Part shown: one piece after another, positions 1 to 64,000 of the stretch
How positions within the stretch are numbered: position 1 is the first letter of the stretch
Layout of the letters: the number at the start of each line of letters is the position of its first letter
NCBI RefSeq assembly: GCF_013122565.1
Contig: NZ_CP053258.1
Source of the DNA: Escherichia coli
GTDB taxonomy: Bacteria; Pseudomonadota; Gammaproteobacteria; Enterobacterales; Enterobacteriaceae
DNA length: 64,000 bases
Direction: 5' to 3' (one strand)
Notes under the pieces: model-generated
What the model was told of the DNA's origin: nothing
Database searches by the model: none
What the model saw: the letters and a program-made list of their open reading frames with translations, nothing else
Made by a program: the position numbers and the translations under genes

Positions 1-211
1 CCAACGACTTCGCTTTCTACTTCGTGCGTTTCGCTGCCGTTCTGGCGCTCAATGACACAGGTTGCGCCGAGCGGCAATTGTAATCCGGTGGCTTCCAGCA
101 CCAGCCCGGTAGCGCGAGTTAATCGCCCGTAGCGACGTACCGCAGGCAACTGCGCCATTTTGGCTTCAAAGTTATCCAGCGTGGTTAGCCAGCGAGTCAG
201 GCGCGTGGTCA

Positions 212-212
<1 letters not shown>
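1..212 (-). CDS. fliI: Flagellum-specific ATPase FliI, N-terminal part only (gene continues beyond window start)
   Basis: Reverse complement of ~150..212 reads [21 protein letters not shown]..., the FliI N-terminus as I recall it; start codon (cat on + strand) at 210..212 overlaps the fliH stop at 212..214; position after fliH matches the fliFGHI operon. Confidence 0.8.
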
Positions 213-3537
<3,325 letters not shown>

Positions 3538-3751
3538 CGCGCACCTCGTGGCTGATTATGGACGGCGTTATTGGCAAAGTGGAACAAGACTCACTCCCGG
3601 GTCAGCAAACTCGAAAAATTGACGCTCCCATTATTTGTGCTTTCGTTTTTTTCTATCCGCCAATAAACCCGTTTTTTTGTTGCTATTTAGCGCCTTTGTC
3701 TTATTGACTTACTGGTAGGCTTTGCTACCAGAAATTATCCGGGAGATGAAA
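3538..3751. promoter_or_regulatory. Divergent fliE / fliFGHI class 2 (FlhD4C2-dependent) promoter region
   Basis: 214-bp AT-rich spacer between divergent fliF (-) and fliE (+) starts; assigned from known flagellar regulon organisation, no motif explicitly matched. Confidence 0.5.
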
Positions 3752-4066
3752 ATGTCAGCGATACAGGGGATTGAAGGGGTTATCAGCCAGTTACAGGCTA
3801 CGGCGATGAGTGCGCGTGCACAGGAGTCCCTGCCACAACCGACCATTAGTTTTGCCGGGCAGCTGCACGCCGCGCTCGATCGCATAAGCGATACACAAAC
3901 AGCCGCCCGCACGCAGGCAGAAAAATTCACTCTCGGTGAACCCGGCGTGGCGTTAAACGATGTGATGACCGATATGCAAAAAGCCTCAGTTTCTATGCAA
4001 ATGGGGATTCAGGTGCGTAATAAGCTGGTGGCGGCGTATCAGGAAGTGATGAGCATGCAGGTATAG
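3752..4066 (+). CDS. fliE: Flagellar hook-basal body protein FliE
   Basis: ORF 3722..4066 trimmed to ATG at 3752 ([22 protein letters not shown]...), 104 aa; RBS gggag upstream. Confidence 0.9.
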
Positions 4067-4456
4067 GTTGTGTAACCTGTTGTTAATTACATCCGATCTC
4101 ACAGCGTGGGGCATGGATGGGGCAAACTCACTCTATTTCTGGTTTAAAATGGATACCTGATCATGAACGTTTTCTGCCATCCACGCTCCGTAACGCGATA
4201 ACCCCCTGAATATCAGAGTGTCTCATTTGACACATCACCACGTCGGATGTTGTTACGACCACAGACGCAACAGTAACCTCTGGATAATTTAATCTTTGTT
4301 GATGTTTTTATTCATATTCCGGGCTAGGGAAATAATCAGGCATAATTGTGTCACTGGAATAGAGGTTTCTTGTGGCGCATGTGGAAGGAGCGTCTACTAT
4401 TGTCTAATAGAGATTTCTTATTACGCAGTTTTGTTCATCACTAATCTCCAGGTTTA

Positions 4457-5125
4457 TCAAACAGGTTGAATTAACTCCGCGCCCTGGTTTTTAACATTAC
4501 CCACCGCGCGCGATACCGGGTGCCAGGTGAACTGGTTTGCTGACACACAACCACTGGTAGCGATTTCTGAGGCTTCTTTACCGCCAATATCTTGCCGCAT
4601 CCATTCCCGCGCAGCTTCTGGCGACAGAACCAGAGGGCGGCGGTCATGAATATCTACCAGACCCTGGTCTGCTGCTGCAGTGACGATCAAAAATCCTTCG
4701 GCTTCGTCACCACGCTCGAACGGTGTGCTACCTATCGCGGCCATAAAAATAGGTTGTCCATCAGCACGATAGATAAAAAAAGGCTGTTTTTTGTCGCCTT
4801 CTTTTTTCCACTCAAACCAGCCATCGGCAAAACAGATTGCCCGACCATGTTGCCAGAGCGGCTTAAACATGCGACTGGTTGCGGCAGTTTCTACGCGGGC
4901 GTTAATCAGCGGCGGTTTATCCCACCATCCGGGAGCATATCCCCAGAAAACCGGATCCAGATGAAGGTGTTCGTCACGTTCACTGAGCAGAAGGACTTTG
5001 GTTCCCGGCGCGACGTTGTATCTGCCAATGGGTTCGGGATCATAGGGAATATCGCGTTCAATATCTTCCGCGAGAAGCGCAAGGTAATCTTCACGCGTTT
5101 GGGATTGGGCAAAGCGTCCACACAT
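4457..5125 (-). CDS. yedK: SOS-response associated peptidase (SRAP/HMCES family, abasic-site processing) YedK
   Basis: ORF 4457..5218 trimmed to the MCGRFAQSQTREDYLALL... start at 5123..5125, 222 aa; N-terminal Cys2 is the hallmark of SRAP proteins. Confidence 0.88.
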   Translation of the reverse strand: MCGRFAQSQTREDYLALLAEDIERDIPYDPEPIGRYNVAPGTKVLLLSERDEHLHLDPVFWGYAPGWWDKPPLINARVETAATSRMFKPLWQHGRAICFADGWFEWKKEGDKKQPFFIYRADGQPIFMAAIGSTPFERGDEAEGFLIVTAAADQGLVDIHDRRPLVLSPEAAREWMRQDIGGKEASEIATSGCVSANQFTWHPVSRAVGNVKNQGAELIQPV

Positions 5126-5233
5126 AGAAACCTCCTGAGAGCACACTGAAAAGAATAGGAGAGGGGGCGGGTAAAATCTATGTGGTACAGAGGCAACGAT
5201 ATTCCCGCTGTGGGCCACAGCGGGAATGAGGGA

Positions 5234-5467
5234 TTACTTCTGAATTAAATAACGAATGGTCGGCCCGTCTTGCTGAATATCCAGCACCGTATAGCCGTGA
5301 TTACGCGCATCCAGTGGAATATTATTGATCGACTGCGGACAGTCGCTCACCACTTCCAGGATTTCCCCTTTTTTTAACTGCGGCATCGCCTCAAGAGTTG
5401 CGACTGCCGGATAAGGGCAGGGTTCACCCACCATATCAAGGCGGTAATCAGGAACGATATTTTTCAT
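5234..5467 (-). CDS. yedF: TusA-like sulfurtransferase-fold protein YedF
   Basis: ORF 5234..5467, 77 aa, contains the CPxP motif (EPCPYPAV) typical of TusA-like proteins; overlaps yedE start by 4 nt. Confidence 0.88.
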   Translation of the reverse strand: MKNIVPDYRLDMVGEPCPYPAVATLEAMPQLKKGEILEVVSDCPQSINNIPLDARNHGYTVLDIQQDGPTIRYLIQK

Positions 5468-6669
5468 GCGATCTCCTTAGCAGTCTGCGGTGCCGCACGG
5501 CGGAAGAAGCGTTTTTCCCAGCCGATAATCAACATCAGCGCAGCAAACAACAGCAAATATGTCACCAGCAGGCCACCCATCGGGCCAAAGGTTTTCAGCA
5601 GGTTAATTTTGTCCCAGTCGGTGGCCAGCGCCGGAGCGAAATCATCCCAGTAATACGCCAGAATCGTTGAGCCGATCACGTTGCCCAGACCGACCCACCA
5701 GTAGTGCACCTGGCCTTCTACCGCGCGGTACATCCAGCCGGTTTCGCAGCCGCCTGCCAGCACGATGCCAAAACCAAACAGTAAACCACCAATTACCGCG
5801 TTTGGTCCTGCCCACATGATTTTGGGTTCAACACCTAACTGTACGTAACTGAAGATCCCGATGGCACTCACCGCCATACCGATAATGATTGCTTTCGCCA
5901 TATGGGTACGTCCGGTGATCCACATATCGCGGAACGCCGAAGTAAAGCAGATTTGCGCACGTTCAATCAGTAAACCAAAGCCGACGCCAAACAGCATTGC
6001 CAGCCCCAGTTTTGGTTGGTTCATCGCCGTGAGCAGCGCCCAGCCCTGCATACCGAAAAAGACCAGCATCCCGAGACGAAAACGACGCCGCGCCTGATCC
6101 GGTTTTTGCGTCAGCGGTGAGGCGGCAGAAACTTTCTGCATTTTCACGGGAATACGGAAGATGGGCAGCAGGGTAAAGCGCGCGCCAAACCATGAACCAA
6201 TGGCAGTGGCGATGGCAAAGAACCAGGCATGCAGCGAGAACTGAGGAATACCGGTAAAGAACGCCGCCAGGTTACAGCCCATTGCCAGACGCGCGCCAAA
6301 ACCAGCGATAATACCGCCAATGATGGCCTGCATAATGCGGATACGGCTGCGTGGCATGCGCAGTTTGACATTGTTGGCCCACAGCGCTGCGGCAAAGCAG
6401 CCGCCAAACATACCGAGGATCATCATCCCGTCGATGCGGGTTAATGGCGATCCTTCCAGATGGATAATTTTAAAGTAACCCCACTCTTCAGCATGGACGC
6501 CGAACAGCTGCAGGAGCTGGCCGCCCCAACGGGTAAATTCACCCGTGACAGCCCAAAAGGTGCCAGTGATGCCAAAATAGTAAGTGGAGAGAATACCCGC
6601 CGCGATGACCGCGGGGATGGGCGCCCAGAATTTAATCAACCAGGCGTGTTTGAATTGCTGCCATGACAT
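5464..6669 (-). CDS. yedE: YedE/YeeE-family inner membrane transporter (selenium/sulfur-related)
   Basis: ORF 5464..6669, 401 aa, highly hydrophobic multi-TM protein; matches YedE in length and N-terminus; co-operonic with yedF. Confidence 0.88.
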   Translation of the reverse strand: MSWQQFKHAWLIKFWAPIPAVIAAGILSTYYFGITGTFWAVTGEFTRWGGQLLQLFGVHAEEWGYFKIIHLEGSPLTRIDGMMILGMFGGCFAAALWANNVKLRMPRSRIRIMQAIIGGIIAGFGARLAMGCNLAAFFTGIPQFSLHAWFFAIATAIGSWFGARFTLLPIFRIPVKMQKVSAASPLTQKPDQARRRFRLGMLVFFGMQGWALLTAMNQPKLGLAMLFGVGFGLLIERAQICFTSAFRDMWITGRTHMAKAIIIGMAVSAIGIFSYVQLGVEPKIMWAGPNAVIGGLLFGFGIVLAGGCETGWMYRAVEGQVHYWWVGLGNVIGSTILAYYWDDFAPALATDWDKINLLKTFGPMGGLLVTYLLLFAALMLIIGWEKRFFRRAAPQTAKEIA

Positions 6670-6855
6670 GAATGTAGCCTCTGAACTCAGAAGGTTTGAA
6701 ACAAGAGTCGCGAATCATACATCAAGCAAATTTATTTTCGGGGTAATAATTCACAAAAATAATAGTTAGATCAAATTTCTCGCTGAACCTGGAAAGGCTG
6801 GCGACATCAGGGCTTTAATGCCACAATCCTCTTTTCTTCTCATGCAGGACGAATG

Positions 6856-7269
6856 ATGAAAAAACTCGCAATTGCAGGCGCGCTCATGTTGCTGGCGGGC
6901 TGTGCCGAAGTCGAAAACTATAACAATGTCGTGAAAACCCCCGCGCCGGACTGGCTGGCGGGCTACTGGCAGACCAAAGGGCCGCAACGTGCGCTGGTCA
7001 GTCCGGAAGCGATAGGCAGCCTGATTGTCACTAAAGCGGGCGATACCCTGGATTGCCGTCAGTGGCAGCGGGTGATTGCCGTGCCGGGTAAGTTGACATT
7101 GATGTCTGATGATCTCACTAACGTTACCGTAAAACGTGAGCTGTACGAGGTTGAGCGTGACGGTAACACCATTGAGTACGATGGTATGACGATGGAGCGT
7201 GTGGATCGCCCGACAGCAGAGTGTGCCGCCGCGCTGGATAAAGCGCCGTTACCGACGCCACTGCCGTAA
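6856..7269 (+). CDS. yedD: Predicted lipoprotein YedD
   Basis: ORF 6853..7269 (MMKKLAIAGALMLLAGCAEV...), signal peptide plus LAGC lipobox; K-12 YedD is 137 aa, so start at the second ATG (6856) is likely. Confidence 0.85.
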   Translation: MKKLAIAGALMLLAGCAEVENYNNVVKTPAPDWLAGYWQTKGPQRALVSPEAIGSLIVTKAGDTLDCRQWQRVIAVPGKLTLMSDDLTNVTVKRELYEVERDGNTIEYDGMTMERVDRPTAECAAALDKAPLPTPLP

Positions 7270-7302
7270 TGAAATCTCCCCGGCTTGCTGCCGGGGATGA
7301 AT

Positions 7303-8790
7303 TTAAATCACCTCTTCGATAACCCACACGCTAACGCTGCCGCCGTTGCAAAAGAAGGTCGCTTCGCCGTTTTCGTCGGTTACTACACTCTCTTGCCGGT
7401 TCCCAAGAAAATCACGCCAGGTTTTATTGCCGTAATTCTCTCCTAAATGAATGGTTTTTTCGCCATCATCTCCGTTCGACATGACCACCACGCAGCCGGG
7501 ATATTCGTCGGTGCCACTGCGGCTAAAGGCAATGCAGTTCGGATGGTCGAAAAATAACGTCTGTACACCGTGGGCGAAACGCTGACGGGCGAGAATTAAC
7601 TCATCAAGTTGTTCGATTATTGGCATATCTATCGGATAGGTTTGCCCGTCACCGCCGACATCTTCGTAATGTGCACCGTAGAGATCCGGATAGAACACCG
7701 AAGGAACGCCATTTTCCCGCAACAAAATTAAGGCATATGCCAGCGGTTTAAACCACGGTTCGACCGGCGCTTCGAGGGCTTGCAACGGTTGGGTGTCGTG
7801 GTTGGCAACGAGCGTCACGGCGTGGAAAGGATCGGCTTCCACTAATGTACCCGTGAAAATCTGCGTCATGTCGTAGTCGCGCCCCATGCGCGATGCTTCA
7901 TGGAATTTCATCTGCAGCGGTGCATCGAACAGCATGGTTTTGCCTTCCACCTGATCAATATACGTTTGCAGTTTATCGACTTCATGCGACCAGTACTCTG
8001 CCACAATAAACAGCGGCTTTGGCGCAACTTCCTGTACGTGTTCGATCCACTCTTTATAAAACCACGCCGGTATATGTTTGACCGCATCAAGACGAAAACC
8101 GTCGCATTGTGTTTGTTCCATCACCCAGCGCGCCCAGTATTTAATCTCTTCCGTCACGGCATGATTGCGGAAATCGATATTCTCACCCATCAGATAATCG
8201 AAATTACCGAGTTCATCATCAACCTGATCGTTCCAGCCTTCGCCGGTGTAGTCGTTAACAATTTTAAATATGCCATCTTCATCAGGATTTTCGATATGGT
8301 CGATACCGCTAAAACATTTGAAATCCCAGATAAACTGCGAGTATTGCCCGGCACGAGCGGGGAAGGTGTAACGCGTCCAGCCTTCGCACTCAATGATTTC
8401 TTCGTCAATTTGCGTACGGTCATCAGCATTTACACGCTGCACGCGAATAGCTTCTTTTTCATCCGCGCCCATTTTGTGGTTGACTACCACATCCAACAGC
8501 ACCGCAATGTCATTACGTTTCAGAGCGTCAATGGCGGCCAGCAGTTGTGCTTTATCGCCATATTTAGTAGGGATGCTGCCTTTCTGATCAAACTCGCCTA
8601 AATCAAATAAATCATAGGAGTCGTAGCCGACCGAATACCCGCCCGATGCGCCTTTATAGGCGGGCGGCAACCAGACCATATTGATACCAATATCATTAAA
8701 ACCGTCGGCGCGCTCGGCCAGTTCAGGCCAGAGCTTACCGCCTTCCGGGTAATACCAGTGAAAACATTGTAACAGCGTGGGATTACGCAT
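7303..8790 (-). CDS. amyA: Cytoplasmic alpha-amylase AmyA
   Basis: ORF 7303..8790, 495 aa, [21 protein letters not shown]...; GH13 motifs (e.g. GFRLDAVKH) visible; length matches AmyA. Confidence 0.95.
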
Positions 8791-8867
8791 TCTTCGACTC
8801 CATTCAAGGGGAACATTAGAAGCGTAGCCGTAATCAGATTATTCGCGAGCCATTAGCTCGTTAAGAT

Positions 8868-9233
8868 TCACGAGAAGTTATCTTGCGGAGCCAGCACAAA
8901 GCCGCCCTGATCGCCATAGGCACTTAACACCGATTTTTGCACCGATGACTGACCGACCAGTTTCGCCAGTTCATTCATCCGAATCTGTAATAACTGCTTT
9001 ACCTTGCTTTCGTTATCGAGAATCAGGCGCAGCATCGGGCGGAGCTGCTCCTGCATCGTGGTGGACGGGTCAATCTCATCAGTCAGATGTGCAATCTCCT
9101 GCACCGCATTCACATACGCCATTTCGCTGGCGATGAGTTCGTCCCATTGTTCTTCCGTTGCCAGGCGTAACATGAGCTGGCTTTTTTCGACGAGTTGTTG
9201 CCAGGCGAAATACAAATGCGGTGCGTGGTTCAT
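8868..9233 (-). CDS. fliT: Flagellar chaperone / anti-FlhDC factor FliT
   Basis: ORF 8868..9233, 121 aa; last gene of the fliD-fliS-fliT operon; matches FliT. Confidence 0.9.
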
Positions 9234-9643
9234 CAGACTGGGTCCTGAATCAAAGAAGGGGAGAGTAACGACTCTTTCCAGGCATCGGCAATATTGCGCA
9301 TTAATGCTTCCACTTCTTCGACTGCGGAGACATCGTTGCGTAAATTGGCTTGCAGCAAACGCCTGACCATATAGCTATAAAGAGCAATCAAGTTTTGGGT
9401 TAATTCGTCTTTGCTCTCTTCATCAAGACTCACCCGAAGTCCGTTCTCAATGATGTTGATCGCTTTTGACAAAGAGACGCCTTTGCCTTGCTGATTGTTG
9501 TCCTGCATAAACAGGCGCGCTCTAACCAGTGCGCTCAGCACTCCATCAAATAGCATGGTGACCAGCTGCTGCTGGCTGGCGCTCATTACGGCGCTTTCGA
9601 CGCCAATTTGTGCATAGGCCTGGGTGCCTTTTGCCGCGTACAT
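9233..9643 (-). CDS. fliS: Flagellin-specific chaperone FliS
   Basis: ORF 9233..9643, 136 aa, [34 protein letters not shown]...; matches FliS. Confidence 0.92.
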
Positions 9644-9658
9644 AGTTTCTCCTGAAGA

Positions 9659-11074
9659 TTATTTCGAGTTGCTATTTGAGGTGTCGAACTGCTGTGTCAG
9701 ATAGCTACTGGTGGAGTTAAGCGAGTTCATTAACACATCTAATTGGGTGAACTGGGCTTTATAGCGCGTCATTAAGGTATCGATACGCTCACTGGCTGCG
9801 TTGTACTGGTCGGTCAAATTATTAAGCGTTTTGCTGACGCCATCTTTTGCGGCCTGGATTATCCCGGTGGAAGAGAGCCAACTGGTCAGGTTGCTACTAA
9901 TGCCGGTGGTTACCCCTGTACTTTTACCGTCACCTATAAACATTTCACCGATGCCAGCGGCATCTTTTTTTAGCGCCGTTTGCAGTTTGTCAGTCGCGAT
10001 TTCCAGCTTGCCGGTACTGGCATCGCTGGTAATGCCAATCTGTGCCAGCGTTTTATAGTTTGAACTGCTGTGAGTATTGGCGAGCAAGGTTTTAAGCTGA
10101 GTCTGGATGGTACGCAGTGTGGAGTCACCGAGTAATGCGCCATTACTGGAGTCCTGACTTTCTGCTCCGGCATCGACAGCGGTGTATTTGGTTAAGCTAC
10201 TGAATGTATCCTGCAATGTGTTATAGGCATCCACCCATGCTTTGACCGCATTTTCAGCTTTGGATGTGTCTTTATTGATGGTCAGTGTCTGATTACCGGT
10301 GGTGACGTCATTCAGGTTGAGTGTGATATCTTCCAGCGCGTCGCTGATAGTGTTACTGCTGTTTTCAATCTCAACGTTATTGACTGTCAGTTTGGCGTTT
10401 TGCGCGGTGACGCTTTCAATCATGCCATTGCTGCTATCACCCGACGTTCCGTTGTAACCCATAAAACTTTCCAGGGCGCTGTCGCCGCTGACGCTAAGTT
10501 TCATAGCGTTATCGTTGCCCGTATCGTTAGCGGTGATGGACAGACGATATTCGCCGTTTCTCACATTGATGATACTGGCGCTGACACCAGCTTTGGCGTT
10601 GTTAATGGCATCGCGAATGCCGGAAAGTGACGAGTTAGCTGCGCTGATATCAATCGTGACCGGATCTTTACCGCCGCCTTGCTGGATGGTCAGTACGCTA
10701 TCGCTGGTGGCGATGGCAGCTTTACTGTCTTTTTGACTAATTTTTGTGGTCAGCGTTTGTGCCTGCGCCAGTTGGCTAACGCTAATGGTGTATTTCCCGG
10801 CAATCGCGCTGCCCGTGGTGGTGGCGCTGAAAGCCGATGAACTGCTGGTGGTTGAAGTGGCGGTAAATAAATCGGCTTTATTCAGTGCTGTGTTGGCTGT
10901 CTGGAAACTCTCTAGTGCACTTTTCAGCGTCCCGTAGGCGCTCAGTTTCGCGGTGTAAGAGCTTTGCTGTTTTGATATCGGCGTCAGGGTAGATTTTTCT
11001 GCCGCCTCCAGACTGTCAAGGATGCTGCTTAAATCCAGCCCCGACCCAACCCCAAGCGTTGAAATACTAGCCAT
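9659..11074 (-). CDS. fliD: Flagellar filament cap protein FliD (variant allele, 471 aa)
   Basis: ORF 9659..11074, MASISTLGVGSGLDLSSILDS...; conserved termini, divergent in the middle relative to K-12 FliD (468 aa by recollection). Confidence 0.9.
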   Translation of the reverse strand: MASISTLGVGSGLDLSSILDSLEAAEKSTLTPISKQQSSYTAKLSAYGTLKSALESFQTANTALNKADLFTATSTTSSSSAFSATTTGSAIAGKYTISVSQLAQAQTLTTKISQKDSKAAIATSDSVLTIQQGGGKDPVTIDISAANSSLSGIRDAINNAKAGVSASIINVRNGEYRLSITANDTGNDNAMKLSVSGDSALESFMGYNGTSGDSSNGMIESVTAQNAKLTVNNVEIENSSNTISDALEDITLNLNDVTTGNQTLTINKDTSKAENAVKAWVDAYNTLQDTFSSLTKYTAVDAGAESQDSSNGALLGDSTLRTIQTQLKTLLANTHSSSNYKTLAQIGITSDASTGKLEIATDKLQTALKKDAAGIGEMFIGDGKSTGVTTGISSNLTSWLSSTGIIQAAKDGVSKTLNNLTDQYNAASERIDTLMTRYKAQFTQLDVLMNSLNSTSSYLTQQFDTSNSNSK

Positions 11075-11116
11075 ATAAATTCCTTAATCATGCGACGTAT
11101 AGAACGAATACCGGGG

Positions 11117-11143
11117 TTATCGGCGTAAGCGGGGCAAAGTTTA
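11117..11143 (-). promoter_or_regulatory. sigma-28 (FliA) class 3 promoter for fliDST
   Basis: + strand reads ttatcggc-N11-aaagttta, i.e. on the minus strand TAAACTTT-N11-GCCGATAA, a near-perfect match to the sigma-28 consensus TAAAGTTT-N11-GCCGATAA. Confidence 0.7.
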
Positions 11144-11216
11144 CGATTTATTTTTTGGCTTAATGACACGAACAGCAACGAGGAAGGGGAGTATTTCGAC
11201 CGCTAGAAAAAAATTC

Positions 11217-11243
11217 TAAAGGTTGTGAGTGACCAGACGATAA
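11217..11243 (+). promoter_or_regulatory. sigma-28 (FliA) class 3 promoter for fliC
   Basis: taaaggtt-N11-gacgataa upstream of fliC; close to the sigma-28 consensus. Confidence 0.65.
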
Positions 11244-11319
11244 CAGGGTTGACGGCGACGAAGCCGAAGGGTGGAAGCCCAATACTTAAACCGTAGACTT
11301 GAAAACAGGAAAATGAATC

Positions 11320-12663
11320 ATGGCACAAGTCATTAATACCAACAGCCTCTCGCTGATCACTCAGAACAACATCAACAAAAACCAGTCTGCGCTGTCGACT
11401 TCTATCGAGCGCCTCTCTTCTGGTCTGCGCATTAACAGCGCTAAAGATGACGCTGCGGGCCAGGCGATTGCTAACCGCTTCACTTCTAACATCAAAGGTC
11501 TGACTCAGGCCGCACGTAACGCCAACGACGGTATCTCTCTGGCGCAGACCACTGAAGGCGCACTGTCTGAAATCAACAACAACTTGCAGCGTGTTCGTGA
11601 ACTGACCGTTCAGGCCACTACCGGTACTAACTCTGATTCTGACCTGTCTTCAATCCAGGACGAAATCAAATCCCGTCTCGATGAAATTGACCGCGTATCC
11701 GGTCAGACTCAGTTCAACGGCGTGAACGTACTGGCAAAAGATGGCTCGATGAAAATTCAGGTCGGTGCAAATGATGGTCAGACAATCAGCATTGATTTGC
11801 AGAAGATTGATTCTTCTACTTTAGGGTTAAATGGTTTTTCTGTTTCCAAAAATGCAGTATCTGTTGGTGATGCTATTACTCAATTGCCTGGCGAGACGGC
11901 AGCCGATGCACCAGTAACCATCAAGTTTGATGATTCAGTAAAAACTGATTTAAAACTGACCGATGCTTCAGGGTTAAGTCTGCATAACCTCAAAGATGAA
12001 AATGGTAATTTAACTAACCAGTATGTTGTACAGAATGGCGGAAAATCTTACGCTGCTACAGTCGCTGCCAATGGTAATGTTACGCTGAACAAAGCAAATG
12101 TAACCTACAGCGATGTCGCAAACGGTATTGATACCGCAACGCAGTCAGGCCAGTTAGTTCAGGTTGGTGCAGATTCTACCGGTACGCCAAAAGCATTCGT
12201 GTCTGTCCAAGGTAAAAGCTTTGGCATTGATGACGCCGCCTTGAAGAATAACACTGGTGATGCTACCGCTACTCCACCGGGAGCATCTGGGACAACAGTT
12301 GTCGCAGCGTCAATTCATCTGAGTACGGGCAAAAACTCTGTAGACGCTGATGTAACGGCTTCCACTGAATTCACAGGTGCTTCAACCAACGATCCACTGA
12401 CTCTGCTGGACAAAGCTATCGCATCTGTTGATAAATTCCGTTCTTCTTTGGGGGCGGTACAGAACCGTCTGAGCTCCGCTGTAACCAACCTGAACAACAC
12501 CACCACCAACCTGTCTGAAGCGCAGTCCCGTATTCAGGACGCCGACTATGCGACCGAAGTGTCCAACATGTCGAAAGCGCAGATTATCCAGCAGGCAGGT
12601 AACTCCGTGCTGTCCAAAGCTAACCAGGTACCGCAGCAGGTTCTGTCTCTGCTGCAGGGTTAA
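11320..12663 (+). CDS. fliC: Flagellin FliC (H-antigen), 447 aa, non-K-12 serotype
   Basis: ORF 11320..12663; conserved N-terminal (MAQVINTNSLSLITQNNINKNQSALSTSIERLSSGLRINSAKDDAAGQAIANRF...) and C-terminal (...QNRLSSAVTNLNNTTTNLSEAQSRIQDADYATEVSNMSKAQIIQQAGNSVLSKANQVPQQVLSLLQG) flagellin domains flank a distinct central region; K-12 FliC is 498 aa by recollection. Confidence 0.92.
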   Translation: MAQVINTNSLSLITQNNINKNQSALSTSIERLSSGLRINSAKDDAAGQAIANRFTSNIKGLTQAARNANDGISLAQTTEGALSEINNNLQRVRELTVQATTGTNSDSDLSSIQDEIKSRLDEIDRVSGQTQFNGVNVLAKDGSMKIQVGANDGQTISIDLQKIDSSTLGLNGFSVSKNAVSVGDAITQLPGETAADAPVTIKFDDSVKTDLKLTDASGLSLHNLKDENGNLTNQYVVQNGGKSYAATVAANGNVTLNKANVTYSDVANGIDTATQSGQLVQVGADSTGTPKAFVSVQGKSFGIDDAALKNNTGDATATPPGASGTTVVAASIHLSTGKNSVDADVTASTEFTGASTNDPLTLLDKAIASVDKFRSSLGAVQNRLSSAVTNLNNTTTNLSEAQSRIQDADYATEVSNMSKAQIIQQAGNSVLSKANQVPQQVLSLLQG

Positions 12664-12706
12664 TCGTCGTAACCTGATTAACTGAGACTGACGGCAACGC
12701 CAAATT

Positions 12707-12806
<100 letters not shown>

Positions 12807-12835
12807 ACATCAAGCGCAATTTGTCAGCAACGTGC

Positions 12836-12861
12836 TCCCCCGCCACCGGCGGGGTTTTTTC
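12836..12861 (+). terminator. Rho-independent terminator downstream of fliC
   Basis: GC-rich hairpin ccccgccaccggcgggg followed by a T run. Confidence 0.7.
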
Positions 12862-12930
12862 TGTCCGCAATTTACCGGTAACCCCCAAATAACCCCTCAT
12901 TTCACCCACTAATCGTCCGATTAAAAACCC

Positions 12931-12957
12931 TGCAGAAACGGATAATCATGCCGATAA
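12931..12957 (+). promoter_or_regulatory. Putative fliA promoter element (sigma-28 -10-like GCCGATAA at 12950..12957)
   Basis: Exact GCCGATAA 26 nt upstream of the fliA GTG; the -35 match is poor, so the assignment is tentative. Confidence 0.35.
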
Positions 12958-12982
12958 CTCATATAACGCAGGGCTGTTTATC

Positions 12983-13702
12983 GTGAATTCACTCTATACC
13001 GCTGAAGGTGTAATGGATAAACACTCGCTGTGGCAGCGTTATGTCCCGCTGGTGCGTCACGAAGCATTGCGCCTGCAGGTTCGACTGCCCGCGAGCGTGG
13101 AACTTGACGATCTGCTACAGGCGGGCGGCATTGGGTTACTTAATGCCGTCGAACGCTATGACGCCCTACAAGGAACGGCATTTACAACTTACGCAGTGCA
13201 GCGTATCCGTGGCGCTATGTTGGATGAACTTCGCAGCCGTGACTGGGTGCCGCGCAGCGTGCGACGCAACGCGCGTGAAGTGGCACAGGCAATAGGGCAA
13301 CTGGAGCAGGAACTTGGCCGCAACGCCACGGAAACTGAGGTAGCGGAACGTTTAGGGATCGATATTGCCGATTATCGCCAAATGTTGCTCGACACCAATA
13401 ACAGCCAGCTCTTCTCCTACGATGAGTGGCGCGAAGAGCACGGCGATAGCATCGAACTGGTTACTGATGATCATCAGCGAGAAAACCCGCTACAACAACT
13501 GCTGGACAGTAATCTGCGTCAGCGGGTGATGGAAGCCATCGAAACGTTGCCGGAGCGCGAAAAACTGGTATTAACCCTCTATTACCAGGAAGAGCTGAAT
13601 CTCAAAGAGATTGGCGCGGTGCTGGAGGTCGGGGAATCGCGGGTCAGTCAGTTACACAGCCAGGCTATTAAACGGTTACGCACTAAACTGGGTAAGTTAT
13701 AA
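12983..13702 (+). CDS. fliA: Flagellar sigma factor sigma-28 (FliA)
   Basis: ORF 12983..13702 (GTG start), 239 aa, ...NSLYTAEGVMDKHSLWQRYVPLVRHEALRL...; full-length match to FliA. Confidence 0.95.
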   Translation: MNSLYTAEGVMDKHSLWQRYVPLVRHEALRLQVRLPASVELDDLLQAGGIGLLNAVERYDALQGTAFTTYAVQRIRGAMLDELRSRDWVPRSVRRNAREVAQAIGQLEQELGRNATETEVAERLGIDIADYRQMLLDTNNSQLFSYDEWREEHGDSIELVTDDHQRENPLQQLLDSNLRQRVMEAIETLPEREKLVLTLYYQEELNLKEIGAVLEVGESRVSQLHSQAIKRLRTKLGKL

Positions 13703-13747
13703 CGTCAGTAAATGCCGCACTTTAACTTTGACTACCAGGAGTTCTTA

Positions 13748-14299
13748 ATGATGGTGCAGCACCTGAAAAGACGGCCATTAAGCCGCTATCTTAAAGACTT
13801 TAAACACAGCCAGACCCATTGCGCGCATTGCCGTAAATTACTCGATCGCATTACCTTAGTTCGCGACGGCAAAATAGTGAATAAAATCGAGATTTCCCGC
13901 CTGGACACGCTGCTTGATGAAAATGGCTGGCAAACGGAACAAAAATCATGGGCGGCATTGTGCCGATTTTGCGGTGATTTACATTGCAAAACGCAGAGTG
14001 ATTTTTTCGATATTATCGGCTTTAAGCAATTTCTTTTTGAGCAAACTGAAATGAGCCCTGGTACGGTGCGTGAATATGTCGTTCGTCTGCGCCGTTTGGG
14101 GAATCATCTACATGAGCAAAATATTTCCCTCGATCAGCTGCAGGACGGTTTCCTTGATGAAATCCTCGCCCCGTGGCTGCCCACCACCAGCACCAACAAT
14201 TACCGCATCGCATTACGGAAGTATCAACACTATCAGCGTCAAACGTGTACCGGACTTGTGCAGAAATCCTCCAGCCTGCCTGCTTCTGATATATATTAA
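13748..14299 (+). CDS. fliZ: Flagellar regulatory protein FliZ
   Basis: ORF 13712..14299 trimmed to MMVQHLKRRPLSRYLKDF... at 13748, 183 aa. Confidence 0.9.
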   Translation: MMVQHLKRRPLSRYLKDFKHSQTHCAHCRKLLDRITLVRDGKIVNKIEISRLDTLLDENGWQTEQKSWAALCRFCGDLHCKTQSDFFDIIGFKQFLFEQTEMSPGTVREYVVRLRRLGNHLHEQNISLDQLQDGFLDEILAPWLPTTSTNNYRIALRKYQHYQRQTCTGLVQKSSSLPASDIY

Positions 14300-14386
14300 A
14301 TAAGAATAAGATGTAGCGGAGTTGTTTTTGTGTTTACAAACAATGGCTCTACACTGCAAACAGACATAACAACATTCGGGGTGAAT

Positions 14387-16278
<1,892 letters not shown>

Positions 16279-16292
16279 CTCCGGAAACGCTC

Positions 16293-16961
16293 ATGCAAGA
16301 AAGTATACAACTGGTTATTGATTCCTTGCCGTTCCTGCTGAAAGGGGCTGGGTATACGCTGCAACTCAGTATCGGCGGCATGTTTTTTGGCTTACTGCTA
16401 GGGTTTATTCTCGCGCTGATGCGCCTGTCGCCAATCTGGCCCGTGCGCTGGCTGGCGCGTTTTTATATCTCTATTTTTCGTGGTACACCGCTCATCGCAC
16501 AACTGTTTATGATCTATTACGGCTTGCCGCAGTTTGGCATCGAATTAGATCCCATTCCGTCAGCAATGATTGGTCTGTCGCTGAACACTGCCGCCTATGC
16601 CGCCGAAACACTGCGCGCCGCCATTTCTTCTATTGATAAAGGTCAGTGGGAAGCGGCAGCCAGTATTGGTATGACGCCGTGGCAGACCATGCGTCGCGCG
16701 ATTTTGCCACAGGCGGCGCGTGTGGCGTTGCCGCCGCTGTCGAACAGCTTTATCAGCCTGGTAAAAGATACGTCGCTGGCCGCGACAATCCAGGTGCCGG
16801 AGCTGTTCCGTCAGGCACAGTTGATTACCTCGCGTACGCTGGAGGTGTTCACCATGTATCTGGCGGCTTCGCTCATCTACTGGATCATGGCGACTGTGTT
16901 ATCGACGTTGCAGAACCATTTTGAGAATCAACTTAATCGCCAGGAGAGAGAACCAAAATGA
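16293..16961 (+). CDS. tcyL: L-cystine ABC transporter permease TcyL (YecS)
   Basis: ORF 16293..16961, 222 aa, polar amino-acid ABC permease; overlaps tcyN start. Confidence 0.9.
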   Translation: MQESIQLVIDSLPFLLKGAGYTLQLSIGGMFFGLLLGFILALMRLSPIWPVRWLARFYISIFRGTPLIAQLFMIYYGLPQFGIELDPIPSAMIGLSLNTAAYAAETLRAAISSIDKGQWEAAASIGMTPWQTMRRAILPQAARVALPPLSNSFISLVKDTSLAATIQVPELFRQAQLITSRTLEVFTMYLAASLIYWIMATVLSTLQNHFENQLNRQEREPK

Positions 16962-17710
16962 GTGCCATTGAAGTTAAGAACCTGGTGAAAAAATTCCACG
17001 GTCAGACGGTGCTGCACGGTATCGACCTCGAGGTAAAGCCTGGCGAAGTGGTGGCAATTATCGGTCCGAGTGGTTCCGGCAAAACCACGTTGCTACGCAG
17101 CATAAATCTGCTGGAACAACCGGAAGCGGGAACCATCACCGTTGGCGATATCACTATTGATACTGCACGTTCATTAAGTCAGCAAAAATCGCTGATTCGC
17201 CAGTTGCGTCAGCACGTCGGGTTTGTCTTCCAGAACTTTAATTTGTTTCCGCATCGTACGGTGCTGGAGAACATTATTGAAGGGCCGGTGATCGTCAAAG
17301 GCGAACCGAAAGAAGAGGCCACGGCGCGCGCTCGCGAGCTGTTGGCGAAAGTTGGGCTGGCCGGTAAAGAAACCAGCTATCCACGTCGTTTGTCTGGCGG
17401 TCAACAGCAGCGTGTTGCGATCGCGCGTGCGCTGGCAATGCGTCCTGAGGTGATTTTGTTTGACGAGCCAACGTCGGCGCTGGATCCAGAGCTGGTGGGC
17501 GAAGTCCTGAACACCATCCGTCAGCTGGCGCAGGAAAAGCGCACGATGGTGATTGTGACGCACGAAATGAGCTTTGCGCGGGATGTTGCGGACCGGGCGA
17601 TCTTTATGGACCAGGGGCGGATAGTCGAGCAGGGGGCCGCAAAAGCGTTATTTGCCGATCCCGAGCAGCCTCGCACCCGCCAGTTCCTCGAGAAGTTTCT
17701 GCTGCAATAA
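16958..17710 (+). CDS. tcyN: L-cystine ABC transporter ATP-binding protein TcyN (YecC)
   Basis: ORF 16958..17710, 250 aa; Walker A GPSGSGKTT, ABC signature LSGGQQQR, Walker B ILFDEPTSALD. Confidence 0.92.
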   Translation: MSAIEVKNLVKKFHGQTVLHGIDLEVKPGEVVAIIGPSGSGKTTLLRSINLLEQPEAGTITVGDITIDTARSLSQQKSLIRQLRQHVGFVFQNFNLFPHRTVLENIIEGPVIVKGEPKEEATARARELLAKVGLAGKETSYPRRLSGGQQQRVAIARALAMRPEVILFDEPTSALDPELVGEVLNTIRQLAQEKRTMVIVTHEMSFARDVADRAIFMDQGRIVEQGAAKALFADPEQPRTRQFLEKFLLQ

Positions 17711-17721
17711 TAAGAAAAAAT

Positions 17722-17750
17722 CCGCCCCGACGATTCGACAGTCGGGGCGG
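17722..17750 (+). terminator. Possible terminator hairpin after tcyN
   Basis: Inverted repeat ccgccccgac...gtcggggcgg directly after the tcyN stop; no clear T-run on the + strand, so weak. Confidence 0.35.
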
Positions 17751-17939
17751 AACGCCATTTCAAGCGTGATAAAACTGTTTAACAAATCAGCATAACTCAT
17801 TAATAACATAAGAGAATGCGATGGCTTGCAAAAGTAATTCATTGTCTGAATAATATAAATTATATATAAATCTTATTTATGTGATAGTTTGAATTATCAT
17901 TATAAATGATACTCACTCTCAGGGGCGTTGCGGTTTACT

Positions 17940-18662
17940 ATGCAGGATACGGATTTTTTCAGCTGGCGTCGCACGATGCTGTTGCATTTTCAGAGGATGG
18001 AGGCCGCAGAAGAGGTCTACCATGAAATAGAGCTTCAGGCTCAGCTGCTGGAGTACGATTACTATTCGTTATGTGTTCGCCACCCGGTACCATTCACGCG
18101 ACCTAAAGTGGCTTTCTACACCAATTACCCTGAGGCGTGGGTTAGTTATTATCAGGCAAAAAACTTTCTCGCAATTGATCCGGTGCTGAACCCTGAAAAC
18201 TTTAGTCAGGGCCATTTAATGTGGAATGATGACTTATTCAGCGAAGCACAGCCGTTATGGGAAGCCGCGCGCGCACATGGTTTACGCCGCGGTGTCACTC
18301 AGTATTTAATGCTGCCAAACCGGGCGCTGGGCTTTTTGTCCTTTTCCCGTTGCAGCGCGCGCGAAATACCCATTCTTAGTGATGAACTGCAATTAAAAAT
18401 GCAGTTACTGGTGCGCGAAAGTCTGATGGCTCTGATGCGTTTAAATGATGAAATAGTGATGACGCCAGAGATGAATTTCAGCAAGCGCGAAAAAGAAATT
18501 CTGAGGTGGACGGCGGAAGGGAAGACATCAGCAGAGATAGCGATGATTTTGTCAATCTCTGAGAATACGGTCAATTTCCACCAGAAAAACATGCAGAAAA
18601 AAATTAATGCACCAAATAAGACCCAGGTTGCCTGTTACGCGGCCGCTACTGGCTTAATTTGA
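17940..18662 (+). CDS. sdiA: LuxR-family quorum-sensing regulator SdiA
   Basis: ORF 17928..18662 trimmed to MQDTDFFSWRRTMLL... at 17940, 240 aa; C-terminal HTH (EKEILRWTAEGKTSAEIAMILSISENTVNFHQKNM). Confidence 0.92.
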   Translation: MQDTDFFSWRRTMLLHFQRMEAAEEVYHEIELQAQLLEYDYYSLCVRHPVPFTRPKVAFYTNYPEAWVSYYQAKNFLAIDPVLNPENFSQGHLMWNDDLFSEAQPLWEAARAHGLRRGVTQYLMLPNRALGFLSFSRCSAREIPILSDELQLKMQLLVRESLMALMRLNDEIVMTPEMNFSKREKEILRWTAEGKTSAEIAMILSISENTVNFHQKNMQKKINAPNKTQVACYAAATGLI

Positions 18663-18690
18663 TCTCTTTTCTGTCCTGCGTGCCAGATGC

Positions 18691-18727
18691 AAAAACCGGC
18701 TGAAAGGCACGCTATCAGCCGGTTTTA
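18691..18727. terminator. Bidirectional terminator between convergent sdiA and yecF
   Basis: Hairpin ccggctga...tcagccgg flanked by an A-run upstream and a T-run downstream. Confidence 0.6.
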
Positions 18728-18729
18728 TA

Positions 18730-18954
18730 TTACTGACGGTAGGCTTGTTTAATTTGCTTAACCGTTTTGGAAAATACTGCAGCCTGGGTTTCGTCTTCGA
18801 TCAGCGCAAGCTGTTTTTCCATCTTTAACATCACGCGGCCCGCGTCAGCTTGTCCCATCGCCTGCAGCATCAGCGTCAGCATCGCTTTCAGGCAGGAGAC
18901 TTCATTTGCCAGTTCTTGATTATTCTCGGCAGTAGAAAAATCAGGCGTACTCAT
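18730..18954 (-). CDS. yecF: Small protein YecF (DUF2594)
   Basis: ORF 18730..18954, 74 aa, [20 protein letters not shown]...; position between sdiA and uvrY. Confidence 0.85.
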
Positions 18955-19411
18955 TTATTTTCCTCGTCATGTTGCAATGAAAATTTGCGGTGAAAAATGT
19001 TAAGGCGGCGGAGTATACCATAAGCTTTGCTAAAAATAGCAGTGGTTGTTTTTTGAGCGTGCCGTCAACGGTGCTATTAAATGCGTTAATATAATGACCA
19101 ATAAATATTTTTATCATGAATGTTTTTGCCCGTATTGTTCGGGTTAATTAATGTTACATATTCAGCGGGCTGATTTTCATTTTTGCTGAATAAAGGTAAT
19201 TTTTGTCACATTTCGTCGCAGGGCTTACTGTGAAACGATCCGGTAAGCCGTTGGTGACGGGCGTGACCATAACTGTGGACAATCGAATTGACAAAAACGA
19301 GAGAAAAATCGAATACCCACCATTTTTAACGTTTCAAAGTTGCAATAAAAACCGCTAATATACGAATGACTAACTATCAGTAGCGTTATCCCTATTTCTG
19401 GAGATATTCCT

Positions 19412-20068
19412 TTGATCAACGTTCTACTTGTTGATGACCACGAACTGGTGCGCGCAGGGATACGACGCATTCTGGAAGATATAAAGGGTATAAAAGTCGT
19501 CGGTGAGGCATCGTGCGGTGAAGACGCCGTTAAGTGGTGCCGGGCAAATGCCGTTGACGTGGTGCTAATGGACATGAGTATGCCGGGCATTGGCGGTCTT
19601 GAGGCGACGCGTAAAATCGCGCGTTCCACAGCTGATGTAAAAATCATCATGCTTACCGTCCATACAGAAAACCCTTTACCAGCGAAAGTCATGCAGGCCG
19701 GTGCTGCGGGCTACCTCAGCAAAGGCGCGGCTCCGCAGGAAGTCGTGAGTGCGATTCGTTCTGTCTATTCTGGGCAGCGTTACATTGCTTCTGACATCGC
19801 TCAACAAATGGCATTAAGCCAGATCGAACCAGAAAAAACAGAAAGCCCATTTGCCAGTTTGTCTGAACGTGAATTGCAGATTATGCTGATGATCACTAAG
19901 GGCCAGAAGGTCAATGAGATCTCAGAACAGCTCAATCTCAGTCCGAAAACGGTGAACAGCTACCGCTATCGAATGTTCAGTAAACTAAACATTCATGGCG
20001 ATGTTGAGCTGACTCACCTGGCAATTCGCCATGGTCTGTGTAATGCGGAGACATTATCAAGTCAGTGA
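19412..20068 (+). CDS. uvrY: Response regulator UvrY (BarA/UvrY two-component system)
   Basis: ORF 19412..20068, 218 aa, [23 protein letters not shown]...; receiver plus LuxR-type HTH domains. Confidence 0.95.
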
Positions 20069-21897
20069 GTGATCAGTTTGACGCAAAAGCGTTTTTAAAA
20101 ACCGTAACCAGCCAGCCAGGCGTTTATCGCATGTACGATGCTGGTGGTACGGTTATCTATGTCGGCAAAGCGAAAGACCTGAAAAAACGGCTTTCCAGCT
20201 ATTTCCGTAGCAACCTCGCTTCGCGCAAAACCGAAGCGCTGGTCGCCCAGATCCAGCAAATTGATGTAACGGTTACTCATACAGAAACCGAAGCGCTGTT
20301 GCTGGAACACAACTACATCAAACTCTATCAGCCGCGTTACAACGTTTTGCTACGCGATGATAAATCATATCCTTTTATCTTCCTGAGTGGTGATACCCAC
20401 CCGCGTCTGGCGATGCATCGTGGTGCAAAGCATGCCAAAGGTGAATATTTCGGCCCGTTCCCGAATGGCTATGCCGTACGTGAAACACTGGCGCTACTGC
20501 AAAAGATTTTCCCCATTCGCCAGTGCGAAAACAGTGTTTATCGCAATCGCTCGCGTCCGTGTCTGCAATATCAGATAGGGCGCTGTCTGGGGCCGTGCGT
20601 TGAAGGACTGGTGAGTGAAGAAGAATACGCTCAGCAGGTCGAGTATGTGCGCCTGTTTTTGTCTGGCAAAGATGATCAGGTGCTTACGCAACTGATTAGC
20701 CGTATGGAAACTGCCAGCCAGAATCTGGAGTTTGAAGAAGCGGCACGTATTCGCGACCAAATTCAGGCGGTGCGACGCGTCACCGAAAAACAGTTTGTTT
20801 CCAATACCGGCGACGACCTTGACGTTATTGGTGTGGCGTTCGATGCGGGCATGGCTTGTGTCCACGTATTGTTCATTCGTCAGGGCAAAGTGCTCGGCAG
20901 CCGCAGCTATTTCCCGAAAGTGCCTGGCGGTACGGAACTGAGCGAGGTGGTGGAAACCTTCGTAGGTCAGTTCTATTTACAAGGCAGCCAGATGCGCACC
21001 TTACCGGGTGAGATCCTGCTCGATTTTAATCTTAGCGATAAAACGCTGCTCGCCGATTCCCTTTCAGAACTGGCGGGACGCAAGATTAATGTTCAAACCA
21101 AACCTCGCGGCGATCGGGCGCGTTATCTGAAACTCGCGCGCACCAATGCGGCGACGGCCTTAACCAGCAAACTTTCGCAGCAATCTACCGTTCACCAGCG
21201 GCTGACAGCGCTTGCCAGCGTGTTAAAATTGCCGGAAGTGAAGCGGATGGAGTGCTTTGACATCAGCCATACCATGGGGGAACAAACCGTCGCTTCCTGT
21301 GTGGTGTTTGATGCTAACGGCCCGCTGCGTGCGGAGTATCGGCGCTATAACATTACTGGCATCACGCCGGGCGATGATTATGCGGCGATGAATCAGGTGC
21401 TGCGTCGGCGTTATGGTAAAGCCATCGACGACAGTAAGATGCCGGATGTGATCCTTATCGACGGCGGCAAAGGCCAGCTTGCGCAGGCGAAAAATGTCTT
21501 CGCCGAACTGGATGTCTCATGGGATAAAAATCATCCGCTGCTACTTGGCGTTGCCAAAGGAGCAGATCGTAAGGCTGGGCTGGAAACGCTGTTCTTTGAG
21601 CCGGAAGGTGAGGGATTCAGTTTGCCGCCAGATTCTCCCGCGCTGCATGTTATCCAGCATATTCGCGATGAATCACATGATCACGCGATTGGCGGGCACC
21701 GTAAAAAACGGGCGAAGGTCAAAAATACCAGTTCCCTGGAAACCATTGAAGGCGTCGGGCCAAAACGCCGGCAAATGTTGTTGAAATATATGGGTGGTTT
21801 GCAAGGTTTACGTAACGCCAGCGTCGAGGAAATTGCAAAAGTGCCGGGTATTTCGCAAGGTCTGGCAGAAAAGATCTTCTGGTCGTTGAAACATTGA
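20065..21897 (+). CDS. uvrC: Excinuclease ABC subunit C (UvrC)
   Basis: ORF 20065..21897 (GTG start overlapping uvrY stop), 610 aa; GIY-YIG motif region ([24 protein letters not shown]). Confidence 0.95.
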
Positions 21898-21953
21898 TGT
21901 CTCTGTAGCAACATAGGGGTAATCTTACTGACAACAGATAGTTACCCGTCATT

Positions 21954-22502
21954 ATGCAATTTAATATCCCTACGTTGCTTACACTGTTCCGTGTCATCCT
22001 TATCCCATTCTTTGTATTGGTCTTTTATCTGCCTGTCACCTGGTCGCCGTTTGCCGCCGCGCTCATTTTCTGCGTCGCGGCGGTGACTGACTGGTTCGAT
22101 GGTTTTCTGGCACGCCGCTGGAACCAGAGTACCCGGTTTGGTGCTTTCCTTGACCCTGTCGCAGATAAAGTTCTCGTGGCTATCGCCATGGTGCTGGTAA
22201 CCGAGCATTATCACAGCTGGTGGGTGACCTTACCGGCGGCAACGATGATCGCCCGTGAGATTATTATTTCTGCGCTACGCGAATGGATGGCGGAGTTGGG
22301 TAAACGCAGTAGCGTGGCTGTCTCCTGGATTGGGAAAGTGAAAACTACTGCCCAGATGGTGGCGTTGGCCTGGCTGCTGTGGCGTCCGAACATTTGGGTT
22401 GAGTACGCCGGTATTGCACTTTTCTTTGTGGCTGCGGTACTGACTCTGTGGTCAATGTTGCAATATTTGAGCGCTGCGCGTGCAGATTTGCTTGATCAGT
22501 GA
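21954..22502 (+). CDS. pgsA: CDP-diacylglycerol--glycerol-3-phosphate 3-phosphatidyltransferase PgsA
   Basis: ORF 21954..22502, 182 aa; CDP-alcohol phosphotransferase motif region ([27 protein letters not shown]). Confidence 0.95.
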
Positions 22503-22653
22503 TCGTTTCGACGCAATTTTCAGCAAACGATCAAAAGTGGTGAAAAATATCGTTGACTCATCGCGCCAGGTAAGTAGAATGCAACGCATCGAACGGCGGC
22601 ACTGATTGCCAGACGATAATAAAATCAAGTGATTAACTGATTGCTTGATGAAT

Positions 22654-22729
<76 letters not shown>

Positions 22730-22782
22730 GTTTAAAAGACATCGGCGTCAGCGGATGTCTGGCTGAAAGGCCTGAAGAATTT

Positions 22783-22856
22783 GGCGCGTTAACAAAGCGG
22801 TTATGTAGCGGATTGCAAATCCGTCTAGTCCGGTTCGACTCCGGAACGCGCCTCCA
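22783..22856 (+). tRNA. cysT: tRNA-Cys (anticodon GCA)
   Basis: ggcgcgttaacaaagcggttatgtagcggattGCAaatccgtctagtccggttcgactccggaacgcgcctcca. Confidence 0.95.
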
Positions 22857-22868
22857 CTTTCTTCCCGA

Positions 22869-22955
22869 GCCCGGATGGTGGAATCGGTAGACACAAGGGA
22901 TTTAAAATCCCTCGGCGTTCGCGCTGTGCGGGTTCAAGTCCCGCTCCGGGTACCA
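22869..22955 (+). tRNA. leuZ: tRNA-Leu (anticodon TAA), long variable arm
   Basis: gcccggatggtggaatcggtagacacaagggattTAAaatccctcggcgttcgcgctgtgcgggttcaagtcccgctccgggtacca. Confidence 0.95.
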
Positions 22956-22997
22956 TGGGAAAGATAAGAATAAAATCAAAGCAATAAGCAGTGTCGT

Positions 22998-23023
22998 GAA
23001 ACCACCTTCGGGTGGTTTTTTTG
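22998..23023 (+). terminator. Rho-independent terminator of the glyW-cysT-leuZ operon
   Basis: Hairpin aaaccaccttcgggtggttt followed by ttttttt. Confidence 0.7.
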
Positions 23024-23150
23024 TGCCTGCAACTTGTCGTTACACCCTCCTTAATTTTTAATCACCGGCAAAGCCACTCAAAAAGTATCTCTGATACGGA
23101 CCGACATGTAAGATAGGTGCTGGCGAGTTGAGATCCACAAGGAAAAGCGT

Positions 23151-23816
23151 ATGAAAACGGGACCGTTAAACGAAAGTGAGTTGGAATGGCTGGACGATAT
23201 TCTGACCAAATACAACACTGACCACGCCATTCTTGATGTGGCGGAGCTGGACGGTTTATTGACGGCGGTGTTGAGTTCTCCGCAAGAGATTGAACCGGCA
23301 CAGTGGCTGGTTGCCGTATGGGGTGGGGCTGACTATGTGCCACGCTGGGCGTCAGAGAAAGAGATGACGCGCTTTATGAACCTGGCTTTTCAGCATATGG
23401 CCGATACCGCAGAGCGTCTGAACGAATTCCCGGAGCAGTTTGAGCCGTTATTCGGCTTGCGAGAAGTCGATGGCAGCGAGCTGACGATTGTTGAGGAGTG
23501 GTGCTTTGGCTATATGCGGGGCGTGGCACTTTCTGACTGGTCAACGTTGCCCGATTCGTTAAAACCAGCGCTGGAGGCGATTGCGCTGCACGGTACTGAG
23601 GAAAACTTCGAGCGGGTAGAGAAGATGTCGCCAGAAGCGTTTGAAGAGAGCGTAGATGCCATTCGACTGGCGGCGCTTGATTTACATGCGTACTGGATGG
23701 CCCATCCGCAGGAAAAAGCTGTTCAGCAACCGATCAAAGCAGAAGAGAAACCTGGGCGCAACGATCCTTGTCCGTGCGGCAGTGGTAAGAAATTTAAGCA
23801 GTGCTGCCTGCATTAA
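23151..23816 (+). CDS. yecA: YecA (UPF0149 protein with C-terminal SEC-C zinc-binding motif)
   Basis: ORF 23151..23816, 221 aa; C-terminal [13 protein letters not shown] metal-binding motif. Confidence 0.9.
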
Positions 23817-23825
23817 GAGGTCACA

Positions 23826-23860
23826 TTGGGTGTCAGCGTTAATTCTGGCACCCAATAAGG
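23826..23860. terminator. Hairpin between convergent yecA and tyrP
   Basis: Inverted repeat attgggtg...cacccaat in the 61-bp convergent spacer. Confidence 0.4.
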
Positions 23861-23877
23861 AATTTGAGGCTATCTGA

Positions 23878-25089
23878 TCACCCCACTTCTGGTAACAACC
23901 CTGCCGCAATCAAAAATTGCACGCTAATCACAGCAATACCACAGAGAAACACCACCACCAGCGCCGGACGACCACCTTTGACCCGGTAACCCGCCTGAGG
24001 ATTGTGCTTTCTGCTTTGCCAGGTCAACAGCGAAGGGATAATCAATGCCAGTACCGCCAGCGCCACACCGGCGTAACCCAGCGCCATCACAAATCCTCGT
24101 GGATAAAACAGTGCAAACGCCAACGGCGGCAGAAAGGTAATTGCACCAGTTTGCAATCGTCCACCAACGGTATTTGAACGCTGAAACAAATCAGCCAGAT
24201 AATCAAATAAGCCTAACGCAACGCCGAGAAATGACGTGGCGAGCGCTAAATCAGCAAATAAATGCACTGCCAGCTCAACATGCGGAGAGGCCACCATTTC
24301 GCGTAACGCCTGTAACAGCCCGTTTAATCCAGCATGATTAGCCAGCAATCCCATAAAGGTTGTTGAATCAATGCTGCCAAGCGTCGCCACCTGCCAGAAA
24401 ATATATGCCACCAGGGGGATCGCACTACCAGTTATAAACACCCAGCGTAGCTTACGAATGTTGCCATCCATATAACTGACAATGCTCGGCACGCTGCCGT
24501 GAAAACCAAACGACGTAAAAATCACCGGGATTGCAGACAGTGCCAGCCCCTGTTGCAATGGCAGGGTTAAAAGATTCACCTTGTGAATATGTGGAAGCAG
24601 CAGTACCAGCATTACCACCAGAAAAATAATTTTGGCGCTGAACAGAAAACGGTTAAATAAATCGACCAGCGAAGTTCCAACACAAACCACGCCACCGGCA
24701 ACAAAAGTGAACAACAGCACGCCAGCGGTTGCCGACATTGAAATACCTGTCCAGTCGCTGATGCTGGAGGCCAACAATTCACCGGCACCGCTGATGTATG
24801 CCGCAGTCAGAGCATACATTAAGAACATCATACTGAAGCCCGTCAGCCACTGACCGTAGCGTCCCAGATAGCGTTTTGCCAGCGTGCCCAAGCCGGTATC
24901 TGCCGGGACATGCTGGTACACCTCCAGCAGTAATAGCGCCGTGTAGCACATCAACGCCCAAAGCCCAATCAACAATATTAACGTGACGCTAAAACCAACA
25001 CCTGCCGCAGCCAGCGGCATTGCCAGCATACCTGCGCCAATTGTGGTTCCCGCCACGATAAAAACACTTCCCAGAGTTCTGTTTTTCAC
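23878..25089 (-). CDS. tyrP: Tyrosine-specific transport protein TyrP
   Basis: ORF 23878..25089, 403 aa, [30 protein letters not shown]...; multi-TM aromatic amino-acid permease. Confidence 0.95.
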
Positions 25090-25277
25090 GCTTTCTTCTG
25101 TCCTGACGATCTTTATGAGTGATATCTGCGGCGCAGGTTAAGGCATTACGTCTGATTCGTCAAACCGACGTTACATATGATGTAAAGATAAATGTACAAT
25201 AAAAACATTCAGTCCTGCGCTGGCGCAAAGTCTTCATAAGCGGCAATCGGTACGCTAGGCTTTTTTGAGGAGGAACG

Positions 25278-25517
25278 ATGGACTCTATTCACGGTCACGA
25301 AGTGTTAAATATGATGATTGAATCAGGCGAGCAATATACGCATGCGAGTCTGGAAGCAGCGATTAAAGCGCGTTTCGGTGAACAGGCACGTTTTCACACC
25401 TGCTCGGCAGAAGGGATGACAGCGGGAGAGCTGGTAGCGTTTCTGGCAGCAAAAGGCAAATTTATACCTTCAGAAGAAGGTTTTTCGACCGATCAGAGTA
25501 AGATTTGCCGTCACTGA
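25278..25517 (+). CDS. yecH: Small protein YecH (DUF2492)
   Basis: ORF 25278..25517, 79 aa; conserved position between tyrP and ftnA. Confidence 0.85.
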   Translation: MDSIHGHEVLNMMIESGEQYTHASLEAAIKARFGEQARFHTCSAEGMTAGELVAFLAAKGKFIPSEEGFSTDQSKICRH

Positions 25518-25553
25518 TTTGAAACGGCGGCAGAAACCTGCCGCCGGAGAGCA

Positions 25554-26051
25554 TTAGTTTTGTGTGTCGAGGGTAGAGAGTTCTTTGTCGATAAAATACA
25601 GACCTTCGCCGCTTTTGCCTGCCAGGCTTAATTTATCAATAATCGATTTGAACAGTTTCTCTTCTTCGTGCTGCTCAGAAACATACCATTGCAAGAAATT
25701 AAATGTTGGATAGTCCTGATTGGTCATTGCAGCATGAGCCAGTTCGTTAATTTTCTGCGTGATTAATTGTTCGTGTTTATAGGTTTCCTGGAATAATTCA
25801 TCAAGTGAGGAATATTCAGCAAACGGAGATTCAACGGTATTAATACGCGGTAAATTGCCGGTATCAGTCAGGTAATCAAACAGACGCTGCATATGTGTCA
25901 TCTCTTCCTGGGCGTGGCGGCGCAGGAACGCGGCAGCACCTTCGAAGGTATGATAGCTGCACCAGGCGCTCATTTGCTGATAAAGCAGTGAAGAGTACAG
26001 TTCCAGGTTCATCTGCTCATTAAGTTTTTCAATCATTTCTGGTTTCAGCAT
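25554..26051 (-). CDS. ftnA: Ferritin FtnA
   Basis: ORF 25554..26066 trimmed to [30 protein letters not shown]... at 26049..26051, 165 aa. Confidence 0.9.
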
Positions 26052-26222
26052 GATAGTGCTCCACAAAGGTTATATTTGTTGCTGTGGCGTCACTATAATT
26101 TGTTATTTTATTATTTGCAAAAGGTAAAATATAAACTTCAATTATTAAAAATACGAATGGGAATAAAACGCATTACCGCTATTTATTTAATCAGCGAAGA
26201 TCCCCCTCGCTGATTAAAACAT

Positions 26223-26546
26223 TTAGAGAAAGACAGGGAAGGCGGAATGATGGCACTGATATGACAAAGTGAATTCCGTATTCAAACATAAGGAACCCGC
26301 AAAGAGGCTACAGTTGCCTACTGGCTGACCAAAGGGGATAGCGTGGGTATAGCCTTCCTGCTGGCATGCGCGATCGGCGATCCCGCGACTGACATAACGA
26401 TCGGTATGGGCATGCTGCAAAAAAGCCTGGTCATAAACCAACCGTACAATACCTGTTGCCGCGTCAACTTCGCTCACATGGGCCTGGCGAGTAACCGTAC
26501 ACCCCGCCAGCGTTATTAATGAAAGAGTCAGAATCAGAAGTCTCAT
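26223..26546 (-). CDS. yecR: Lipoprotein YecR
   Basis: ORF 26223..26546, 107 aa, MRLLILTLSLITLAGCTV...; signal peptide plus lipobox LAGC. Confidence 0.85.
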   Translation of the reverse strand: MRLLILTLSLITLAGCTVTRQAHVSEVDAATGIVRLVYDQAFLQHAHTDRYVSRGIADRACQQEGYTHAIPFGQPVGNCSLFAGSLCLNTEFTLSYQCHHSAFPVFL

Positions 26547-26711
26547 GGTCCAGCCAGAAGAGTAAGAGAAAGCACTATTTTACGCGTTACAGCGCTGCGA
26601 CAATGGCCGGAAAAGACGCCTGGCAGGCGCTATTTCTTGCCATCTGTAGGTGTCAGAAATAGGGGGGCTGTTTTTTTGATTATCATTTTTATAACATTAA
26701 AGGGGTATTTA

Positions 26712-26727
26712 TGTGATTTGTATCACA
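26712..26727. promoter_or_regulatory. CRP binding site upstream of azuC
   Basis: tgtgatttgtatcaca is a perfect TGTGA-N6-TCACA CRP consensus; a second, weaker site tgtgatggttgtcata lies at 26742..26757. Confidence 0.6.
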
Positions 26728-26809
26728 TAAAGATTGATTTTTGTGATGGTTGTCATATTATAAGCGCAAAGACAATAACACCTGTATAACAAATGGTCGG
26801 AGTGCCGCG

Positions 26810-26896
26810 ATGAAACTGCGCAAGATCCTGAAAAGTATGTTCAATAACTATTGCAAGACGTTCAAAGACGTACCGCCTGGCAATATGTTCCGATAA
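26810..26896 (+). CDS. azuC: Small membrane-associated protein AzuC (28 aa)
   Basis: Hand translation of atgaaactgcgcaag...atgttccgataa gives MKLRKILKSMFNNYCKTFKDVPPGNMFR; below the 60-aa cutoff of the ORF track; followed by a terminator. Confidence 0.8.
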   Translation: MKLRKILKSMFNNYCKTFKDVPPGNMFR

Positions 26897-26898
26897 CA

Positions 26899-26927
26899 AA
26901 AAACCTGCTCCGGCAGGTTTTTTTGTG
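26899..26927 (+). terminator. Rho-independent terminator after azuC
   Basis: aaaaaacctgctccggcaggttttttt: hairpin flanked by an A-run and a T-run. Confidence 0.7.
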
Positions 26928-27010
26928 TCCTGATGATGGTGGATGTGACTATCGCTGAAGATGTGAAGCCGCTACTATAACGGCTTTCAAAATGCTATCA
27001 GGAGTTTACG

Positions 27011-27262
27011 ATGTCCCAGCCGCTGAATGCCGATCAGGAACTGGTTTCTGATGTGGTTGCTTGCCAGTTGGTTATCAAACAAATTCTGGATGTTCTCGAT
27101 GTAATCGCGCCCGTTGAAGTTCGCGAAAAAATGTCCAGCCAGCTGAAGAATATCGACTTTACTCACCATCCCGCCGCCGCAGACCCGGTCACCATGCGGG
27201 CAATCCAAAAAGCCATCGCGCTGATTGAACTCAAGTTTACCCCACAGGGCGAATCCCATTAA
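27011..27262 (+). CDS. yecJ: Small protein YecJ (DUF2766)
   Basis: ORF 27011..27262, 83 aa, [21 protein letters not shown]... Confidence 0.85.
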
Positions 27263-27340
27263 AAAACCGCTGCTTCAAAAAGATGAGGCAGCGGTTTCTC
27301 AAAAACTTCATCGGCGCAATGCATTAGCGCCGATGTATGA

Positions 27341-27844
27341 TCAATGCAGCTGATGCGACACGACATTCAGAACATGTTGGTCGGTCTGCACAGGGCACAT
27401 ACCCGCAAGTTTCGCACTGCGCACCTCTTCAAGAATGGTTTGCAGCAACAGGCCATCATGCTGCTGTTCTTTTTCCAGATCGCGCAGGAAATTGACGGTT
27501 GAATCATCATTCAGTTCTTTCGCTTCATCGGCTAACTGCGCCAGCGTGCTTGAACGTTGCTCGTATTCTTCCATCGTTTTTTGGAACAGTTCTTCCAGAG
27601 AGTTCAGTTTTTCACCGGGAACATCAATGGCTTTAACGATGGGGGTAGCGCCGACACTCTTCATAAAGTTAAACATGCGCATCATTTGGGTCACATTACT
27701 CTGTGCCTGGGCGCGTAGGAAAGTGGCGGTGCCGTTCAGACTCTGTTCAGAACACCAGTTACTCAGGTGAAGGTAGAGATTGGATGCGTAAAACTCGCGG
27801 TTCATTTGAGAGTTGAGTTTGAGAAGCATTCCAGCGGTTGCCAT
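27341..27844 (-). CDS. ftnB: Ferritin-like protein FtnB
   Basis: ORF 27341..27844, 167 aa, [30 protein letters not shown]...; ferritin-like paralogue of ftnA. Confidence 0.9.
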
Positions 27845-28640
27845 ACCTAATATCCTTATATCCAGAAGTGGAGAGGTGCAAGATAAATCAAAGCACCATA
27901 ATTACTGTTTGCAGAATAATTCCTTTCTGCCGGTCCGAAATGTGATCGTGGAGTCAATTCTGACGATGATCTGAAATAAGAATAACGTGTGTACGGGTAT
28001 AAGAAAATCCTTAAATCATCAAGTTTATATTTTTTTACATTTCATTGATGAAATCAATGTAACTGCAATGAATTTTAATGATAGTGCTTTTTGTATCTTG
28101 TTGATATCAATCGATAGATTTAAATTCATGATGAAGCAATGATTTTATAAAACGTTTTTTCATTTTTGCGAGATGGCTCGCATTATATGTGTTCTGTTAA
28201 TTAATGAGCCCAGTGATAATTAATGGCGAAATGAATGACGCGCATTTCCCACATCTTTGAGTTGCGGTTATTACGCCATTTCAAAAGCTCAACGTCAGGT
28301 AATGCGGCCTATTGACTGGTTAAAAAGAAGACATCCCGCATGGGTACCAAAGACAACAAGGACTTCCAGGCTAATCTTATGGATTAATCTGCTGTGCACT
28401 CGACAATTTGTCTGACAAATAAGTATTTCCTTATGTCTTTTCCCGCTAAATTTATGCACGTTCTCACTGTAATTCTGCGATGTGATATTGCTCTCCTATG
28501 GAGAATTAATTTCTCGCTAAAACTATGTCAACACGGTCACTTATCTTTTAGTTAAAAGGTAATGCTTTGTTTTCCGATTAATTTAACGAAAGTCATTCGT
28601 TTTTGCCCTACACAAAACGACACTAAAGCTGGAGAGAACC

Positions 28641-29630
28641 ATGCACAAATTTACTAAAGCCCTGGCAGCCATTGGTCTGGCAGCCGTTATGTCACAATCC
28701 GCTATGGCGGAGAACCTGAAGCTCGGTTTCCTGGTGAAGCAACCGGAAGAGCCGTGGTTCCAGACCGAATGGAAGTTTGCCGATAAAGCCGGGAAGGATA
28801 TAGGGTTTGAGGTTATTAAGATTGCCGTGCCGGATGGCGAAAAAACATTGAACGCGATCGACAGCCTGGCTGCCAGTGGCGCAAAAGGTTTCGTTATTTG
28901 TACTCCGGACCCGAAACTCGGCTCTGCCATCGTGGCGAAAGCGCGTGGCTACGATATGAAAGTCATTGCCGTGGATGACCAGTTTGTTAACGCCAAAGGT
29001 AAGCCAATGGATACCGTTCCGTTGGTGATGATGGCTGCGACCAAAATTGGCGAACGTCAGGGCCAGGAACTGTATAAAGAGATGCAGAAACGGGGCTGGG
29101 ATGTCAAAGAAAGCGCGGTGATGGCGATTACCTCCAACGAACTGGATACGGCTCGTCGCCGTACTACGGGGTCTATGGATGCGCTGAAAGCTGCCGGATT
29201 CCCGGAAAAACAAATTTATCAGGTACCTACCAAATCTAACGACATCCCGGGGGCATTTGACGCTGCCAACTCAATGCTGGTTCAACATCCGGAAGTTAAA
29301 CATTGGCTGATCGTCGGTATGAACGACAGCACCGTACTGGGCGGCGTACGTGCAACCGAAGGTCAGGGCTTTAAAGCGGCCGATATCATCGGTATCGGTA
29401 TTAACGGTGTGGACGCAGTAAGCGAACTGTCTAAGGCACAGGCAACCGGCTTCTACGGTTCCCTGCTGCCAAGCCCGGATGTACATGGTTATAAGTCCAG
29501 CGAAATGCTTTACAACTGGGTAGCAAAAGGTGTTGAACCGACCAAATTCACCGAAGTTACCGACGTGGTGCTGATCACGCGTGACAACTTTAAAGAAGAA
29601 CTGGAGAAAAAAGGTTTAGGCGGTAAGTAA
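28641..29630 (+). CDS. araF: L-arabinose ABC transporter periplasmic binding protein AraF
   Basis: ORF 28641..29630, 329 aa, MHKFTKALAAIGLAAVMSQSAMAENLKLGFLVKQPEEPWF... Confidence 0.95.
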   Translation: MHKFTKALAAIGLAAVMSQSAMAENLKLGFLVKQPEEPWFQTEWKFADKAGKDIGFEVIKIAVPDGEKTLNAIDSLAASGAKGFVICTPDPKLGSAIVAKARGYDMKVIAVDDQFVNAKGKPMDTVPLVMMAATKIGERQGQELYKEMQKRGWDVKESAVMAITSNELDTARRRTTGSMDALKAAGFPEKQIYQVPTKSNDIPGAFDAANSMLVQHPEVKHWLIVGMNDSTVLGGVRATEGQGFKAADIIGIGINGVDAVSELSKAQATGFYGSLLPSPDVHGYKSSEMLYNWVAKGVEPTKFTEVTDVVLITRDNFKEELEKKGLGGK

Positions 29631-29645
29631 TTTGCCGGAAAAATT

Positions 29646-29668
29646 CCCCTCTGCATGATGCAGAGGGG
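29646..29668 (+). other. Intercistronic palindromic hairpin between araF and araG
   Basis: cccctctgcatgatgcagagggg is a near-perfect palindrome right after the araF stop; likely mRNA stability or partial termination element. Confidence 0.45.
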
Positions 29669-29699
29669 GTGTGAACGACCAGTGATTCACGGAGACGTT

Positions 29700-31214
29700 A
29701 TGCAACAGTCTACCCCGTATCTCTCATTTCGCGGCATCGGTAAAACGTTTCCCGGCGTTAAGGCGCTGACGGATATTAGTTTTGACTGCTATGCCGGTCA
29801 GGTTCATGCGTTGATGGGTGAAAATGGCGCAGGAAAATCAACTCTCTTAAAAATCCTCAGCGGCAACTATGCGCCAACCACGGGTTCTGTAGTGATTAAT
29901 GGGCAGGAAATGTCCTTTTCCGACACGACCGCAGCACTTAACGCGGGCGTGGCGATTATTTACCAGGAACTGCATCTCGTGCCGGAAATGACCGTCGCGG
30001 AAAACATCTATCTCGGCCAGCTGCCGCATAAAGGCGGCATTGTGAATCGCTCATTGCTGAATTATGAGGCGGGTTTACAACTTAAACATCTTGGTATGGA
30101 TATTGACCCGGACACGCCGCTGAAATATCTCTCCATTGGTCAGTGGCAGATGGTTGAAATCGCCAAAGCGCTGGCGCGTAACGCCAAAATTATCGCCTTT
30201 GATGAGCCAACCAGCTCCCTCTCTGCCCGTGAAATCGACAATCTTTTCCGCGTTATTCGTGAACTGCGAAAAGAGGGGCGGGTGATCTTATACGTTTCTC
30301 ACCGTATGGAAGAAATATTTGCCCTCAGCGATGCCATCACTGTCTTTAAAGATGGACGTTATGTCAAAACCTTTACCGATATGCAGCAGGTTGACCACGA
30401 CGCGCTGGTGCAGGCGATGGTCGGGCGCGACATTGGCGATATCTACGGCTGGCAACCGCGTAGTTATGGCGAGGAGCGCCTGCGTCTTGATGCTGTGAAA
30501 GCACCAGGCGTGCGTACGCCAATAAGTCTGGCGGTTCGCAGTGGTGAAATTGTTGGGCTGTTTGGTCTGGTAGGGGCGGGGCGTAGCGAATTAATGAAAG
30601 GCATGTTTGGCGGGACGCAAATAACCGCCGGTCAGGTTTATATCGACCAACAGCCGATCGATATTCGTAAACCGAGCCACGCCATTGCCGCAGGCATGAT
30701 GCTCTGCCCGGAAGATCGCAAAGCGGAAGGCATTATTCCCGTGCACTCCGTTCGCGACAATATCAACATCAGTGCCAGACGTAAACATGTGCTCGGCGGT
30801 TGTGTAATCAACAACGGTTGGGAAGAAAACAATGCCGATCACCACATTCGTTCTCTCAACATCAAAACGCCGGGCGCTGAGCAACTGATCATGAATCTCT
30901 CAGGCGGAAATCAGCAAAAAGCCATTCTGGGCCGCTGGTTATCGGAAGAGATGAAGGTCATTTTGCTGGATGAACCTACGCGCGGCATTGATGTTGGTGC
31001 TAAGCATGAAATTTACAACGTGATTTATGCGCTGGCGGCGCAGGGTGTGGCGGTGCTGTTTGCCTCCAGCGACTTACCTGAAGTCCTCGGCGTTGCCGAC
31101 CGGATTGTGGTGATGCGGGAAGGTGAAATCGCCGGTGAATTGTTACACGAGCAGGCAGATGAGCGTCAGGCACTGAGCCTTGCGATGCCTAAAGTCAGCC
31201 AGGCAGTTGCCTGA
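29700..31214 (+). CDS. araG: L-arabinose ABC transporter ATP-binding protein AraG
   Basis: ORF 29655..31214 trimmed to [23 protein letters not shown]... at 29700, 504 aa; duplicated ABC cassette (GENGAGKST ... LSGGNQQK). Confidence 0.9.
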
Positions 31215-31228
31215 GTAAGGAGAGTATG

Positions 31229-34581
<3,353 letters not shown>

Positions 34582-34587
34582 GAGCGG

Positions 34588-35016
34588 TTAATCTCCCGTA
34601 AGTGGAACTAACAGCACATCGACCTCACTTGAGGCAATCACTCTTTTCGCCGAGCAGGATGCTCGCGAAAAGAAACTGTGATTGTGATTACCGCAAATCA
34701 CCAAATCGAAATGATATTTGCGACAAACTTCCAGAATATGTTCGCTTAACTCACCGTAGGCAATAAACGTCTTGTCAACGGGATACCCCGCATCCTGAAT
34801 TAACTTATCAAGAAAGCTTTGCGTTTCTTCTTGCATCACGCTGCGTAAATCTTCAAGCATCGGCGCGGCTAATTGATTGTACATTTCCGGATCGGAAGCG
34901 AGAGTAATTAAACTGATGTGTCCCTTTACTGGCCTGGCGATAGATACCGCTTTTGCCAGCAGTTGCTGACTTTCCGGTGTAACCGCAACAGCGACAAGAA
35001 TATTGCTATAGCTCAT
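34588..35016 (-). CDS. uspC: Universal stress protein UspC
   Basis: ORF 34588..35016, 142 aa, MSYSNILVAVAVTPESQQLLAKAVSIARP... Confidence 0.9.
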   Translation of the reverse strand: MSYSNILVAVAVTPESQQLLAKAVSIARPVKGHISLITLASDPEMYNQLAAPMLEDLRSVMQEETQSFLDKLIQDAGYPVDKTFIAYGELSEHILEVCRKYHFDLVICGNHNHSFFSRASCSAKRVIASSEVDVLLVPLTGD

Positions 35017-35518
35017 AACCTGTTCCTTATTCTGTGAACTTCAGGTGACATTAAAGCTTTACTCCTAATGGAGAAACGACGCAATCCCAACTCAGTCAAA
35101 CAGGTAAATATTAGTCTGATTATTAGTAAAGACAATTAAACAATTGCTTCCGGTGATCATATGATTTCAAATGTAATTATAAGAAAATAGTGTACTGATT
35201 CTCCGCATTAAACAAGTGGTTAATATATGTAAAACATTTTATTAACATTAAGTTGATTGTTGCCTTTCTTTGTATTTAATCAGTTTGTTGTGCGGTAAGT
35301 GTCTGTTTAAAAATAGCTTATCTGGTATTGCATGAAAGTGATTATTTATAGCAGATGATTATTTACGGTGAGTTATTTTAACTGTGCGCAACATCCCATT
35401 TCGATTATTCCTGTTTCATTTTTGCTTGCTAGCGTTGCGAAAAACTTTTTAACAGATTGAAATACACCCAAAACAAAAGTATGACTTATACATTTATGTT
35501 AATTAATTGAGTGTTTTG

Positions 35519-35534
35519 TGTGATCTACATCACA
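35519..35534. promoter_or_regulatory. CRP binding site in the flhDC promoter region
   Basis: tgtgatctacatcaca is a perfect TGTGA-N6-TCACA; it lies ~270 bp upstream of the flhD start, consistent with the known CRP-activated flhDC promoter and its long 5'UTR. Confidence 0.65.
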
Positions 35535-35795
35535 CATTATTGAAAATCGGAGCCCCCCTCCGTTGTATGTGCGTGTAGTGACGAGTACAGTTGCGTCGAT
35601 TTAGGAAAAATCTTAGATAAGTGTAAAGACCCCTTTCTATTTGTAAGGACTTATTAAACCAAAAAGGTGGTTCTGCTTATTGCAGCTTATCGCAACTATT
35701 CTAATGCTAATTATTTTTTACCGGGGCTTCCCGGCGACATCACGGGGTGCGGTTAGACCGCATAAAAATAAAGTTGGTTATTCTGGGTGGGAATA

Positions 35796-36146
35796 ATGCA
35801 TACCTCCGAGTTGCTGAAACACATTTATGACATCAACTTGTCATATTTACTACTTGCACAGCGTCTGATTGTTCAGGACAAAGCGTCCGCTATGTTTCGT
35901 CTCGGCATAAATGAAGAAATGGCGACAACGTTAGCGGCACTGACTCTTCCGCAAATGGTTAAGCTGGCAGAAACCAATCAACTGGTTTGTCACTTCCGTT
36001 TTGACAGCCACCAGGCGATTACTCAGTTGACGCAAGATTCCCGCGTTGACGATCTCCAGCAAATTCATACCGGCATCATGCTCTCAACACGCTTGCTGAA
36101 TGATGTTAATCAGCCTGAAGAAGCGCTGCGCAAGAAAAGGGCCTGA
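35796..36146 (+). CDS. flhD: Flagellar master regulator subunit FlhD
   Basis: ORF 35787..36146 (GTG at 35787; ATG at 35796 gives [30 protein letters not shown]..., 116 aa). Confidence 0.9.
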
Positions 36147-36148
36147 TC

Positions 36149-36727
36149 ATGAGTGAAAAAAGCATTGTTCAGGAAGCGCGGGATATTCAGCTGGCAATGG
36201 AATTGATCACCCTGGGCGCTCGTTTGCAGATGCTGGAAAGCGAAACACAGTTAAGTCGCGGACGCCTGATAAAACTCTATAAAGAACTGCGCGGAAGCCC
36301 ACCGCCGAAAGGCATGCTGCCATTCTCAACCGACTGGTTTATGACCTGGGAACAAAACGTTCATGCTTCGATGTTCTGTAACGCATGGCAGTTTTTACTG
36401 AAAACAGGCTTGTGTAATGGCGTCGATGCAGTGATCAAAGCCTACCGTTTATACCTTGAACAGTGCCCGCAAGCAGAAGACGGACCGCTGCTGGCATTAA
36501 CCCGTGCCTGGACATTGGTGCGGTTTGTTGAAAGTGGATTACTGCAACTTTCCAGCTGCAACTGCTGCGGCGGCAATTTTATTACCCACGCTCACCAGCC
36601 TGTTGGCAGCTTTGCCTGCAGCTTATGTCAACCGCCATCCCGGGCAGTAAAAAGACGTAAACTTTCCCAGAATCCTGCCGATATTATCCCACAACTGCTG
36701 GATGAACAGAGAGTACAGGCTGTTTAA
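36149..36727 (+). CDS. flhC: Flagellar master regulator subunit FlhC
   Basis: ORF 36149..36727, 192 aa, [27 protein letters not shown]...; zinc-binding cysteines near the C-terminus. Confidence 0.95.
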
Positions 36728-36751
36728 CTGATACGGTGTGGCGCAACATTC

Positions 36752-36786
36752 CAGCAGCGGTAACGACGTACCGCTGCTTTTTTTTG
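36752..36786 (+). terminator. Rho-independent terminator after flhC
   Basis: Hairpin cagcagcggtaacgacgtaccgctgc followed by tttttttt. Confidence 0.65.
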
Positions 36787-36853
36787 CCCCAATCGCGCGT
36801 TAACGCCTGACGACTGAACATCCTGTCATGGTCAACAGTGGAAGGATGATGTC

Positions 36854-37737
36854 GTGCTTATCTTATTAGGTTACCTGGTTGTTCTCGGTACAGTTTTCGG
36901 CGGTTATTTGATGACCGGTGGAAGCCTTGGAGCACTCTATCAACCCGCTGAACTGGTGATTATTGCCGGTGCAGGGATTGGGTCGTTTATCGTCGGCAAT
37001 AATGGCAAAGCGATTAAAGGCACGCTGAAGACGCTGCCGTTGCTGTTTCGTCGCTCCAAATACACCAAAGCAATGTATATGGATCTGCTGGCTCTGCTTT
37101 ATCGGTTGATGGCGAAATCGCGGCAGATGGGGATGTTTTCGCTGGAACGTGATATTGAAAATCCCCGTGAGAGCGAGATCTTCGCCAGCTACCCACGCAT
37201 CCTTGCGGATAGCGTCATGCTTGATTTTATCGTCGATTATCTGCGTCTGATTATCAGCGGTCACATGAACACCTTCGAAATCGAAGCCCTGATGGATGAA
37301 GAGATTGAGACGCACGAAAGCGAGGCAGAAGTCCCGGCGAACAGTCTGGCGCTGGTCGGGGACTCACTTCCGGCGTTTGGTATTGTCGCGGCTGTAATGG
37401 GGGTCGTTCACGCGTTAGGTTCAGCCGATCGTCCTGCCGCCGAGCTGGGGGCGCTTATCGCACATGCGATGGTGGGGACTTTCCTCGGCATTTTATTGGC
37501 TTACGGATTTATTTCCCCATTAGCAAGTGTTTTACGTCAGAAAAGCGCCGAAACCAGCAAAATGATGCAGTGCGTCAAAGTCACACTGCTTTCTAATCTG
37601 AACGGTTACGCACCGCCTATCGCCGTTGAGTTTGGTCGCAAAACGCTCTATTCCAGCGAACGTCCGTCGTTTATTGAACTGGAAGAGCATGTGCGTGCGG
37701 TGAAAAATCCGCAACAACAGACGACAACCGAGGAAGC

Positions 37738-37741
<4 letters not shown>
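36854..37741 (+). CDS. motA: Flagellar motor stator protein MotA
   Basis: ORF 36854..37741, 295 aa, [30 protein letters not shown]... Confidence 0.95.
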
Positions 37742-40633
<2,892 letters not shown>

Positions 40634-40653
40634 ATGAGTAAAAAGGTAACAAT

Positions 40654-41157
40654 ATGACCGGTATGACGAATGTAACAAAGCTGGCCAGCGAGCCGTCAGG
40701 CCAGGAATTTCTGGTATTTACCCTTGGTGATGAAGAGTACGGTATTGATATCCTGAAAGTGCAGGAGATCCGTGGCTACGATCAGGTAACACGGATTGCG
40801 AACACGCCAGCGTTTATCAAAGGCGTCACGAATCTGCGCGGCGTTATTGTGCCGATTGTTGACTTACGAATTAAGTTCAGCCAGGTGGATGTGGACTATA
40901 ACGACAACACGGTAGTTATCGTCCTGAATCTCGGACAGCGGGTGGTCGGCATCGTGGTTGACGGCGTTTCAGACGTGCTTTCATTGACGGCGGAGCAAAT
41001 TCGTCCGGCACCAGAGTTTGCCGTGACGCTTTCAACAGAATATCTCACTGGACTGGGCGCACTGGGCGACCGGATGTTGATTCTGGTGAACATCGAAAAA
41101 CTGCTGAACAGCGAAGAGATGGCGCTGTTAGATAGCGCGGCGTCAGAAGTGGCGTAA
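40654..41157 (+). CDS. cheW: Chemotaxis coupling protein CheW
   Basis: ORF 40654..41157, 167 aa, [33 protein letters not shown]... Confidence 0.95.
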
Positions 41158-41183
41158 TTCTCCCGATTTCCTCAATTGAAATG

Positions 41184-41213
41184 AACCCGATGATCTGCGC
41201 ATCGGGTTTTTTA
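41184..41213 (+). terminator. Rho-independent terminator after cheW
   Basis: Hairpin cccgatgatctgcgcatcggg followed by ttttttatttc. Confidence 0.65.
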
Positions 41214-41243
41214 TTTCAATTTCGCGGCGGGTGGCATCAGCAA

Positions 41244-41270
41244 TAAAGTTTCCCCCCTTCTTGCCGATAA
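41244..41270 (+). promoter_or_regulatory. sigma-28 class 3 promoter of the tar-tap-cheRBYZ operon
   Basis: taaagttt-N11-gccgataa: exact match to both halves of the sigma-28 consensus with 11-nt spacer, ~30 nt upstream of tar. Confidence 0.78.
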
Positions 41271-41301
41271 CGAGATTAACTTGTTTTCAGGAAGGTGCCT
41301 T

Positions 41302-42963
41302 ATGATTAACCGTATCCGCGTAGTCACGCTGTTGGTAATGGTGCTGGGGGTATTCGCACTGTTACAGCTTATTTCCGGCAGTCTGTTTTTTTCTTCCCTT
41401 CACCATAGCCAGAAGAGCTTTGTGGTTTCCAATCAATTACGGGAACAGCAGGGCGAGCTGACGTCAACCTGGGATTTAATGCTGCAAACGCGCATTAACC
41501 TGAGTCGTTCAGCGGTGCGGATGATGATGGATTCCTCCAATCAACAAAGTAACGCCAAAGTTGAATTGCTCGATAGCGCCAGGAAAACATTGGCCCAGGC
41601 CGCGACTCATTATAAAAAATTCAAAAGCATGGCACCGTTACCTGAAATGGTCGCTACCAGTCGTAATATTGATGAAAAATATAAAAACTATCACACAGCG
41701 TTAACTGAACTGATTGATTATCTTGATTATGGCAATACTGGAGCTTATTTCGCTCAGCCAACCCAGGGAATGCAAAATGCAATGGGCGAAGCGTTTGCTC
41801 AGTACGCCCTCAGCAGTGAAAAACTGTATCGCGATATCGTCACTGACAACGCAGATGATTACCGATTTGCCCAGTGGCAACTGGCGGTTATCGCGCTGGT
41901 GGTGGTATTGATTCTGCTGGTGGCGTGGTACGGCATTCGTCGTATGTTGCTTACACCGCTGGCAAAAATTATTGCGCATATTCGCGAAATCGCCGGTGGT
42001 AACCTGGCGAATACTCTGACCATTGACGGACGCAGTGAAATGGGCGACCTGGCGCAGAGCGTTTCACATATGCAACGCTCTTTGACTGACACCGTCACTC
42101 ATGTGCGTGAAGGTTCAGATGCCATCTATGCCGGTACCCGTGAAATTGCGGCGGGCAACACCGATCTTTCCTCCCGTACGGAACAGCAGGCATCGGCGCT
42201 GGAAGAAACTGCCGCCAGCATGGAGCAGCTCACCGCAACAGTGAAGCAAAACGCCGATAACGCCCGCCAGGCCTCGCAACTGGCGCAAAGTGCCTCCGAC
42301 ACCGCCCAGCATGGCGGCAAAGTAGTGGATGGCGTAGTGAAAACGATGCATGAGATCGCCGATAGTTCGAAGAAAATCGCCGACATTATCAGCGTTATCG
42401 ACGGTATTGCCTTCCAGACTAATATCCTCGCGCTGAATGCCGCTGTTGAAGCCGCGCGAGCGGGTGAACAGGGCCGTGGTTTTGCCGTGGTGGCGGGCGA
42501 AGTGCGTAATCTTGCCAGCCGCAGCGCCCAGGCGGCAAAAGAGATCAAAGCCCTCATTGAAGACTCCGTCTCGCGCGTTGATACCGGTTCGGTGCTGGTC
42601 GAAAGCGCCGGGGAAACAATGAACAATATCGTCAATGCTGTCACTCGCGTGACTGACATTATGGGCGAGATTGCATCGGCATCGGATGAACAGAGCCGTG
42701 GCATCGATCAAGTCGCATTGGCGGTTTCGGAAATGGATCGCGTCACGCAACAGAACGCATCGCTGGTGCAGGAATCAGCTGCCGCCGCAGCTGCGCTGGA
42801 AGAACAGGCCAGTCGTTTAACGCAAGCGGTTTCCGCGTTTCGTCTGGCAGCCAGCCCACTCACCAATAAACCGCAAACACCATCCCGTCCTGCCAGTGAG
42901 CAACCACCGGCACAGCCACGACTGCGAATTGCTGAACAAGATCCAAACTGGGAAACATTTTGA
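41302..42963 (+). CDS. tar: Methyl-accepting chemotaxis protein II, Tar (aspartate/maltose)
   Basis: ORF 41281..42963 trimmed to [22 protein letters not shown]... at 41302, 553 aa; C-terminal NWETF pentapeptide (CheR/CheB tether). Confidence 0.92.
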
Positions 42964-43008
42964 TGAGTATTTACTAACGCGGTCATTGCCGCCTGATGGG
43001 GAGCGTTG

Positions 43009-44610
43009 ATGTTTAATCGTATTCGAATTTCGACCACGCTGTTTTTAATTTTGATTCTCTGCGGGATCTTGCAGATTGGCAGTAACGGCATGTCTTTTTG
43101 GGCATTTCGCGACGATTTGCAACGACTGAATCAGGTCGAGCAGAGCAATCAGCAACGTGCGGCATTAGCGCAAACTCGGGCGGTAATGTTACAGGCCAGT
43201 ACCGCGCTGAACAAAGCGGGCACTCTGACGGCACTTAGCTATCCGGCGGATGACATTAAAACGTTGATGACGACGGCGCGCGCCAGTCTGACGCAATCCA
43301 CTACGCTGTTTAAAAGTTTTATGGCGATGACTGCGGGCAACGAGCACGTCAGGGCGTTGCAAAAAGAGACGGAGAAAAGTTTTGCCCGCTGGCACAACGA
43401 TCTCGAACATCAGGCGACCTGGCTTGAAAGTAATCAACTTTCGGATTTCCTCACTGCGCCGGTGCAGGAATCACAGAATGCGTTTGACGTTAACTTTGAG
43501 GCCTGGCAGCTGGAGATCAACCATGTGCTGGAAGCCGCCAGTGCGCAAAGCCAGCGTAACTATCAGATTTCGGCGCTGGTGTTTATCAGCATGATTATTG
43601 TTGCGGCGATCTACATCAGCAGTGCGCTGTGGTGGACGCGCAAGATGATTGTTCAACCACTGGCCATTATCGGTAGCCATTTTGACAGCATTGCTGCGGG
43701 TAATCTGGCGCGTCCGATTGCGGTATATGGTCGCAACGAGATCACCGCCATTTTTGCCAGCCTGAAGACCATGCAGCAGGCTTTGCGTGGGACGGTAAGT
43801 GATGTGCGTAAGGGAAGCCAGGAGATGCACATTGGTATCGCGGAGATTGTCGCAGGCAATAACGATCTCTCAAGTCGTACCGAACAGCAGGCGGCATCGC
43901 TGGCACAAACGGCCGCCAGTATGGAGCAATTAACCGCCACGGTAGGGCAAAACGCCGATAACGCACGACAGGCGTCGGAACTGGCAAAAAATGCCGCGAC
44001 AACGGCGCAGGCGGGCGGTGTTCAGGTCAGTACCATGACTCACACCATGCAGGAGATCGCCACCAGCTCGCAAAAAATTGGCGACATTATCAGCGTTATC
44101 GACGGAATTGCTTTCCAGACCAATATTCTGGCCCTGAATGCGGCAGTGGAAGCGGCTCGCGCCGGAGAGCAGGGGCGTGGTTTTGCGGTAGTGGCAGGTG
44201 AAGTGCGCAATCTTGCCAGCCGTAGCGCGCAGGCAGCAAAAGAGATCAAAGGGCTGATCGAAGAGTCAGTCAATCGTGTCCAGCAGGGTTCGAAACTGGT
44301 GAATAACGCCGCCGCGACCATGACCGATATTGTCAGTTCGGTGACCCGCGTGAACGACATTATGGGAGAAATTGCTTCGGCCTCGGAAGAACAACGGCGG
44401 GGGATTGAGCAGGTTGCGCAGGCTGTCAGCCAGATGGATCAGGTGACACAGCAGAACGCCTCCTTGGTAGAAGAAGCGGCGGTGGCAACGGAACAACTGG
44501 CGAATCAGGCCGACCATCTTTCGTCGCGTGTGGCGGTATTTACCCTTGAAGAACATGAAGTAGCACGACATGAGTCGGCGCAGTTACAAATTGCGCCAGT
44601 GGTATCCTGA
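43009..44610 (+). CDS. tap: Methyl-accepting chemotaxis protein IV, Tap (dipeptide/pyrimidine)
   Basis: ORF 43006..44610; ATG at 43009 gives MFNRIRISTTLFLILILCGILQ..., 533 aa; lacks the NWETF tail, as expected for Tap. Confidence 0.92.
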   Translation: MFNRIRISTTLFLILILCGILQIGSNGMSFWAFRDDLQRLNQVEQSNQQRAALAQTRAVMLQASTALNKAGTLTALSYPADDIKTLMTTARASLTQSTTLFKSFMAMTAGNEHVRALQKETEKSFARWHNDLEHQATWLESNQLSDFLTAPVQESQNAFDVNFEAWQLEINHVLEAASAQSQRNYQISALVFISMIIVAAIYISSALWWTRKMIVQPLAIIGSHFDSIAAGNLARPIAVYGRNEITAIFASLKTMQQALRGTVSDVRKGSQEMHIGIAEIVAGNNDLSSRTEQQAASLAQTAASMEQLTATVGQNADNARQASELAKNAATTAQAGGVQVSTMTHTMQEIATSSQKIGDIISVIDGIAFQTNILALNAAVEAARAGEQGRGFAVVAGEVRNLASRSAQAAKEIKGLIEESVNRVQQGSKLVNNAAATMTDIVSSVTRVNDIMGEIASASEEQRRGIEQVAQAVSQMDQVTQQNASLVEEAAVATEQLANQADHLSSRVAVFTLEEHEVARHESAQLQIAPVVS

Positions 44611-44628
44611 AGTGATTGAGAAGGCGCT

Positions 44629-45489
44629 ATGACTTCATCTCTGCCCTGTGGGCAAACGTCTTTATTGTTACAGATGACCGAGCGCCTGGCGCTTTCCGAC
44701 GCGCATTTTCGGCGGATAAGTCAATTGATCTATCAACGAGCCGGGATCGTCCTTGCCGACCATAAACGCGACATGGTTTACAACCGACTGGTTCGTCGTT
44801 TGCGTTCGCTGGGACTGACGGATTTCGGTCATTATCTGAACTTGCTGGAATCTAATCAGCACAGCGGTGAGTGGCAGGCGTTTATCAATTCGCTGACCAC
44901 GAATCTGACGGCATTTTTCCGTGAGGCACACCATTTCCCTCTGCTCGCGGATCATGCACGTCGCCGTTCTGGCGAGTATCGCGTATGGAGCGCGGCGGCT
45001 TCAACCGGCGAAGAGCCATACAGCATTGCGATGACGCTGGCTGACACATTGGGCACCGCGCCCGGACGCTGGAAAGTGTTTGCCAGCGATATCGACACCG
45101 AAGTGCTGGAAAAAGCCAGAAGCGGTATTTATCGCCATGAAGAGTTGAAAAACCTGACGCCGCAGCAACTGCAACGGTATTTCATGCGAGGGACGGGACC
45201 GCATGAAGGGCTGGTACGCGTGCGTCAGGAGCTGGGGAACTATGTTGATTTTGCCCCGCTGAATTTACTGGCGAAACAGTACACCGTGCCGGGGCCGTTT
45301 GATGCGATCTTCTGTCGTAACGTCATGATCTACTTCGATCAAACTACTCAGCAGGAGATTTTGCGCCGCTTTGTTCCGCTCCTTAAACCCGACGGATTGC
45401 TGTTTGCGGGTCACTCTGAAAACTTTAGCCACCTTGAGCGCCGCTTCACGCTGCGTGGTCAGACGGTGTATGCGCTAAGTAAGGATTAA
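44629..45489 (+). CDS. cheR: Chemotaxis methyltransferase CheR
   Basis: ORF 44629..45489, 286 aa, [32 protein letters not shown]... Confidence 0.95.
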
Positions 45490-45491
45490 CG

Positions 45492-46945
<1,454 letters not shown>

Positions 46946-46955
46946 GGATGCGACT

Positions 46956-47600
46956 ATGATGCAACCATCAATCAAACCTGCTGACGAGCATTCAGCTGGC
47001 GATATCATTGCGCGCATCGGTAGCCTGACGCGTATGCTGCGCGACAGTTTGCGGGAACTGGGACTGGATCAGGCCATTGCCGAAGCGGCGGAAGCCATCC
47101 CCGATGCGCGCGATCGTTTGTACTATGTTGTGCAGATGACCGCCCAGGCTGCGGAGCGGGCGCTGAACAGTGTTGAGGCGTCACAACCGCATCAGGATCA
47201 AATGGAGAAATCAGCAAAAGCGTTAACCCAACGTTGGGATGACTGGTTTGCCGATCCGATTGACCTTGCCGACGCCCGTGAACTGGTAACAGATACGCGG
47301 CAATTTCTGGCAGATGTACCCGGACATACCAGCTTTACTAACGCGCAACTGCTGGAAATCATGATGGCACAGGATTTTCAGGATCTCACCGGGCAGGTTA
47401 TTAAGCGGATGATGGATGTCATTCAGGAGATCGAACGTCAGTTGCTGATGGTGTTGTTGGAAAACATCCCGGAACAGGAGTCGCGTCCAAAACGTGAAAA
47501 CCAGAGTTTGCTTAATGGACCTCAGGTCGATACCAGCAAAGCTGGTGTGGTAGCCAGTCAGGATCAGGTGGACGATTTGTTGGATAGTCTTGGATTTTGA
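46956..47600 (+). CDS. cheZ: CheY-P phosphatase CheZ
   Basis: ORF 46926..47600 trimmed to [24 protein letters not shown]... at 46956, 214 aa. Confidence 0.92.
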
Positions 47601-47618
47601 TTTGTATTGCCTGAACTT

Positions 47619-47643
47619 CGGCCTGCGCGATGATGCCAGGCCG
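47619..47643. terminator. Hairpin between convergent cheZ and the inserted nucleotidyltransferase gene
   Basis: Inverted repeat cggcctg...caggccg 19 nt after the cheZ stop; no strong T-run, so weak. Confidence 0.35.
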
Positions 47644-47687
47644 ATAGCAGGGTGGCGAGTATCGTTCAGGGAGTACGTGGAGGATGG

Positions 47688-48440
47688 TTATTTGTAGTTT
47701 GATAATTTTAGATCAGCGAAGCGTGTTTGTTGCGCCAGTAAATTTATCAACGCATTAAATTGTGAACGAGAAAATGACGATGACTGGTAGTGCAGTACAT
47801 CGTAATGATGCCAAACTTCATAACGTTTTTTCGTCAGTTCATGGTGCAAGAAATGACAGAGTTCCGGACCTAAACTCTTTACCTGCTTAGTAAAAATAGT
47901 GCGTAAAATCTTCGTTACCGAACCGCTTGGATTGGGGTTAGTATGAAGAACAAGTTCAAGATGTCTGCGATTTAAGTCGGTCAAATAATTATCTTTACTG
48001 ATAATTTTTTCACTACGTAGATCATAGAGCACGGCATCCCAACTCATTAGCGTAGTGTTTAACAGACTTGATTCATCCTCACAAAATATAAGTTTTTCCC
48101 GAAATGCCCATGTCTCATTGAGGTTCCAGATATCAAATTCGAAGTCGTGATAACGAAAACGGATCCCACCGAACTTATTAAAACGCAGTTGTTTAACGGG
48201 CAATTCAGCCAATGTCCGGAAGAGTTCCTCACGGGAGCGACCGATGACGATATCAAGGTCTGAAGAAAATCCTTCGACGCCAAACAAGCCTAAGTCACGC
48301 ACCATCCCGCCAAAAATCCAGGCCGGACAGGAACAGGCCAGAGTATCAAGTAATACTCTGGCTTTCTTATGCTCATCACTAAGCGTAAAAAAATCGGCGA
48401 TACGCTGTTCAAGCTGTTGGGTGTTTGAGACCACATTCAT
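47688..48440 (-). CDS. Pol-beta-superfamily nucleotidyltransferase (CCA/MNT/SMODS-like fold), function unknown; downstream gene of inserted operon
   Basis: ORF 47688..48440, 250 aa; nucleotidyltransferase signature ...AWIFGGMVRDLGLFGVEGFSSDLDIVIG... (hG[GS]-x9-13-DhDh) with a third acidic residue in ...HDFEFDIWNL...; start overlaps upstream gene by 32 nt; no equivalent gene between cheZ and flhB in K-12 as I recall; AT-rich. Confidence 0.7.
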   Translation of the reverse strand: MNVVSNTQQLEQRIADFFTLSDEHKKARVLLDTLACSCPAWIFGGMVRDLGLFGVEGFSSDLDIVIGRSREELFRTLAELPVKQLRFNKFGGIRFRYHDFEFDIWNLNETWAFREKLIFCEDESSLLNTTLMSWDAVLYDLRSEKIISKDNYLTDLNRRHLELVLHTNPNPSGSVTKILRTIFTKQVKSLGPELCHFLHHELTKKRYEVWHHYDVLHYQSSSFSRSQFNALINLLAQQTRFADLKLSNYK

Positions 48441-49917
48441 ACAGTGATTTTAGCTCATCGTGAAGGCGCATTAAATAACTATCCGTCATGCCTGAGATTG
48501 CGTCGGTAAGCAACTGCGCTTCTTTATAAAGAATAGGGAGTGTATTGGCGGGATCTTCAAACACACGGCGATAATTTTCAGAGATTGTCCCGTAAGCATA
48601 GCGACCAAAGGGAGTATCCGATAGGTATTCTTCACGAGAAACAAAAAGGTTATCTGCAGACGCGGACTCGCGTTCTCCGTCTCGTTCTTTCTTTGTTTTG
48701 TGTCCATGGATGCCAATCCAGAGCATATCCATCAAGTTAGTAATGTAATTAGACCCCCTAAGTTCCAGTTGCAAGACTGAACGATGAAGGTAGCCTCGTG
48801 TTCGGTCGAACATTTTCAGGGCAGTGCAGAGAGCGTGACCTTTGCTTTGCGAGATTAAATCTTTGAACGGGCAGTCACGCTGCATCAGCGTGGGTAATTG
48901 TTCGCGAAAGGCTTCAACTACGGCATTAATCAATGCACTGGTGGCATACACTCTGAACATTTGCATACTGAGTTCATTAATTTCTGCCGGTGAAAGTGCA
49001 TTTCTTTGCTCTTTCCAGGCGTCATTTTTGGCCTCTACAGCTTTAATAACATTTTCAATTACATCGTTCGACTCGGATTGTGACATCAAAAAATCACGCA
49101 AATCCTGGTATGAGGCAAATCCTTTCTTGATGGTATCTTCTGCGTCAAGCACAGAGTAGGCAATATCGTCGCAAGCTTCCATTATCCAGGTAAATGGGTG
49201 GCGGCAACCGGCATCATTACCTGGTACGCCAAGGCCCGTTTGCTGCCAGACATCCATGACAACCTCATGCTCAGAATAGAAAAAACCGTGTTTTTTCCAA
49301 TGTTTGTCCGATGAATATGAAGCTCGGGGATATTTGATCAGTGCAGCCAGCGTGGCATAGGTCAGATTCAGACCAAAGTTATCGTTAATAATTTGTAATT
49401 TGGTAACCAGGCGCAGGGTTTGTGAGTTTCCATCAAATTGCAGAAAGTCGTTATATATTTCGCTGTTTACTTCTTTATCAAGAAGGCCTGGAAGATTTTT
49501 ATTAAACCATGCGCGCATCGCTGCTTCACCTTGATGCCCAAATGGTGGATTACCGAGATCGTGTGCCAGTCCGATCGCTGCTAACAGAGCAGGAACGTCG
49601 CGTTCAACGACAATCCCCGTGGGTATTTCGCCAAAGATGTGTTCCTTCATCTCGAAAGCGAGCCTCATTCCTATTCCGCGAGCAAAGTTTGCTACTTCGT
49701 GAGAATGAGTCAGCCTCGTCCGTATACTGTCATTTTGATCTAACGGGAAAACTTGTGTTTTATCCGCCAGCCGACGAGTTGGCGCAGCAAAAAGTAATCG
49801 GTCGTAATCCCGCTCGATCTCTTGTCTTCCGCGAGCAAGGGGATGTAAAAATTCTATGCTGGTTTTTTTTAGATTATCTTTTCGACGGTTGCAGTTAAGC
49901 AATTGTTGCCATTCCAT
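48409..49917 (-). CDS. Dgt-family dNTP (dGTP) triphosphohydrolase paralogue (HD domain); upstream gene of inserted operon
   Basis: ORF 48409..49917, 502 aa; Dgt hallmark motifs: DKTQVFPLDQNDSIRTRLTHSHEV (HD histidine), GLAHDLGNPPFGHQGE (HD aspartate), FDGNSQTLRLV, HPFTWIMEACDDIAYSVLDAEDTIKKG, LTDAISGMTDSYL; RBS aagg 7-8 nt before ATG; AT-rich. Confidence 0.82.
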   Translation of the reverse strand: MEWQQLLNCNRRKDNLKKTSIEFLHPLARGRQEIERDYDRLLFAAPTRRLADKTQVFPLDQNDSIRTRLTHSHEVANFARGIGMRLAFEMKEHIFGEIPTGIVVERDVPALLAAIGLAHDLGNPPFGHQGEAAMRAWFNKNLPGLLDKEVNSEIYNDFLQFDGNSQTLRLVTKLQIINDNFGLNLTYATLAALIKYPRASYSSDKHWKKHGFFYSEHEVVMDVWQQTGLGVPGNDAGCRHPFTWIMEACDDIAYSVLDAEDTIKKGFASYQDLRDFLMSQSESNDVIENVIKAVEAKNDAWKEQRNALSPAEINELSMQMFRVYATSALINAVVEAFREQLPTLMQRDCPFKDLISQSKGHALCTALKMFDRTRGYLHRSVLQLELRGSNYITNLMDMLWIGIHGHKTKKERDGERESASADNLFVSREEYLSDTPFGRYAYGTISENYRRVFEDPANTLPILYKEAQLLTDAISGMTDSYLMRLHDELKSLYECGLKHPTA

Positions 49918-50153
49918 TTGATCGCCTTTGTAATAATTTAATTATTAGCAAACTAACAGAGAGACGGTGGGCGATTCTATAGGCTAAATGGCTAAATATC
50001 AGAACTGGAAAATGGTTCGCAAAACGTTCTGCAACTGAACCTATTTTTTGCATAAACGTCCTAAATCCCGCCTGTTTTGCCCCTTACTCAAACCATTGAA
50101 CGCTTTGCGCTCTGGCATCATTTACGCTTAATACTCTTTCCAGGATTGGCGAC

Positions 50154-51302
50154 GTGTCTGACGAGAGCGACGACAAAACAGAAGCCCCCACACCTCACCG
50201 ACTAGAAAAAGCGCGGGAAGAGGGGCAAATCCCGCGTTCCCGTGAACTGACCTCGCTGCTGATTTTGCTGGTGGGCGTGTGTGTTATCTGGTTTGGCGGT
50301 GTGTCGCTGGCCCGTAGATTGTCGGGCATGCTCTCCGCTGGGCTGCATTTTGATCACAGTATTATCAATGACCCGAATCTGATCCTCGGGCAAATTATTC
50401 TGCTGATCAGAGAAGCCATGCTGGCGCTGCTGCCGCTGATTAGCGGCGTGGTGCTGGTGGCGCTCATTTCTCCGGTCATGCTGGGAGGGCTGGTATTTAG
50501 CGGAAAATCCTTGCAGCCGAAGTTTTCCAAACTCAACCCGCTACCGGGCATAAAACGGATGTTCTCGGCACAGACTGGCGCGGAGTTGCTTAAAGCAATT
50601 TTGAAAACCATCCTGGTTGGCAGCGTGACGGGGTTTTTTCTCTGGCATCACTGGCCGCAGATGATGCGCTTAATGGCCGAGTCTCCGATTACCGCCATGG
50701 GTAATGCGATGGATTTGGTAGGGCTATGCGCACTGCTGGTGGTGCTTGGTGTCATTCCAATGGTGGGATTTGACGTCTTTTTCCAAATCTTCAGCCACCT
50801 GAAAAAGCTGCGAATGTCGCGGCAGGATATTCGTGATGAGTTCAAACAAAGCGAAGGCGACCCCCATGTTAAAGGACGGATCCGTCAGATGCAGCGAGCT
50901 GCCGCACGGCGTCGGATGATGGCCGATGTGCCGAAAGCGGATGTCATTGTCAATAACCCGACCCACTATTCGGTAGCGTTGCAGTATGACGAAAACAAAA
51001 TGAGCGCACCGAAAGTGGTCGCTAAAGGTGCAGGGCTGGTCGCGCTGCGCATTCGTGAAATTGGCGCTGAAAATAACGTCCCGACGCTTGAAGCGCCGCC
51101 GCTGGCGCGAGCGCTGTATCGACATGCGGAGATTGGTCAACAAATCCCGGGTCAACTGTACGCCGCGGTGGCGGAAGTGCTGGCCTGGGTCTGGCAACTG
51201 AAACGCTGGCGTCTGGCTGGTGGACAGCGTCCTGTACAACCTACTCATCTTCCGGTGCCGGAAGCCCTGGATTTTATTAACGAGAAACCGACCCATGAGT
51301 AA
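50154..51302 (+). CDS. flhB: Flagellar type III export apparatus protein FlhB
   Basis: ORF 50154..51302 (GTG start), 382 aa, ..SDESDDKTEAPTPHRLEKAREEGQIPRSREL...; NPTH autocleavage motif present (VIVNNPTHYSVAL). Confidence 0.92.
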   Translation: MSDESDDKTEAPTPHRLEKAREEGQIPRSRELTSLLILLVGVCVIWFGGVSLARRLSGMLSAGLHFDHSIINDPNLILGQIILLIREAMLALLPLISGVVLVALISPVMLGGLVFSGKSLQPKFSKLNPLPGIKRMFSAQTGAELLKAILKTILVGSVTGFFLWHHWPQMMRLMAESPITAMGNAMDLVGLCALLVVLGVIPMVGFDVFFQIFSHLKKLRMSRQDIRDEFKQSEGDPHVKGRIRQMQRAAARRRMMADVPKADVIVNNPTHYSVALQYDENKMSAPKVVAKGAGLVALRIREIGAENNVPTLEAPPLARALYRHAEIGQQIPGQLYAAVAEVLAWVWQLKRWRLAGGQRPVQPTHLPVPEALDFINEKPTHE

Positions 51303-53373
51303 TCTGGCCGCGATGCTGCGCCTGCCCGCAAACCTGAAATCGACACAATGGCAGATCCTTGCCGGACCGATTTTGATCCTGTTGATCTTGTCGATGATGG
51401 TGCTGCCACTGCCCGCATTCATACTCGACCTGCTGTTTACCTTCAATATTGCCTTGTCGATCATGGTGTTGCTGGTGGCGATGTTTACCCAGCGCACGCT
51501 TGAGTTTGCTGCGTTTCCGACCATTCTGTTGTTTACCACGCTGTTGCGTCTGGCACTTAACGTGGCTTCAACCCGTATCATTTTGATGGAAGGGCATACC
51601 GGCGCGGCGGCGGCAGGGAAGGTGGTCGAAGCGTTCGGTCACTTCCTCGTTGGTGGCAATTTCGCTATCGGTATCGTGGTGTTCGTCATTCTCGTGATCA
51701 TCAACTTTATGGTCATTACCAAAGGTGCCGGGCGTATCGCAGAAGTGGGTGCGCGTTTTGTTCTCGATGGTATGCCGGGTAAGCAGATGGCGATTGACGC
51801 CGACCTTAACGCCGGATTGATTGGTGAAGATGAGGCGAAAAAACGCCGCTCCGAAGTGACTCAGGAAGCCGATTTTTACGGCTCAATGGACGGGGCAAGT
51901 AAGTTTGTCCGCGGCGATGCCATCGCCGGGATCCTCATCATGGTCATTAACGTTGTCGGCGGGTTGCTGGTCGGTGTGCTGCAACATGGCATGAGCATGG
52001 GACACGCGGCGGAAAGTTATACGCTCTTGACCATTGGCGACGGTCTGGTGGCACAAATCCCGGCGCTGGTGATTTCTACCGCCGCGGGGGTCATTGTTAC
52101 GCGTGTCAGCACCGATCAGGATGTTGGCGAGCAGATGGTGAATCAGCTTTTCAGTAACCCAAGCGTTATGTTGTTAAGCGCTGCCGTGCTCGGTTTACTC
52201 GGCCTGGTGCCTGGAATGCCGAACCTGGTATTTTTGCTGTTCACTGCCGGATTGCTCGGGCTGGCCTGGTGGATCCGTGGACGCGAACAAAAAGCGCCTG
52301 CCGAACCAAAACCGGTAAAAATGGCAGAGAATAATGCCGTTGTCGAAGCGACGTGGAACGATGTACAACTGGAAGATTCTCTGGGAATGGAAGTGGGTTA
52401 TCGACTGATCCCGATGGTCGATTTCCAGCAGGATGGTGAGTTGTTGGGCCGTATACGCAGTATCCGCAAGAAATTTGCCCAGGAGATGGGATTTCTGCCG
52501 CCAGTGGTGCACATTCGCGACAATATGGATCTGCAACCTGCCCGCTATCGCATTTTGATGAAAGGCGTGGAGATAGGCAGTGGTGATGCTTATCCGGGGC
52601 GCTGGCTGGCGATTAACCCTGGTACCGCTGCCGGGACGTTACCTGGTGAGGCGACCGTCGATCCGGCATTTGGCCTGAATGCTATCTGGATTGAAAGTGC
52701 GCTAAAAGAACAGGCGCAGATTCAGGGGTACACAGTGGTTGAGGCCAGCACGGTGGTAGCAACGCATCTTAACCACCTCATTAGCCAGCATGCCGCAGAG
52801 CTGTTTGGTCGTCAGGAGGCGCAACAGCTGTTGGATCGCGTCGCCCAGGAGATGCCAAAGCTGACGGAAGATCTCGTTCCTGGCGTCGTCACGCTCACCA
52901 CACTGCATAAAGTGCTGCAAAATCTCCTCGATGAAAAAGTACCGATTCGCGATATGCGCACCATTCTCGAAACGCTGGCGGAACATGCGCCCATCCAAAG
53001 CGATCCACATGAATTAACCGCCGTCGTGCGCGTGGCGTTGGGACGGGCGATTACCCAGCAGTGGTTTCCTGGCAAAGATGAAGTCCATGTTATTGGCCTC
53101 GATACACCGCTGGAACGTTTGTTACTACAGGCGCTGCAGGGCGGGGGCGGACTGGAGCCAGGGTTGGCGGATCGTTTACTGGCGCAAACTCAGGAAGCGC
53201 TATCCCGTCAGGAGATGTTGGGTGCGCCGCCAGTATTGTTGGTGAACCACGCGCTACGACCATTATTGTCTCGCTTTCTGCGCCGCAGCTTGCCGCAGTT
53301 AGTGGTGCTGTCGAATCTGGAACTATCAGATAACCGACATATCCGTATGACGGCGACGATTGGCGGCAAATAA
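51295..53373 (+). CDS. flhA: Flagellar type III export apparatus protein FlhA
   Basis: ORF 51220..53373 trimmed to MSNLAAMLRLPANLKSTQWQILAGP... at 51295, 692 aa; overlaps flhB stop. Confidence 0.92.
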   Translation: MSNLAAMLRLPANLKSTQWQILAGPILILLILSMMVLPLPAFILDLLFTFNIALSIMVLLVAMFTQRTLEFAAFPTILLFTTLLRLALNVASTRIILMEGHTGAAAAGKVVEAFGHFLVGGNFAIGIVVFVILVIINFMVITKGAGRIAEVGARFVLDGMPGKQMAIDADLNAGLIGEDEAKKRRSEVTQEADFYGSMDGASKFVRGDAIAGILIMVINVVGGLLVGVLQHGMSMGHAAESYTLLTIGDGLVAQIPALVISTAAGVIVTRVSTDQDVGEQMVNQLFSNPSVMLLSAAVLGLLGLVPGMPNLVFLLFTAGLLGLAWWIRGREQKAPAEPKPVKMAENNAVVEATWNDVQLEDSLGMEVGYRLIPMVDFQQDGELLGRIRSIRKKFAQEMGFLPPVVHIRDNMDLQPARYRILMKGVEIGSGDAYPGRWLAINPGTAAGTLPGEATVDPAFGLNAIWIESALKEQAQIQGYTVVEASTVVATHLNHLISQHAAELFGRQEAQQLLDRVAQEMPKLTEDLVPGVVTLTTLHKVLQNLLDEKVPIRDMRTILETLAEHAPIQSDPHELTAVVRVALGRAITQQWFPGKDEVHVIGLDTPLERLLLQALQGGGGLEPGLADRLLAQTQEALSRQEMLGAPPVLLVNHALRPLLSRFLRRSLPQLVVLSNLELSDNRHIRMTATIGGK

Positions 53374-53765
53374 TGAGAGCCTTATTAGCAATATTATTGT
53401 TTCCGCTGCTAGTGCAAGCCGCCGGGGAGGGGATGTGGCAGGCAAGTAGTGTCGGAATTACGCTAAATCATCGCGGTGAGTCGATGTCGTCAGCGCCTCT
53501 TTCTACTCGACAACCTGCTTCAGGATTGATGACGCTGGTGGCGTGGCGTTATCAGCTTATCGGCCCGACACCTGCAGGACTGCGGGTTCGCTTGTGTTCG
53601 CAATCTCGTTGTGTCGAATTAGAGGGGCAGAGCGGAACCACCGTGGCCTTTTCCGGTATAGCGGCAGCAGAACCGTTGCGCTTTATCTGGGAAGTGCCTG
53701 GCGGTGGGCGGTTAATTCCACCACTAAAGGTACAACGGAATGAAGTGATTGTGAATTATCGCTGA
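53373..53765 (+). CDS. flhE: Flagellar protein FlhE
   Basis: ORF 53373..53765, 130 aa, signal peptide MRALLAILLFPLLVQAAGEG...; last gene of flhBAE. Confidence 0.9.
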   Translation: MRALLAILLFPLLVQAAGEGMWQASSVGITLNHRGESMSSAPLSTRQPASGLMTLVAWRYQLIGPTPAGLRVRLCSQSRCVELEGQSGTTVAFSGIAAAEPLRFIWEVPGGGRLIPPLKVQRNEVIVNYR

Positions 53766-53886
53766 AGGACAAATAAAAATTACGCGCTCGCGAGCATGTT
53801 TAATAACTCAGCGAAAAAGACTCGATGTTTTGTTGCAATTATTTATCAGGAATAGCTTGCAACAAAACATGCCAAAAAGATGTGAA

Positions 53887-54375
53887 TTATCCTCTTGTTA
53901 AAGGGCTTGGATAAAAATCTTCAGAGTTACGGTATAGCTGCAACTGGCGAGTTCGCGTATTGGTCTGTATGATCATACATGATAGCCATTCTGATTCAGA
54001 ATAAGGGTCACTTAAATCCTGAACATCCTCATTTGAAAGGATTAATTCACATTCTTTGTCCCTAAAATCCAGCCAGGCTCGCTGTGATTTTTTAAGCAAG
54101 TTAAGTTGTTCAGTATCAGGTTTTTTTGCACCTGTGCGTGGCACTTGTTCTATATAACGATAAGCTTCACCATAAGCTTTATTTAATTGCGCATCGACGA
54201 GATTGTATTCTTGTCGCAGACATGATTTGATCACGTTAATGTCAGTATCATCATCTGAATTTTTTTGCCAACAATCTTTGATGGCTGAAATGTCATGATC
54301 ATTTACTATAACCGTATCTTCTGCGTAAGCCTGGCAAGAGATAATGCCTAATGTTAATACAAGAAATTTAAACAC
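53887..54375 (-). CDS. yecT: YecT (DUF1311, LprI-like lysozyme-inhibitor fold, secreted)
   Basis: ORF 53887..54375, 162 aa, MFKFLVLTLGIISCQAYAEDT...; K-12 positional equivalent between flhE and argS. Confidence 0.82.
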   Translation of the reverse strand: MFKFLVLTLGIISCQAYAEDTVIVNDHDISAIKDCWQKNSDDDTDINVIKSCLRQEYNLVDAQLNKAYGEAYRYIEQVPRTGAKKPDTEQLNLLKKSQRAWLDFRDKECELILSNEDVQDLSDPYSESEWLSCMIIQTNTRTRQLQLYRNSEDFYPSPLTRG

Positions 54376-54498
54376 TGCGGTATTCCTTAAATTGAACCGT
54401 TATCGTTTTCCTGGGCCTGGATATTACGCTTCTGGCCTCTTACTCAACAGTGAGAAAACGATGGCATGTCCGTTTTCAGAATACATTTAGATGGCAAT

Positions 54499-54530
54499 AA
54501 AAAAGCCTGATCGGCTAACCCTGATCAGGC
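54499..54530 (-). terminator. Rho-independent terminator of argS
   Basis: On the minus strand: hairpin gcctgatcagggttagccgatcaggc followed by tttttt; sits 22 nt downstream of the argS stop. Confidence 0.65.
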
Positions 54531-54551
54531 TTCACTCTCACGAAAAATCGA

Positions 54552-56285
54552 TTACATACGCTCTACAGTCTCAATACCCAGCGTATCCAGACCCAGCTTC
54601 AGCGTCTTCGCTGTCAGTTGTGCCAGTTTCAGACGGCTGTTACGCACTTCTTCGTTTTCTGCGCTGAGGATCGGGCAGTGCTCGTAGAAGCCAGAGAACA
54701 GACCGGCCAGATCGTACAGGTAAGCACACATTACATGCGGCGTGCCTTCACGGGCAACCACGGTGAGGGTTTCTTCAAACTGCAGCAGGCGAGCTGCCAG
54801 TTGCGCTTCACGATCTTCACGGATGATAACCGGAGCTGCAGCCAGTTGCTCTTCGTCAATTTCTGCTTTACGGAACACGGACAATACACGCGTGTATGCA
54901 TACTGCATGTATGGCGCGGTATTACCCTCAAACGCCAGCATGTTGTCCCAGTCGAAGATGTAGTCCGTGGTGCGGTTTTTGGAGAGATCCGCATATTTCA
55001 CCGCACCAATACCAACCGCGTTAGCCAGTTTTTCCAGCTCGTCGGCTGGCATATCCGGGTTCTTTTCTGCCACCAGACGACGTGCACGTTCCAGGGCTTC
55101 ATCCAGCAGGTCTGCCAGTTTCACTGTACCACCCGCGCGGGTTTTGAACGGTTTGCCGTCTTTACCCAGCATCATGCCGAACATGTGGTGTTCCAGCGGT
55201 ACGGATTCCGGTACATAGCCTGCTTTACGGACGATCGCCCATGCCTGCATCAGGTGTTGATGCTGACGGGAGTCGATGTAATACAGCACGCGATCGGCAT
55301 GCAGTGTTTCATAACGATATTTCGCACAGGCGATATCAGTGGTGGTGTAGAGATAGCCGCCATCTTTCTTCTGAATGATCACGCCCATCGGTTCGCCTTC
55401 CTTGTTTTTAAACTCATCAAGGAATACGACGGTCGCCCCTTCGCTTTCTACTGCCAGACCTTTGGCTTTGAGATCCGCCACAATTCCTGGCAGCATTGGG
55501 TTGTAGAGGCTTTCGCCCATCACGTCATCACGGGTCAGCGTCACGTTGAGACGATCGTAAGTGATCTGGTTCTGCGTCATGGTGATGTCGACCAGTTTGC
55601 GCCACATCTCGCGGAAATATTCGTCACCGCTTTGCAGTTTTACCACGTAGTTACGTGCACGCTCGGCAAACTCTTCATCTTCGTCGTAATGCTTTTTCGC
55701 ATCGCGGTAGAAACCTTCAAGGTCAGCCAGCTCCATTTCACCGGCGTTTTCCTGCTGCTGCTTTTCCAGCCATGCAATCAGCATACCGAACTGAGTGCCC
55801 CAGTCGCCGACGTGGTTTGCGCGAATCACTTTGTGACCGAGGAACTCCAGAGTACGCACTGCTGCGTCACCAATAATGGTAGAGCGCAGGTGACCGACGT
55901 GCATCTCTTTCGCCACGTTTGGCGCAGAGTAGTCAACCACAATGGTCTGTTTTTCTGGCGTAGCAACACCGAGACGATCGGACGCCAGCGCCTGCTGAAC
56001 ATGTTCAGCCAGGAATGCCGGATCAAGGAAAATGTTGATAAAGCCTGGACCGGCGATCTCAACTTTGCTGGCGATACCGTTAAGATCCAGATGAGTCAGC
56101 ACCTGCTCTGCTAATTGTCGCGGTGCCATACCCAGTTTTTTAGCAACTGCCATCATGCCGTTAGCCTGATAGTCGCCGAACTGAACTTTTGCTGACTGAC
56201 GAACCTGCGGTTCGCAATCCGCAGGCGCGCCTGCCGCAATCATGGCCTGACGGACTTTTTCTGAGAGAAGAGCCTGAATATTCAC
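54552..56285 (-). CDS. argS: Arginine--tRNA ligase ArgS
   Basis: ORF 54552..56285, 577 aa, [43 protein letters not shown]...; HIGH-type motif HVGH present. Confidence 0.96.
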
Positions 56286-56500
56286 CGGAATACCTTACAT
56301 TGATGAAGCGAGCAAAAATTGCCCGCACCAGTTAAAGAAATTAGGGCGGGAGTATACTGCAAATGGCTGTTTTCGTCAGCAACGTGCGCGTGGCGTATTG
56401 CCGTTTTCACTATTGCATCAGAAGCGGCGTGAAATCAGCGGTTGGTTGGCACAGGGCAACAGGGTAAATTAACGCTTTTACTGAAAGACGAAGAGTGATT

Positions 56501-57067
56501 ATGGCGAACTGGCAATCTATCGACGAGCTGCAGGATATTGCATCGGATTTACCGCGATTTACCCACGCATTAGATGAACTTTCCCGCCGTCTGGGGTTGA
56601 ATATCACTCCGCTGACTGCCGATCACATTTCTTTGCGTTGCCATCAAAACGCCACTGCTGAACGCTGGCGTCGCGGGTTTGAACAGTGTGGCGAGCTTTT
56701 GTCAGAAAATATGATCAATGGCAGACCGATTTGTCTGTTTAAATTGCATGAACCGGTACAGGTTGCGCACTGGCAGTTTTCTATTGTGGAGCTACCGTGG
56801 CCCGGGGAAAAACGTTACCCACACGAAGGTTGGGAACATATTGAAATCGTTCTGCCGGGTGATCCAGAAACGCTGAATGCCCGTGCGCTGGCATTGCTTT
56901 CTGATGAAGGACTCAGCCTACCGGGGATCTCAGTGAAAACCAGTTCGCCAAAAGGTGAGCATGAGCGATTACCGAATCCGACGCTGGCGGTCACCGATGG
57001 CAAAACAACTATTAAGTTTCATCCGTGGTCCATTGAAGAGATCGTTGCCAGCGAGCAGTCGGCGTAA
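56501..57067 (+). CDS. yecM: YecM (VOC/glyoxalase-fold protein)
   Basis: ORF 56495..57067 (GTG) ; ATG at 56501 gives MANWQSIDELQDIASDLPRF..., 188 aa. Confidence 0.85.
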   Translation: MANWQSIDELQDIASDLPRFTHALDELSRRLGLNITPLTADHISLRCHQNATAERWRRGFEQCGELLSENMINGRPICLFKLHEPVQVAHWQFSIVELPWPGEKRYPHEGWEHIEIVLPGDPETLNARALALLSDEGLSLPGISVKTSSPKGEHERLPNPTLAVTDGKTTIKFHPWSIEEIVASEQSA

Positions 57068-57071
57068 TTAA

Positions 57072-57827
<756 letters not shown>

Positions 57828-57873
57828 TTTTTACCGTTGCATCATGTCGCCCAATATGATGCTTGCTCGTACC

Positions 57874-57907
57874 AGGCCCCTGCAATTTCAACAGGGGCCT
57901 TTTTTTA
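57874..57907 (+). terminator. Rho-independent terminator after cutC
   Basis: Hairpin aggcccctgcaatttcaacaggggcct followed by ttttttt. Confidence 0.72.
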
Positions 57908-58214
57908 TCCCTGAATAGTATAAAAAATGAACGATTACCGCGATCTGTTGAGCGGGTGACAGTGCACATAGCGTTGTGCTAAAAATATTTTATATATTCA
58001 CATTAATTATGTGATTTAAATTGCTAAAACTTACAAATATATATTCTAAATAACAACTGGATTATTCCTTAGCAATTAATGATTACATTGTAATAAATCA
58101 TATTCTTTAGCGATTATTTCAGGCAGTGTTGTGCCGGATTATGCAAGCGGTTAATTCGTTGTATATTTAATTATACAATGATTTCGGTGTTCTGGAATTT
58201 AATTAGAGGAATCT

Positions 58215-59315
58215 ATGCGAGGGAAAAAACGCATTGGGTTATTGTTTTTGCTGATAGCGGTTGTGGTTGGTGGCGGCGGGTTATTGCTGGCGCAAAAAGC
58301 CTTACATAAAACGTCGGATACAGCATTTTGCCTTTCCTGCCACTCGATGAGTAAACCTTTTGAGGAATATCAGGGAACTGTCCACTTTTCGAACCAGAAA
58401 GGGATACGTGCGGAATGTGCCGATTGCCATATTCCAAAGTCAGGGATGGATTATTTATTTGCTAAATTAAAGGCATCTAAAGATATTTATCATGAATTTG
58501 TTAGCGGCAAAATAGACAGTGACGATAAGTTCGAAACTCATCGCCAGGAAATGGCCGAAACAGTATGGAAAGAATTAAAAGCAACTGACTCTGCAACGTG
58601 CCGTAGTTGCCATTCTTTTGATGCCATGGATATTGCCTCGCAAAGTGAATCTGCGCAGAAAATGCATAACAAAGCACAAAAGGGCGGCGAAACCTGTATC
58701 GATTGTCATAAAGGCATTGCCCATTTTCCGCCAGAAATAAAAATGGATGACAACGCGGCGCATGAGCTGGAAAGTCAGGCCGCTACTTCAGTGACTAATG
58801 GCGCACATATTTATCCTTTCAAAACTTCTCGCATAGGCGAGCTGGCTACCGTGAATCCTGGTACCGATCTCACCGTCGTTGATGCCAGTGGCAAACAGCC
58901 GATCGTTCTGTTGCAGGGTTATCAAATGCAGGGCAGTGAAAACACGCTCTACCTGGCGGCAGGTCAACGGCTGGCGCTAGCCACATTAAGTGAAGAAGGT
59001 ATCAAGGCGCTCACGGTAAACGGGGAATGGCAGGCTGACGAATACGGCAATCAATGGCGTCAGGCGTCTTTACAGGGTGCGCTTACCGATCCCGCATTAG
59101 CGGACCGTAAACCGCTATGGCAATACGCTGAAAAACTTGACGATACCTATTGCGCTGGTTGTCATGCCCCTATTGCCGCCGACCATTACACCGTCAATGC
59201 GTGGCCGTCCATTGCCAAAGGAATGGGGGCACGAACCAGCATGAGCGAAAACGAACTGGACATTTTAACGCGGTATTTCCAGTACAACGCCAAAGATATT
59301 ACCGAGAAACAGTGA
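58215..59315 (+). CDS. torY: Pentahaem c-type cytochrome TorY (NapC/NirT family)
   Basis: ORF 58215..59315, 366 aa; N-terminal TM anchor and five CxxCH haem motifs (CLSCH, CADCH, CRSCH, CIDCH, CAGCH). Confidence 0.92.
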
Positions 59316-59339
59316 TCCTCGTTGATCAGGGAGGAAGTT

Positions 59340-61769
59340 ATGACATTAACAAGACGTGAATTTATTAAACACAGCGGTATTGCCGCTGGAGCGCTGGTGG
59401 TGACATCGGCAGCACCGCTACCCGCATGGGCAGAAGAGAAGGGCGGTAAAATCCTCACCGCGGGACGTTGGGGAGCGATGAACGTAGAAGTGAAGGACGG
59501 CAAGATTGTTTCTTCGACAGGCGCGCTGGCGAAAACCATACCGAACTCCTTACAGTCTACGGCGGCGGATCAGGTACACACCACGGCGCGTATTCAGCAT
59601 CCGATGGTGAGAAAAAGCTATCTCGACAATCCACTGCAACCGGCGAAAGGTCGTGGCGAAGATACCTATGTACAGGTGAGCTGGGAACAGGCATTAAAAC
59701 TGATTCATGAGCAACATGAGCGTATTCGTAAAGCTAACGGACCATCGGCCATTTTTGCCGGATCTTACGGCTGGCGCTCTTCTGGCGTGTTGCATAAAGC
59801 GCAAACCTTACTGCAACGTTATATGAACCTGGCGGGCGGTTATTCCGGGCATAGCGGCGATTATTCAACCGGGGCAGCACAGGTGATCATGCCGCATGTG
59901 GTCGGTTCTGTAGAGGTGTATGAACAGCAGACCTCCTGGCCGCTGATTCTGGAAAACAGCCAGGTTGTGGTGCTGTGGGGGATGAACCCGCTGAATACCT
60001 TAAAAATTGCCTGGAGCAGTACCGATGAGCAAGGGCTGGAATACTTCCATCAGCTGAAAAAATCTGGCAAACCAGTGATTGCCATTGATCCTATCCGCTC
60101 CGAAACCATCGAATTCTTTGGCGATAATGCCACCTGGATCGCGCCGAATATGGGCACCGACGTGGCGTTGATGTTAGGGATTGCGCATACCCTGATGACA
60201 CAAGGCAAACACGATAAAGTGTTCCTTGAAAAATACACCACCGGGTATCCGCAGTTTGAAGAGTATCTGACAGGTAAGAGCGATAATACGCCGAAGAGCG
60301 CGGCCTGGGCGGCGGAAATTTCTGGCGTACCGGAAGCGCAGATAGTCAAACTCGCTGAACTGATGGCGGCGAATCGCACAATGCTGATGGCTGGCTGGGG
60401 AATTCAGCGCCAGCAATATGGTGAACAGAAACACTGGATGCTGGTGACGCTGGCGGCGATGTTAGGGCAGATTGGTACACCGGGTGGCGGTTTTGGTTTC
60501 TCTTATCATTACTCCAACGGTGGCAATCCGACGCGTGTTGGCGGCGTGCTGCCGGAAATGTCTGCGGCGATTGCCGGACAGGCCAGCGAGGCCGCTGATG
60601 ATGGCGGAATGACGGCGATTCCTGTTGCCCGTATCGTCGATGCGCTGGAAAATCCTGGTGGCAAATATCAGCATAACGGTAAAGAACAAACGTATCCGAA
60701 TATCAAAATGATCTGGTGGGCGGGTGGCGGTAACTTTACCCATCACCAGGATACTAATCGTCTGATCAAAGCATGGCAGAAACCGGAGATGATCGTCGTT
60801 TCTGAATGCTACTGGACTGCAGCTGCTAAACATGCAGATATCGTATTACCGATCACCACATCGTTTGAGCGCAATGACTTGACGATGACCGGTGATTACA
60901 GCAACCAGCATATTGTGCCGATGAAGCAGGCTGTCGCTCCGCAATTTGAAGCGCGTAACGATTTTGACGTGTTTGCCGATCTTGCGGAATTACTCAAACC
61001 TGGCGGAAAAGAGATCTATACCGAAGGTAAAGATGAAATGGCGTGGCTGAAATTTTTCTATGATGCCGCTCAGAAAGGTGCCCGTGCGCAACGCGTCACT
61101 ATGCCAATGTTTAATGCCTTCTGGCAGCAAAATAAACTGATCGAAATGCGCCGCAGCGAGAAGAACGAACAGTATGTTCGTTATGGTGATTTCCGCGCCG
61201 ATCCGGTGAAAAATGCGCTGGGTACGCCAAGCGGCAAAATTGAGATTTACTCCAAAACGCTGGAAAAATTTGGCTATAAGGATTGCCCGGCACACCCAAC
61301 CTGGCTTGCGCCTGATGAGTGGAAGGGTACCGCCGACGAGAAGCAGTTGCAGCTTCTGACCGCACATCCGGCACACCGTTTACACAGTCAGCTTAACTAT
61401 GCGGAACTGCGTAAAAAATATGCGGTTGCCGATCGTGAACCAATCACTATTCACACCGAAGATGCTGCTCGCTTTGGTATTGCGAATGGCGATCTGGTGC
61501 GTGTCTGGAACAAACGTGGTCAGATCCTGACAGGCGCTGTGGTGACTGACGGGATCAAAAAAGGCGTGGTATGCGTGCATGAAGGTGCATGGCCAGATCT
61601 GGAAAATGGCTTGTGTAAAAACGGCAGTGCGAACGTGTTAACGGCGGATATCCCCAGCTCGCAGCTGGCAAATGCCTGTGCCGGTAACTCTGCGCTGGTG
61701 TATATCGAAAAATATACGGGCAATGCACCGAAGTTAACGGCGTTTGATCAGCCAGCTGTTCAGGCGTAA
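59340..61769 (+). CDS. torZ: Periplasmic molybdoenzyme TMAO/N-oxide/S-oxide reductase TorZ (BisZ)
   Basis: ORF 59322..61769 trimmed to [31 protein letters not shown] at 59340 (twin-arginine signal), 809 aa; strong RBS gggaggaag. Confidence 0.92.
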
Positions 61770-61778
61770 GACGTGAAT

Positions 61779-61798
61779 AGCGCCCGGAAACGGGCGCT
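61779..61798 (+). other. Hairpin immediately after torZ
   Basis: agcgcccg-gaaa-cgggcgct: 8-bp stem with GNRA-like tetraloop, 10 nt after the torZ stop. Confidence 0.4.
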
Positions 61799-61820
61799 GA
61801 GGTTATGCAAACGTAAAGCT

Positions 61821-61919
61821 GCCTGATGCGCTATGCTTATCAGGCCTACATAGTCCCTGCAATATATTGAATTAGCAAGGTTTTGTAGGCCGGATAAGGC
61901 GTTCACGCCGCATCCGGCA
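61821..61919. repeat. BIME: two inverted REP units
   Basis: gcctgatgcgctatgcttatcaggcctaca (61821..61850) and tgtaggccggataaggcgttcacgccgcatccggca (61884..61919); near-identical to the pair downstream of fliC. Confidence 0.8.
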
Positions 61920-61933
61920 GTAATACCAGACCT

Positions 61934-64000
<2,067 letters not shown>

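Follow-up and report, generated by a model that had tools for sequence, protein, structure and literature searches.

Does the short gap between fliE and yedK in this strain of Escherichia coli represent an empty attachment site, or the remains of an element that once filled it? The window, that is the whole stretch of 64,000 nucleotides of contig NZ_CP053258.1 that was analysed, shows the E. coli arrangement over the wider region (fliG-fliF, fliE, yedK-yedF-yedE, yedD and amyA), and its first 20 kb share 98.3-98.8% identity with many E. coli chromosomes. The fliE stop at 4066 and the yedK stop at 4457 enclose 390 nt (4067-4456) and, exactly as had been noted at the outset, the ORF listing contains no ORF of 60 aa or more within 4067-4456; the longest, of 57 aa (4296-4469), reaches into yedK. 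The K-12 gene order given in the original prediction also proved to be right: MG1655 carries yedK, yedL, yedN (pseudogene), intG (pseudogene) and then fliE, and the K-12 gene list in PMC10652928 backs this order. The prediction went on to describe the junction as a variable integration hotspot, of which this strain would carry the unoccupied or deleted state, with the integrase remnant of K-12 absent. In our reading, the 390-nt interval is very likely the cryptic prophage relic PR-G/intG in the most reduced of its common states, and together with its flanks it is composed of the following features.

3752-4066, plus strand: fliE, 104 aa (TIGR00205 match, E=1.7e-25).
4047-4066, plus strand: putative att core, left half of attL (TGATGAGCATGCAGGTATAG), within the fliE 3' end; phage IdasGreatGrand has these 20 nt, with TCC for AGC, just downstream of its int.
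4067-4082, plus strand: P' arm of attL (GTTGTGTAACCTGTTG), putatively phage-derived, from the core to the integrase stop; 15 of its 16 positions equal the IdasGreatGrand attP.
About 4083-4262, minus strand: intG' pseudogene, ~60-70 codons from the C-terminal part of a tyrosine integrase gene, with its stop codon at 4083-4085; equivalent to K-12 intG (b1936), which the MG1655 annotation labels "cryptic prophage PR-G".
4263-4324, no strand: AT-rich rest of the relic, common to K-12 up to the start of the yedN/espR3 block (alignment and anchor analysis).
4325-4343, no strand: junction 1, 19 nt (TAGGGAAATAATCAGGCAT), seen only in genomes without the yedN/espR3 block, L002, L003, L007, L008 and L009 among them; K-12 has ~1.2 kb here (L001 ~3128-4362).
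4344-4396, no strand: spacer, bounded in occupied genomes by the espR3/yedN stop on one side and yedL on the other.
4358-4379, plus strand: left copy of a 22-nt imperfect direct repeat (repeat search, 82% identity).
4397-4399, no strand: junction 2, the site of the 608-nt yedL block of K-12.
4400-4440, no strand: segment common to K-12 upstream of yedL (pairwise and multiple alignment).
4406-4427, plus strand: right copy of the 22-nt imperfect direct repeat (82% identity); the pair brackets the yedL position.
4441-4456, no strand: B' arm (CTAATCTCCAGGTTTA), putatively the original 16-nt spacer from the fliE stop to the yedK stop before integration.
4457-5125, minus strand: yedK, SRAP / abasic-site processing protein, 222 aa (NF007413 match, E=4e-148).

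Read from fliE, the order is att core, P' arm, decayed 3' fragment of int, ~180 nt of leftover intergenic DNA and the 16-nt spacer. We propose that a tyrosine integrase would have recombined a temperate phage into the last ~20 nt of fliE, that the phage attP would have brought its own copy of the final five fliE codons and stop and so left FliE intact, and that the remaining prophage, attR included, would later have been lost by deletion. Everything from 4052 to 4440 appears accordingly to be phage-derived or to have come with the phage.

The integrase remnant, which the title of the original prediction implied to be absent here, is present at ~4083-4262 on the minus strand. Window 4067-4324 is 96.5% identical to the intG segment of K-12 over 260 nt, and 4083-4229 matched the last ~150 nt of the integrase gene of IdasGreatGrand (PP925829) with 90.6% identity in blastn (E=6e-49). 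At the protein level, tblastn aligned 31 of 36 identical residues with an in-frame stop (E=3e-18), and further upstream the loss of 1 nt relative to K-12 shifts the frame. Of the 434 residues, only ~362-431 can be recognised, the N-terminal and catalytic domains being missing, and the 54-aa conceptual translation of this short, frameshifted fragment had no NCBIfam match. The fragment combines homology to an integrase C-terminus with the position orthologous to that of K-12 and a disrupted frame, as a relic of intG should, and PGAP calls partial "integrase" pseudogenes at the same spot in several other genomes. The intG pseudogene feature of MG1655 (L104 5503-5781) is annotated with an 81-nt overlap with the fliE 3' end on the opposite strand; by comparison with the intact phage integrase, the integrase stop codon lies ~17 nt outside fliE.

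The 3' end of fliE appears to be a real phage attachment site, because its core occurs in the attP of IdasGreatGrand and because complete prophages are found at the site. Directly after its int stop, IdasGreatGrand carries TGATGTCCATGCAGGTGTAG followed by GTTTTGTAACCTGTTG, which correspond to the fliE end and the next 16 nt of the window; the 36 nt shared with window 4047-4082 thus consist of the 20-nt core (the last 20 nt of fliE, stop included) and the 16-nt P' arm. Between fliE and the old relic, E. coli UTAK-1 carries a complete 38.6-kb P22-like prophage that has int, xis, a tailspike and a capsid of P22 type; beyond the relic come an intact LRR effector gene and then yedK. The 20-nt core is present at both ends of this prophage (L108 ~607-626 and ~39332-39351). 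The core on the fliE side has the TCC serine codon of the phage and the distal core the resident AGC; the distal core is preceded by the P arm of the phage and followed by the old P' arm and the old integrase fragment. The swapped TCC and AGC serine codons place the crossover in or just left of TGATG, which implies that the phage supplies the last five codons of fliE. Full-length int was found beside fliE in 6 of 5426 complete E. coli genomes and the old relic in 5159 of them (~95%), so that the site is still used, with a few strains, at least 6 of the 5426, carrying a complete prophage with the same integrase type at the same position. Our literature search found no paper on the fliE-yedK junction or on fliE as an attB, the one relevant item being the K-12 gene list named above.

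In the window, the last five fliE codons and the stop (4052-4066) are assigned a phage origin, and homology to Salmonella extends precisely as far as the fliE stop. At codon 100 (4052-4054), close to the fliE end, serine is encoded by AGC in the window and in K-12, by TCC in many other E. coli, in IdasGreatGrand and in displaced attR copies, and by TCT in Salmonella. Since AGC and TCC are not interconvertible by single synonymous steps, this dimorphism looks like the footprint of fliE ends supplied by phages.

What a truly unoccupied site would be can be read from the E-type genomes, which carry another remnant between fliE and yedK, emrE-ybcL-ybcM, in some cases with an nmpC-like porin or IS200/IS605; we take this gene order to match that of DLP12. 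Their attR contains a second copy of the fliE end (ATGATGTCCATGCTGGTGTAG or ...CATCCAGG...), with a P-arm-like stretch before it, at 16 nt from the yedK stop, the order being P-arm-like stretch, ATGATGTCCATGC(T)GGTGTAG, 16 nt and the yedK stop. In 456 genomes this attR lies intact and directly against yedK, and of the 3243 matching genomes about one in three has it. As the attR core abuts the 16 nt before the yedK stop, the fliE and yedK stops would have lain 16 nt apart before integration, and we infer that a truly unoccupied site would be a 16-nt fliE-yedK gap, equal to window 4441-4456. In the K-12-, O157- and window-type genomes (A, C and D types), homology to the attR query begins exactly at the first base of B', and in A and C types the right junction coincides precisely with the boundary between core and B', which would be odd for a deletion at random. 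In the window the core is present once, with no second copy, and no match to the P arm was found; the K-12-type genomes likewise gave neither a second core copy nor a P arm. The single core and the missing P arm indicate that attR has been lost from the window; where the relic ended on the right, in the window as in K-12 types, is therefore deduced from other strains. In E. coli O91 RM7190 (L006 9039-10830), an IS200/IS605 element (tnpA pseudogene and TnpB) lies between attR/B' and yedK, apparently inserted at or next to the yedK stop, and yedK is annotated there with 672 nt versus 669 nt elsewhere.

The junction varies widely among E. coli genomes. At least seven fliE-yedK arrangements were recorded, including yedL without yedN/espR, yedN/espR without yedL, yedN/espR3 with yedL (K-12, O145), the O157 tandem espR4-yedL'-relic copy-espR3-yedL, and the emrE-type remnant with yedK full or truncated; for the yedN/espR and yedL blocks, all four combinations of presence and absence exist. 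In an evenly spaced sample of hits, ~47% kept only the first 136 nt of the interval, ~20-25% were K-12-like and ~20% window-like. Counted with a 141-nt query (4290-4430) that spans both junctions, at a coverage of at least 80%, the double junction of the window itself occurs in 1015 of the 5426 complete E. coli genomes, with identities reaching 98.6%. The description of the junction as a variable integration hotspot is thus upheld by these arrangements, by the attP with the fliE end and by the complete prophages. Most of the variability is due to differential decay of one old prophage together with rare fresh integrations, not to repeated filling and emptying of the site. As a separate observation, yedK is truncated at its 3' end in about a fifth of the sampled genomes, for example in E. 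coli DA33137 (L012 19732-20440), and the truncated yedK adjoins a partial helix-turn-helix gene and an IS200/IS605 tnpA.

Three other accounts of the 390 nt were weighed against the relic. A virgin attB, never occupied at all, would agree with the lack of an intact gene in the interval, but the interval contains the integrase pseudogene and the P' arm of the phage, and the unoccupied spacing is 16 nt, not 390, with 374 nt of relic (4067-4440) standing between the fliE stop and B', so that we regard it as extremely improbable. With a synthetic 316-nt query for the virgin junction, all hits among the best 25 E. coli records were in two pieces, spread over 693 nt as in the window type, and a degenerate 34-nt virgin pattern had no match in metagenome contigs, both searches being of limited power. 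Of the two states offered originally, the deleted one is therefore the better alternative, and the unoccupied one falls to attL, the P' arm and the integrase pseudogene. A collapse or artefact of assembly is harder still to credit, since the double junction recurs in 1015 independently finished genomes. It is also very unlikely that the interval is kept as a functional non-coding element, such as an sRNA, a terminator for fliE and yedK or a regulatory region. The two genes converge, so both transcripts must end in the interval, and many genomes share the 141-nt double junction at identities of up to 98.6%; on the other hand, no Rfam family matched the interval at E<=1, promoter and terminator scans found no such site inside 4067-4456, and about half of E. 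coli genomes retain just the first 136 nt. Within the first 20 kb, divergence from a collinear empty-type genome is moreover highest at the interval: 4001-4500 has 40 differences, versus ~10 per 500 nt in the flanks. The interval contains 42% GC and the window as a whole 50%. The relic appears, then, to behave as neutral DNA.

Compared with K-12 by pairwise BLAST and multiple alignment, the interval consists of three collinear pieces: window 3700-4333 corresponds to K-12 from fliE to 260 nt beyond the fliE stop, 4330-4396 to the 67-nt spacer of K-12 from the yedN stop to yedL, and 4400-5200 to K-12 from upstream of yedL into yedK. What the window lacks relative to K-12 is two blocks, ~1.2 kb with yedN/espR3 and 608 nt with yedL, both as clean indels. 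The former holds an LRR effector gene or pseudogene (yedN is a DUF5503/LRR pseudogene in K-12 and is intact as espR3/espR4 in O157 and O145), and yedL is an acetyltransferase gene. At junction 2, A-type strains such as RM9088 equal K-12 minus the 608-nt yedL block, with no filler, and the window has one A more than this RM9088-type junction. The 19 nt of junction 1 (4325-4343) have no exact match to either side of the K-12 block, and the ends of the yedN block are only weakly similar to each other. No transposase is annotated in the K-12 interval, where the sole bracket of yedL is the 22-nt imperfect direct repeat.

Were these two blocks lost from the window type or gained by K-12? Both blocks, yedN/espR3 and yedL, were probably deleted from a relic of the K-12 kind, with homologous recombination spreading the result, and not inserted later in K-12. 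Deletion is favoured because yedL is absent by way of two different breakpoints, because the two blocks occur in all four combinations, because neither block appears to have mobile-element features and because effector genes are typical prophage cargo. One yedL breakpoint is the 608-nt clean indel of the window type; the other, in L013 (F-type) and UTAK-1, is a fusion of the two 22-nt repeat copies and is plainly a repeat-mediated deletion. T3SS effector genes are commonly carried by prophages, and the effector gene sseI lies at the int-distal end of the Gifsy-2 prophage, which fits an origin of the block inside the original prophage. The converse, that the relic without yedN and yedL is the older state and that K-12 types later gained both blocks through two insertions or recombination with another prophage, seems unlikely to us. 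In its favour are the 19 nt of junction 1, which are not in the K-12 sequence, the 22-nt direct repeats around yedL, which resemble a target duplication, and the self-contained make-up of each block, with promoter region, gene and 3' flank; against it stand the apparent absence of a transposase, integrase or recognisable mobile-element ends in either block, the one evident repeat-mediated deletion among the two yedL breakpoints, and the filler-free junction 2 of the RM9088-like A types. Junction 1 itself does not decide between deletion and insertion for the yedN/espR3 block, as its 19 nt match neither side exactly. An Escherichia outgroup for the fliE-yedK junction was not obtained in one YedK scan of genome contigs: of 80 loci from other Enterobacteriaceae none had fliE nearby except L014, and the Escherichia loci were only this mislabelled E. 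coli contig and "Escherichia sp. ESNIH1". It is doubtful, finally, that the espR3/yedN and yedL blocks are discrete modules that come and go at fixed breakpoints, with short, imperfect direct repeats on either side; the four block combinations, the recurring breakpoints and the mosaic of occupied- and empty-haplotype alleles in the window are compatible with this reading. If it were true, the scar would be a small recombination platform shuffling T3SS effector and acetyltransferase genes among E. coli lineages, and the O157 tandem espR4-yedL'-espR3-yedL array would be one of its products.

Whichever way the blocks went, the history of the window itself appears to involve recombination, since its yedK allele is otherwise seen only with occupied states: the yedK DNA is 100% identical to that allele. 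The exact YedK protein of the window occurs on only 20 contigs, and in all 8 of the 8 contexts shown (L110-L117) an espR-like gene and/or yedL is adjacent and none is empty; yedK DNA is 99.6-100% identical across these contexts. By comparison, the spacer segment 4325-4399 shares 98.6% identity with empty (A-type) genomes, the integrase fragment is closest to K-12 and O145 (96.5%), and the 57 nt next to yedK (4400-4456), at no more than 91% identity to any genome compared, are the most divergent piece of the interval. Measured against the collinear strain TUM2820, divergence peaks in 4001-4500 (8%) and 4501-5000 (4.4%); in the fliD-fliC-fliA stretch (10-14 kb) it amounts to 0-2 differences per 500 nt, and this near-identity suggests a shared flagellin allele on a mosaic background.

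The place of yedK relative to the element also had to be settled. YedK-like genes in phages, and the lack of yedK between yedF and fliE in Salmonella, had raised the reading that yedK is prophage cargo at the far end of the relic. This is ruled out by the copy of the fliE end in attR, which lies between the prophage remnant and yedK, and yedK appears to be outside the PR-G element. In Salmonella-like genomes with an identical YedF (so assigned from FliF length and flagellin domains), yedF is followed by a 128-aa ORF and then fliE, with no yedK. Homology of the window to these genomes ends precisely with the fliE stop on one side and 17 nt beyond the yedF stop on the other, so that yedK is Escherichia-specific at this position. 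A search for att-like direct repeats at the ends of the E. coli-specific segment (4040-4120 versus 5110-5245) returned a chance 7-mer only.

Several further observations concern yedK and its relatives. The 128-aa ORF of the Salmonella-like genomes (L096 6499-6885) is unrelated to yedK and the relic, which it replaces, and has no Pfam match. YedK-like SRAP genes with 84-85% amino-acid identity occur in temperate phages; phage PHB10 (L107 15001-15675) has an intact YedK-like gene just after int, and in Gifsy-2 (L105, NC_010393.1 43494-44027) a truncated copy that is not annotated follows downstream of sseI, close to the attR end. Several other Enterobacteriaceae have integrase fragments at 300-500 nt upstream of their yedK homologues. 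Four contigs filed as Lachnospiraceae (MAG), Chryseobacterium, Streptococcus infantis and Streptomyces morookaense (L014, L017, L065 and L084, respectively) carry yedK at 71-96% identity, L014 also with E. coli yedF, fliE and the integrase relic; all four are probably enterobacterial contaminants.

Judged from the sequence comparisons, the scar in the window is very likely an ordinary cryptic-prophage relic, annotated before as PR-G and common in E. coli. Its value lies first in annotation: the fliE-yedK interval is to be read as a cryptic-prophage relic (attL and the intG pseudogene), not as an empty intergenic region. In addition, the attachment site of one temperate-phage integrase family is placed in the last ~20 nt of fliE, and one old integration would have given rise to at least seven present-day arrangements, some with the LRR effector genes espR3/espR4. 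The current understanding of prophage decay, of which the locus provides a clean textbook example, is unchanged by these results.

Among known systems, PR-G of K-12 is the closest, with the same position at the fliE stop, the same attL core, P' arm and integrase fragment, and the same flanks on the yedK side; the window differs in being without the ~1.2-kb yedN/espR3 and 608-nt yedL blocks and in the extra in-frame stop and the frameshift of its integrase fragment. The DLP12-like remnant has the same attL and, beside fliE, the initial 136 nt of the integrase relic, but it has kept several prophage genes and an attR copy beside yedK, neither of which is in the window. Elements with the IdasGreatGrand-type module, such as the UTAK-1 prophage, match the window in the attP core and P' arm and, at 90.6% DNA identity, in the integrase 3' end, and the UTAK-1 prophage also has the same orientation as the relic, with the 3' end of int facing fliE; unlike the window, with its ~60-70 decayed codons and no attR, these elements are complete and presumably active, of ~38-48 kb, with an intact 434-aa integrase. 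A wider parallel is offered by e14 and phage 21, which integrate into the 3' end of icd and supply a replacement gene end. By analogy with them, an attP carrying the last codons of its target would leave the gene intact, and AGC versus TCC for serine would mark the end supplied by the phage; the differences are that the target here is fliE and that what the window keeps is the scar alone.

What the first reader, a model, noticed from the sequence alone, without database searches (positions are those of the whole stretch)
9659..11074. FliD cap protein is also a divergent allele (471 aa)
The central portion of FliD shows many substitutions relative to the K-12 protein as recalled (468 aa), consistent with co-variation of the cap with the flagellin variable domain across the divergent fliD-fliC locus.
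Basis: partly seen in the sequence, partly recalled or inferred. Interest (0 to 1): 0.2.

Follow-up and report, generated by a model that had tools for sequence, protein, structure and literature searches.

The report
Common second-type E. coli flagellar cap
The flagellar cap gene fliD in this window really is very different from the K-12 gene, but it is an ordinary, already catalogued version carried by about a quarter of E. coli strains, one of three old fliD-fliC cassettes that circulate in the species.

Summary
ORF 9659-11074 (minus strand, 471 aa) is an intact FliD. It is 80% identical in protein and 73% in DNA to K-12 FliD (468 aa).

Two details need correcting:
- The substitutions run along the whole protein. 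The central D2-D3 head is 82% identical; the C-terminal D1/D0 part is 77%.
- The cap does not track the flagellin variable domain. Strains with at least four other, unrelated fliC centres carry fliD 97.4-99.7% identical to this one.

Complete E. coli genomes hold three discrete fliD classes:
- A (this window): about 24%.
- B (K-12, O157:H7, UTI89): about 59%.
- C: about 16%, only 50% identical in protein to A.

The divergent block starts at the base next to the fliS start codon and ends inside the 3' end of fliC. Synonymous sites in fliD are saturated and dN/dS is about 0.07, so this is old divergence under purifying selection.

Each class is closer to caps of other genera than to the other E. 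coli classes. Class A groups with Pseudocitrobacter, B with Kluyvera, and C with Citrobacter/Salmonella.

The exact protein is already in NCBI (WP_171459258.1). A similar pattern is published for Salmonella. Verdict: real, ordinary, low interest.

The parts
9659..11074 (-). fliD, flagellar filament cap (HAP2), 471 aa, class A allele
   Evidence: ORF. Pfam FliD_N and FliD_C. 80% aa identity to K-12 FliD. Best solved structure is E. coli FliD 5h5v. The exact protein is WP_171459258.1.
9644..9658 (-). fliD-fliS spacer; left edge of the divergent block. The dense mismatches against K-12 begin at 9644, the base next to the fliS ATG at 9643.
   Evidence: Mismatch list. fliS itself has 4 mismatches in 411 nt.
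11075..11319 (.). fliD-fliC intergenic region with divergent promoters. It is 56-75% identical to K-12 except for conserved promoter islands.
11117..11143 (-). Sigma-28 (FliA) promoter of fliD; exact consensus TAAA-N15-GCCGATAA
   Evidence: Two exact matches in the 64-kb window against 0.03 expected by chance. Its -35 and -10 elements lie in invariant columns across classes A, B and C; the spacer varies.
11217..11243 (+). Sigma-28-type promoter of fliC (TAAA-N15-GACGATAA), same elements as in K-12
11320..12663 (+). fliC flagellin, 447 aa, H8 type by proxy. Its 5' end is of the class A kind; its centre is unrelated to K-12 H48.
   Evidence: Pfam Flagellin_N and Flagellin_C. 99.8% identical to fliC of HeN100, which was typed O99:H8 by SerotypeFinder in PMC6920969.
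12484..12566 (+). Interval holding the right edge of the divergent block, inside the conserved 3' end of fliC
   Evidence: Dense mismatches against K-12 stop between 12483/12504 and 12567. Identity is 94-100% beyond that.
8868..9643 (-). fliS (9233-9643) and fliT (8868-9233), export chaperones of FliC and FliD. They lie outside the divergent block.
   Evidence: Pfam FliS and FliT. dS against K-12 is 0.03 and 0.08. The same FliT protein, WP_001015023.1, is annotated beside class A, B and C fliD.

Best explanation
The ORF is a functional FliD filament cap. It belongs to one of three old, discrete fliD lineages that coexist in E. coli at the same chromosomal site; I call them A, B and C here.

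Shown:
- The divergent unit is a cassette made of all of fliD, the divergent promoter region and most of fliC.
- Its edges lie at the fliS start codon and in the conserved 3' end of fliC.
- The divergence is old and conservative.
- Class A is closer to the caps of another genus than to K-12's cap.

Inferred:
- The cassette entered or was retained in E. coli lineages by homologous recombination in the conserved flanks. fliD rode along because it is physically joined to fliC, the gene whose antigenic diversity is thought to be selected.
- Inside a class, new flagellin variable regions are swapped by recombination within the conserved ends of fliC. This leaves fliD untouched.
- The cap works as in K-12 and Salmonella. 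It is transcribed from FlhDC-dependent and sigma-28 promoters (the FlhDC dependence is taken from K-12/Salmonella work and was not tested here) and exported with the FliT chaperone bound to its C-terminal helix. It then assembles as an oligomeric cap at the filament tip and positions each incoming flagellin through its D1 surface.
For: Identity and context:
- establish the ORF as FliD in the canonical locus.

Block limits:
- Against K-12, identity is 95-100% in the flanks, 63-79% across all of fliD, 56-75% in the spacer, 87-93% in the fliC 5' end and 20-50% in the fliC centre. It is back above 94% by about 12520.
- The left edge is at 9644, next to the fliS ATG.

Age and selection:
- fliD has pS 0.71 (saturated, dS about 2.2), dN 0.148 and dN/dS about 0.07.
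- fliS, fliT, amyA and fliA have dS 0.02-0.11.

Three classes:
- Among 5426 complete genomes, 1323 have fliD 95% or more identical to the window, 3189 are near 73%, and none lies between 80% and 95%.
- About 860 more genomes have fliS-fliT but neither class of fliD.
- Four of four sampled from that group carry a 470-aa fliD that is 50-51% identical in protein to A and B.
- In 17 loci, fliD is 97-100% identical within a class, 73-74% between A and B, and 54-56% against C.

Non-sister lineages:
- NJ tree: A with Pseudocitrobacter/FGI57 at 100% bootstrap; B (with Shigella and E. albertii) within Kluyvera at 94%; C within the Citrobacter/Salmonella group, whose basal node has 100% support.
- Class A is closer to Pseudocitrobacter than to B in 7 of 7 sequence windows. 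Nearest relatives are listed.

Inheritance as a unit:
- No genome of 5426 joins class A fliD to a class B spacer, or the reverse, at high identity.

Function conserved:
- fliD has an exact sigma-28 promoter, and both promoters are conserved islands in all three classes.
- The FliD and FliC contact residues defined in Salmonella (FliD Y296, A298, L313, K361; FliC I72, E94; PMC12855180) are all conserved in class A.
- The C-terminal FliT-binding region matches PDB 5gna, 6ch2 and 5krw.

Precedent:
- In Salmonella, the fliB, fliC and fliD trees are largely congruent with one another and incongruent with the core genome, while fliA and fliS follow the core (PMC5744181).
Against: - No donor is identified. 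The nearest non-Escherichia cap is only 89% identical, so direction and timing of any transfer are unknown.
- Class A also occurs in 'Escherichia sp. E4208' at 97%. That fits a long-standing polymorphism within the genus as well as an import.
- Class A fliD has ordinary composition (GC 49.5%, against 50.3% for the window), so there is no compositional mark of foreign origin.
- The tree is a distance tree on 31 proteins, and several deep nodes are weak (22-52%).
- Function is inferred from homology; no motility data exist for this strain.
- Linkage between fliD class and fliC 5' class rests on 17 loci plus matching population counts, not on a per-genome table.
Confidence: 0.8

Rival explanations
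1. Co-adapted module. The cap and the flagellin core have co-evolved within each class, so a class A cap works poorly with class B or C flagellin. On this view, selection against mismatched pairs keeps fliD and the fliC 5' end together, rather than mere adjacency doing so.
For: - fliD class and fliC 5'-end class agree in 17 of 17 loci, and the population counts agree within 1%.
- No genome joins class A fliD to a class B spacer, or the reverse.
- From memory, not checked here: Pseudomonas aeruginosa has A-type and B-type FliD co-inherited with a-type and b-type flagellin (Arora et al. 2000).
Against: - The experimentally defined FliD-FliC contact residues are identical in classes A and B (FliD Y, A, L, K; FliC I72, E94).
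- FliC residues 61-100 differ at one position between A and B.
- FliC N-terminal and C-terminal core regions are 94% identical between A and B.
- The two genes are adjacent with a 245-bp spacer, so tight linkage is expected without any selection.
- The 3' end of fliC does not separate A from B at all.
Confidence: 0.15
2. Rapid diversifying selection on an exposed tip antigen. On this view FliD diverged quickly within E. coli under immune or phage pressure, in step with the flagellin variable domain. This is.
For: - FliD is surface-exposed at the filament tip (established knowledge).
- The locus holds the hypervariable H antigen.
- The D2-D3 head carries 36 of the 92 substitutions.
Against: - dN/dS is about 0.07 with saturated synonymous sites, which points to old divergence under purifying selection.
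- Buried D0 and D1 parts are at least as diverged as the exposed head.
- No intermediates exist between 80% and 95% DNA identity in 5426 genomes.
- Within class A, fliD stays 97-100% identical across five unrelated flagellin centres.
- Class A is closer to Pseudocitrobacter caps than to class B.
Confidence: 0.03
3. Artefact or paralogue. The ORF could be an assembly chimera, a decaying gene, or the cap of a second (lateral, Flag-2) flagellar system rather than the main fliD.
For: None found. It was considered only because some relatives are defective: fliD has an internal stop in ET201, and fliD-fliS is replaced by ISEc52 in D9.
Against: - The reading frame is intact with complete domains.
- It occupies the canonical site between fliC and fliS.
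- Genomes carry one copy (median 1 place).
- The same allele at 95% or more is found in 1323 complete genomes.
- The exact protein is in RefSeq.
Confidence: 0.01

Closest known systems
E. coli K-12 FliD (b1924; crystal structure 5H5V)
   Same: Same gene, same locus, same length class (468 against 471 aa), same Pfam domains and same sigma-28 promoter elements. The FliC-contact residues and the C-terminal FliT-binding core are conserved.
   Different: 80% aa and 73% nt identity, with 92 substitutions and 3 gap positions spread over the whole protein. Synonymous sites are saturated. The two belong to different branches of the enterobacterial FliD tree.
FliD of ST131 O25b:H4 and other class A E. 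coli (cluster of 2142 deposited sequences; exact match WP_171459258.1)
   Same: 97.4-99.7% nt identity, 471 aa, same 15-nt fliD-fliS spacer and same block limits.
   Different: Only a few substitutions. The neighbouring flagellin differs: H4 (349 aa) and at least three other types, against H8 (447 aa) here.
Salmonella enterica fliB-fliC-fliD module (Liu et al. 2017, PMC5744181)
   Same: In Salmonella the fliB, fliC and fliD trees are largely congruent with one another, split into two lineages and disagree with the core genome, while fliA and fliS follow the core. The boundaries match those seen here.
   Different: E. coli has no fliB and shows three classes rather than two. The Salmonella split was linked to monophasic versus biphasic serovars, which has no counterpart here.
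Pseudomonas aeruginosa A-type and B-type FliD (Arora et al. 2000, recalled from memory; PDB 5fhy is named 'B-type')
   Same: Discrete cap types within one species, co-inherited with flagellin type.
   Different: This is a different family branch: 5fhy matches at only E=6.5e-29. The Pseudomonas types were characterised for antigenicity and mucin adhesion; nothing comparable is known for the E. coli classes. I could not retrieve the paper.
FliD of Pseudocitrobacter spp. and Enterobacteriaceae bacterium FGI 57
   Same: Nearest non-Escherichia relatives: 89% aa identity and sister to class A with 100% bootstrap.
   Different: 11% aa divergence, so they are not a recent donor. The genomic context in those genera was not examined.

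Membership tests
FliD / HAP2 flagellar filament cap | N-terminal FliD_N domain (PF02465) | tested here: met
   E=1.5e-23, residues 11-106, full profile 1-97 of 97.
FliD / HAP2 flagellar filament cap | C-terminal FliD_C domain (PF07195) | tested here: met
   E=8.3e-65, residues 224-454, full profile 1-236 of 236.
FliD / HAP2 flagellar filament cap | Heads a fliD-fliS-fliT operon, divergent from fliC, with a sigma-28 promoter | tested here: met
   Gene order. Exact TAAA-N15-GCCGATAA at 11117-11143 on the minus strand.
FliD / HAP2 flagellar filament cap | Sequence homology to solved cap structures over D1-D2-D3 and both termini | tested here: met
   5h5v (E. coli) E=1.5e-172 over residues 41-418. 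Full-length Salmonella caps 9m6i and 9gnz at about E=1e-131 over residues 1-467.
FliD / HAP2 flagellar filament cap | Flagellin-docking residues on D1 (Salmonella Y296, A298, L313, K361) | tested here: met
   Window Y297, A299, L315 and K363. FliC I72 and E94 are present. This is an alignment-level test only.
FliD / HAP2 flagellar filament cap | C-terminal helix bound by the FliT chaperone | tested here: met
   PDB FliD-FliT entries 5gna, 6ch2 and 5krw match residues 404-468 or 430-468. fliT lies downstream. Binding itself was not tested.
FliD / HAP2 flagellar filament cap | Forms an oligomeric cap and is required for filament polymerisation | not testable with these tools
   Needs genetics or microscopy.
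K-12-type FliD (class B of this report) | Near identity to K-12 fliD (class B members are 98-99% identical in nt to each other) | tested here: not met
   73.5% nt and 80% aa identity.
Class A fliD of E. coli (this report's label) | At least 97% nt identity to other members, 471 aa, 15-nt spacer to fliS | tested here: met
   1323 genomes at 95% or more. Eight loci at 97-100%. Annotation tables.
Recombining fliC-fliD module bounded by fliA and fliS (as described for Salmonella) | fliD and fliC diverged far beyond the genome background while fliS and fliA follow the background | tested here: met
   dS about 2.2 for fliD against 0.03 for fliS and 0.02 for fliA. Sharp edges.
Cap type co-inherited with flagellin type (Pseudomonas A/B model) | Cap class strictly associated with flagellin class | tested here: inconclusive
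   Holds for the fliC 5' conserved end (17 of 17 loci; counts). It does not hold for the variable domain or for the fliC 3' end between classes A and B.
Cap type co-inherited with flagellin type (Pseudomonas A/B model) | Types antigenically or functionally distinct | not testable with these tools
   Needs sera or cross-complementation.

The most novel reading that the evidence does not exclude
The three fliD classes, together with the promoter region and the fliC 5' end, behave as co-adapted 'supergene' modules. H-antigen exchange in E. coli would then be confined within classes, and the three cassettes would be kept apart by selection rather than by adjacency alone. This would add a structural constraint to H-antigen evolution that serotyping schemes ignore.
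Probability: 0.12. Interest if true: 0.45.

Novelty: already known. Interest (0 to 1): 0.15.

Why it matters
For this window it matters little. The gene is a normal, intact filament cap. The exact protein is already in RefSeq, and about a quarter of sequenced E. coli, including the pandemic ST131 O25b:H4 clone, carry the same class.

The wider picture may be useful to people who type or engineer flagella:
- E. coli fliD falls into three discrete classes, 73% (A vs B) and about 55% (either vs C) identical in DNA.
- Their edges lie at the fliS start codon and inside the 3' end of fliC.
- Each class is nearer to caps of other genera than to the other E. coli classes.
- K-12 FliD, the structural and genetic reference, represents only about 59% of strains.
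- PCR or BLAST probes built on K-12 fliD will miss the remaining 40%. A megablast with this fliD found only 24% of genomes.
- FliD-based antigens or vaccines would need all three classes.

I found no paper in the searchable library that describes this three-class structure for E. coli. It is the same kind of pattern already published for Salmonella.

Tried and rejected
1. Wang et al. 2003 (PMC154406), on E. coli H-antigen groups, is not held in the library. The group names therefore come only from Hu and Reeves 2020, which never mentions fliD.
2. Searches for the Pseudomonas A-type/B-type FliD paper found nothing usable. That comparison rests on memory.
3. Chimeric junction queries (class A fliD plus class B spacer, and the reverse) were meant to count recombinants by coverage. 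Coverage failed as a criterion, because gapped alignments ran across the junction and through conserved promoter islands. Only the ranking by coverage times identity could be used, and it shows no true chimera.
4. Rfam found no RNA family in 8000-14500 at gathering thresholds. This includes the region matching K-12's FliX sRNA, so its conservation rests on 94-99% DNA identity to K-12 only.
5. Composition gave no sign of foreign origin for class A.
6. The H type could not be read from genome titles. It was assigned as H8 by proxy through HeN100.
7. I did not run structure prediction, fold search or the large metagenome and genome scans. A solved structure at 80% identity and three protein-database searches already answered the questions they would address.
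8. Rejected readings: rapid positive selection, paralogue or artefact, and cap tracking the H-antigen variable domain (see rival explanations).

Full report
**1. What is there**

The window holds an ATG-to-stop ORF of 471 aa at 9659..11074 on the minus strand. It has complete Pfam FliD_N (E=1.5e-23) and FliD_C (E=8.3e-65) domains.

Gene order matches the K-12 fli region in reverse:
- amyA (7303-8790, minus)
- fliT (8868-9233, minus)
- fliS (9233-9643, minus)
- fliD
- a 245-bp spacer
- fliC (11320-12663, plus, 447 aa)
- fliA (12983-13702)
- fliZ, tcyJ, dcyD

The best solved structure is E. coli FliD 5h5v (E=1.5e-172, residues 41-418). Full-length Salmonella caps match residues 1-467. The ORF is the main filament cap gene and it is intact.

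**2. The observation**

K-12 FliD is 468 aa. BLASTP gives 376/471 identities (80%), 90% positives and 3 gap positions. DNA identity is 73.5%.

The statement that the central portion carries the substitutions is only partly right. Identity by region:
- residues 1-40: 85%
- residues 41-69: 90%
- residues 70-269 (D2-D3 head, limits from the 5h5w fragment): 82%
- residues 270-418: 77%
- residues 419-471: 77%

The whole protein is diverged, the C-terminal third slightly more.

**3. Extent and age of the divergence**

A global alignment with K-12 gives these DNA identities:

| Region | Identity to K-12 |
|---|---|
| Flanks | 95-100% |
| All of fliD | 63-79% |
| Spacer | 56-75% |
| fliC 5' end | 87-93% |
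| fliC centre | 20-50% |
| From about 12520 onward | above 94% |

The left edge is exact. fliS has 4 mismatches in 411 nt, and the dense mismatches begin at 9644, the base next to the fliS ATG. The right edge lies between 12484 and 12566, inside the conserved 3' end of fliC.

Nei-Gojobori estimates for fliD are pS 0.71 (saturated, dS about 2.2), dN 0.148 and dN/dS about 0.07. For fliS, fliT, amyA and fliA, dS is 0.02-0.11. The divergence is therefore old and conservative. It is not a burst of adaptive change.

**4. Place in the species**

Against 5426 complete E. coli genomes:
- 1323 have fliD 95% or more identical to this one, 147 of them at 99% or more.
- 3189 are near 73%. These include K-12, O157:H7, UTI89 and E24377A. 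Nissle 1917 is also this class.
- None lies between 80% and 95%.

A query joining both fliD types to fliS-fliT showed that 5377 genomes have fliS-fliT. About 860 of them have neither fliD type (by subtraction). Four of four sampled from that group carry a third fliD of 470 aa. It is 50-51% identical in protein and 54-56% in DNA to the other two.

I call the classes A (this window, about 24%), B (K-12, about 59%) and C (about 16%). Class A includes ST131 O25b:H4 and O78:H4. The exact window protein is already deposited as WP_171459258.1 / QJU23869.1, in a cluster of 2142 sequences.

**5. Does the cap follow the flagellin variable domain?**

The window's fliC is 99.8% identical to that of HeN100. 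That strain was typed O99:H8 with SerotypeFinder (PMC6920969), so the window is H8 by proxy.

Only 29 genomes share this full-length fliC at 99% or more, against 1323 that share the fliD class.

fliD identity to the window:

| Strain | fliC centre | fliD nt identity to window |
|---|---|---|
| HeN100 | H8 | 99.65% |
| ET201 | H8 | 99.58% |
| CUVM53 | about 58% identical to the window's | 99.72% |
| UTME-7 | about 58% identical to the window's | 99.51% |
| ECCRA-119 | about 58% identical to the window's | 99.08% |
| ST131 | H4 | 97.74% |

One FliD protein, WP_000146824.1, is annotated beside both an H8 and a non-H8 flagellin.

In a 17-locus table:
- fliD is 97-100% identical within a class.
- The first 420 nt of fliC follow the class. 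Within A the range is 92-100%, between A and B it is 86-91%, and class C against either is 78-81%.
- The last 210 nt of fliC do not separate A from B.
- Class A holds five different fliC centres.

The cap therefore goes with the locus lineage, meaning the promoter region and the fliC 5' core. It does not go with the H-antigen domain.

No genome of 5426 joins class A fliD to a class B spacer, or the reverse, at high identity.

**6. Origin**

Nearest relatives in the protein database:
- Class A: E. coli and 'Escherichia sp. E4208' (97-98%), then Pseudocitrobacter and strain FGI 57 (89%), then Buttiauxella, Franconibacter, Kluyvera and Enterobacter (79-84%).
- Class B: Shigella (99%), E. albertii (94-95%), then Kluyvera georgiana and K. 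ascorbata (87%).
- Class C: Citrobacter tructae and C. freundii (86%), Salmonella (75-85%), E. fergusonii (71%).

A neighbour-joining tree with 100 bootstraps places:
- A as sister to Pseudocitrobacter/FGI 57 (100%).
- B inside the Kluyvera group (94%).
- C inside the Citrobacter/Salmonella group, whose basal node has 100% support.

Class A is closer to Pseudocitrobacter than to class B in all seven 60-residue windows, so the placement is not a mosaic effect.

The three E. coli classes are therefore not sister alleles. Class B, shared with E. albertii at a divergence typical of those species, is plausibly the resident lineage (inference). Classes A and C look like imports or very old polymorphisms.

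No donor is identified. Class A has ordinary composition (GC 49.5%).

**7. How it most likely works**

Regulation is conserved:
- fliD has an exact sigma-28 promoter, TAAA-N15-GCCGATAA, at 11117-11143 on the minus strand. There are two such matches in 64 kb against 0.03 expected.
- fliC has TAAA-N15-GACGATAA at 11217-11243, as in K-12.
- The -35 and -10 elements of both promoters are invariant islands across all three classes, inside an otherwise diverged spacer.

The cap-flagellin interface is conserved. In Salmonella, cryo-EM and NMR work defined the contact as FliD Y296, A298, L313 and K361 with FliC I72 and E94 (PMC12855180). The window has Y297, A299, L315 and K363, and its FliC has I72 and E94, as in K-12.

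The C-terminal region matches FliD-FliT complex structures. The same FliT protein, WP_001015023.1, is annotated beside class A, B and C caps.

By homology I infer the standard mechanism. The cap is exported with FliT, assembles as an oligomer at the filament tip and positions each incoming flagellin. Because the known contacts are invariant, I think the classes are probably interchangeable, and fliD diverged simply because it is joined to fliC. This last step is inference. The co-adaptation rival gets about 0.15.

**8. Comparison with what is known**

- The closest published pattern is in Salmonella. There the fliB, fliC and fliD trees are largely congruent with one another, split into two lineages and conflict with the core genome, while fliA and fliS follow the core (PMC5744181). 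The boundaries are the same as here.
- Hu and Reeves 2020 place most E. coli flagellins in two adjacent clusters and argue that the variable regions were acquired from outside. They do not mention fliD.
- Pseudomonas aeruginosa A-type and B-type FliD co-inherited with flagellin type is a further precedent. I cite it from memory only, because the paper could not be retrieved.
- I found no paper in the searchable library that describes three fliD classes in E. coli. Absence from this library is weak evidence.

**9. Verdict**

The feature is an ordinary, catalogued allele class of a well-understood gene, and its pattern of divergence matches a known kind. Interest is low (0.15).

The most novel reading not excluded is that the three cassettes are co-adapted modules that restrict H-antigen exchange. 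I put its probability at about 0.12.

Noticed in passing
window 47615-50059: A 2.4-kb insertion relative to K-12 lies between cheZ and flhB. It holds two overlapping minus-strand ORFs. ORF 48409-49917 (502 aa) matches the PADLOC dGTPase defence model (E=5e-71) and Pfam HD/HD_assoc. ORF 47688-48440 (250 aa) has no Pfam or PADLOC match. This is a possible dGTPase-type anti-phage islet with an uncharacterised partner inside the flagellar/chemotaxis region.
   Followed up: partly
window ~35491-35498: The IS1H element that sits upstream of flhDC in K-12 MG1655 (1978503-1979270) is absent here. Otherwise window 4946-64000 is colinear with K-12 2010000-1952347 at about 98% identity.
   Followed up: partly
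L002, L003, L017, L018 (E. coli HCM-21C-2, CFSAN027346, MSI001, H14): A third E. coli fliD class (470 aa) is only 50% identical in protein to the window and to K-12, and is closest to Citrobacter/Salmonella caps. The two class C flagellins examined (L002, L003) have C-terminal regions only about 70% identical to those of the window and K-12, and the one printed (L002) ends ...VLSLLR. The block reaches about 24 nt into fliS, and the fliC-fliA spacer is about 155 bp shorter, which removes the region of K-12's FliX sRNA. GC3 of this fliD is 42.5%.
   Followed up: partly
L005 (ET201), L006 (D9), L007 (HS-01): Several strains with the same H8-type fliC have a broken filament module. fliD has an internal stop in ET201. 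In D9 an IS3-family ISEc52 replaces fliD, fliS and part of fliT. fliC is frameshifted in HS-01. This suggests recurrent loss of motility in this lineage.
   Followed up: no
window 41244-41270 (+): This is the only other exact sigma-28 consensus (TAAA-N15-GCCGATAA) in the window. By colinearity with K-12 it lies near 1972.7 kb, upstream of tar.
   Followed up: no
window 12664-12982: The fliC-fliA spacer is 94-99% identical to K-12, where it encodes the FliX sRNA from the fliC 3' UTR. No Rfam family reached its gathering score anywhere in 8000-14500.
   Followed up: partly

Follow-up and report, generated by a model that had tools for sequence, protein, structure and literature searches.

In the flagellar cascade, FlhD4C2 activates the class 2 promoters, fliA among them, and FlgM sequesters FliA (sigma-28) until the hook-basal body exports FlgM, after which free FliA-RNA polymerase initiates transcription. 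Promoters of the sigma-28/sigma-D type carry a long and highly conserved -10 element containing CGATA. The closest described counterparts of the promoters reported here are PfliC, PfliD, Ptar, PmotA, and PfliA of Escherichia coli K-12, and the K-12 FliA ChIP-seq sites give the majority consensus TAAAG(A/T)TT-N11-GCCGATAA (Fitzgerald, Bonocora, and Wade 2014, PMC4183435). In K-12, deletion of fliA lowers expression of fliC from 2319 to 11, of tar from 251 to 0, and of motA from 302 to 1, and the expression of fliA itself also collapses (PMC4183435). The FliA promoters of Salmonella and the SigD promoters of Bacillus subtilis (TAAA-N15-GCCGATAA type) have the same bipartite architecture; the promoters described below represent the enterobacterial form, with nothing notable setting them apart. 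These are textbook sites, mapped genome-wide in K-12 in 2014, and their presence here is a correct but ordinary finding.

The window, a stretch of 64,000 nucleotides from an E. coli genome (contig NZ_CP053258.1), corresponds to flagellar regions II and IIIa, running in the opposite direction to K-12, as judged by the order and lengths of the ORFs, family matches, and BLAST against complete E. coli genomes. Its first half contains fliF, fliE, yedK, yedE, yedD, amyA, fliTSD and the divergent fliC, fliAZ, and tcyJ, and further on uvrYC, pgsA, and three tRNAs. The second half contains araFGH, otsBA, uspC, flhDC, motAB-cheAW, tar-tap-cheRBYZ, an island, and flhBAE, followed further along by argS and then by torYZ and cmoBA. 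Apart from the yedL-yedN segment, the fliD-fliC cassette, and the island between cheZ and flhB, the whole window is collinear with K-12 BW25113 (~98% identity). In the yedK-fliE gap, 66 bp (4334-4399) stand in place of the ~1.9 kb that in K-12 hold yedL and the frameshifted DUF5503/yedN pseudogene. The three tRNAs are located at 22654-22952 (+), and their K-12 counterparts are annotated as Gly, Cys, and Leu. An Rfam scan of the window returned only C0465, MicL, ES036, and these tRNAs, Rfam holding no MotR or FliX families; the expected MicL sRNA lies at 57599-57906 (+, 371 bits) and the expected ES036 sRNA at 61842-61884 (-).

The preliminary description had placed sigma-28 elements in front of fliD, fliC, and tar, and reading of the sequence found all three where it put them, on the strands it named. 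The fliDST element (11117..11143, minus strand) is composed of the -35 element TAAACTTT (11143-11136), the 11-nt spacer GCCCCGCTTAC, and the -10 element GCCGATAA (11124-11117), with one mismatch to the consensus TAAAGTTT-N11-GCCGATAA. It precedes fliD, the first gene of fliDST (9659..11074, minus strand), which encodes a full-length protein of 471 aa and is a diverged allele with ~70% nucleotide identity to K-12. Transcription is predicted to start near 11109, giving a 5' UTR of ~35 nt ahead of the ATG at 11074. The fliC element (11217..11243, plus strand) consists of the -35 element TAAAGGTT, the 11-nt spacer GTGAGTGACCA, and the -10 element GACGATAA, with two mismatches to the same consensus. 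The flagellin gene fliC (11320..12663, plus strand) is full length (447 aa) and of a non-K-12 H type; its predicted start near 11251 would leave a 5' UTR of ~69 nt ahead of the ATG at 11320. The tar-tap-cheRBYZ element (41244..41270, plus strand), TAAAGTTT-CCCCCCTTCTT-GCCGATAA, matches the consensus at 16 of 16 positions, exactly as had been claimed, and is followed by the tar ATG at 41302. The distance from the end of the -10 element to the start codon is 42 nt for fliD, 76 nt for fliC, and 31 nt for tar, and each site stands 25-160 nt ahead of the operon expected for it, in the matching orientation. The divergent fliD and fliC promoters do not overlap, and their -35 elements face each other at a distance of 73 bp. 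Around the tar promoter, the Rfam candidate sRNA C0465 (41177-41254, minus strand, 111.6 bits) covers the terminator hairpin of cheW and, on the strand opposite tar, overlaps its -35 element.

All three elements are orthologous to FliA ChIP-seq sites mapped in K-12 (PMC4183435). The window and K-12 share the genes, their order and orientation, and the 11-nt spacer, and the core elements are the same for fliC, tar, motA, fliA, and otsA. The ortholog of the fliD promoter is the K-12 site TAAACTTTGCGCAATTCAGACCGATAAC (fold-above-threshold (FAT) score 43), whose -10 element is ACCGATAA with an A, whereas the window has the consensus G in GCCGATAA. At fliC, the strongest FliA site in K-12 (FAT 110; PMC4183435), the spacer differs at 7 of 11 positions, and the fliD spacer is likewise largely unlike that of K-12. 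The tar promoter is a single spacer base apart from its K-12 counterpart (FAT 57), which alone among 50 K-12 ChIP sites has no mismatch to the consensus.

We consider it about 95% probable that these elements are the sigma-28 (FliA) promoters of fliDST, fliC, and tar-tap-cheRBYZ, recognised by FliA-RNA polymerase and firing late. This assignment builds on what is seen directly, that is, the elements themselves, their number above chance expectation, the ChIP-mapped K-12 sites to which they are orthologous, the selective conservation of their cores, and an intact fliA. FliA-RNA polymerase would read the TAAAGTTT-like -35 element and the extended GCCGATAA-like -10 element, 11 nt apart, and would start a few bases downstream. 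FliA would be supplied by the FlhDC-activated fliA operon and kept inactive by FlgM until FlgM is exported through the hook-basal body. The three promoters of this strain would thus depend on FliA and fire late, because FliA is inactive before FlgM export, and the late products would be flagellin, the filament cap and chaperones, and chemoreceptor and signalling proteins.

A consensus search allowing at most three mismatches on both strands of the 64 kb yielded five sites, compared with 0.60 expected and a maximum of two in 100 dinucleotide shuffles. The two sites beyond fliD, fliC, and tar are located at 36658-36684(+) in flhC and at 33426-33452(-) in otsA. We also scanned the window with a log-odds position weight matrix (PWM) built from 44 of the 52 FliA ChIP-seq motifs in Table 2 of PMC4183435, leaving out two sites that its authors consider doubtful and the six sites that belong to this genomic stretch; the motif sequences of that table are the same in the published correction. 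The seven highest scores among ~128,000 positions belong to tar, motA, fliD, otsA, fliA, yedE, and fliC, and hits of at least 15 bits number six, compared with 0.53 in shuffles. The tar site (27.1 bits, span 41244-41271) and the fliD site (19.9 bits, span 11116-11143) exceed the 95th percentile of 18.8 bits for the best score in dinucleotide-shuffled windows, which is 14.7 +/- 2.0 bits on average. The fliC site scores 13.7 bits (span 11217-11244; 17.0 bits over the core positions only), inside the chance range for 64 kb. It is credible because of its position, orthology, and conservation, and not by score alone; in K-12 it is the strongest FliA site despite this modest match to the matrix. Thus tar and fliD are significant by score alone, and fliC, fliA, and otsA are credible through orthology and context.

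Six of the seven top hits, all but yedE, are identical or core-identical to K-12 ChIP-seq sites. The K-12 counterpart of the window, scanned with the same matrix, returned the same set, and all six K-12 FliA sites of this stretch are kept. The yedE antisense match (5502-5529, plus strand; GGAAGAAG-N11-GCCGATAAT; 15.4 bits) was rejected as a matrix false positive, or as a site below the ChIP threshold, because the same sequence is found in K-12 and is absent from the ChIP-seq list. A match so conserved and yet without a ChIP peak means that sequence alone is insufficient to call a sigma-28 site, and the trust to be placed in the matrix is calibrated by this one conserved false positive at ~15 bits. 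Such false positives, with scores similar to those of the genuine sites, together with shuffled windows whose best scores of 14.7 +/- 2.0 bits lie above that of fliC, are what speaks for reading the fliD, fliC, and tar matches as chance likenesses to the consensus with no promoter function. We give this reading almost no credence: an exact 16/16 match is expected by arithmetic ~3e-5 times in 128,000 positions, and each of the three matches precedes the late flagellar operon to which it belongs, has a ChIP-bound ortholog, and is conserved specifically in its core.

Spacers of 9-13 nt gave additional high scorers, for example 14012-14037(-) with a 9-nt spacer. These were rejected because none precedes a gene that would fit and the spacer is 11 nt in all 50 ChIP sites. 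In K-12 BW25113, an 18-bit core match resembling a sigma-28 site, TAACGTAT-N11-GCCGATATC, is located at ~1989192 near yecU/yecF and is not in the ChIP list; the window, where the corresponding part is ~19100-19400, contains no equivalent match reaching 12 bits.

The fliD and fliC promoters reside in a segment that is strongly diverged from K-12. Within the cassette (~9600-12400), nucleotide identity to K-12 is 68-78%, compared with 96-100% in the flanks. In the sliding comparison it is 68-78% over ~9,600-11,250 and low again in the variable middle of fliC. Given this drop within highly similar flanks, the whole fliD-promoter-fliC cassette is a distinct allele. Two strongly divergent classes of the fliD/fliC intergenic region exist in E. 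coli: identity to the window is at least 95% in 1,325 complete genomes and only ~70% in 3,187 others, K-12 among them. When the window is aligned with K-12, the same base is found at 31 of 32 core positions, at 133 of 191 positions elsewhere in the intergenic region, and at 9 of 22 spacer positions; the Fisher test gives p = 5e-6 for the core against the spacers and p = 1.3e-4 for the core against the rest. This pattern is upheld across six strains of the two allele classes. The sole difference in the core is the first base of the fliD -10 element, which is G in the window, O19:H7, and CRE1493, and A only in K-12. These comparisons indicate that the core elements of the promoters are under purifying selection relative to their surroundings. 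The locus thus resembles a natural mutagenesis experiment, with ~30% divergence around the promoters and the 16 core bases of each essentially untouched. For annotation, its value lies in the late flagellar promoters of the window all being present despite the diverged fliD-fliC (H-antigen) cassette.

Also invariant in the six strains are the A-tract GAAAAAAATTC, ~25 nt downstream of each -10 element, and a central block, GAGTATTTCG. The A-tract (11206..11216, plus strand) is located directly 5' of the fliC -35 element, is invariant in the alignments of both allele classes, and may serve as an UP-element-like contact. A 19-bp indel is found between the two promoters (window 11200-11206; alignment columns 134-152), where K-12-class alleles contain ACAAAAAATGGCTGTTT(T/G)T, which is missing here. 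Because of this indel, the -35 elements are separated by 73 bp in the window and by 92 bp in K-12. In E. coli 2015C-3121, the fliD sigma-28 promoter carries an IS1A insertion; homology to other alleles begins inside the -35 element, and other sequence takes the place of the -10 side (locus 1-600). Separately, a megablast of the stretch 9000-14000 finds matches at 25 places in the median E. coli genome, and the multi-copy sub-segment within it is probably an intergenic repeat of the REP/BIME type.

The fliD and fliC promoters had been labelled class 3, which needs qualification for fliDST. In K-12 the fliDST promoter is occupied by FlhD and FlhC (ChIP-qPCR), and fliD expression falls from 633 to 3 in flhD or flhC deletions. 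In the fliA deletion it falls only to 356 (PMC4183435). The operon is of dual class 2/3 in K-12, because FlhDC is present at the promoter and deletion of fliA only lowers expression, and by analogy the class 3 label would tell only part of the story for the minus-strand promoter of the window. It is indeed probable that the sigma-28 element of fliDST is secondary and that a class 2 promoter of this intergenic region, using sigma-70 and activated by FlhDC, accounts for most of the transcription, as the occupancy and the much stronger effect of losing FlhD or FlhC in K-12 suggest. These data come from K-12 under one growth condition, however, and the window allele differs from K-12 in carrying the consensus -10 element and in lacking the 19-bp stretch; on account of these two differences, the balance of inputs at fliDST may differ from that in K-12. 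A comparison by eye of the fliD upstream region with the Stafford-type consensus gave partial FlhDC half-sites only, none of them convincing, the motif being degenerate.

Besides the three promoters named in the preliminary description, whose list was right as far as it went, the window contains sigma-28 sites at motA, fliA, and antisense to otsA that it had missed. The motAB-cheAW promoter (36658..36684, plus strand) is located inside the 3' end of flhC, scores 22.9 bits (span to 36685), and is identical to the K-12 site (FAT 101); this promoter also makes the MotR sRNA (PMC10578931). The sigma-28 element of the complex fliA (fliAZ) promoter (12931..12957, plus strand), TGCAGAAA-N11-GCCGATAA, scores 15.9 bits (span to 12958) and is likewise identical to K-12 (FAT 91). 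The weak intragenic site antisense to otsA (33426..33452, minus strand) scores 16.1 bits (span from 33425) and is identical to its K-12 counterpart (FAT 2), for which a transcript was not detected and otsA expression was unchanged. We lean towards the view that some sites, such as the otsA antisense site, are bound by the FliA holoenzyme without giving a stable transcript, or give an unstable non-coding RNA, and act at most as a sink for FliA. Besides the low FAT value and the unchanged expression of otsA, this view is favoured by the K-12 data at large, in which 30 of 52 FliA sites are intragenic, most of them without a detectable transcript. It does not extend to fliC, tar, and motA, since the expression of these operons is lost in the fliA deletion (PMC4183435).

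The sigma-28 gene fliA (12983..13702, plus strand) is full length (239 aa; NF005413, 363.5 bits with a cut-off of 201, residues 2-238), and family matches in the window indicate that flhD and flhC are full length too. With full-length fliC and fliD and the six retained K-12 FliA sites added, all FliA sites and flagellar genes open to checking in the window are intact. The earlier statement that the FliA regulon is intact overreaches beyond this, because most of the regulon (flgM, flgKL, tsr, aer, ycgR, and others) is located outside the window.

A more interesting by-product is the neighbouring island between cheZ and flhB, which encodes a Clover system in an unusually conserved position. It had been described as an inserted island at 47688..49917. 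An island is present, and these numbers are the limits of its ORFs, cloA (48409-49917, minus strand) and cloB (47688-48440, minus strand); comparison with the island-free E. coli HS places the left boundary of this 2.4-kb segment at 47615, 14 nt past the cheZ stop codon, and the right boundary near 50056 (about 50053-50059). The island takes the place of ~90 bp that include a REP-like hairpin in island-free strains, and ahead of flhB the window has only the last ~94 bp before the GTG in common with those strains. The island is found in 106 of 5,426 complete E. coli genomes. The convergent gap between cheZ and cloB holds a GC-rich hairpin (UCGGCCUG...CAGGCCGA; 47618-47644) where island-free strains have the REP-like one. 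Its stability is significant on either strand (z = -3.6 and -4.5), but it has no U-tract and was not called by the terminator scan.

CloA (502 aa) matches the PADLOC dGTPase model (E = 5e-71) and is an HD-domain dNTPase that has both the HD motif and the catalytic HE dyad. Along its entire length it shares 66% identity (E = 4.5e-190) with Salmonella CloA, whose cryo-EM structures (PDB 9p8s-9p8v) are octamers with eight chains each. All six catalytic and metal-binding residues are kept: H71, H119, D120, H128, E131, and D250 align with H69, H117, D118, H126, E129, and D242 of the Salmonella protein. Salmonella H263, a tetramer contact, is Q in the window CloA. The structure codes are printed as 8P9S-8P9V in PMC12265719, probably by transposition.

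The cloB ORF (250 aa) overlaps cloA by 32 nt. CloB has no match in Pfam, NCBIfam, or PADLOC, and a PDB sequence search gave none at E <= 1. Its AlphaFold2 model (pLDDT 92) adopts a Pol-beta nucleotidyltransferase fold, with class II CCA-adding enzymes as the closest structures, and D61, D63, and D103 are invariant in 30 homologs, forming the [D/E]h[D/E]...h[D/E]h active site. The modelled fold, the active-site residues, and the adjacency to cloA mark CloB as a predicted nucleotidyltransferase. By homology, the island is the Clover anti-phage system, composed of the CloA dGTPase and the CloB nucleotidyltransferase. In Clover, dTTP activates the dGTPase CloA and p3diT, made by CloB, restrains it, and the two genes form an operon with overlapping ORFs (Yamaguchi et al. 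2025 preprint, PMC12265719), as in the window. The preprint makes no mention of flagellar genes, and in this it differs from the clade of the window, which adjoins cheZ.

The earlier observation that the inspected part of the island's upstream region has no sigma-28 element was borne out by the PWM scan of 49918..50153 on either strand with spacers of 9-13 nt, in which the best score was 4.3 bits, so that no sigma-28 element stands upstream of the island. A site inside the island (49474-49501, minus strand, 12.5 bits) was rejected, as its -10 element is without CCGA and its score over core positions only is below 9.7 bits. A sigma-70 scan upstream of cloA gave a single 9/12 match (50002-49974, minus strand), no better than shuffles and so no indication of a promoter. 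The FlhDC ChIP peak of flhBAE in K-12 maps ~64 bp upstream of flhB when the IS1 offset between MG1655 and BW25113 is allowed for; this corresponds to ~50090, just inside the retained part.

Loci of other genera were compared with window 46956-51302, and the cloA-cloB pair is located beside cheZ in seven of the eight lineages compared. It is convergent with cheZ in Enterobacter hormaechei, Cronobacter dublinensis, Pseudescherichia, Pseudenterobacter, and two unassigned contigs (a metagenome and a read-archive assembly), and among these cheZ-linked lineages outside E. coli, all but one have the pair between cheZ and flhB. In Atlantibacter only, the pair is found in a typical defence-island context. 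Since the same gene pair is found in the same place in other genera, the earlier word 'inserted' is doubtful. Between lineages, identity is 43-65% for CloB, 85-92% for CheZ, and 92-95% for CheB, a pattern that would fit either a fast-evolving old resident or a hotspot that repeatedly captures the same module.

When the spacer between cloA and flhB is aligned between genera, homology is confined to the ~100 bp adjoining flhB. There is no sign of a shared regulatory element, because the island-proximal part of this spacer is not conserved. Likewise, the cloA upstream regions of Enterobacter, Cronobacter, and Atlantibacter contain no credible sigma-28 site. A 10.6-bit match upstream of Enterobacter cloA, with the -10 element GCCGATTT, was rejected; it falls within the FlhDC-box region close to flhB, and E. 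coli does not share it. A regulatory link between Clover and the flagellar genes may exist, and we found nothing positive in its support. It is very unlikely that Clover is a long-term resident of the cheZ|flhB gap of Enterobacteriaceae that is wired to the flagellar cascade without a sigma-28 promoter of its own. Such wiring could take the form of sigma-28 read-through from tar-tap-cheRBYZ antisense into cloBA, with only a hairpin without a U-tract between them, or of divergent use of the flhB FlhDC site, which abuts the island boundary. If true, either arrangement would tune a dGTP-depleting immunity to the motility state.

Loss of CloB, not of CloA, has been reported as the toxic event (PMC12265719), which makes disruption of cloA beside an intact cloB worth recording. 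In one Enterobacter genome, cloA is interrupted by an IS3-family transposase (locus 2365-5038) and cloB is intact. The Pseudenterobacter cloA is split into two ORFs (locus 2606-4050), again with an intact cloB.

Follow-up and report, generated by a model that had tools for sequence, protein, structure and literature searches.

Flagellins share a common plan, in which the conserved ends of the protein form the D0/D1 core, through which the subunit is exported, polymerises beneath the FliD cap and is recognised by TLR5, and in which the central domain, displayed on the surface of the filament, constitutes the H antigen. Among the described systems, FliC of Escherichia coli K-12 (H48; filament core structure PDB 8CXM) was used as our reference, with the 498-residue protein taken from NC_000913.3 and pairwise identity evaluated in blocks of 25 residues. 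The fliC gene in the window, by which we mean the whole 64-kb stretch of E. coli DNA that was analysed, resembles its K-12 counterpart in the ends of the protein, in the locus and in the boxes of the sigma-28 promoter, but differs from it in a central portion of 175 residues with low identity, in a total length which is larger by 51 residues in K-12, and in the linked fliD, which belongs to another allele family. We propose that the product of this chromosomal fliC is the subunit of a flagellar filament with H-antigen type H38, a reading derived from sequence comparison to which we assign a probability of about 0.93.

The gene spans positions 11320–12663 of the plus strand, stop codon included, and its designation as an H38 allele of fliC draws on the intact reading frame, the Pfam domains, the matches in other genomes and sequence words characteristic of H38. 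In the list of open reading frames of the window it appears as an intact frame of 447 codons with an ATG start, and its product scores well above the gathering cut-offs for both Flagellin_N (PF00669; residues 5–140, 158.5 bits against 26.6) and Flagellin_C (PF00700; residues 361–445, 109.6 bits against 23), so that the 447-residue flagellin described in an earlier note on this DNA is borne out. Solved flagellins of the PDB align over the conserved ends with E-values down to 1e-142. Three parts could be delimited, all on the plus strand: a conserved N-terminal part with the D0/D1 helices and the beta-hairpin (residues 1–175; 11320–11844), a central hypervariable, surface-exposed domain to which the H38 specificity is ascribed (residues 176–350; 11845–12369), and a conserved C-terminal part with the D1/D0 helices (residues 351–447; 12370–12660). 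The outer parts were recognised from their identity to K-12, on the C-terminal side also from Flagellin_C, and the centre from its divergence from K-12, its rarity in blastn searches, its GC3 and an AF2 model. GC3 amounts to 0.35 in the centre as against 0.54 in the N-terminal and 0.62 in the C-terminal part, low GC3 being a general trait of fliC central regions. The translation also keeps LQRVRELTVQ, which we take to be the TLR5-region motif whose role is known from Salmonella FliC.

Amino acid identity to K-12 FliC is 96–100% over residues 1–150, drops to 72% over residues 151–175 and to 20–44% over residues 176–350, and rises again to 64% over residues 351–375 and 95–100% over residues 376–447. 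At the DNA level, identity stays below 75% from ~11750 to ~12500. The conserved D0/D1 ends that the earlier note had claimed could hence be confirmed on both sides, as could a length of about 50 residues less than in K-12 (447 against 498, that is 51 fewer) and a central region unlike that of K-12, which had been placed at roughly 11850–12330 and proves slightly wider in the DNA; K-12 identity running across the centre, which would have spoken for the K-12 antigen, is absent. The centre, with 52–62% nucleotide identity in addition to the low amino acid identity, is not that of H48, and since it is both shorter than the K-12 centre and different from it, lying between conserved D0/D1-coding ends, the gene encodes an H antigen other than H48. 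The gene looks functional and would be expected to be expressed; from the 95–100% identity of the D0/D1 segments to K-12 FliC we infer that its product would leave the cell through the flagellar type III system and polymerise into a filament.

For the assignment of the H type, twelve words of 10–11 bases from the fliC centre were sought in an alignment of 53 SerotypeFinder reference H-antigen genes (supplementary PDF of PMC7168681), available to us as machine-read text that contains errors. Eight of the twelve were found exactly once each, always in row H38_AY250018.1, the sole row matched among the 53, and two of the four missing words are missing because of real substitutions which are visible in this very row. 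It reads ...actcaaccgg/gaacatctggg where the window has actccaccgggagcatctggg, resulting in Q319P and T322A in the window. The reference AY250018.1 of the SerotypeFinder set and the window thus share gene, locus and a size class of ~1.34 kb, and differ, when compared through the machine-read text, in at least two codons, namely caa and aca (Q, T) in the reference against cca and gca (P319, A322) in the window. The second line of evidence comes from sequence type ST695. HeN100, a member of this type, carries a fliC allele 99.8% identical to that of the window; RXD100, likewise ST695 and from the same laboratory as HeN100, was typed O99:H38 (PMC6920953), and the same serotype was given for a Spanish canine ST695 isolate in an independent study (PMC7716232). 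A literature search on the names and accessions of carrier strains brought up a single serotype statement, O99:H8 in the HeN100 paper (PMC6920969). This is probably a misprint, as HeN100 carries the H38 form of fliC and further ST695 isolates have been typed O99:H38, and because the fliC centre matches no further genome in the collection, which argues against a common type like H8. We rejected H8 for the window, whose fliC centre matches only 30 listed genomes of 5426. With the words confined to the H38_AY250018.1 row and ST695 typed O99:H38 elsewhere, we assign the allele to H38. The non-K-12 H antigen proposed in the earlier note, where the type was left unnamed, is therefore supported and can now be given a name; expression, assembly into filaments and reactivity with H38 antiserum would be predicted for it.

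Among 5426 complete E. coli genomes, 29 carry an allele with 99.3–99.9% identity over the full length of fliC, annotated in every case as FliC/FljB family flagellin. The central 501 bases, searched with blastn in 'distant' mode, match only 30 of these 5426 genomes, and 29 genomes other than that of the window, HeN100 among them, share the central DNA at 98.8–99.8% identity. An allele present in 29 to 30 of 5426 genomes can therefore be considered an uncommon H type without a close DNA relative among the other H types. Its carriers, ST48 and ST695 included, stem from pigs, poultry, dogs, humans, wildlife and water. The identical protein is deposited at NCBI (QJU23870.1 / WP_171459259.1) and is one of 88 members of a cluster formed at 90% identity, in which every source name is the unspecific 'FliC/FljB family flagellin'. 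Position 322 is a threonine in all ten full-length members that were compared (among 40 listed of the cluster of 88) and an alanine in the window. fliC-H38 is an ordinary, catalogued and already known, if uncommon, allele, of which the window copy is a minor variant with P319 and A322.

The fliC of E. coli HS-01 (NZ_CP172817.1; L003, 3001–4373) is annotated as a frameshifted pseudogene. Its ends are almost identical to those of the window, a single substitution close to the 3′ end excepted; a central stretch of ~430 nt and a short patch at gene position ~1066–1078 are full of substitutions and indels, leaving the centre 79.8% identical. We rejected the notion of a separate, related H type in HS-01, given the near-identical ends and a centre that consists of H38 sequence interrupted by many indels. 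The state of the HS-01 gene stems either from a local error in assembly or polishing or from the decay of an H38 gene.

The divergence from K-12 extends beyond fliC. The neighbouring fliD, encoding the filament cap (471 aa; 9659–11074, minus strand; recognised from the list of open reading frames and the K-12 comparison), is a divergent allele linked to fliC, with 80% amino acid identity to K-12 FliD and 65–79% DNA identity over the whole gene. The K-12-divergent block consequently reaches from ~9650, the fliD stop codon, to ~12500, is wider than the fliC centre and includes all of fliD. Within it, identity to K-12 is 71–75% in the fliD–fliC intergenic region, 88–92% in the 5′ part of fliC and 52–62% in the fliC centre, and on both sides the flanks of the block are 95–100% identical to K-12. 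This allele family, to which the fliD–fliC intergenic region also belongs (9659–11319), is common, being found in 1325 of 5426 genomes (about 24%), one of them an O25b:H4-ST131 strain, and at least one carrier of H38, strain D4, has another fliD; fliD can thus be regarded as dimorphic and only loosely linked to the H type. In comparison with ET201 (L002), the window shows a single difference over ~10800–14800, a segment that covers the 5′ part of fliD, fliC, fliA, fliZ and the start of tcyJ, against 3–14 differences per 500 bp to the left of it and 4–9 per 500 bp to its right (~1–3%). This pattern suggests that the segment of ~4 kb is a recombination import shared by two genetic backgrounds. 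fliC is a known recombination hot spot, and the divergence, the GC3, the ET201 pattern and the sequence types of the carriers all fit this picture, none of them being new.

The gene order of the locus, as judged from the map of open reading frames, the annotations and the colinear K-12 alignment, equals that of K-12 and ET201, with fliT-fliS-fliD divergent from fliC-fliA-fliZ-tcyJ-dcyD and fliA located downstream of fliC at 12983–13702. By pattern matching, a putative sigma-28 (FliA) class 3 promoter of fliC could be located at 11217–11243 on the plus strand, TAAAGGTT-N11-GACGATAA, its boxes and spacing being identical to those in the upstream region of K-12 fliC; its function is predicted at the level of the motif, from the homology to K-12. 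A candidate sigma-28-type promoter of fliD, TAAACTTT-N11-GCCGATAA, was matched in the same manner at 11117–11143 on the minus strand. The fliC 3′ region together with the fliC–fliA spacer (12664–12982, plus strand) is 96–99% identical to K-12 and corresponds to a K-12 stretch annotated as sRNA FliX. It contains REP-like repeats at 12728–12811, which are matches to the REP-derived Rfam models naRNA4 and ES036, and a GC-rich hairpin followed by a T-run at ~12837–12861, a terminator picked by eye.

Beyond this locus, the window departs from K-12 at further sites. Between cheZ and flhB it carries an insertion of 2.4 kb (47614–50060) with two open reading frames on the minus strand, one for a 502-residue HD-domain protein (48409–49917) that matches a dGTPase defence model of PADLOC with E=5e-71, the other for an unannotated product of 250 residues (47688–48440), which overlaps the dGTPase-family frame by 32 nt and for which no Pfam or PADLOC match was obtained. 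The two frames are a candidate two-gene anti-phage system in the flagellar/chemotaxis region. Between yedK and fliE, 66 bp (4334–4399) stand in place of ~1.9 kb of K-12 (2010546–2012431, with yedL and the yedN pseudogene). At ~35491–35498, the window is without the IS1 that is found upstream of flhDC in K-12 MG1655, so that the flhDC regulatory region is uninterrupted.

Outside the H38 cluster, the nearest flagellins from a full-length search are proteins of 440–450 residues labelled Pantoea anthophila, Buttiauxella brennerae and Enterobacter spp., together with metagenomic entries, with central domains 73–33% identical to that of H38. The full-length search was needed because a word-filtered search restricted to the central domain gave just seven fragmentary protein matches. 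According to their database labels, the closest centres belong to Pantoea anthophila (P0024, 73%) and Buttiauxella brennerae (P0028, 68%), and in E. coli flagellins of similar length outside H38 the centre is 35–47% identical. The conserved ends of P0024 and P0028 are 92–97% identical to the E. coli protein, and their centres are closer to it than those of any other E. coli H type; this closeness suggests either exchange of flagellins between genera or mislabelled assemblies. In the published alignment, H38 is placed beside H29, H33, H39, H42, H5, H56 and H52 (PMC7168681). These short H types and the flagellins of 425–465 residues from Enterobacter, Pantoea, Buttiauxella, Scandinavium, Kluyvera and cryptic Escherichia clades resemble the window protein in length and have centres that can be aligned with it, but these centres are only 33–73% identical and represent distinct antigens. 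Invariant or nearly invariant central positions in an alignment of 59 sequences include V236, G252, L256, N257, G269, Q297, G298 and K299.

Structure prediction with AF2 yielded a useless model when run without an alignment (mean pLDDT 45) and a moderate one with the 59-sequence alignment (mean pLDDT 69.8, pTM 0.43), which is good only in the central beta domain. In this model the centre is predicted to be rich in beta structure, with block means of pLDDT of 83–88 over ~180–300 and 330–350 (75 in one block, 73 over 301–310), and the low-confidence loop 311–325 holds P319 and A322, the two private substitutions of the window. Foldseek matched the model to Salmonella and E. coli filament structures with E ~1e-20 and thereby confirmed the flagellin fold; the TM-scores stayed at ~0.2, as the packing of the long helices in the model is not that of a filament. 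The best full-length fold match is FliC of Salmonella Typhimurium (1UCU / 9GNZ; 42–44% identity), which has the same D0/D1 architecture but differs in the sequence and size of its outer domains and in total length (494 against 447 aa). A phmmer comparison of the central domain with the sequences of PDB chains gave no significant match. For an outer domain that has no solved relative detectable in this way, a property of its own, such as outer-domain contacts with an effect on the filament surface or on motility, or adhesion, could be imagined, just as P319 and A322, in a loop predicted to be flexible, could alter antigenicity or the domain family could derive from Pantoea- or Buttiauxella-like Enterobacterales; we consider such departures from an ordinary H38 flagellin quite unlikely.

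The two substitutions also bear on whether the H type encoded in the window might be novel or distinct and only similar to H38, as would be the case for an unnamed variant without reactivity towards H38 antiserum. The window differs from the reference row at both positions and at residue 322 also from the cluster members compared, and both residues sit in the surface domain, in the loop that is modelled with low confidence. Against this stand the mere 2–4 of 447 residues that differ within a cluster of at least 90% identity, the near identity of the central DNA to that of 29 genomes including the ST695 strain HeN100, and the distance to the next nearest centres, which are just 67–73% identical and, where named to species, come from other genera. 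A separate type is thus extremely improbable, and H38 remains the preferred assignment. As to the origin of the H38 centre, a recent import from another genus of the Enterobacterales, in place of an old E. coli allele, would agree with the Pantoea anthophila and Buttiauxella brennerae labels of the closest named centres, as compared with the much lower values for E. coli flagellins of similar length, and with the low GC3 of the centre. We nevertheless find it unlikely, since 67–73% identity is far from what a recent donor would show, the species labels are derived from databases, and low GC3 is established as a general feature of fliC centres; such an import would, moreover, concern the history of the allele and leave the functional reading as an H38 flagellin untouched.

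An intact fliC need not be displayed, either if the strain is non-motile or if a flagellin at a second locus (of the flk, fll or flm type) represses it. Some E. coli H-type strains do express a flagellin other than that of fliC and retain a silent fliC, and our view covers only 64 kb of the genome, both of which favour such a scenario. Within this window, however, tblastn found no second flagellin gene, and the fliC promoter, fliA, fliZ, fliD/S/T, flhDC, the mot/che genes and flhBAE align to K-12 at ~98% and are undisrupted apart from the 2.4-kb insertion between cheZ and flhB, so that we regard an undisplayed fliC as very unlikely.

We therefore favour a model for H38 in which fliC would be transcribed from its FliA (sigma-28) promoter, like the K-12 counterpart, the D0/D1 helices from the conserved ends would build the filament core, and the central domain of ~175 residues would be exposed at the filament surface and present the serotype-specific epitopes. 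The H38 allele would lie in a recombination-prone fliD–fliC block, and homologous recombination may have moved it among E. coli lineages. For the strain at hand, the predicted H antigen H38 is useful for its epidemiological description, with little import beyond typing and no new question opened by it. The serotype-determining block of the strain includes the co-inherited divergent fliD, and the locus may serve as another illustration of how fliC alleles pass between E. coli lineages through recombination.

Follow-up and report, generated by a model that had tools for sequence, protein, structure and literature searches.

AzuCR of Escherichia coli K-12, formerly known as IsrB or IS092, is a dual-function RNA of 164 nt, with a coding sequence extending from +40 to +126 and a transcription start at K-12 position 1988001 (Raina et al., 2022; PMC8915982). 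Its protein product AzuC is an amphipathic, membrane-associated peptide that co-purifies with GlpD and raises dehydrogenase activity, and both an SPA-tagged form of the protein and ribosome binding of the transcript have been reported (PMC8915982). As the base-pairing RNA AzuR, the same transcript pairs with the cadA and galE mRNAs and represses both, the pairing having been proven by compensatory mutations. Since the pairing nucleotides are part of the azuC coding sequence, translation and pairing interfere with one another. AzuC translation is itself repressed by the sRNA FnrS, the pairing of which, likewise proven by compensatory mutations, was placed 25–31 nt upstream of the ORF (PMC8915982).

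AzuC-SPA and the AzuCR RNA are both abundant in glucose but scarce in glycerol or galactose, and their levels are raised in a Δcrp strain; CRP-dependent repression of azuC has been reported, and CRP sites have been predicted in the promoter (PMC8915982). FNR, PhoP and NarP have been reported as further repressors of azuC, with FNR motifs listed at K-12 1988039–1988055 and 1988042–1988058, and occupancy changes have been described upstream of the annotated CRP sites (PMC12266141, 2025). The distribution of azuC is stated in the literature as a restricted set of enteric bacteria.

The locus considered here, located in a 64,000-nt stretch of E. coli DNA that is referred to below as the window, is almost certainly azuC/azuR, encoding the E. 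coli dual-function RNA AzuCR together with its promoter, CRP repression, AzuC, cadA/galE pairing and FnrS control. A 28-codon ORF on the plus strand, running from an ATG at 26810 to a TAA at 26894–26896, translates as MKLRKILKSMFNNYCKTFKDVPPGNMFR, which is identical to RefSeq WP_010723106.1 and K-12 b4663 (28/28 residues by tblastn against the K-12 locus). With the NCBIfam equivalog NF033642 (stress_AzuC) the peptide scores 75.9 bits, well above the cut-off of 30 (E = 1.3e-21; profile positions 1–26 of 26); a Pfam search gave no family for it. The gene order yecR-azuC-yecJ is that of K-12, with azuC and yecJ on the same strand. Of 5426 complete E. coli genomes, 5419 contain a match to a 551-nt azuC region, and their annotation there reads "azuC: stress response protein AzuC", again between yecR and yecJ.

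In K-12 MG1655 the azuC coding sequence (b4663; 1987873–1987959) is annotated within the ncRNA azuR (b4434; 1987843–1988001). The alignment of the window with K-12 is gapless across promoter, RNA and terminator and contains three mismatches in 271 nt, two of which (26824 and 26878) fall in the ORF, are both synonymous and lie outside the predicted cadA-pairing core. Coordinates were transferred from this alignment (K-12 coordinate = 2014769 − window position), which puts the published transcription start at window position 26768 and has the RNA end at 26926. By RefSeq coordinates AzuCR is 159 nt long with its coding sequence at +43 to +129, values that are 3–5 nt off the published numbers. A mechanically compiled ORF list gives the azuC frame as the tail of a 48-aa ORF (26750–26896) with a TTG start codon; since the TTG at 26750 is upstream of the transcription start, the ATG at 26810 represents the real start. 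Thirty ORFs of at least 20 aa overlap a 1.6-kb stretch here and a lone 28-codon ORF is not above chance; the significance of azuC derives from conservation and annotation and not from the mere existence of the ORF.

The initial annotation, made from the letters alone, had read this stretch as azuC preceded by a perfect TGTGA-N6-TCACA site and followed by a strong terminator. The naming is borne out by RefSeq identity, the 75.9-bit NCBIfam match and the synteny; the palindrome is present as an exact match (26712–26727), and the terminator is a hairpin of −18 kcal/mol (26898–26924). Whereas the identity of the gene stands, that reading left unmentioned the repression by CRP, the second site over the −10 hexamer and the base-pairing sRNA AzuR, as well as the fact that these features are in print (PMC8915982, PMC12266141). 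Publications already cover the gene and its protein along with the RNA function and the regulators, RefSeq annotates the gene routinely, and nothing essential is new; azuC serves as a control case, in which a sequence-only reading recovered a known 28-aa gene and its operator. The features of the locus are collected in Table 1.

Table 1. Features of the azuC/azuR locus, in window coordinates.
Feature	Position	Strand	Basis
Distal CRP-type palindrome TGTGATTTGTATCACA, centre −48.5	26712–26727		Perfect TGTGA-N6-TCACA; predicted
−35 hexamer TTGATT	26734–26739	+	Promoter scan, TTGATT-16-TATTAT
Proximal CRP-like site TGTGATGGTTGTCATA, one mismatch, centre −18.5	26742–26757		One-mismatch scan; predicted
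−10 hexamer TATTAT	26756–26761	+	Promoter scan; last base 7 nt upstream of the mapped start
AzuCR/AzuR (IsrB, IS092) transcript, 159 nt	26768–26926	+	K-12 annotation transferred
FnrS target CACCUGU, 5′ UTR	26779–26785	+	Published position transferred; complementarity
Ribosome-binding site GGAG, separated from the ATG by 7 nt	26799–26802	+	Read from the sequence
azuC coding sequence, 28 aa plus stop	26810–26896	+	Translation, RefSeq identity, NCBIfam match, conserved frame
Inferred AzuR pairing region for cadA (core 26848–26865), inside the coding sequence	26838–26873	+	Local duplex search
Intrinsic terminator A6-CCTGC-TCCG-GCAGG-T7	26898–26924	+	Fold energy versus shuffles

Two perfect TGTGA-N6-TCACA sites were found in the window, where shuffles lead to an expectation of 0.09. 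The proximal site extends over the promoter spacer into the opening bases of the −10 hexamer; the background of such one-mismatch CRP-like sites is 1.84 per 64 kb, and the probability of finding a neighbour within 50 bp is approximately 0.003. Fifty-nine upstream sequences were compared, of which 52 fit a strict two-site pattern and the other seven differ by single substitutions. All 52 carry the proximal site in the form TGTGA-N6-TCATA, and the distance between distal and proximal centres is 30 bp in every one of them, as it is in the window. The −35 hexamer TTGATT is present in 47 of the 52 pattern-fitting sequences, the −10 hexamer is TATTAT in 49 and TACTAT in three, and GGAG is found in 51, with a spacer of 6–7 nt in 49. 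At the distal site the half-sites GTGA-N6-TCAC are conserved across genera while the spacer is free, and in the multi-genus alignment the −35 and −10 hexamers and the proximal site all fall within one conserved block, TTGATTTTTGTGA-N6-TCATATTAT. Conserved blocks corresponding to both CRP-type sites, the −35, the −10, the FnrS target, the ribosome-binding site as well as the terminator are split by variable sequence.

The presence of a second site over the −10 fits the published CRP repression of azuC. Judging from this geometry, occlusion of the −10 by a protein bound at the proximal site is the likely mechanism of repression, and the distal site would be positioned on roughly the same helical face as the proximal one.

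The published FNR motifs map to window positions 26714–26730 and 26711–26727 and therefore onto the distal palindrome (K-12 1988039–1988058 corresponds to 26711–26730). It is possible, if on balance unlikely, that this palindrome represents an FNR operator, or a hybrid CRP/FNR operator, that mediates anaerobic repression of the promoter. Mutation of the motif or deletion of fnr relieves repression in reporter assays (PMC12266141), although a mutation that destroys the motif would also destroy CRP binding, so that the reporter data do not separate the two proteins. The sequence GTGAT-TTGT-ATCAC agrees with the FNR consensus TTGAT-N4-ATCAA at eight of 10 positions; however, both mismatches fall at the positions that discriminate between the two regulators. 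Specificity at these positions is such that GTGA is recognized by CRP and TTGA by FNR. Of 59 upstream sequences examined, both sites were located in 52; every one of these has the G of GTGA, and TTGA occurs in no species. CRP-dependent repression has, moreover, been reported independently (PMC8915982). Because the discriminating bases are of the CRP type and the G of GTGA is invariant across genera, CRP is kept as the primary reading of the distal palindrome, and additional use of the site by FNR is considered the less probable case.

Activation by CRP, either of azuC or of the divergently oriented yecR (start 26546, minus strand), is an improbable function for the perfect site. Most perfect CRP sites are activator sites, and this one lies within a 263-bp intergenic region shared by the two divergent genes; however, −48.5 falls outside the canonical positions for activation, the −10 is covered by the partner site, and a 30-bp coupling to the promoter elements of azuC, constant in all genera, links the site to that gene. 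For azuC itself, activation is already contradicted by the published expression data, in which AzuC and AzuCR are high in glucose, low in glycerol and galactose and raised in Δcrp (PMC8915982). The preferred reading remains that of a pair of sites through which CRP would repress azuC.

At the other end of the transcript, the −18 kcal/mol terminator hairpin has a z-score of −4.6, and none of 200 shuffles folds as well. Across 45 sequences the stem is invariant and the loop variable. A simple terminator scan missed this hairpin, probably because the A and T runs pair and lengthen the stem, and flagged an unrelated one at 26617–26629. The terminator is symmetric, with A6 before the hairpin and T7 after it, and could also stop minus-strand transcription arriving from the yecJ/ftnB side.

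Beyond the terminator, no conserved RNA structure was detectable with RNAalifold in the 45 sequences (covariation term −0.32), and the whole-RNA fold of AzuCR has a z-score of −1.5. The minimum-free-energy structure of the E. coli RNA contains a pairing that buries the ribosome-binding site, which was set aside since it is not conserved. The first 28 nt of AzuCR are predicted to be unpaired, which in the folding model fits an accessible FnrS site. Rfam searches of the locus gave no match to an AzuCR/IsrB model and only sub-threshold, terminator-driven matches to STnc370 (34 and 27 bits versus a threshold of 54) and rsmX (23 versus 56); the 34-bit STnc370 match is on the minus strand and reflects the terminator hairpin alone. 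STnc370 was entertained as the Salmonella counterpart of AzuCR and dropped, as Rfam gave no matches in 12 related loci, Salmonella included.

Relatives of the locus were gathered via the neighbouring gene product YecJ, yielding 80 loci from distinct GTDB species, a sample that also takes in loci lacking azuC. The azuC ORF is kept in 58 of the 80, representing at least 11 genera, and in all 58 is situated approximately 100–200 nt upstream of yecJ. Carriers include Escherichia, Citrobacter (the amalonaticus and sedlakii groups), Enterobacter, Lelliottia, Leclercia and Kosakonia, in addition to Huaxiibacter, Pseudenterobacter, Pseudescherichia, Silvania and Pseudocitrobacter; in most of the 58 loci AzuC is 27 aa long and is without the final Arg. 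On this sampling of genomes, azuC is more widely distributed than the literature indicates.

Among 54 distinct coding sequences, the numbers of variable columns at codon positions 1, 2 and 3 are 10, 11 and 26 of 27, and the corresponding mean entropies are 0.15, 0.24 and 0.80. The azuC frame is open in all 54, whereas the other two sense frames are open in two and 13. Similarity sets in exactly at the start codon; the pseudo-translation upstream of it is unconserved, with scattered stops. Taken as alignment evidence, the conservation of the frame and the codon-position pattern indicate that the azuC reading frame is conserved and under purifying selection. Loss of the frame in related genomes had been named as the observation that would count against the gene, and the 80 yecJ loci do not provide it. 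The hydrophobic moment calculated for helix residues 1–20 of AzuC (0.53, versus a shuffle mean of 0.24; p = 0.013) is in keeping with an amphipathic helix in the protein.

These data also bear on whether the transcript is a non-coding sRNA only, with a fortuitous 28-codon ORF. IsrB/IS092 was first described as an sRNA candidate, short ORFs are common here by chance (the 30 noted above over 1.6 kb), and the peptide is without a Pfam family. Against this stand the codon-position variability, the frame open in 54 of 54 sequences, the conserved ribosome-binding site and start codon, the NCBIfam equivalog match and the published tagged protein and ribosome binding (PMC8915982). An exclusively non-coding role is consequently highly improbable and is already refuted by the conservation pattern. 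The still less credible proposal that the real gene is an antisense 48-aa ORF (26753–26899, minus strand), the in-register frame of which is without a stop in 53 of 54 sequences, can be rejected as a shadow ORF, since the absence of TTA, CTA and TCA codons from the sense strand is enough to keep that frame open, its variable positions would be the first of each codon, contrary to what coding sequences show, and the promoter, ribosome-binding site and terminator geometry all serve the plus strand.

Where azuC is absent, its position is taken by other sequences. In Salmonella and C. koseri a 212-aa ORF lies between yecR and yecJ, in the C. freundii complex a transporter-like ORF of about 457 aa adjoins yecJ, and in Buttiauxella other genes are found at this position. 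A loss within Escherichia was also seen: in Escherichia sp. MOD1-EC7003 a deletion of approximately 690 bp (locus positions 1240–1505, compared with window 26209–26896) has taken out yecR and the azuC promoter and ORF, and the upstream region of ftnA is joined to a decayed azuC terminator with yecJ intact. MOD1-EC7003 is a natural azuC-null lineage.

The FnrS target is contained in a conserved block of the 5′ UTR, AACACCTGCATAACA. The 5′ end of FnrS, GCAGGUG, complements CACCUGU with one G-U pair. The perfect complement of this end, CACCTGC, is the commonest form, occurring in 41 of the 59 upstream sequences, and both the window and K-12 have CACCTGT. In an Enterobacter clade (loci L019, L039, L040, L044 and related ones, at about 1266–1300) AAGTTGT replaces CACCTGC in the 5′ UTR, and most members of this clade start azuC with GTG, not ATG. 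The combination suggests that translational control of azuC may be altered in these bacteria.

For the base-pairing function, the duplexes predicted by whole-length RNAduplex runs with cadA and with galE were too long to be realistic, those with galE being no better than shuffles, and these runs were replaced by searches in local windows of 28 nt. The best predicted local duplexes between 26838–26873 and K-12 cadA (−8 to +25) have energies of −21.9 and −21.4 kcal/mol and constitute a long, near-perfect complement. For galE several similar candidate pairing sites were detected in the 28-nt windows, none of which could be placed with confidence.

The 18-nt core of the predicted cadA-pairing region is identical in none of 53 sequences from outside Escherichia, in which the most frequent number of mismatches is three in the 18 nt. 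Third-position entropy is 1.01 inside the pairing region (codons 10–22) versus 0.60 outside it, showing no extra synonymous constraint. The lack of conservation of the cadA core, together with this lack of additional constraint, suggests that regulation by the RNA may have arisen later than the function of the protein. The elements picked out as selected by the cross-genus comparison are the two CRP half-site pairs at 30 bp, the FnrS target, the ribosome-binding site, the codons and the terminator stem. It may be, and we advance this tentatively as somewhat short of an even chance, that a coding mRNA with a double CRP operator and, in most genera, an FnrS target is ancestral to much of the Enterobacteriaceae, and that cadA riboregulation is recent and specific to Escherichia.

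The following scheme is proposed for the locus in E. coli. The sigma-70 promoter TTGATT-16-TATTAT would start a transcript of about 159 nt at 26768 that ends at the hairpin at 26898–26924. When glucose is lacking, cAMP-CRP would occupy the two sites, of which one immediately precedes the −35 and the other overlies the −10, and switch the promoter off. Translation from the GGAG and ATG would give the 28-aa amphipathic membrane protein AzuC, which, on the basis of the literature, would bind GlpD and increase glycerol-3-phosphate dehydrogenase activity. Sequence inside the ORF would pair with the cadA and galE mRNAs and bring about their repression, with translation and pairing in competition, and under anaerobiosis FnrS would pair with CACCUGU in the 5′ UTR and block AzuC synthesis.

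The initial annotation had further held that an ORF list filtered at 60 aa hides small genes in this window, and a search for K-12-annotated genes shorter than 60 aa in the equivalent span agrees with it: three annotated ones are present, azuC, yecU (58 aa; 18944–19117, minus strand; 93% identical to K-12) and yecV (14 aa; 54466–54507, plus strand; 13 of 14 residues identical to K-12). The only perfect TGTGA-N6-TCACA palindrome in the window besides the distal azuC site is TGTGATCTACATCACA at 35519–35534, approximately 270 bp upstream of flhD. If the flhD transcript starts 198 nt upstream of the ATG, this site is at −71.5 of the K-12 flhDC promoter and corresponds to the known CRP activator site. 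An IS1H element that lies just upstream in MG1655 is missing from the window near flhD.

Between cheZ and flhB the window contains a 2.4-kb insert (47615–50049) that is not found in K-12 and carries two overlapping minus-strand ORFs. The larger (502 aa; 48409–49917) matches the HD domain of Pfam and, at 5e-71, the PADLOC model for an anti-phage dGTPase; the other (250 aa; 47688–48440) has no match in Pfam, PADLOC or NCBIfam. Only 106 of the 5426 complete E. coli genomes have the insert at full length, with the annotation "dgt" and a hypothetical protein, and it possibly represents a two-gene defence islet with an uncharacterised partner. Elsewhere, identity to K-12 drops to 91% over 4400–11811 (fliD to yedK), the window lacks, at ~4324–4400, some 1.9 kb that in K-12 separates yedK from fliE and includes the yedN pseudogene, and the best identity of positions 20000–40000 to any of the 5426 genomes is at most 98.6%. 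Judged by sequence identity, the source is an Escherichia lineage that is not closely represented among complete genomes.

AzuCR of K-12 is the same gene as the one described here, with an identical peptide, 268 of 271 nt in common, the same neighbours yecR and yecJ and, within the ORF, a difference of only the two synonymous substitutions. Among other known systems, Spot 42 of E. coli (spf; PMC8916003) is, like AzuCR, a short CRP-repressed RNA that pairs with carbon-metabolism mRNAs and encodes a tiny protein; its product SpfP, however, is 15 aa long and has CRP itself as its target, in contrast to GlpD for AzuC, and the sequences are unrelated. SgrS/SgrT of E. coli is likewise a dual-function RNA in sugar metabolism, although its coding and pairing regions are separate whereas those of AzuCR overlap and compete. 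The carbon-metabolism RNA VcdRP of Vibrio cholerae (PMC8672173) also has a dual function and resembles AzuCR in encoding a protein of ~29 aa, VcdP, that raises the activity of a metabolic enzyme, but it belongs to another genus, is unrelated in sequence and, unlike AzuCR, keeps its pairing and coding regions separate.

Follow-up and report, generated by a model that had tools for sequence, protein, structure and literature searches.

Why are two divergent genes of Escherichia coli, ftnB and araF, separated by so long a stretch of DNA? In the window, by which we mean the whole stretch analysed (64,000 nucleotides of contig NZ_CP053258.1, assembly GCF_013122565.1), the minus-strand gene ftnB occupies 27341–27844 and the plus-strand gene araF 28641–29630. 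Between them is a gap of exactly 796 bp (27845–28640). An earlier note on this DNA had presumed that the gap holds the araFGH promoter and had seen room in it for an unannotated sRNA or small ORF. Our analysis makes it probable that the gap consists of two divergent, independently regulated control regions together with a non-functional spacer that was left by the loss of a gene. The functional parts were already known; the explanation by gene loss and a conserved dyad upstream of araF are minor additions to them. A hidden gene is not needed to explain one of the longest "empty" gaps in this region of the chromosome.

Size, composition and anatomy of the gap

The gap was compared with the other gaps of the window in length and with the window itself in composition. 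The first 50 kb of the window contain approximately 55 gaps, with a median length of 69 bp; this one ranks second, and the sole longer one (959 bp) is IS-scarred. Its G+C content is 35.7% vs. 50.3% for the window, and the lowest values, about 26%, are reached at 27972–28114. It contains seven perfect 6+6 palindromes, while dinucleotide shuffles contain 1.7 ± 1.6, and only one of 300 shuffles reached seven. The gap had been described as unusually long, strongly AT-rich and equipped with several short palindromes, and all three descriptions proved correct.

The counterpart gap in K-12 MG1655 (NC_000913 1986129–1986924) is also 796 bp long. Identity over the interval is 100% with strain VE-T9 and about 96% with K-12, and the RefSeq records of both K-12 and VE-T9 are free of annotation inside the gap. 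Of 5426 complete E. coli genomes, 5417 contain the interval, as a single copy (median of one place per genome). In one strain, an IS1 element is inserted within the ftnB–araF gap.

Comparison across strains, species and genera divided the gap into the following features (coordinates, strand, description):

27845–27971, minus strand: ftnB 5′ leader of about 127 nt, a target of translational repression by CsrA (sequence, fold, PMC6686035)
27972–28040, minus strand: putative ftnB core promoter, with the −10-like TATTCT (27979–27984), a conserved upstream block and a CpxR-type box
28101–28114: FNR-type box TTGATATCAATCGA, a pattern match with one mismatch, centred at about −137 from the ftnB transcription start site (TSS)
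28115–28354, no strand: spacer without detectable function, 240 bp, Escherichia-specific, 38% G+C, evolving at an approximately neutral rate
28357–28394, plus strand: distal AraC-type site, CAAGGActtccagGCTA + TATGGAttaatctGCTG, direct half-sites at 28357–73 and 28378–94, 21 bp apart
28406–28420: perfect 7-1-7 dyad ATTTGTCtGACAAAT, lying between the two AraC-type sites, with no regulator assigned
28432–28469, plus strand: second AraC-type tandem site, TATGTCttttcccGCTA + TATGCAcgttctcACTG, half-sites at 28432–48 and 28453–69, 21 bp apart
28470–28541, plus strand: activator block ACTGTAATTCTGCGaTGTGAT…GCTCTCcTATGGAgaATTAATTTCtCGCTAAAAC, an invariant block holding a CRP-type half-site TGTGA (28481–28496), followed by the CRP-type TGTCAACACGGTCACT
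28558–28640, plus strand: araFGH −10-like TAATGC (28560–28565), leader and Shine-Dalgarno (SD) sequence GGAG (28631–28634)

Known control regions thus cover about two thirds of the gap (27845–28114 and 28355–28640). Another gap in the same window, that between uspC and flhDC (35017–35795), is likewise long (779 bp), AT-rich (34.7% G+C) and regulatory, and insertion sequences target both. The upstream region of flhDC has many regulators packed densely over its whole length, whereas the ftnB–araF gap is without constraint over about 30% of its length.

The ftnB and araFGH control regions

The ftnB leader is the target of a described translational control. Pourciau et al. 2019 (PMC6686035) reported a ftnB 5′ UTR of 127 nt with four GGA motifs, footprinted three CsrA sites on it, one of them over the SD, and found that CsrA represses translation via this leader. 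In the 127 nt upstream of the ATG, the window differs from K-12 at a single position, and all four GGAs are present, on the minus strand at 27853–55 (in AAGGAT, the SD), 27861–63, 27921–23 and 27934–36. Folding revealed a hairpin GCAGAA-N8-UUCUGC at 27911–27930, whose loop holds the GGA at 27921–23. The ftnB leader thus combines what is expected of a CsrA-controlled leader: several GGAs, of which one sits in the loop of a hairpin and another overlaps the SD. No feature differing from the published leader was found. Newly seen here is its conservation across genera: in 64 ftnB loci of other species, the hairpin stem is preserved, and variation in the loop spares the GGA. Among nine E. coli strains, only 2 of the 127 leader positions are variable (a density of 0.016). 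On the published mechanism, CsrA would bind the GGAs of the leader, including the one in the hairpin loop and the one on the SD, and so block translation of ftnB.

As the leader is 127 nt long, the ftnB TSS is expected at 27971. The −10-like TATTCT lies 8 nt upstream of this position, and most genera read TATGCT there. Further upstream, at 28024–28038, a pattern match with one mismatch identified a CpxR-type tandem, GTAAAAAAATATAAA (GTAAA-N5-ATAAA), centred at about −60. Both this box and the −10 are kept in the 64 ftnB loci of other species, and several genera have GTAAA-N5-GTAAA. Judged by this sequence pattern, a tandem GTAAA-N5-GTAAA upstream of the −35, ftnB probably has a CpxR-activated promoter, and PMC9600279 lists the gene as Cpx-activated. 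The FNR-type box, which has one mismatch in the window, is perfect in K-12 (TTGATATTAATCAA). According to a statement in PMC3212961 that cites Partridge et al. 2007, the E. coli ftnB promoter is bound by FNR unusually far upstream. E. coli strains differ in the right half of the box, which other Escherichia species have not retained, and the position of the box at about −137 is atypical. The emerging picture would be that of a weak ftnB promoter assisted by two boxes: the CpxR-type one at about −60 and, at about −137, the FNR one, the latter in K-12-like strains.

Published Term-seq data (Adams et al. 2021) place two 3′ ends in the whole gap, at K-12 positions 1986856 and 1986899, which correspond to 27913 and 27870 of the window. 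Both fall inside the ftnB leader. They most likely represent processing products, since their read counts are low and neither appears Rho-dependent or intrinsic (Rho score 0.49, intrinsic-terminator score 1.4).

The ftnB region was also compared with that of ftnA, likewise a ferritin gene with an extended AT-rich upstream region. At the ftnA promoter, Fe-Fur reportedly reverses silencing by H-NS (Nandal et al. 2010), and H-NS represses ftnB in Salmonella (PMC3212961). The two differ in that Fe-Fur acts at ftnA, whereas for ftnB neither a Fur box nor a Fur effect has been recognised: no convincing Fur box was found by eye upstream of the ftnB of the window, none is reported for the Salmonella ftnB promoter (PMC3212961), and Fur was without effect on an E. 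coli ftnB'-'lacZ fusion.

The araF side was analysed in loci fetched from 80 species. Conservation was mapped over 81 araF upstream regions, and patterns were counted over 91 loci. Essentially all 80 species share homologous sequence over the 290 bp upstream of araF, and this homology starts sharply, at about 28351–28357; the nhmmer alignment on this side begins at position 507 of the intergenic region. Two pairs of AraC-type half-sites (17-bp direct repeats of the TAGC-N7-TCCATA type, 21 bp apart) lie within it. In 69 of the 91 loci, the distal pair is found a single time and always equally far from araF, and its contact positions are 80–100% conserved. The second pair was found, again once per locus and at a fixed position, in 79 of the 91. 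Downstream of the pairs, 60 bp (28466–28525) that include TGTGAT and TATGGA are nearly 100% conserved in the 81 sequences. A search with the CRP pattern TGTGA-N6-TCACA gave two matches, each with two mismatches: one at 28481–96, which is invariant across genera, and one at 28526–41 (TGTCAACACGGTCACT), which would lie at about −41.5 and is conserved within Escherichia only. TAAtgc…TTGTTTT and GCTGGAG are invariant across the 81 sequences. Within E. coli, only two sites vary in 28432–28575 among the nine strains, and the density of variable sites in the araF core promoter is 0.014.

The araFGH promoter of K-12 reportedly has two AraC sites, araFG1 and araFG2, and a CRP site (Hendrickson et al. 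1990, 1992; Johnson & Schleif 2000). The order found here, with AraC upstream, then CRP and then a weak −10, would agree with that promoter, and the two motif pairs would correspond to the araFG1 and araFG2 footprints. From the spacing of these elements and from earlier work on the promoter, the araFGH TSS is placed tentatively at about 28571–28577. In K-12, araFGH transcription is arabinose- and cAMP-dependent; this order of tandem AraC-type sites, CRP-type sites and a weak −10 would be suited to such control. A reporter fragment starting at about 28265 of the window is said to hold all known araFGH regulatory elements. Over 28355–28640, the window differs from the K-12 araFGH promoter at nine positions, five of them within 8 bp just downstream of the conserved dyad. 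The sequence is orthologous, with no material difference. In O157, araF was reported to be AraC-dependent (PMC8489885).

The presumption of an araFGH promoter with AraC and CRP sites is thus supported by AraC-type pairs and CRP-type sites at 28357–28541 that are position-locked across about 80 species. As an account of the regulation within the gap, it covered the araF side and missed about 270 bp on the ftnB side, with its leader, promoter, CpxR-type box and FNR box. The conservation map of the two regions delimits what araFGH or ftnB reporter constructs must include.

Between the two AraC-type pairs, the dyad at 28406–28420 forms a conservation island in the 81 sequences. An exact copy of its core, TTTGTCNGACAA, is present in 47 of the 91 loci. 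Each copy sits 234 nt upstream of the araF ATG, and the approximately 750 kb of fetched loci contain no other. The dyad is kept in all nine E. coli strains, with variation at the central base only; nowhere in the gap is polymorphism higher than in its flanks. To our knowledge, no regulator has been assigned to this dyad; its shape resembles that of operators of the GntR/FadR type (TnGT-N3-ACnA) or the LysR type (T-N11-A). Tentatively, and with the odds rather against it, ATTTGTCnGACAAAT (28406–28420), at its fixed 234 nt from the araF start from Escherichia to Kosakonia, could be proposed as the operator at which a dimeric regulator, so far not connected with araFGH, binds. If this were true, that regulator would be a third input to high-affinity arabinose uptake. 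The dyad is a concrete and cheap target for studies of the regulation of arabinose transport, and no other part of the interval offers a prospect of novelty.

The middle spacer

Next to the two control regions, the middle of the gap evolves very differently. Across nine E. coli genomes, variable sites in 28115–28354 have a density of 0.145, compared with 0.148 and 0.113 at third codon positions of araF and ftnB, respectively; the ftnB leader (0.016) and the araF core promoter (0.014) vary about one tenth as much. Across Escherichia species the spacer is homologous, with 103 invariant columns vs. 28 ± 5 in shuffles, and about 50% identical, slightly below fourfold sites (59–68%). Neither blastn nor an nhmmer profile detected homology to it outside Escherichia. 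The segment is present, as a single copy, in 5416 of 5426 E. coli genomes, and its length is nearly constant in 5407 E. coli genomes and six Escherichia species. There is good evidence that the spacer evolves neutrally. The earlier note had suggested an analysis of conservation, which showed both flanking control regions to be conserved and the 240-bp middle to be unconstrained. Apparent islands of conservation within the spacer, for example GGTGATAATTAA, an ArcA-type-like word, were rejected, as they are not significant against an estimated neutral level of about 34% invariant columns. The spacer at 28115–28354 can be regarded as a candidate neutral insertion site.

Could the spacer nevertheless encode an sRNA or a small protein that is unannotated, specific to E. 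coli or Escherichia, and expressed in conditions not sampled so far? There is space for such a gene, and several ORFs of 26–54 codons are present. Published Term-seq data span only three growth conditions. A scan for terminators yielded three weak terminator-like hairpins, the best of which, at 28167–28182, is followed by a T-tract. This hairpin is unique to the lineage of the window, and its stem is broken in all nine other sequences (eight E. coli strains and Escherichia sp. L007). Sliding-window folding of both strands found one unusual window of 56, the 100 nt at 28195–28294 (z = −2.7), whose AATGGCG/CGCCATT stem is broken in K-12 by two non-compensatory changes. The covariance models of Rfam 15, a search that had been proposed before, gave no match in the gap at gathering thresholds; at E ≤ 10 only mir-33 (18 bits vs. 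a threshold of 50) and AaHKsRNA41 (16 vs. 97) appeared, both at chance level. A promoter scan found no sigma-70-like sites, the Term-seq data (Adams et al. 2021) contain no 3′ end within the spacer, and the supplementary tables of Bar et al. 2021 contain no RIL-seq node for the ftnB/araF gap under the conditions of that study. The curated K-12 record holds nothing there either.

Eight candidate ORFs were compared over ten genomes. The seven that lie in the spacer or reach into it are not conserved as ORFs; each of them carries an interruption, a frameshift or mostly non-synonymous changes in at least one genome, and interruptions or frameshifts were seen in L085, L087, L089 and L007. A conserved frame of 40 codons, at 28433–28555, overlaps the AraC/CRP block and is without an SD. 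By a hand tally, 5, 6 and 7 of its variable positions fall on first, second and third codon positions, respectively. Since there is no third-position bias and no SD, its conservation is attributed to protein-binding DNA. All ten genomes have the eighth candidate, at 28562–28657, in intact form, but this ORF begins in the araF −10 element; it starts upstream of the presumed araF TSS and would therefore be off the araF mRNA. In sum, we found no evidence of an sRNA or small protein gene in the spacer. With Rfam empty, polymorphism at the level of third codon positions and ORFs that are broken or change mostly non-synonymously, we consider such a gene very improbable, and the room that had been seen for one is not occupied as far as these results go. 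The Term-seq ends, which lie solely in the ftnB leader, come close to the situation that the earlier note had named as evidence against a hidden gene, namely that only the 5′ UTRs are expressed from the interval.

The low G+C of the middle relative to the genome, together with the IS1 insertion in one strain, could also suggest that it was acquired horizontally or is the remnant of a mobile or repetitive element. Such an origin would be difficult to reconcile with a segment that is single-copy in essentially every E. coli genome and homologous across all of Escherichia, with the excess of invariant columns given above. None of 50,697 phage records matched the spacer. It had no genuine plasmid matches, those in plasmid collections being mislabelled chromosomes, and no terminal repeats were found. 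A REP, ERIC, IS or prophage origin was rejected on the median of one place per genome and on the absence of similarity to mobile DNA, and we regard a mobile origin of any kind as extremely improbable.

A probable gene loss and the length of the gap

Next, we compared the gene content between ftnB and araF among species. In 47 of the 80 species, a DJ-1/PfpI gene lies between the two (PF01965, 105 bits, full-length). It is a 558-bp ORF, co-directional with araF, that encodes 185 aa, and the closest NCBIfam model for its protein is DJ-1 family glyoxalase III, just under the cutoff. In the loci that bear it, the median ftnB–araF gap is 1380 bp, and the distance from the DJ-1 stop to the araF ATG is constant at about 313–319 bp. 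All six Escherichia species are without the gene, and their gaps are 789–800 bp long. The syntenic loci of Citrobacter, Enterobacter, Leclercia, Kosakonia and others thus share with Escherichia the flanking genes, about 210–270 bp of homologous sequence by ftnB and about 290 bp by araF; they differ from it in having the 558-bp ORF, with a gap of about 1380 rather than 796 bp. Decaying copies of the gene were observed, with a frameshift in one Leclercia (L014) and internal deletions in two Citrobacter (L012 and L021). In Enterobacter, sister species with and without the gene indicate a separate loss.

The gap of the window was aligned to an nhmmer profile built from 40 DJ-1-bearing loci, in which the coding part occupies profile positions 501–1058. 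Intergenic positions 58–268 of the window aligned to the ftnB-proximal spacer and positions 507–796 to the spacer between DJ-1 and araF; nothing between them aligned. The G+C content of the Escherichia spacer (32–38%) is similar to that of the ftnB–DJ-1 spacer (34–37%) and differs from that of the DJ-1 coding sequence (51–57%). The lengths also fit, about 500 and 290 bp summing to approximately 796 bp. No coding remnant was detected in Escherichia by tblastn (E > 29), and nhmmer gave no match to the coding part in any Escherichia species. Consequently, it is the phylogenetic distribution of the gene that favours a loss over a gain.

The extra length of the gap is most simply read, from these sequence comparisons, as the scar of a DJ-1 loss in the ancestor of Escherichia; the alternative is a gain of the gene in the other lineages. 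On the former reading, the Escherichia lineage would have lost the DJ-1 ORF, whereby the AT-rich ftnB–DJ-1 spacer was fused to the DJ-1–araF spacer, and this fusion would account for the unusual length. The former DJ-1 promoter region, with no gene left to serve, would since have drifted at the neutral rate. An alternative allele shared among the lineages without DJ-1 was considered and rejected, as each lineage has its own mid-segment.

Selection might instead have kept the spacer for its composition or length, as an AT-rich scaffold on which H-NS or another nucleoid protein silences ftnB or insulates the two promoters. The G+C content of the region is 26–38%, and 32–38% is held in six Escherichia species in spite of about 50% divergence. 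Length is similarly stable: in Escherichia the gap measures 789–800 bp, and the other lineages that lack DJ-1 have one of about 770–815 bp. Substitution at the neutral level is compatible with selection that acts on composition only. In Salmonella, H-NS binds and represses ftnB, according to a statement in PMC3212961 that cites ChIP data, and a scaffold of this kind would resemble the H-NS silencing at ftnA. However, mutational bias and low indel rates over such a period would also be expected to give AT-richness and a stable length, and species that bear DJ-1 manage with a different architecture. We judge a scaffold to be unlikely. It and the reading preferred here, two control regions and a spacer left by gene loss, can both hold.

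The mid-segments of the DJ-1-less lineages are non-homologous, each lineage having its own, although gap lengths in these lineages are grouped around 770–815 bp. Such similar lengths are not predicted by a pure model of random deletion, and a stable spacer length could reflect a constraint on spacing or on composition.

Probable gene loss and gap length between ftnB and araF

A 185-aa DJ-1/PfpI gene is conserved directly upstream of araFGH in most Enterobacteriaceae (positions 3126-3683 in locus L013, and 46 other loci). From its phylogenetic distribution, we infer that this gene was lost independently in Escherichia, the Enterobacter vonholyi group, C. freundii, and Atlantibacter; copies in decay were found in two Citrobacter loci (L012 and L021) and in Leclercia (L014). 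Across loci L003-L082, the mid-segments between ftnB and araF in lineages lacking the gene show no mutual homology, while the lengths of their ftnB–araF gaps cluster at ~770–815 bp. Such clustering would not be expected from random deletions.

The gap carries an insertion in one E. coli strain, Ecol_542 (L090):

L090 3201-3970 (window ~28047 onward): IS1 in the gap

The element was inserted at intergenic position ~203, where the gap is AT-rich. A deletion has removed the remaining gap together with araFGH, otsB, and all of otsA but a C-terminal fragment, which adjoins uspC.

Short repeats within the gap

Short repeated elements in the gap include:

28406-28420: perfect dyad ATTTGTCtGACAAAT, between the AraC-type sites upstream of araF
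28195-28206 and 28214-28225: direct repeat TGTTAATTAATG / TGATAATTAATG, in the mid-gap spacer

Of the 91 loci, 47 carry the dyad at a locked position, 234 nt upstream of araF. Within E. coli only its central base varies, and its flanks are hypervariable. We know of no regulator for this element. The direct repeat, which is similar to the ArcA-type word WGTTAATTAW, does not vary among nine E. coli strains and is mostly retained across Escherichia; the conservation run was not significant when compared with the neutral expectation.

3′ ends within the ftnB leader

Published Term-seq data place two minus-strand 3′ ends, each with few reads, within the ftnB leader, at positions 27870 and 27913. 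The end at 27913, which lies in the CsrA hairpin (the GGA-loop hairpin of the leader), inside its 3′ arm, was scored as neither Rho-dependent nor intrinsic; that at 27870 was detected in another growth condition and has no reported scores. Both may represent CsrA-protected or processed fragments of the leader.

Divergence of the strain and other features of the window

Comparison with K-12 over positions 27845-29630 marks the strain of the window (VE-T9 lineage) as an outlier, and only 6 of 5417 genomes have a gap at least 99% identical to its own. At fourfold sites of araF, 12% differ between this strain and K-12, a high value for a comparison within a species.

Three Rfam matches were obtained, all outside the ftnB–araF gap:

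41177-41254: C0465
57599-57906: MicL
61842-61884: ES036 (CssrF)

The window has another divergent regulatory gap that is long and AT-rich, between uspC and flhD (35017-35795; 779 bp, 34.7% G+C). The longest of the ~55 gaps in the first 50 kb (1449–2407; 959 bp, 55% G+C) adjoins 2408-4004, which holds an intact TnpB-family (InsQ) gene and, beside it, an IS200/IS605 tnpA pseudogene.

Follow-up and report, generated by a model that had tools for sequence, protein, structure and literature searches.

A conserved stem-loop between araF and araG and its probable role as a 3' protective structure of the araF mRNA

The textbook case of a 3' protective structure is given by the REP stem-loops of the malE-malF spacer, which were linked to differential operon decay by Newbury et al. 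1987, as summarised in PMC5927463. Once the transcript has been cut downstream, PNPase and RNase II are stopped by the 3' structure in this spacer, and the binding-protein segment is the stabilised one in malEFG and in four other ABC operons (Dar & Sorek 2018, PMC5927463). A second point of reference is mglB, whose hairpin has, 5 nt past the stem, a strong sense 3' end classed as 'primary' (147,960 and 77,439 reads) in the Term-seq data of Adams et al. 2021 (PMC7815308). The mgl operon is expressed in LB, and mglB was used here as a positive control. All five of the other spacers between a binding-protein gene and the next gene that were checked in K-12 carry stem-loops, so that with araF-araG the count is six of six. 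Unique GC-rich hairpins are found in xylF-xylG and mglB-mglA, and REPs in malE-malF, ytfQ-ytfR and alsB-alsA.

The araFGH operon was analysed within a stretch of 64,000 nucleotides of Escherichia coli DNA (the window, to which all positions refer unless MG1655 is named). The gene order is ftnB - araF - araG - araH - otsBA. A 401-nt query from the window showed 99.8% identity to the annotated E. coli chromosome of a near-identical RefSeq record, and the window is identical to MG1655 across 109 nt around the hairpin; exact sequence matching, together with the MG1655 annotation, served to convert coordinates between the two. The periplasmic arabinose-binding protein is encoded on the plus strand by araF (28641-29630, from the ORF and the RefSeq annotation of near-identical E. 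coli records), which is the cistron proposed here as the stabilised one and ends with a TAA stop codon at 29628-29630. An untranslated spacer of 69 nt (29631-29699) contains the hairpin and is followed on the same strand by the ATPase gene araG (29700-31214; NCBIfam AraG equivalog, 939 bits, and RefSeq) and by the permease gene araH, the last of the operon (31226-32215; NCBIfam AraH equivalog, 593 bits, and RefSeq). A terminator-like hairpin past araH (32253-32280; ACAGCCAGCCGCCACAACGGTTGGCTGT and TCTTCATT, with a weak T tail) is probably the operon end.

In RefSeq and NCBIfam, araG begins with the ATG at 29700. Its Shine-Dalgarno sequence GGAG lies at 29691-29694, and the araG initiation region is clear of the hairpin. 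A longer reading frame (29655-31214), which begins at an ATG in the hairpin loop at 29655 and would extend araG in frame by 15 codons (29655-29699), was set aside as an artefact because this ATG is missing from the loops of other Escherichia and the RefSeq/NCBIfam start is 29700. The araG initiation region itself, TCACGGAGACGTTATG (29685-29702), is nearly invariant among genera while the remainder of the spacer is variable, and its conservation exceeds what a Shine-Dalgarno sequence alone would need.

The hairpin is formed by CCCCTCTGCAT-g-ATGCAGAGGGG at 29646-29668. A sequence-only reading of the window had described a perfect palindrome at this place, and both the sequence and the inverted repeat are as it described them: cccctctgcatgatgcagagggg has 11-nt arms with 1 nt between them. 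Folded as RNA, the 23-mer forms a GC-rich 10-bp stem (29646-29655 paired with 29659-29668) that closes a 3-nt loop (29656-29658), with a free energy of -18.2 kcal/mol for the 23-mer alone. The whole 69-nt spacer has a minimum free energy (MFE) of -23.7 kcal/mol and a z-score of -2.48 against dinucleotide shuffles. The stem starts 15 nt past the araF stop, whose last base is 29630, and ends 31 nt short of the araG ATG at 29700. The palindrome had been said to follow the araF stop directly and to precede araG; its place before araG holds, and the word 'directly' is not strictly right. The hairpin lies outside any conserved ORF.

Perfect inverted repeats with arms of at least 11 nt and loops of up to 9 nt occur five times in the window, compared with 0.15 +/- 0.36 in 40 dinucleotide shuffles, an excess of about 30-fold. 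The pattern CCCCTCTGC-N3-9-GCAGAGGGG occurs once in the window where none is expected, and the hairpin is no chance match. The longest perfect palindrome of the window, ATTCCCGCTGTGG-g-CCACAGCGGGAAT (5201-5227, 13-nt arms), has no obvious T-run on either side, and perfect inverted repeats with 11-12-nt arms and 9-nt loops are found at 17721-17751 and 26186-26218. At the araF-araG hairpin, Rfam 15 gave no covariance-model match even at E <= 10. The sole Rfam hit, Tombus_3_IV inside araF, had an E-value of 0.05, was under the gathering score and was put down to chance. A CRP or AraC operator at TGTGAACGACCAGTGATTCAC was rejected by eye, as the spacing and the second half-site are unlike TGTGA-N6-TCACA, and an RNase III site was rejected because textbook knowledge makes a 10-bp stem too short for that enzyme.

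To place the hairpin in its family, species-representative genomes of the Enterobacteriaceae and Erwiniaceae were scanned, yielding 80 loci with AraF orthologues. A spacer from the araF stop to the araG ATG could be taken from 77 of these loci, which together with the window gave 78 spacers of 53-152 nt (median 71). In a Raoultella sp. (L063), Enterobacter sp. JUb54 (L075) and Klebsiella indica (L079), the AraF homologue was not directly followed by a recognisable AraG N-terminus, and these loci may have a different gene order or a paralogue. A stable hairpin is present in all 78 spacers, with a best single-hairpin free energy of -13.6 to -32.8 kcal/mol, and the z-score of the whole-spacer MFE has a median of -2.57 and is below -2 in 77% of them. 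The 5' arm has 55 distinct sequences among the 78 spacers. The position of the stem is much the same throughout: in the 58 spacers with a perfect core stem beating shuffles, it starts a median of 14 nt (IQR 14-15) past the araF stop and ends a median of 32 nt before the araG ATG.

Within Escherichia the conserved core is a 9-bp stem (29646-29654 paired with 29660-29668 in the window), whose arms CCCCTCTGC and GCAGAGGGG are invariant. The loop varies in both length and sequence, being ATTAT, GTTAT, TGTGT or CTTTATTGT in other Escherichia, and the perfect 23-nt palindrome is particular to E. coli of the window's type. As the loops differ and the stem is fixed, what is conserved is the stem, and the perfect palindrome is incidental. 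Among 5426 complete E. coli genomes, a 49-nt region with the hairpin was found in 5416 and was identical in 4779; it is single-copy, with a median of one place per genome in those 5416.

An alignment made with MAFFT put the Escherichia 3' arm one column off register and left RNAalifold with only 4 pairs, and for this reason 45 spacers were realigned with a covariance model. In this alignment, which is itself fitted to the structure, two-sided (compensatory) changes are seen at all 9 stem pairs. Pairing is retained in 89.9% of the paired cells of the 45 spacers, compared with 76.8% after shuffling, a procedure that ignores phylogeny (none of 500 shuffles reached the observed value), and with at most 65% when the register is slid. 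The hairpin is a real RNA structure kept by evolution.

REP-type elements occupy the araF-araG slot in seven Citrobacter loci; they are of the same kind as the REPs of the window itself, and their density in these seven spacers is about 150x that in the rest of the loci. They were recognised by half-site matching (CCKGATR ... YATCMGG), since a fixed-spacing consensus probe missed even known REPs. The same half-sites have no match in the Escherichia spacer, and the E. coli hairpin bears neither of the marks by which REP/BIME elements were recognised, namely the consensus half-sites and many copies per genome. The window has two pairs of REPs, at 12708-12804 and 61822-61917, arranged as CCTGATGCG...CTTATCAGG followed by CCGGATAAGGCG...GCCGCATCCGG. 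In Buttiauxella and Cedecea the spacers contain different long palindromes, possibly repeats particular to each genus. With many unique stems, and with REPs dropped into the same place, the cross-species series means that selection keeps the slot and not the sequence.

Because a palindrome folds on both strands, we looked for asymmetries between them. The sense strand has GAAAAAUU before the stem and GUGUGAAC (29669-29676) after it, the latter with 2 U in 8 and thus not U-rich. With these flanks the terminator scan calls the minus strand only (hairpin plus AATTTTT), and, without a U-tract on the ara-sense strand, the hairpin is not a canonical sense terminator. Across the family, at least 5 T in the 8 nt past the core stem are found in 2 of the 78 spacers, and at least 4 T in 8 of them. 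All Escherichia have the A-rich flank upstream of the stem, as do three Citrobacter sp. loci with the Escherichia stem (L020, L027 and L029); it is missing from Enterobacter, Leclercia and similar genera. As T-tails are rare and the A-tract is confined to Escherichia and these three loci, the stem alone is the family-wide conserved feature.

Three further comparisons bear on the strand that is under selection. The alignment has 27 G.U cells in the sense orientation against 14 A.C cells, which correspond to wobbles of the antisense RNA, a marginal difference (p 0.06). In 64 of 78 species the sense orientation gives the more stable spacer RNA (Wilcoxon p 7e-7, without correction for relatedness). 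With variant C29651T, the one variant sampled (strain 116), the sense RNA still has a U.G pair at this place and folds with -15.6 kcal/mol, while the antisense RNA has an A.C mismatch and folds with -11.8 kcal/mol. These comparisons favour, only modestly, selection acting on the sense RNA structure.

On the minus strand the hairpin reads CCCCTCTGCATCATGCAGAGGGG AATTTTT, with 10 pairs of which 7 are G-C, and resembles an intrinsic terminator with an AAUUUUU tail (29639-29645, AAAAATT on the plus strand). Two published 3'-end datasets place the 3' end of an antisense RNA at 29638-29640 on this strand (MG1655 1985129-1985131, the + strand of MG1655). In the Term-seq data of Adams et al. 2021 (PMC7815308, Supplementary file 1) a 3' end at MG1655 1985131(+) is classed as antisense to araF, with read averages of 1565 in LB at OD 0.4, 1137 in LB at OD 2.0 and 1414 in M63 glucose, values close to the lowest in the table. 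Each site in that file is given as a string of 61 nt, and the SgrS row shows that position 51 is the mapped nucleotide, here the C directly after GGGGAAUUUUU. In the TRS paper (PMC10687069, Supplementary Data 2 and 3) a terminus cluster labelled 'araG.araF.IGR' spans 1985126-1985135(+) and peaks at 1985129 and 1985131; it is seen in re-analysed datasets as well as in RNA that the authors themselves took from LB and minimal medium. From these minus-strand 3' ends we conclude that in Escherichia the hairpin is used in vivo as a terminator, probably an intrinsic one, of a weak antisense RNA, which would come out of araG and is of low abundance. The 3'-end datasets are from cells in LB or glucose/minimal media, where araFGH is off, and in these uninduced cells the antisense ends are the only 3' ends mapped at the araF hairpin, a feature of the site that had been missed from the sequence.

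Possible sources of the antisense RNA are weak sigma-70-like promoter matches on the minus strand at about 29766, 30725 and 30750 (near MG1655 1985003, 1984044 and 1984019), the first of which would give an antisense RNA of about 128 nt over the araG start region; the Cappable-seq TSS tables gave no support at the three candidate starts. A second antisense 3' end lies inside araG at 30602-30604 on the minus strand (MG1655 1984165-1984167 +). A Rho-dependent region antisense to araF is placed inside the gene at about 29315 (MG1655 1985454 +), some 320 nt past the hairpin, an indication that part of the antisense transcription runs through the hairpin; the hairpin site itself is absent from the part of the Rho table that was covered. 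The decay tables of Dar & Sorek have no araFGH entry, and SMRT-Cappable-seq has none for the araF-araG locus. In the literature searched, the antisense terminator within the operon appears in published supplementary tables and no main-text discussion of it was found.

Compared with malE-malF, the araF hairpin is likewise a stable stem-loop right 3' of a first cistron that codes for an ABC importer's periplasmic binding protein, and in the seven Citrobacter loci the slot holds REPs themselves. It differs in that the Escherichia hairpin is a single-copy unique sequence rather than a REP, and has a single 10-bp stem where malE-malF has tandem REPs. Two features of the malE-malF type are found at araF: a stable stem-loop in untranslated RNA just 3' of the candidate stabilised cistron, and pairing that is kept while the sequence changes, the latter in an alignment fitted to the model and against shuffles made without phylogeny. 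The mglB-mglA and xylF-xylG spacers share with araF-araG the order of binding protein, hairpin and ATPase, GC-rich stems of 9-10 bp and spacer lengths of 60-77 nt; their hairpins carry U-rich tails (UUAUUGUAU and GAUUUCUCU), whereas that of araF has no such tail and has an A-tract upstream. The minus strand at araF agrees with an intrinsic terminator in its GC-rich 10-bp stem, 3-nt loop, AAUUUUU tail and 3' end at the end of the U-run. Unlike a usual intrinsic terminator, it has no U-tract on the sense strand, and the terminator orientation is antisense and inside an operon, not at a gene end. One palindrome serving both strands is also the principle of bidirectional terminators, of which the window has an example directly 3' of the azuC stop (26898-26924; AAAAAACCTGC-tccg-GCAGGTTTTTTT), a symmetrical arrangement of A-tract, stem and T-tract. 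A strong 3' terminus at MG1655 1987842 (-), about window position 26927, lies near the azuC terminator (PMC10687069). In contrast to this symmetrical element the araF hairpin is one-sided, its A/U tract serving only the antisense strand.

We propose, with a probability of roughly 0.6, that the araFGH stem-loop is a 3' protective structure of the malE type, which stabilises an araF-only mRNA and thereby gives more AraF than AraG and AraH, possibly with slight, weak termination as well. The lack of a U-tract on the sense strand makes a protective cap, rather than a classic terminator, most likely. The constant gap of 14-15 nt suggests that a ribosome terminating at the araF stop would just fail to reach the stem. 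A cut downstream in the polycistronic RNA, or an occasional stop of the polymerase, would expose a 3' end, and 3'-to-5' exonucleases would be halted at the stem, leaving a long-lived araF-only message. From such a message more binding protein than ATPase and permease would be made; the blocking of exonucleases, the greater stability of the araF mRNA and the excess of AraF are the parts of the proposal that we infer. On the opposite strand in Escherichia, the hairpin with its AAUUUUU serves as the terminator, probably intrinsic, of the low-abundance antisense RNA.

In 1987 Horazdovsky and Hogg reportedly described, from Northern/S1 work, a full-length araFGH mRNA together with an araF-only mRNA of about 1.1 kb that was the more abundant of the two. 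The 3' end of this shorter mRNA was reportedly mapped to the dyad symmetry of the araF-araG hairpin. The sequence-only reading had offered two functions for the hairpin. Protection of the 3' end of an araF-only message is partly supported, by the conserved structure, its fixed distance from the stop, the compensatory changes, the Citrobacter REPs, the five of five K-12 operons and the sense 3' end of mglB. Attenuation of read-through came out as the weaker option, since E. coli has no sense U-tract and tails of at least 5 T are confined to two of 78 spacers.

The data cannot separate weak termination from processing and stabilisation. If the hairpin were a partial terminator on the sense strand, a fraction of the polymerases would stop at it, araG and araH would be transcribed less, and the araF-only RNA would be a primary transcript and not a decay product. 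We think this unlikely, though it agrees with the strong GC-rich stem in an untranslated spacer, with the U-rich tails of the paralogous mglB and xylF hairpins and the 'primary' 3' end of the former, and with the T-rich tails of a few species (two Atlantibacter loci, L023 and L026, together with L040 and L046). Against it, the E. coli tail GUGUGAAC is poor in U and the consensus scan made no call on the plus strand, the scarcity of T-tails indicates that the family keeps the stem and not the tail, and the REPs that take its place are known as stabilisers and not as efficient terminators (textbook knowledge; PMC5927463). That the antisense function is what selection acts on in Escherichia, with the terminator halting antisense transcription from araG and araH ahead of araF and the sense hairpin as a by-product, seems to us improbable. 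It would account for the minus-strand hairpin with its AAUUUUU, for 3' ends that coincide with the last position of the U-run in three conditions and again in samples from another laboratory, and for the A-tract, which is retained in all six Escherichia lineages sampled. The reads of about 1100-1600 are, however, near the low end of the table, both the wobble pairs and the C29651T variant speak for the sense RNA, and the Rho-dependent region near 29315 suggests some passage beyond the hairpin. Nor can an antisense role explain the conservation across the family, as most genera keep the hairpin in place without an antisense U-tract.

Two other explanations carry still less weight. The hairpin, or alternative pairings in the spacer, might alter ribosome access to araG or uncouple its translation from that of araF; the MFE fold of the spacer does have a second weak helix that reaches the araG AUG, and the distance from stem to ATG (median 32 nt) is fairly constant. 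Such control is very improbable, since the hairpin ends 22 nt short of the Shine-Dalgarno sequence and does not overlap it, and the second helix is missing from the centroid and has a 5' strand that is unconserved outside Escherichia. A perfect 23-bp palindrome also has the classic shape of an operator, and the element might act as DNA, either bound by a dimeric protein or belonging to a repeat family, or might be a chance palindrome. We give this hardly any credence: pairing is kept while sequence is not, the loop varies in length and sequence within Escherichia, there is one copy per genome, Rfam gives no match and the chance expectation is about 0.

The protective reading of the sense strand can be extended to a dual use of the element, which we regard as a doubtful idea. 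The hairpin would be strand-asymmetric, capping the araF mRNA in the sense orientation and acting in the antisense orientation as a one-way terminator that confines antisense transcription to araG and araH and shields araF. If so, both activities would push toward more binding protein than transporter, and transcriptional interference or cleavage of double-stranded RNA would also be confined to araG and araH. In a sharper version of this idea, an antisense RNA of about 130 nt, from about 29766 to 29638, would cover the araG start and trigger the cut that makes the araF-only mRNA.

We regard the finding as already known in substance, since the kind of element is textbook, the antisense 3' end stands in published tables and the araF-only message was reportedly described in 1987; on the araF-araG hairpin itself, nothing was found in the literature searched. 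What is mildly new is the family-wide covariation series with its substitution by REPs, and an operon-internal hairpin that doubles as a one-way antisense terminator in Escherichia. The finding has little import beyond araFGH, where it adds another case of an ABC-importer operon that would use an intercistronic stem-loop to tune how much binding protein is made relative to membrane components.

Follow-up and report, generated by a model that had tools for sequence, protein, structure and literature searches.

The promoter of flhDC, its site for CRP (cAMP receptor protein) and its activation by IS1 or IS5 belong to the textbook, well-published biology of Escherichia coli K-12. With IS1 or IS5 inserted upstream of the operon, flhDC is expressed more strongly and motility increases (PMC5100188, PMC11237407, PMC9478672, PMC5289928). 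The upstream stretch is bound by H-NS and prone to insertion (PMC5493358), and within it the IS5 target has been placed at -99 to -96 (PMC5100188). IS5-activated flhDC alleles have also been described in RP437 and MC1000 (PMC5100188, PMC5289928). Poor motility of strains without an insertion is documented for K-12 backgrounds (PMC5493358, PMC11237407, PMC5100188). Among ECOR isolates, variation in motility followed class III expression and not the activity of PflhD (PMC5289928).

We examined the corresponding region in the window, by which we mean the whole 64,000-nucleotide stretch of E. coli DNA analyzed here. A sequence-only reading had described the uspC-flhD gap as free of insertion sequences, with a perfect CRP site, and had taken this to be an ancestral, tightly regulated configuration that laboratory K-12 lineages commonly escape through IS1 or IS5. 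We conclude with high confidence that positions 35017..35795 are the native, uninterrupted flhDC regulatory region of an E. coli that is natural and not K-12. Such regions are ordinary and already known, and lack of an IS is by itself no ground for assuming a cryptic flhDC in natural isolates.

The flhDC locus and its empty insertion sites

Gene order in the window is that of E. coli, with araFGH-otsBA-uspC upstream and flhDC-motAB-cheAW-tar-tap-cheRBYZ downstream, and flhD, flhC, motAB, cheAW, tar, tap and cheRBYZ are all intact. The uspC gene for universal stress protein C (34588..35016, minus strand, from the ORF list) is divergent from flhD; its name comes from an exact-protein match in the protein collection, and related genomes have their annotated uspC at the corresponding position. 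The gene context, with uspC and flhD divergent and flhC-motAB-cheAW next, is that of the flhDC class I (master operon) promoter. The intergenic regulatory region between the two divergent genes is uninterrupted and 779 bp long (35017..35795), in agreement with the earlier estimate of about 780 bp. It is AT-rich throughout (27–39% GC), with 27–31% GC in its upstream ~400–450 bp.

On the plus strand, flhD (35796..36146, 116 aa) begins at a canonical ATG at 35796 and has no internal stops; the ORF list gives, in addition, a GTG in frame at 35787. It is followed by an intact flhC (36149..36727, plus strand, 192 aa), likewise from the ORF list. The FlhC allele is very common, its exact protein occurring in 27,986 blocks of the protein collection. 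The exact FlhD protein is rare, being found in only 9 contigs of a 15-billion-protein collection. FlhD differs from the common allele by T74A (codon 74, about 36015..36017).

The intergenic region aligns end to end with those of 11 other E. coli lineages, whose gaps measure 778–780 bp when free of an IS. Relative to the window, MG1655 has one extra block, consisting of the 768-bp IS1H (insA5/insB5) and an 8-bp duplication. According to the MG1655 alignment and annotation, the target of this insertion is CATTTATG at 35492..35499 (-106..-99 from the inferred start); it is present as an empty single copy in the window, and two copies flank IS1H in MG1655. The known IS5 target, TTAA at 35499..35502 (-99..-96; PMC5100188), is also unoccupied. 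At this place W3110-P carries a 1195-bp IS5 with a copy of TTAA on either side, and in the window TTAA is undisrupted and occurs once. The IS5-activated alleles of W3110-P, RP437 and MC1000 are thus alleles of the same locus with the same target, but they hold a 1195-bp IS5 at TTAA and the window does not.

Searches for the elements themselves agree with the alignments. Scanning the whole 64 kb for the terminal repeats, with up to 3 mismatches tolerated for IS1 and up to 2 for IS5, gave no match, and the matches of full-length IS1H and IS5 to the window were all at chance level (no longer than 26 nt, E >= 0.14) and lay outside 35017..35795. No transposase ORF is present, the longest ORF touching the region encoding 40 aa. 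A repeat search of the region returned no IS-like terminal inverted repeats and no target duplications, and its direct repeats are short chance matches. The marks of an allele activated by IS1, IS5 or IS3 are therefore missing from the -40..-520 stretch: it contains no additional DNA of at least 768 bp, no IS inverted repeats or transposase ORF, and no target-site duplication, both known insertion points being single-copy. The claim that the region lacks IS ends and a transposase ORF is thus upheld by alignments, end scans, full-IS searches and the ORF list. Neither IS1 or IS5 inverted repeats nor a duplicated target, either of which the sequence-only reading had named as grounds for giving it up, were found, and the alignments to MG1655 and to a W3110-type genome that it had proposed show the window to be empty at both the IS1H site and the IS5 site. 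The accompanying statement on K-12 laboratory lineages is also accurate, MG1655 having IS1H and W3110-P having IS5 at TTAA.

An IS might once have been present and then excised, or might persist as a hidden remnant such as a solo inverted repeat or a duplicated target; the argument for this is that IS elements visit the locus frequently. The length of the region is within 1 bp of that in other lineages, CATTTATG and the TTAA at -99..-96 each occur once, and neither IS-end homology nor IS-like inverted repeats were found in it, so that this explanation is effectively refuted and an original, uninterrupted region is retained as our reading.

To place the window within the species, the -520..-40 stretch was searched against the complete E. 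coli genomes of RefSeq, of which 5,421 out of 5,426 match. The search was run in blastn mode and insertions of at least 740 bp were counted as splits. We used this blastn (distant mode) figure instead of megablast place counts, which underestimate split loci because, in the short piece on the right, 28-mer seeds are broken by private SNPs of the window. About 175 extra places (3%) represent copies of the stretch split by a large insertion, and 85 genomes cover less than 80% of it in one piece; it follows that 5,161 to 5,246 genomes (95–97%) are uninterrupted. Laboratory K-12 derivatives are among the interrupted genomes, for example W3110-P with IS5. Some K-12 derivatives are IS-free, with the region 100% covered in one piece. 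The IS-free region is the species norm and not a notable retention. The description of the window as ancestral therefore stands for the lack of an IS, trivially, as about 95–97% of the species shares it; the K-12 frame in which it was put is wrong, the region differing from that of K-12 by 19 substitutions.

An IS1 breaks the region at window position 35481 (about -117) in at least one clinical isolate, AF56 from blood (NZ_OZ546963.1), so upstream IS insertions are not limited to laboratory strains.

Core promoter, leader and CRP site

The transcription start of flhDC is placed at 35598 by homology to K-12, whose leader measures 198 nt. The MG1655 annotation of the antisense RNA AsflhD maps to 35598..35817, and the IS5 target at -99..-96 of the literature lands exactly on the TTAA at 35499–35502, a fit that holds only for a start at 35598. 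Transcription from there would produce a 5' untranslated leader of 198 nt (35598..35795, plus strand). From the spacing and the start, the sigma-70 promoter is predicted to comprise a putative -35 hexamer TTGTAT (35563..35568, plus strand) and, separated from it by 17 bp, a putative -10 hexamer TACAGT (35586..35591, plus strand). A putative RcsAB box, TAGGAAAAATCTTA at 35602..35615 (plus strand; +5..+18), is identical in MG1655 and all lineages compared. The whole interval 35563–35615, including both hexamers and the box, is identical to MG1655, and the other lineages are polymorphic in it only at 35572 and 35588; identity to MG1655 extends over the first 30 nt of the leader. The two hexamers escaped a strict scan for consensus promoters, as is expected of a weak activator-dependent promoter, and the two matches that the scan did return are below chance expectation.

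Several other E. coli lineages have TAAAGT in place of TACAGT (A at 35588), linked with A at 35572; this -10 polymorphism is absent from the window.

The counterpart of AsflhD lies at 35598..35817 on the minus strand, by coordinate transfer from the MG1655 annotation (1978176..1978395). AsflhD is reported to have a length of about 220 nt and to start 22 nt into flhD (bioRxiv 10.1101/2021.05.11.443715). An Rfam search of 34000..37500 gave nothing even at E <= 1, and hence no family for the AsflhD counterpart.

Upstream of the core promoter, TGTGATCTACATCACA at 35519..35534 is an exact match to TGTGA-N6-TCACA with perfect half-sites, as the sequence-only reading had stated. Its center at 35526.5 falls at -71.5, that is, about 71.5 bp upstream of a start transferred by homology. 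Soutourina et al. 1999 reportedly found CRP centered at -71.5 of flhDC, and we take this position in the window to be that of a class I CRP site. TGTGA-N6-TCACA occurs twice in the window against 0.09 occurrences expected, and none of 100 shuffles reached two.

A census of the site by exact matches of a 46-mer spanning it in the 5,426 complete E. coli genomes shows that the majority allele, TGTGATCTGCATCACA, also with perfect half-sites, is carried by at least 3,174 genomes (58%). The K-12 allele, TGTGATCTGCATCACG, with TCACG, is found in 403 (7%) and the window allele in 2. Among 12 aligned sequences only MG1655 has G at 35534; the other lineages differ in the flanks or the spacer and keep both half-sites. 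The K-12 site is an atypical, weaker-matching minority allele, and perfect half-sites are usual in natural strains. A perfect CRP site with TCACA is accordingly the majority natural state and not that of K-12, which has TCACG. Genomes with the majority allele, such as WCHEC020031 and O157:H7 PV15-279, resemble the window in being IS-free, with a 779-bp gap and TGTGA/TCACA half-sites. They differ from it in the spacer, which is TCTGCA in the majority allele and TCTACA in the window (G to A at 35527, -71), and the window is at most 98.1% identical to any such genome.

The 22-bp CRP consensus, AAATGTGATCTAGATCACATTT, is matched at 16 of 22 positions by the window, at 15 by the majority allele and at 14 by K-12. 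If anything, this better match suggests stronger activation in the window than in IS-free K-12. One could go further and propose that the spacer change at -71 together with TCACA (-64) makes a stronger and more CRP-responsive promoter than that of K-12, pointing to the ranking of consensus matches and to the rarity of the spacer allele (2 of 5,426 genomes). However, a rare allele on a divergent lineage may well be the product of neutral drift, the intergenic divergence of 2.5% against 1.4% in coding sequence is unremarkable, and spacer positions add little to CRP binding. We regard this proposal as very unlikely and favor an ordinary native promoter.

By analogy with K-12, a weak sigma-70 promoter (TTGTAT, 17 bp, TACAGT) most likely directs transcription from near 35598 to give the 198-nt leader, and class I activation would come from cAMP-CRP bound to TGTGATCTACATCACA at -71.5. 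Farther upstream, the AT-rich 450 bp probably serve as a silencer region and a platform for H-NS, LrhA, OmpR and other nucleoid and repressor proteins known from K-12. It is into this AT-rich stretch that IS1 or IS5 inserts in laboratory strains, releasing the operon from repression. The long leader would additionally be subject to post-transcriptional control.

Lineage and sequence divergence

Over the 779 bp, the window differs from MG1655 by 19 substitutions (97.6% identity outside the IS). Among the 5,426 complete RefSeq genomes of E. coli, none exceeds 98.1% identity to the region, and over 20 kb the best identity to any of them is 98.4%, with the nearest matches coming from soil and fresh water. 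Position 35534 is A in the window and not G as in MG1655. By these sequence comparisons the window is from a natural E. coli and not from K-12, and its source lineage is thinly represented among complete E. coli genomes. MG1655 (NC_000913.3) shares with the window the same genes and their order, the core promoter, the +5..+18 box, the 198-nt leader and the position of the CRP site. It differs in carrying IS1H and the 8-bp duplication at window positions 35492–35499, and in a CRP site, TGTGATCTGCATCACG, whose half-sites contain one mismatch.

The coding sequences differ from those of the nearest genome at 251 positions, 211 of them (84%) third codon positions, and no gene in the comparison has a stop. 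The intact genes and the predominance of third-position differences indicate that the locus is under purifying selection. Divergence from this genome is 2.5% in intergenic and 1.4% in coding sequence. The Logan assembly SRR11451224 (contig SRR11451224_27) is identical to window positions 27738..48664 over 20,927 bp, with 0 mismatches. We considered whether the 1.6% divergence could be an artefact and rejected this on the strength of the third-codon differences (84%), the lack of stops and the identical independent read assembly. The exact AraF, OtsB, MotA, MotB and CheA proteins correspond to GenBank accessions within QJU23890-QJU23899. Two exact flhDC-promoter strings, of which one does match three E. 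coli loci, MG1655 among them, had 0 matches in a 100,044-species genome collection; either both strings differ in its E. coli representative or part of the collection was left unsearched.

The lineage bears directly on whether the window represents an ancestral, K-12-like cryptic state in which flhDC is poorly expressed and the cell weakly motile until an IS inserts, which we consider unlikely. Such a state is suggested by the poor motility of BW25113 and some MG1655 stocks, in which IS1 or IS5 restores motility (PMC5100188, PMC5493358, PMC11237407, PMC5289928), and by the presence in the window of both IS targets, CATTTATG and TTAA, in an empty state. The window resembles those IS-free K-12 stocks (BW25113 and MG1655 variants, for example the JW5437-1 background) in having the region uninterrupted. 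Unlike the window, these stocks have the TCACG CRP allele and other K-12 substitutions. The window is not K-12, and its CRP site is closer to the consensus than the K-12 TCACG. Moreover, about 95–97% of E. coli are IS-free, and IS-free E. coli include many motile natural isolates. Fahrner and Berg (2015) reportedly found that flhDC in K-12 is stimulated by single-base changes in the CRP region, which also speaks against a cryptic state here. Finally, it is class III expression, and not PflhD activity, that motility tracks in ECOR (PMC5289928). Since the window comes from a different lineage with a CRP site nearer the consensus, a cryptic phenotype is not readable from the absence of an IS. The description of the region as tightly regulated, with the poor motility that this implies, extrapolates a K-12 phenotype to the window by analogy. 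A native regulatory region of a natural lineage remains the reading that we prefer.

Eight substitutions are private to the window among the 12 aligned sequences. Those at 35140, 35146 and 35149 make up, together with a change at 35145, four changes within 10 bp (-458..-449), and another is at 35281. The substitution at 35503 adjoins the IS5 target and that at 35527 is in the CRP spacer. The one at 35550, between the CRP site and the -35 hexamer, completes a 5-bp stem (CGGAG-CCCCC-CTCCG), and the last, at 35754, falls in the loop of a leader hairpin. The CRP half-sites, the promoter hexamers and the +5..+18 box are all missed. The sequence pattern suggests that the private substitutions are probably neutral. 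The private promoter changes (the CRP spacer, the stem at 35550 and the cluster at -458..-449) might conceivably retune CRP-dependent control of motility in a lineage separated by 1.6% or more from all complete RefSeq genomes over 20 kb, but we see only a very slim chance of this.

Positions 35140..35149 read TAAACAATTGCTTCC in the window and TAATCAATCACTCCC in other strains, which creates a CAATTG palindrome ~125–135 bp ahead of the start codon of uspC. A perfect TATAAT occurs close by, at 35163, in K-12 and three of the 11 lineages compared; the window and the other seven have TATGAT there.

Other features of the window

Coordinate transfer from MG1655 places the counterpart of the MotR sRNA at about 36691..36785 on the plus strand; Rfam reported no family at the transferred position. 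Matches at the Rfam gathering score elsewhere in the window are to MicL sRNA, C0465 RNA, three tRNAs and ES036 sRNA, with match intervals of 57599..57906, 41177..41254 (minus strand), 22654..22952 and 61842..61884 (minus strand). The second and only other perfect CRP site in the 64 kb is TGTGATTTGTATCACA at 26712..26727, ~90 bp ahead of azuC, a small ORF (MKLRKILKSMFNNYCKTFKDVPPGNMFR, 26810..26896, plus strand), and this site presumably belongs to the CRP-dependent azuC/AzuCR promoter.
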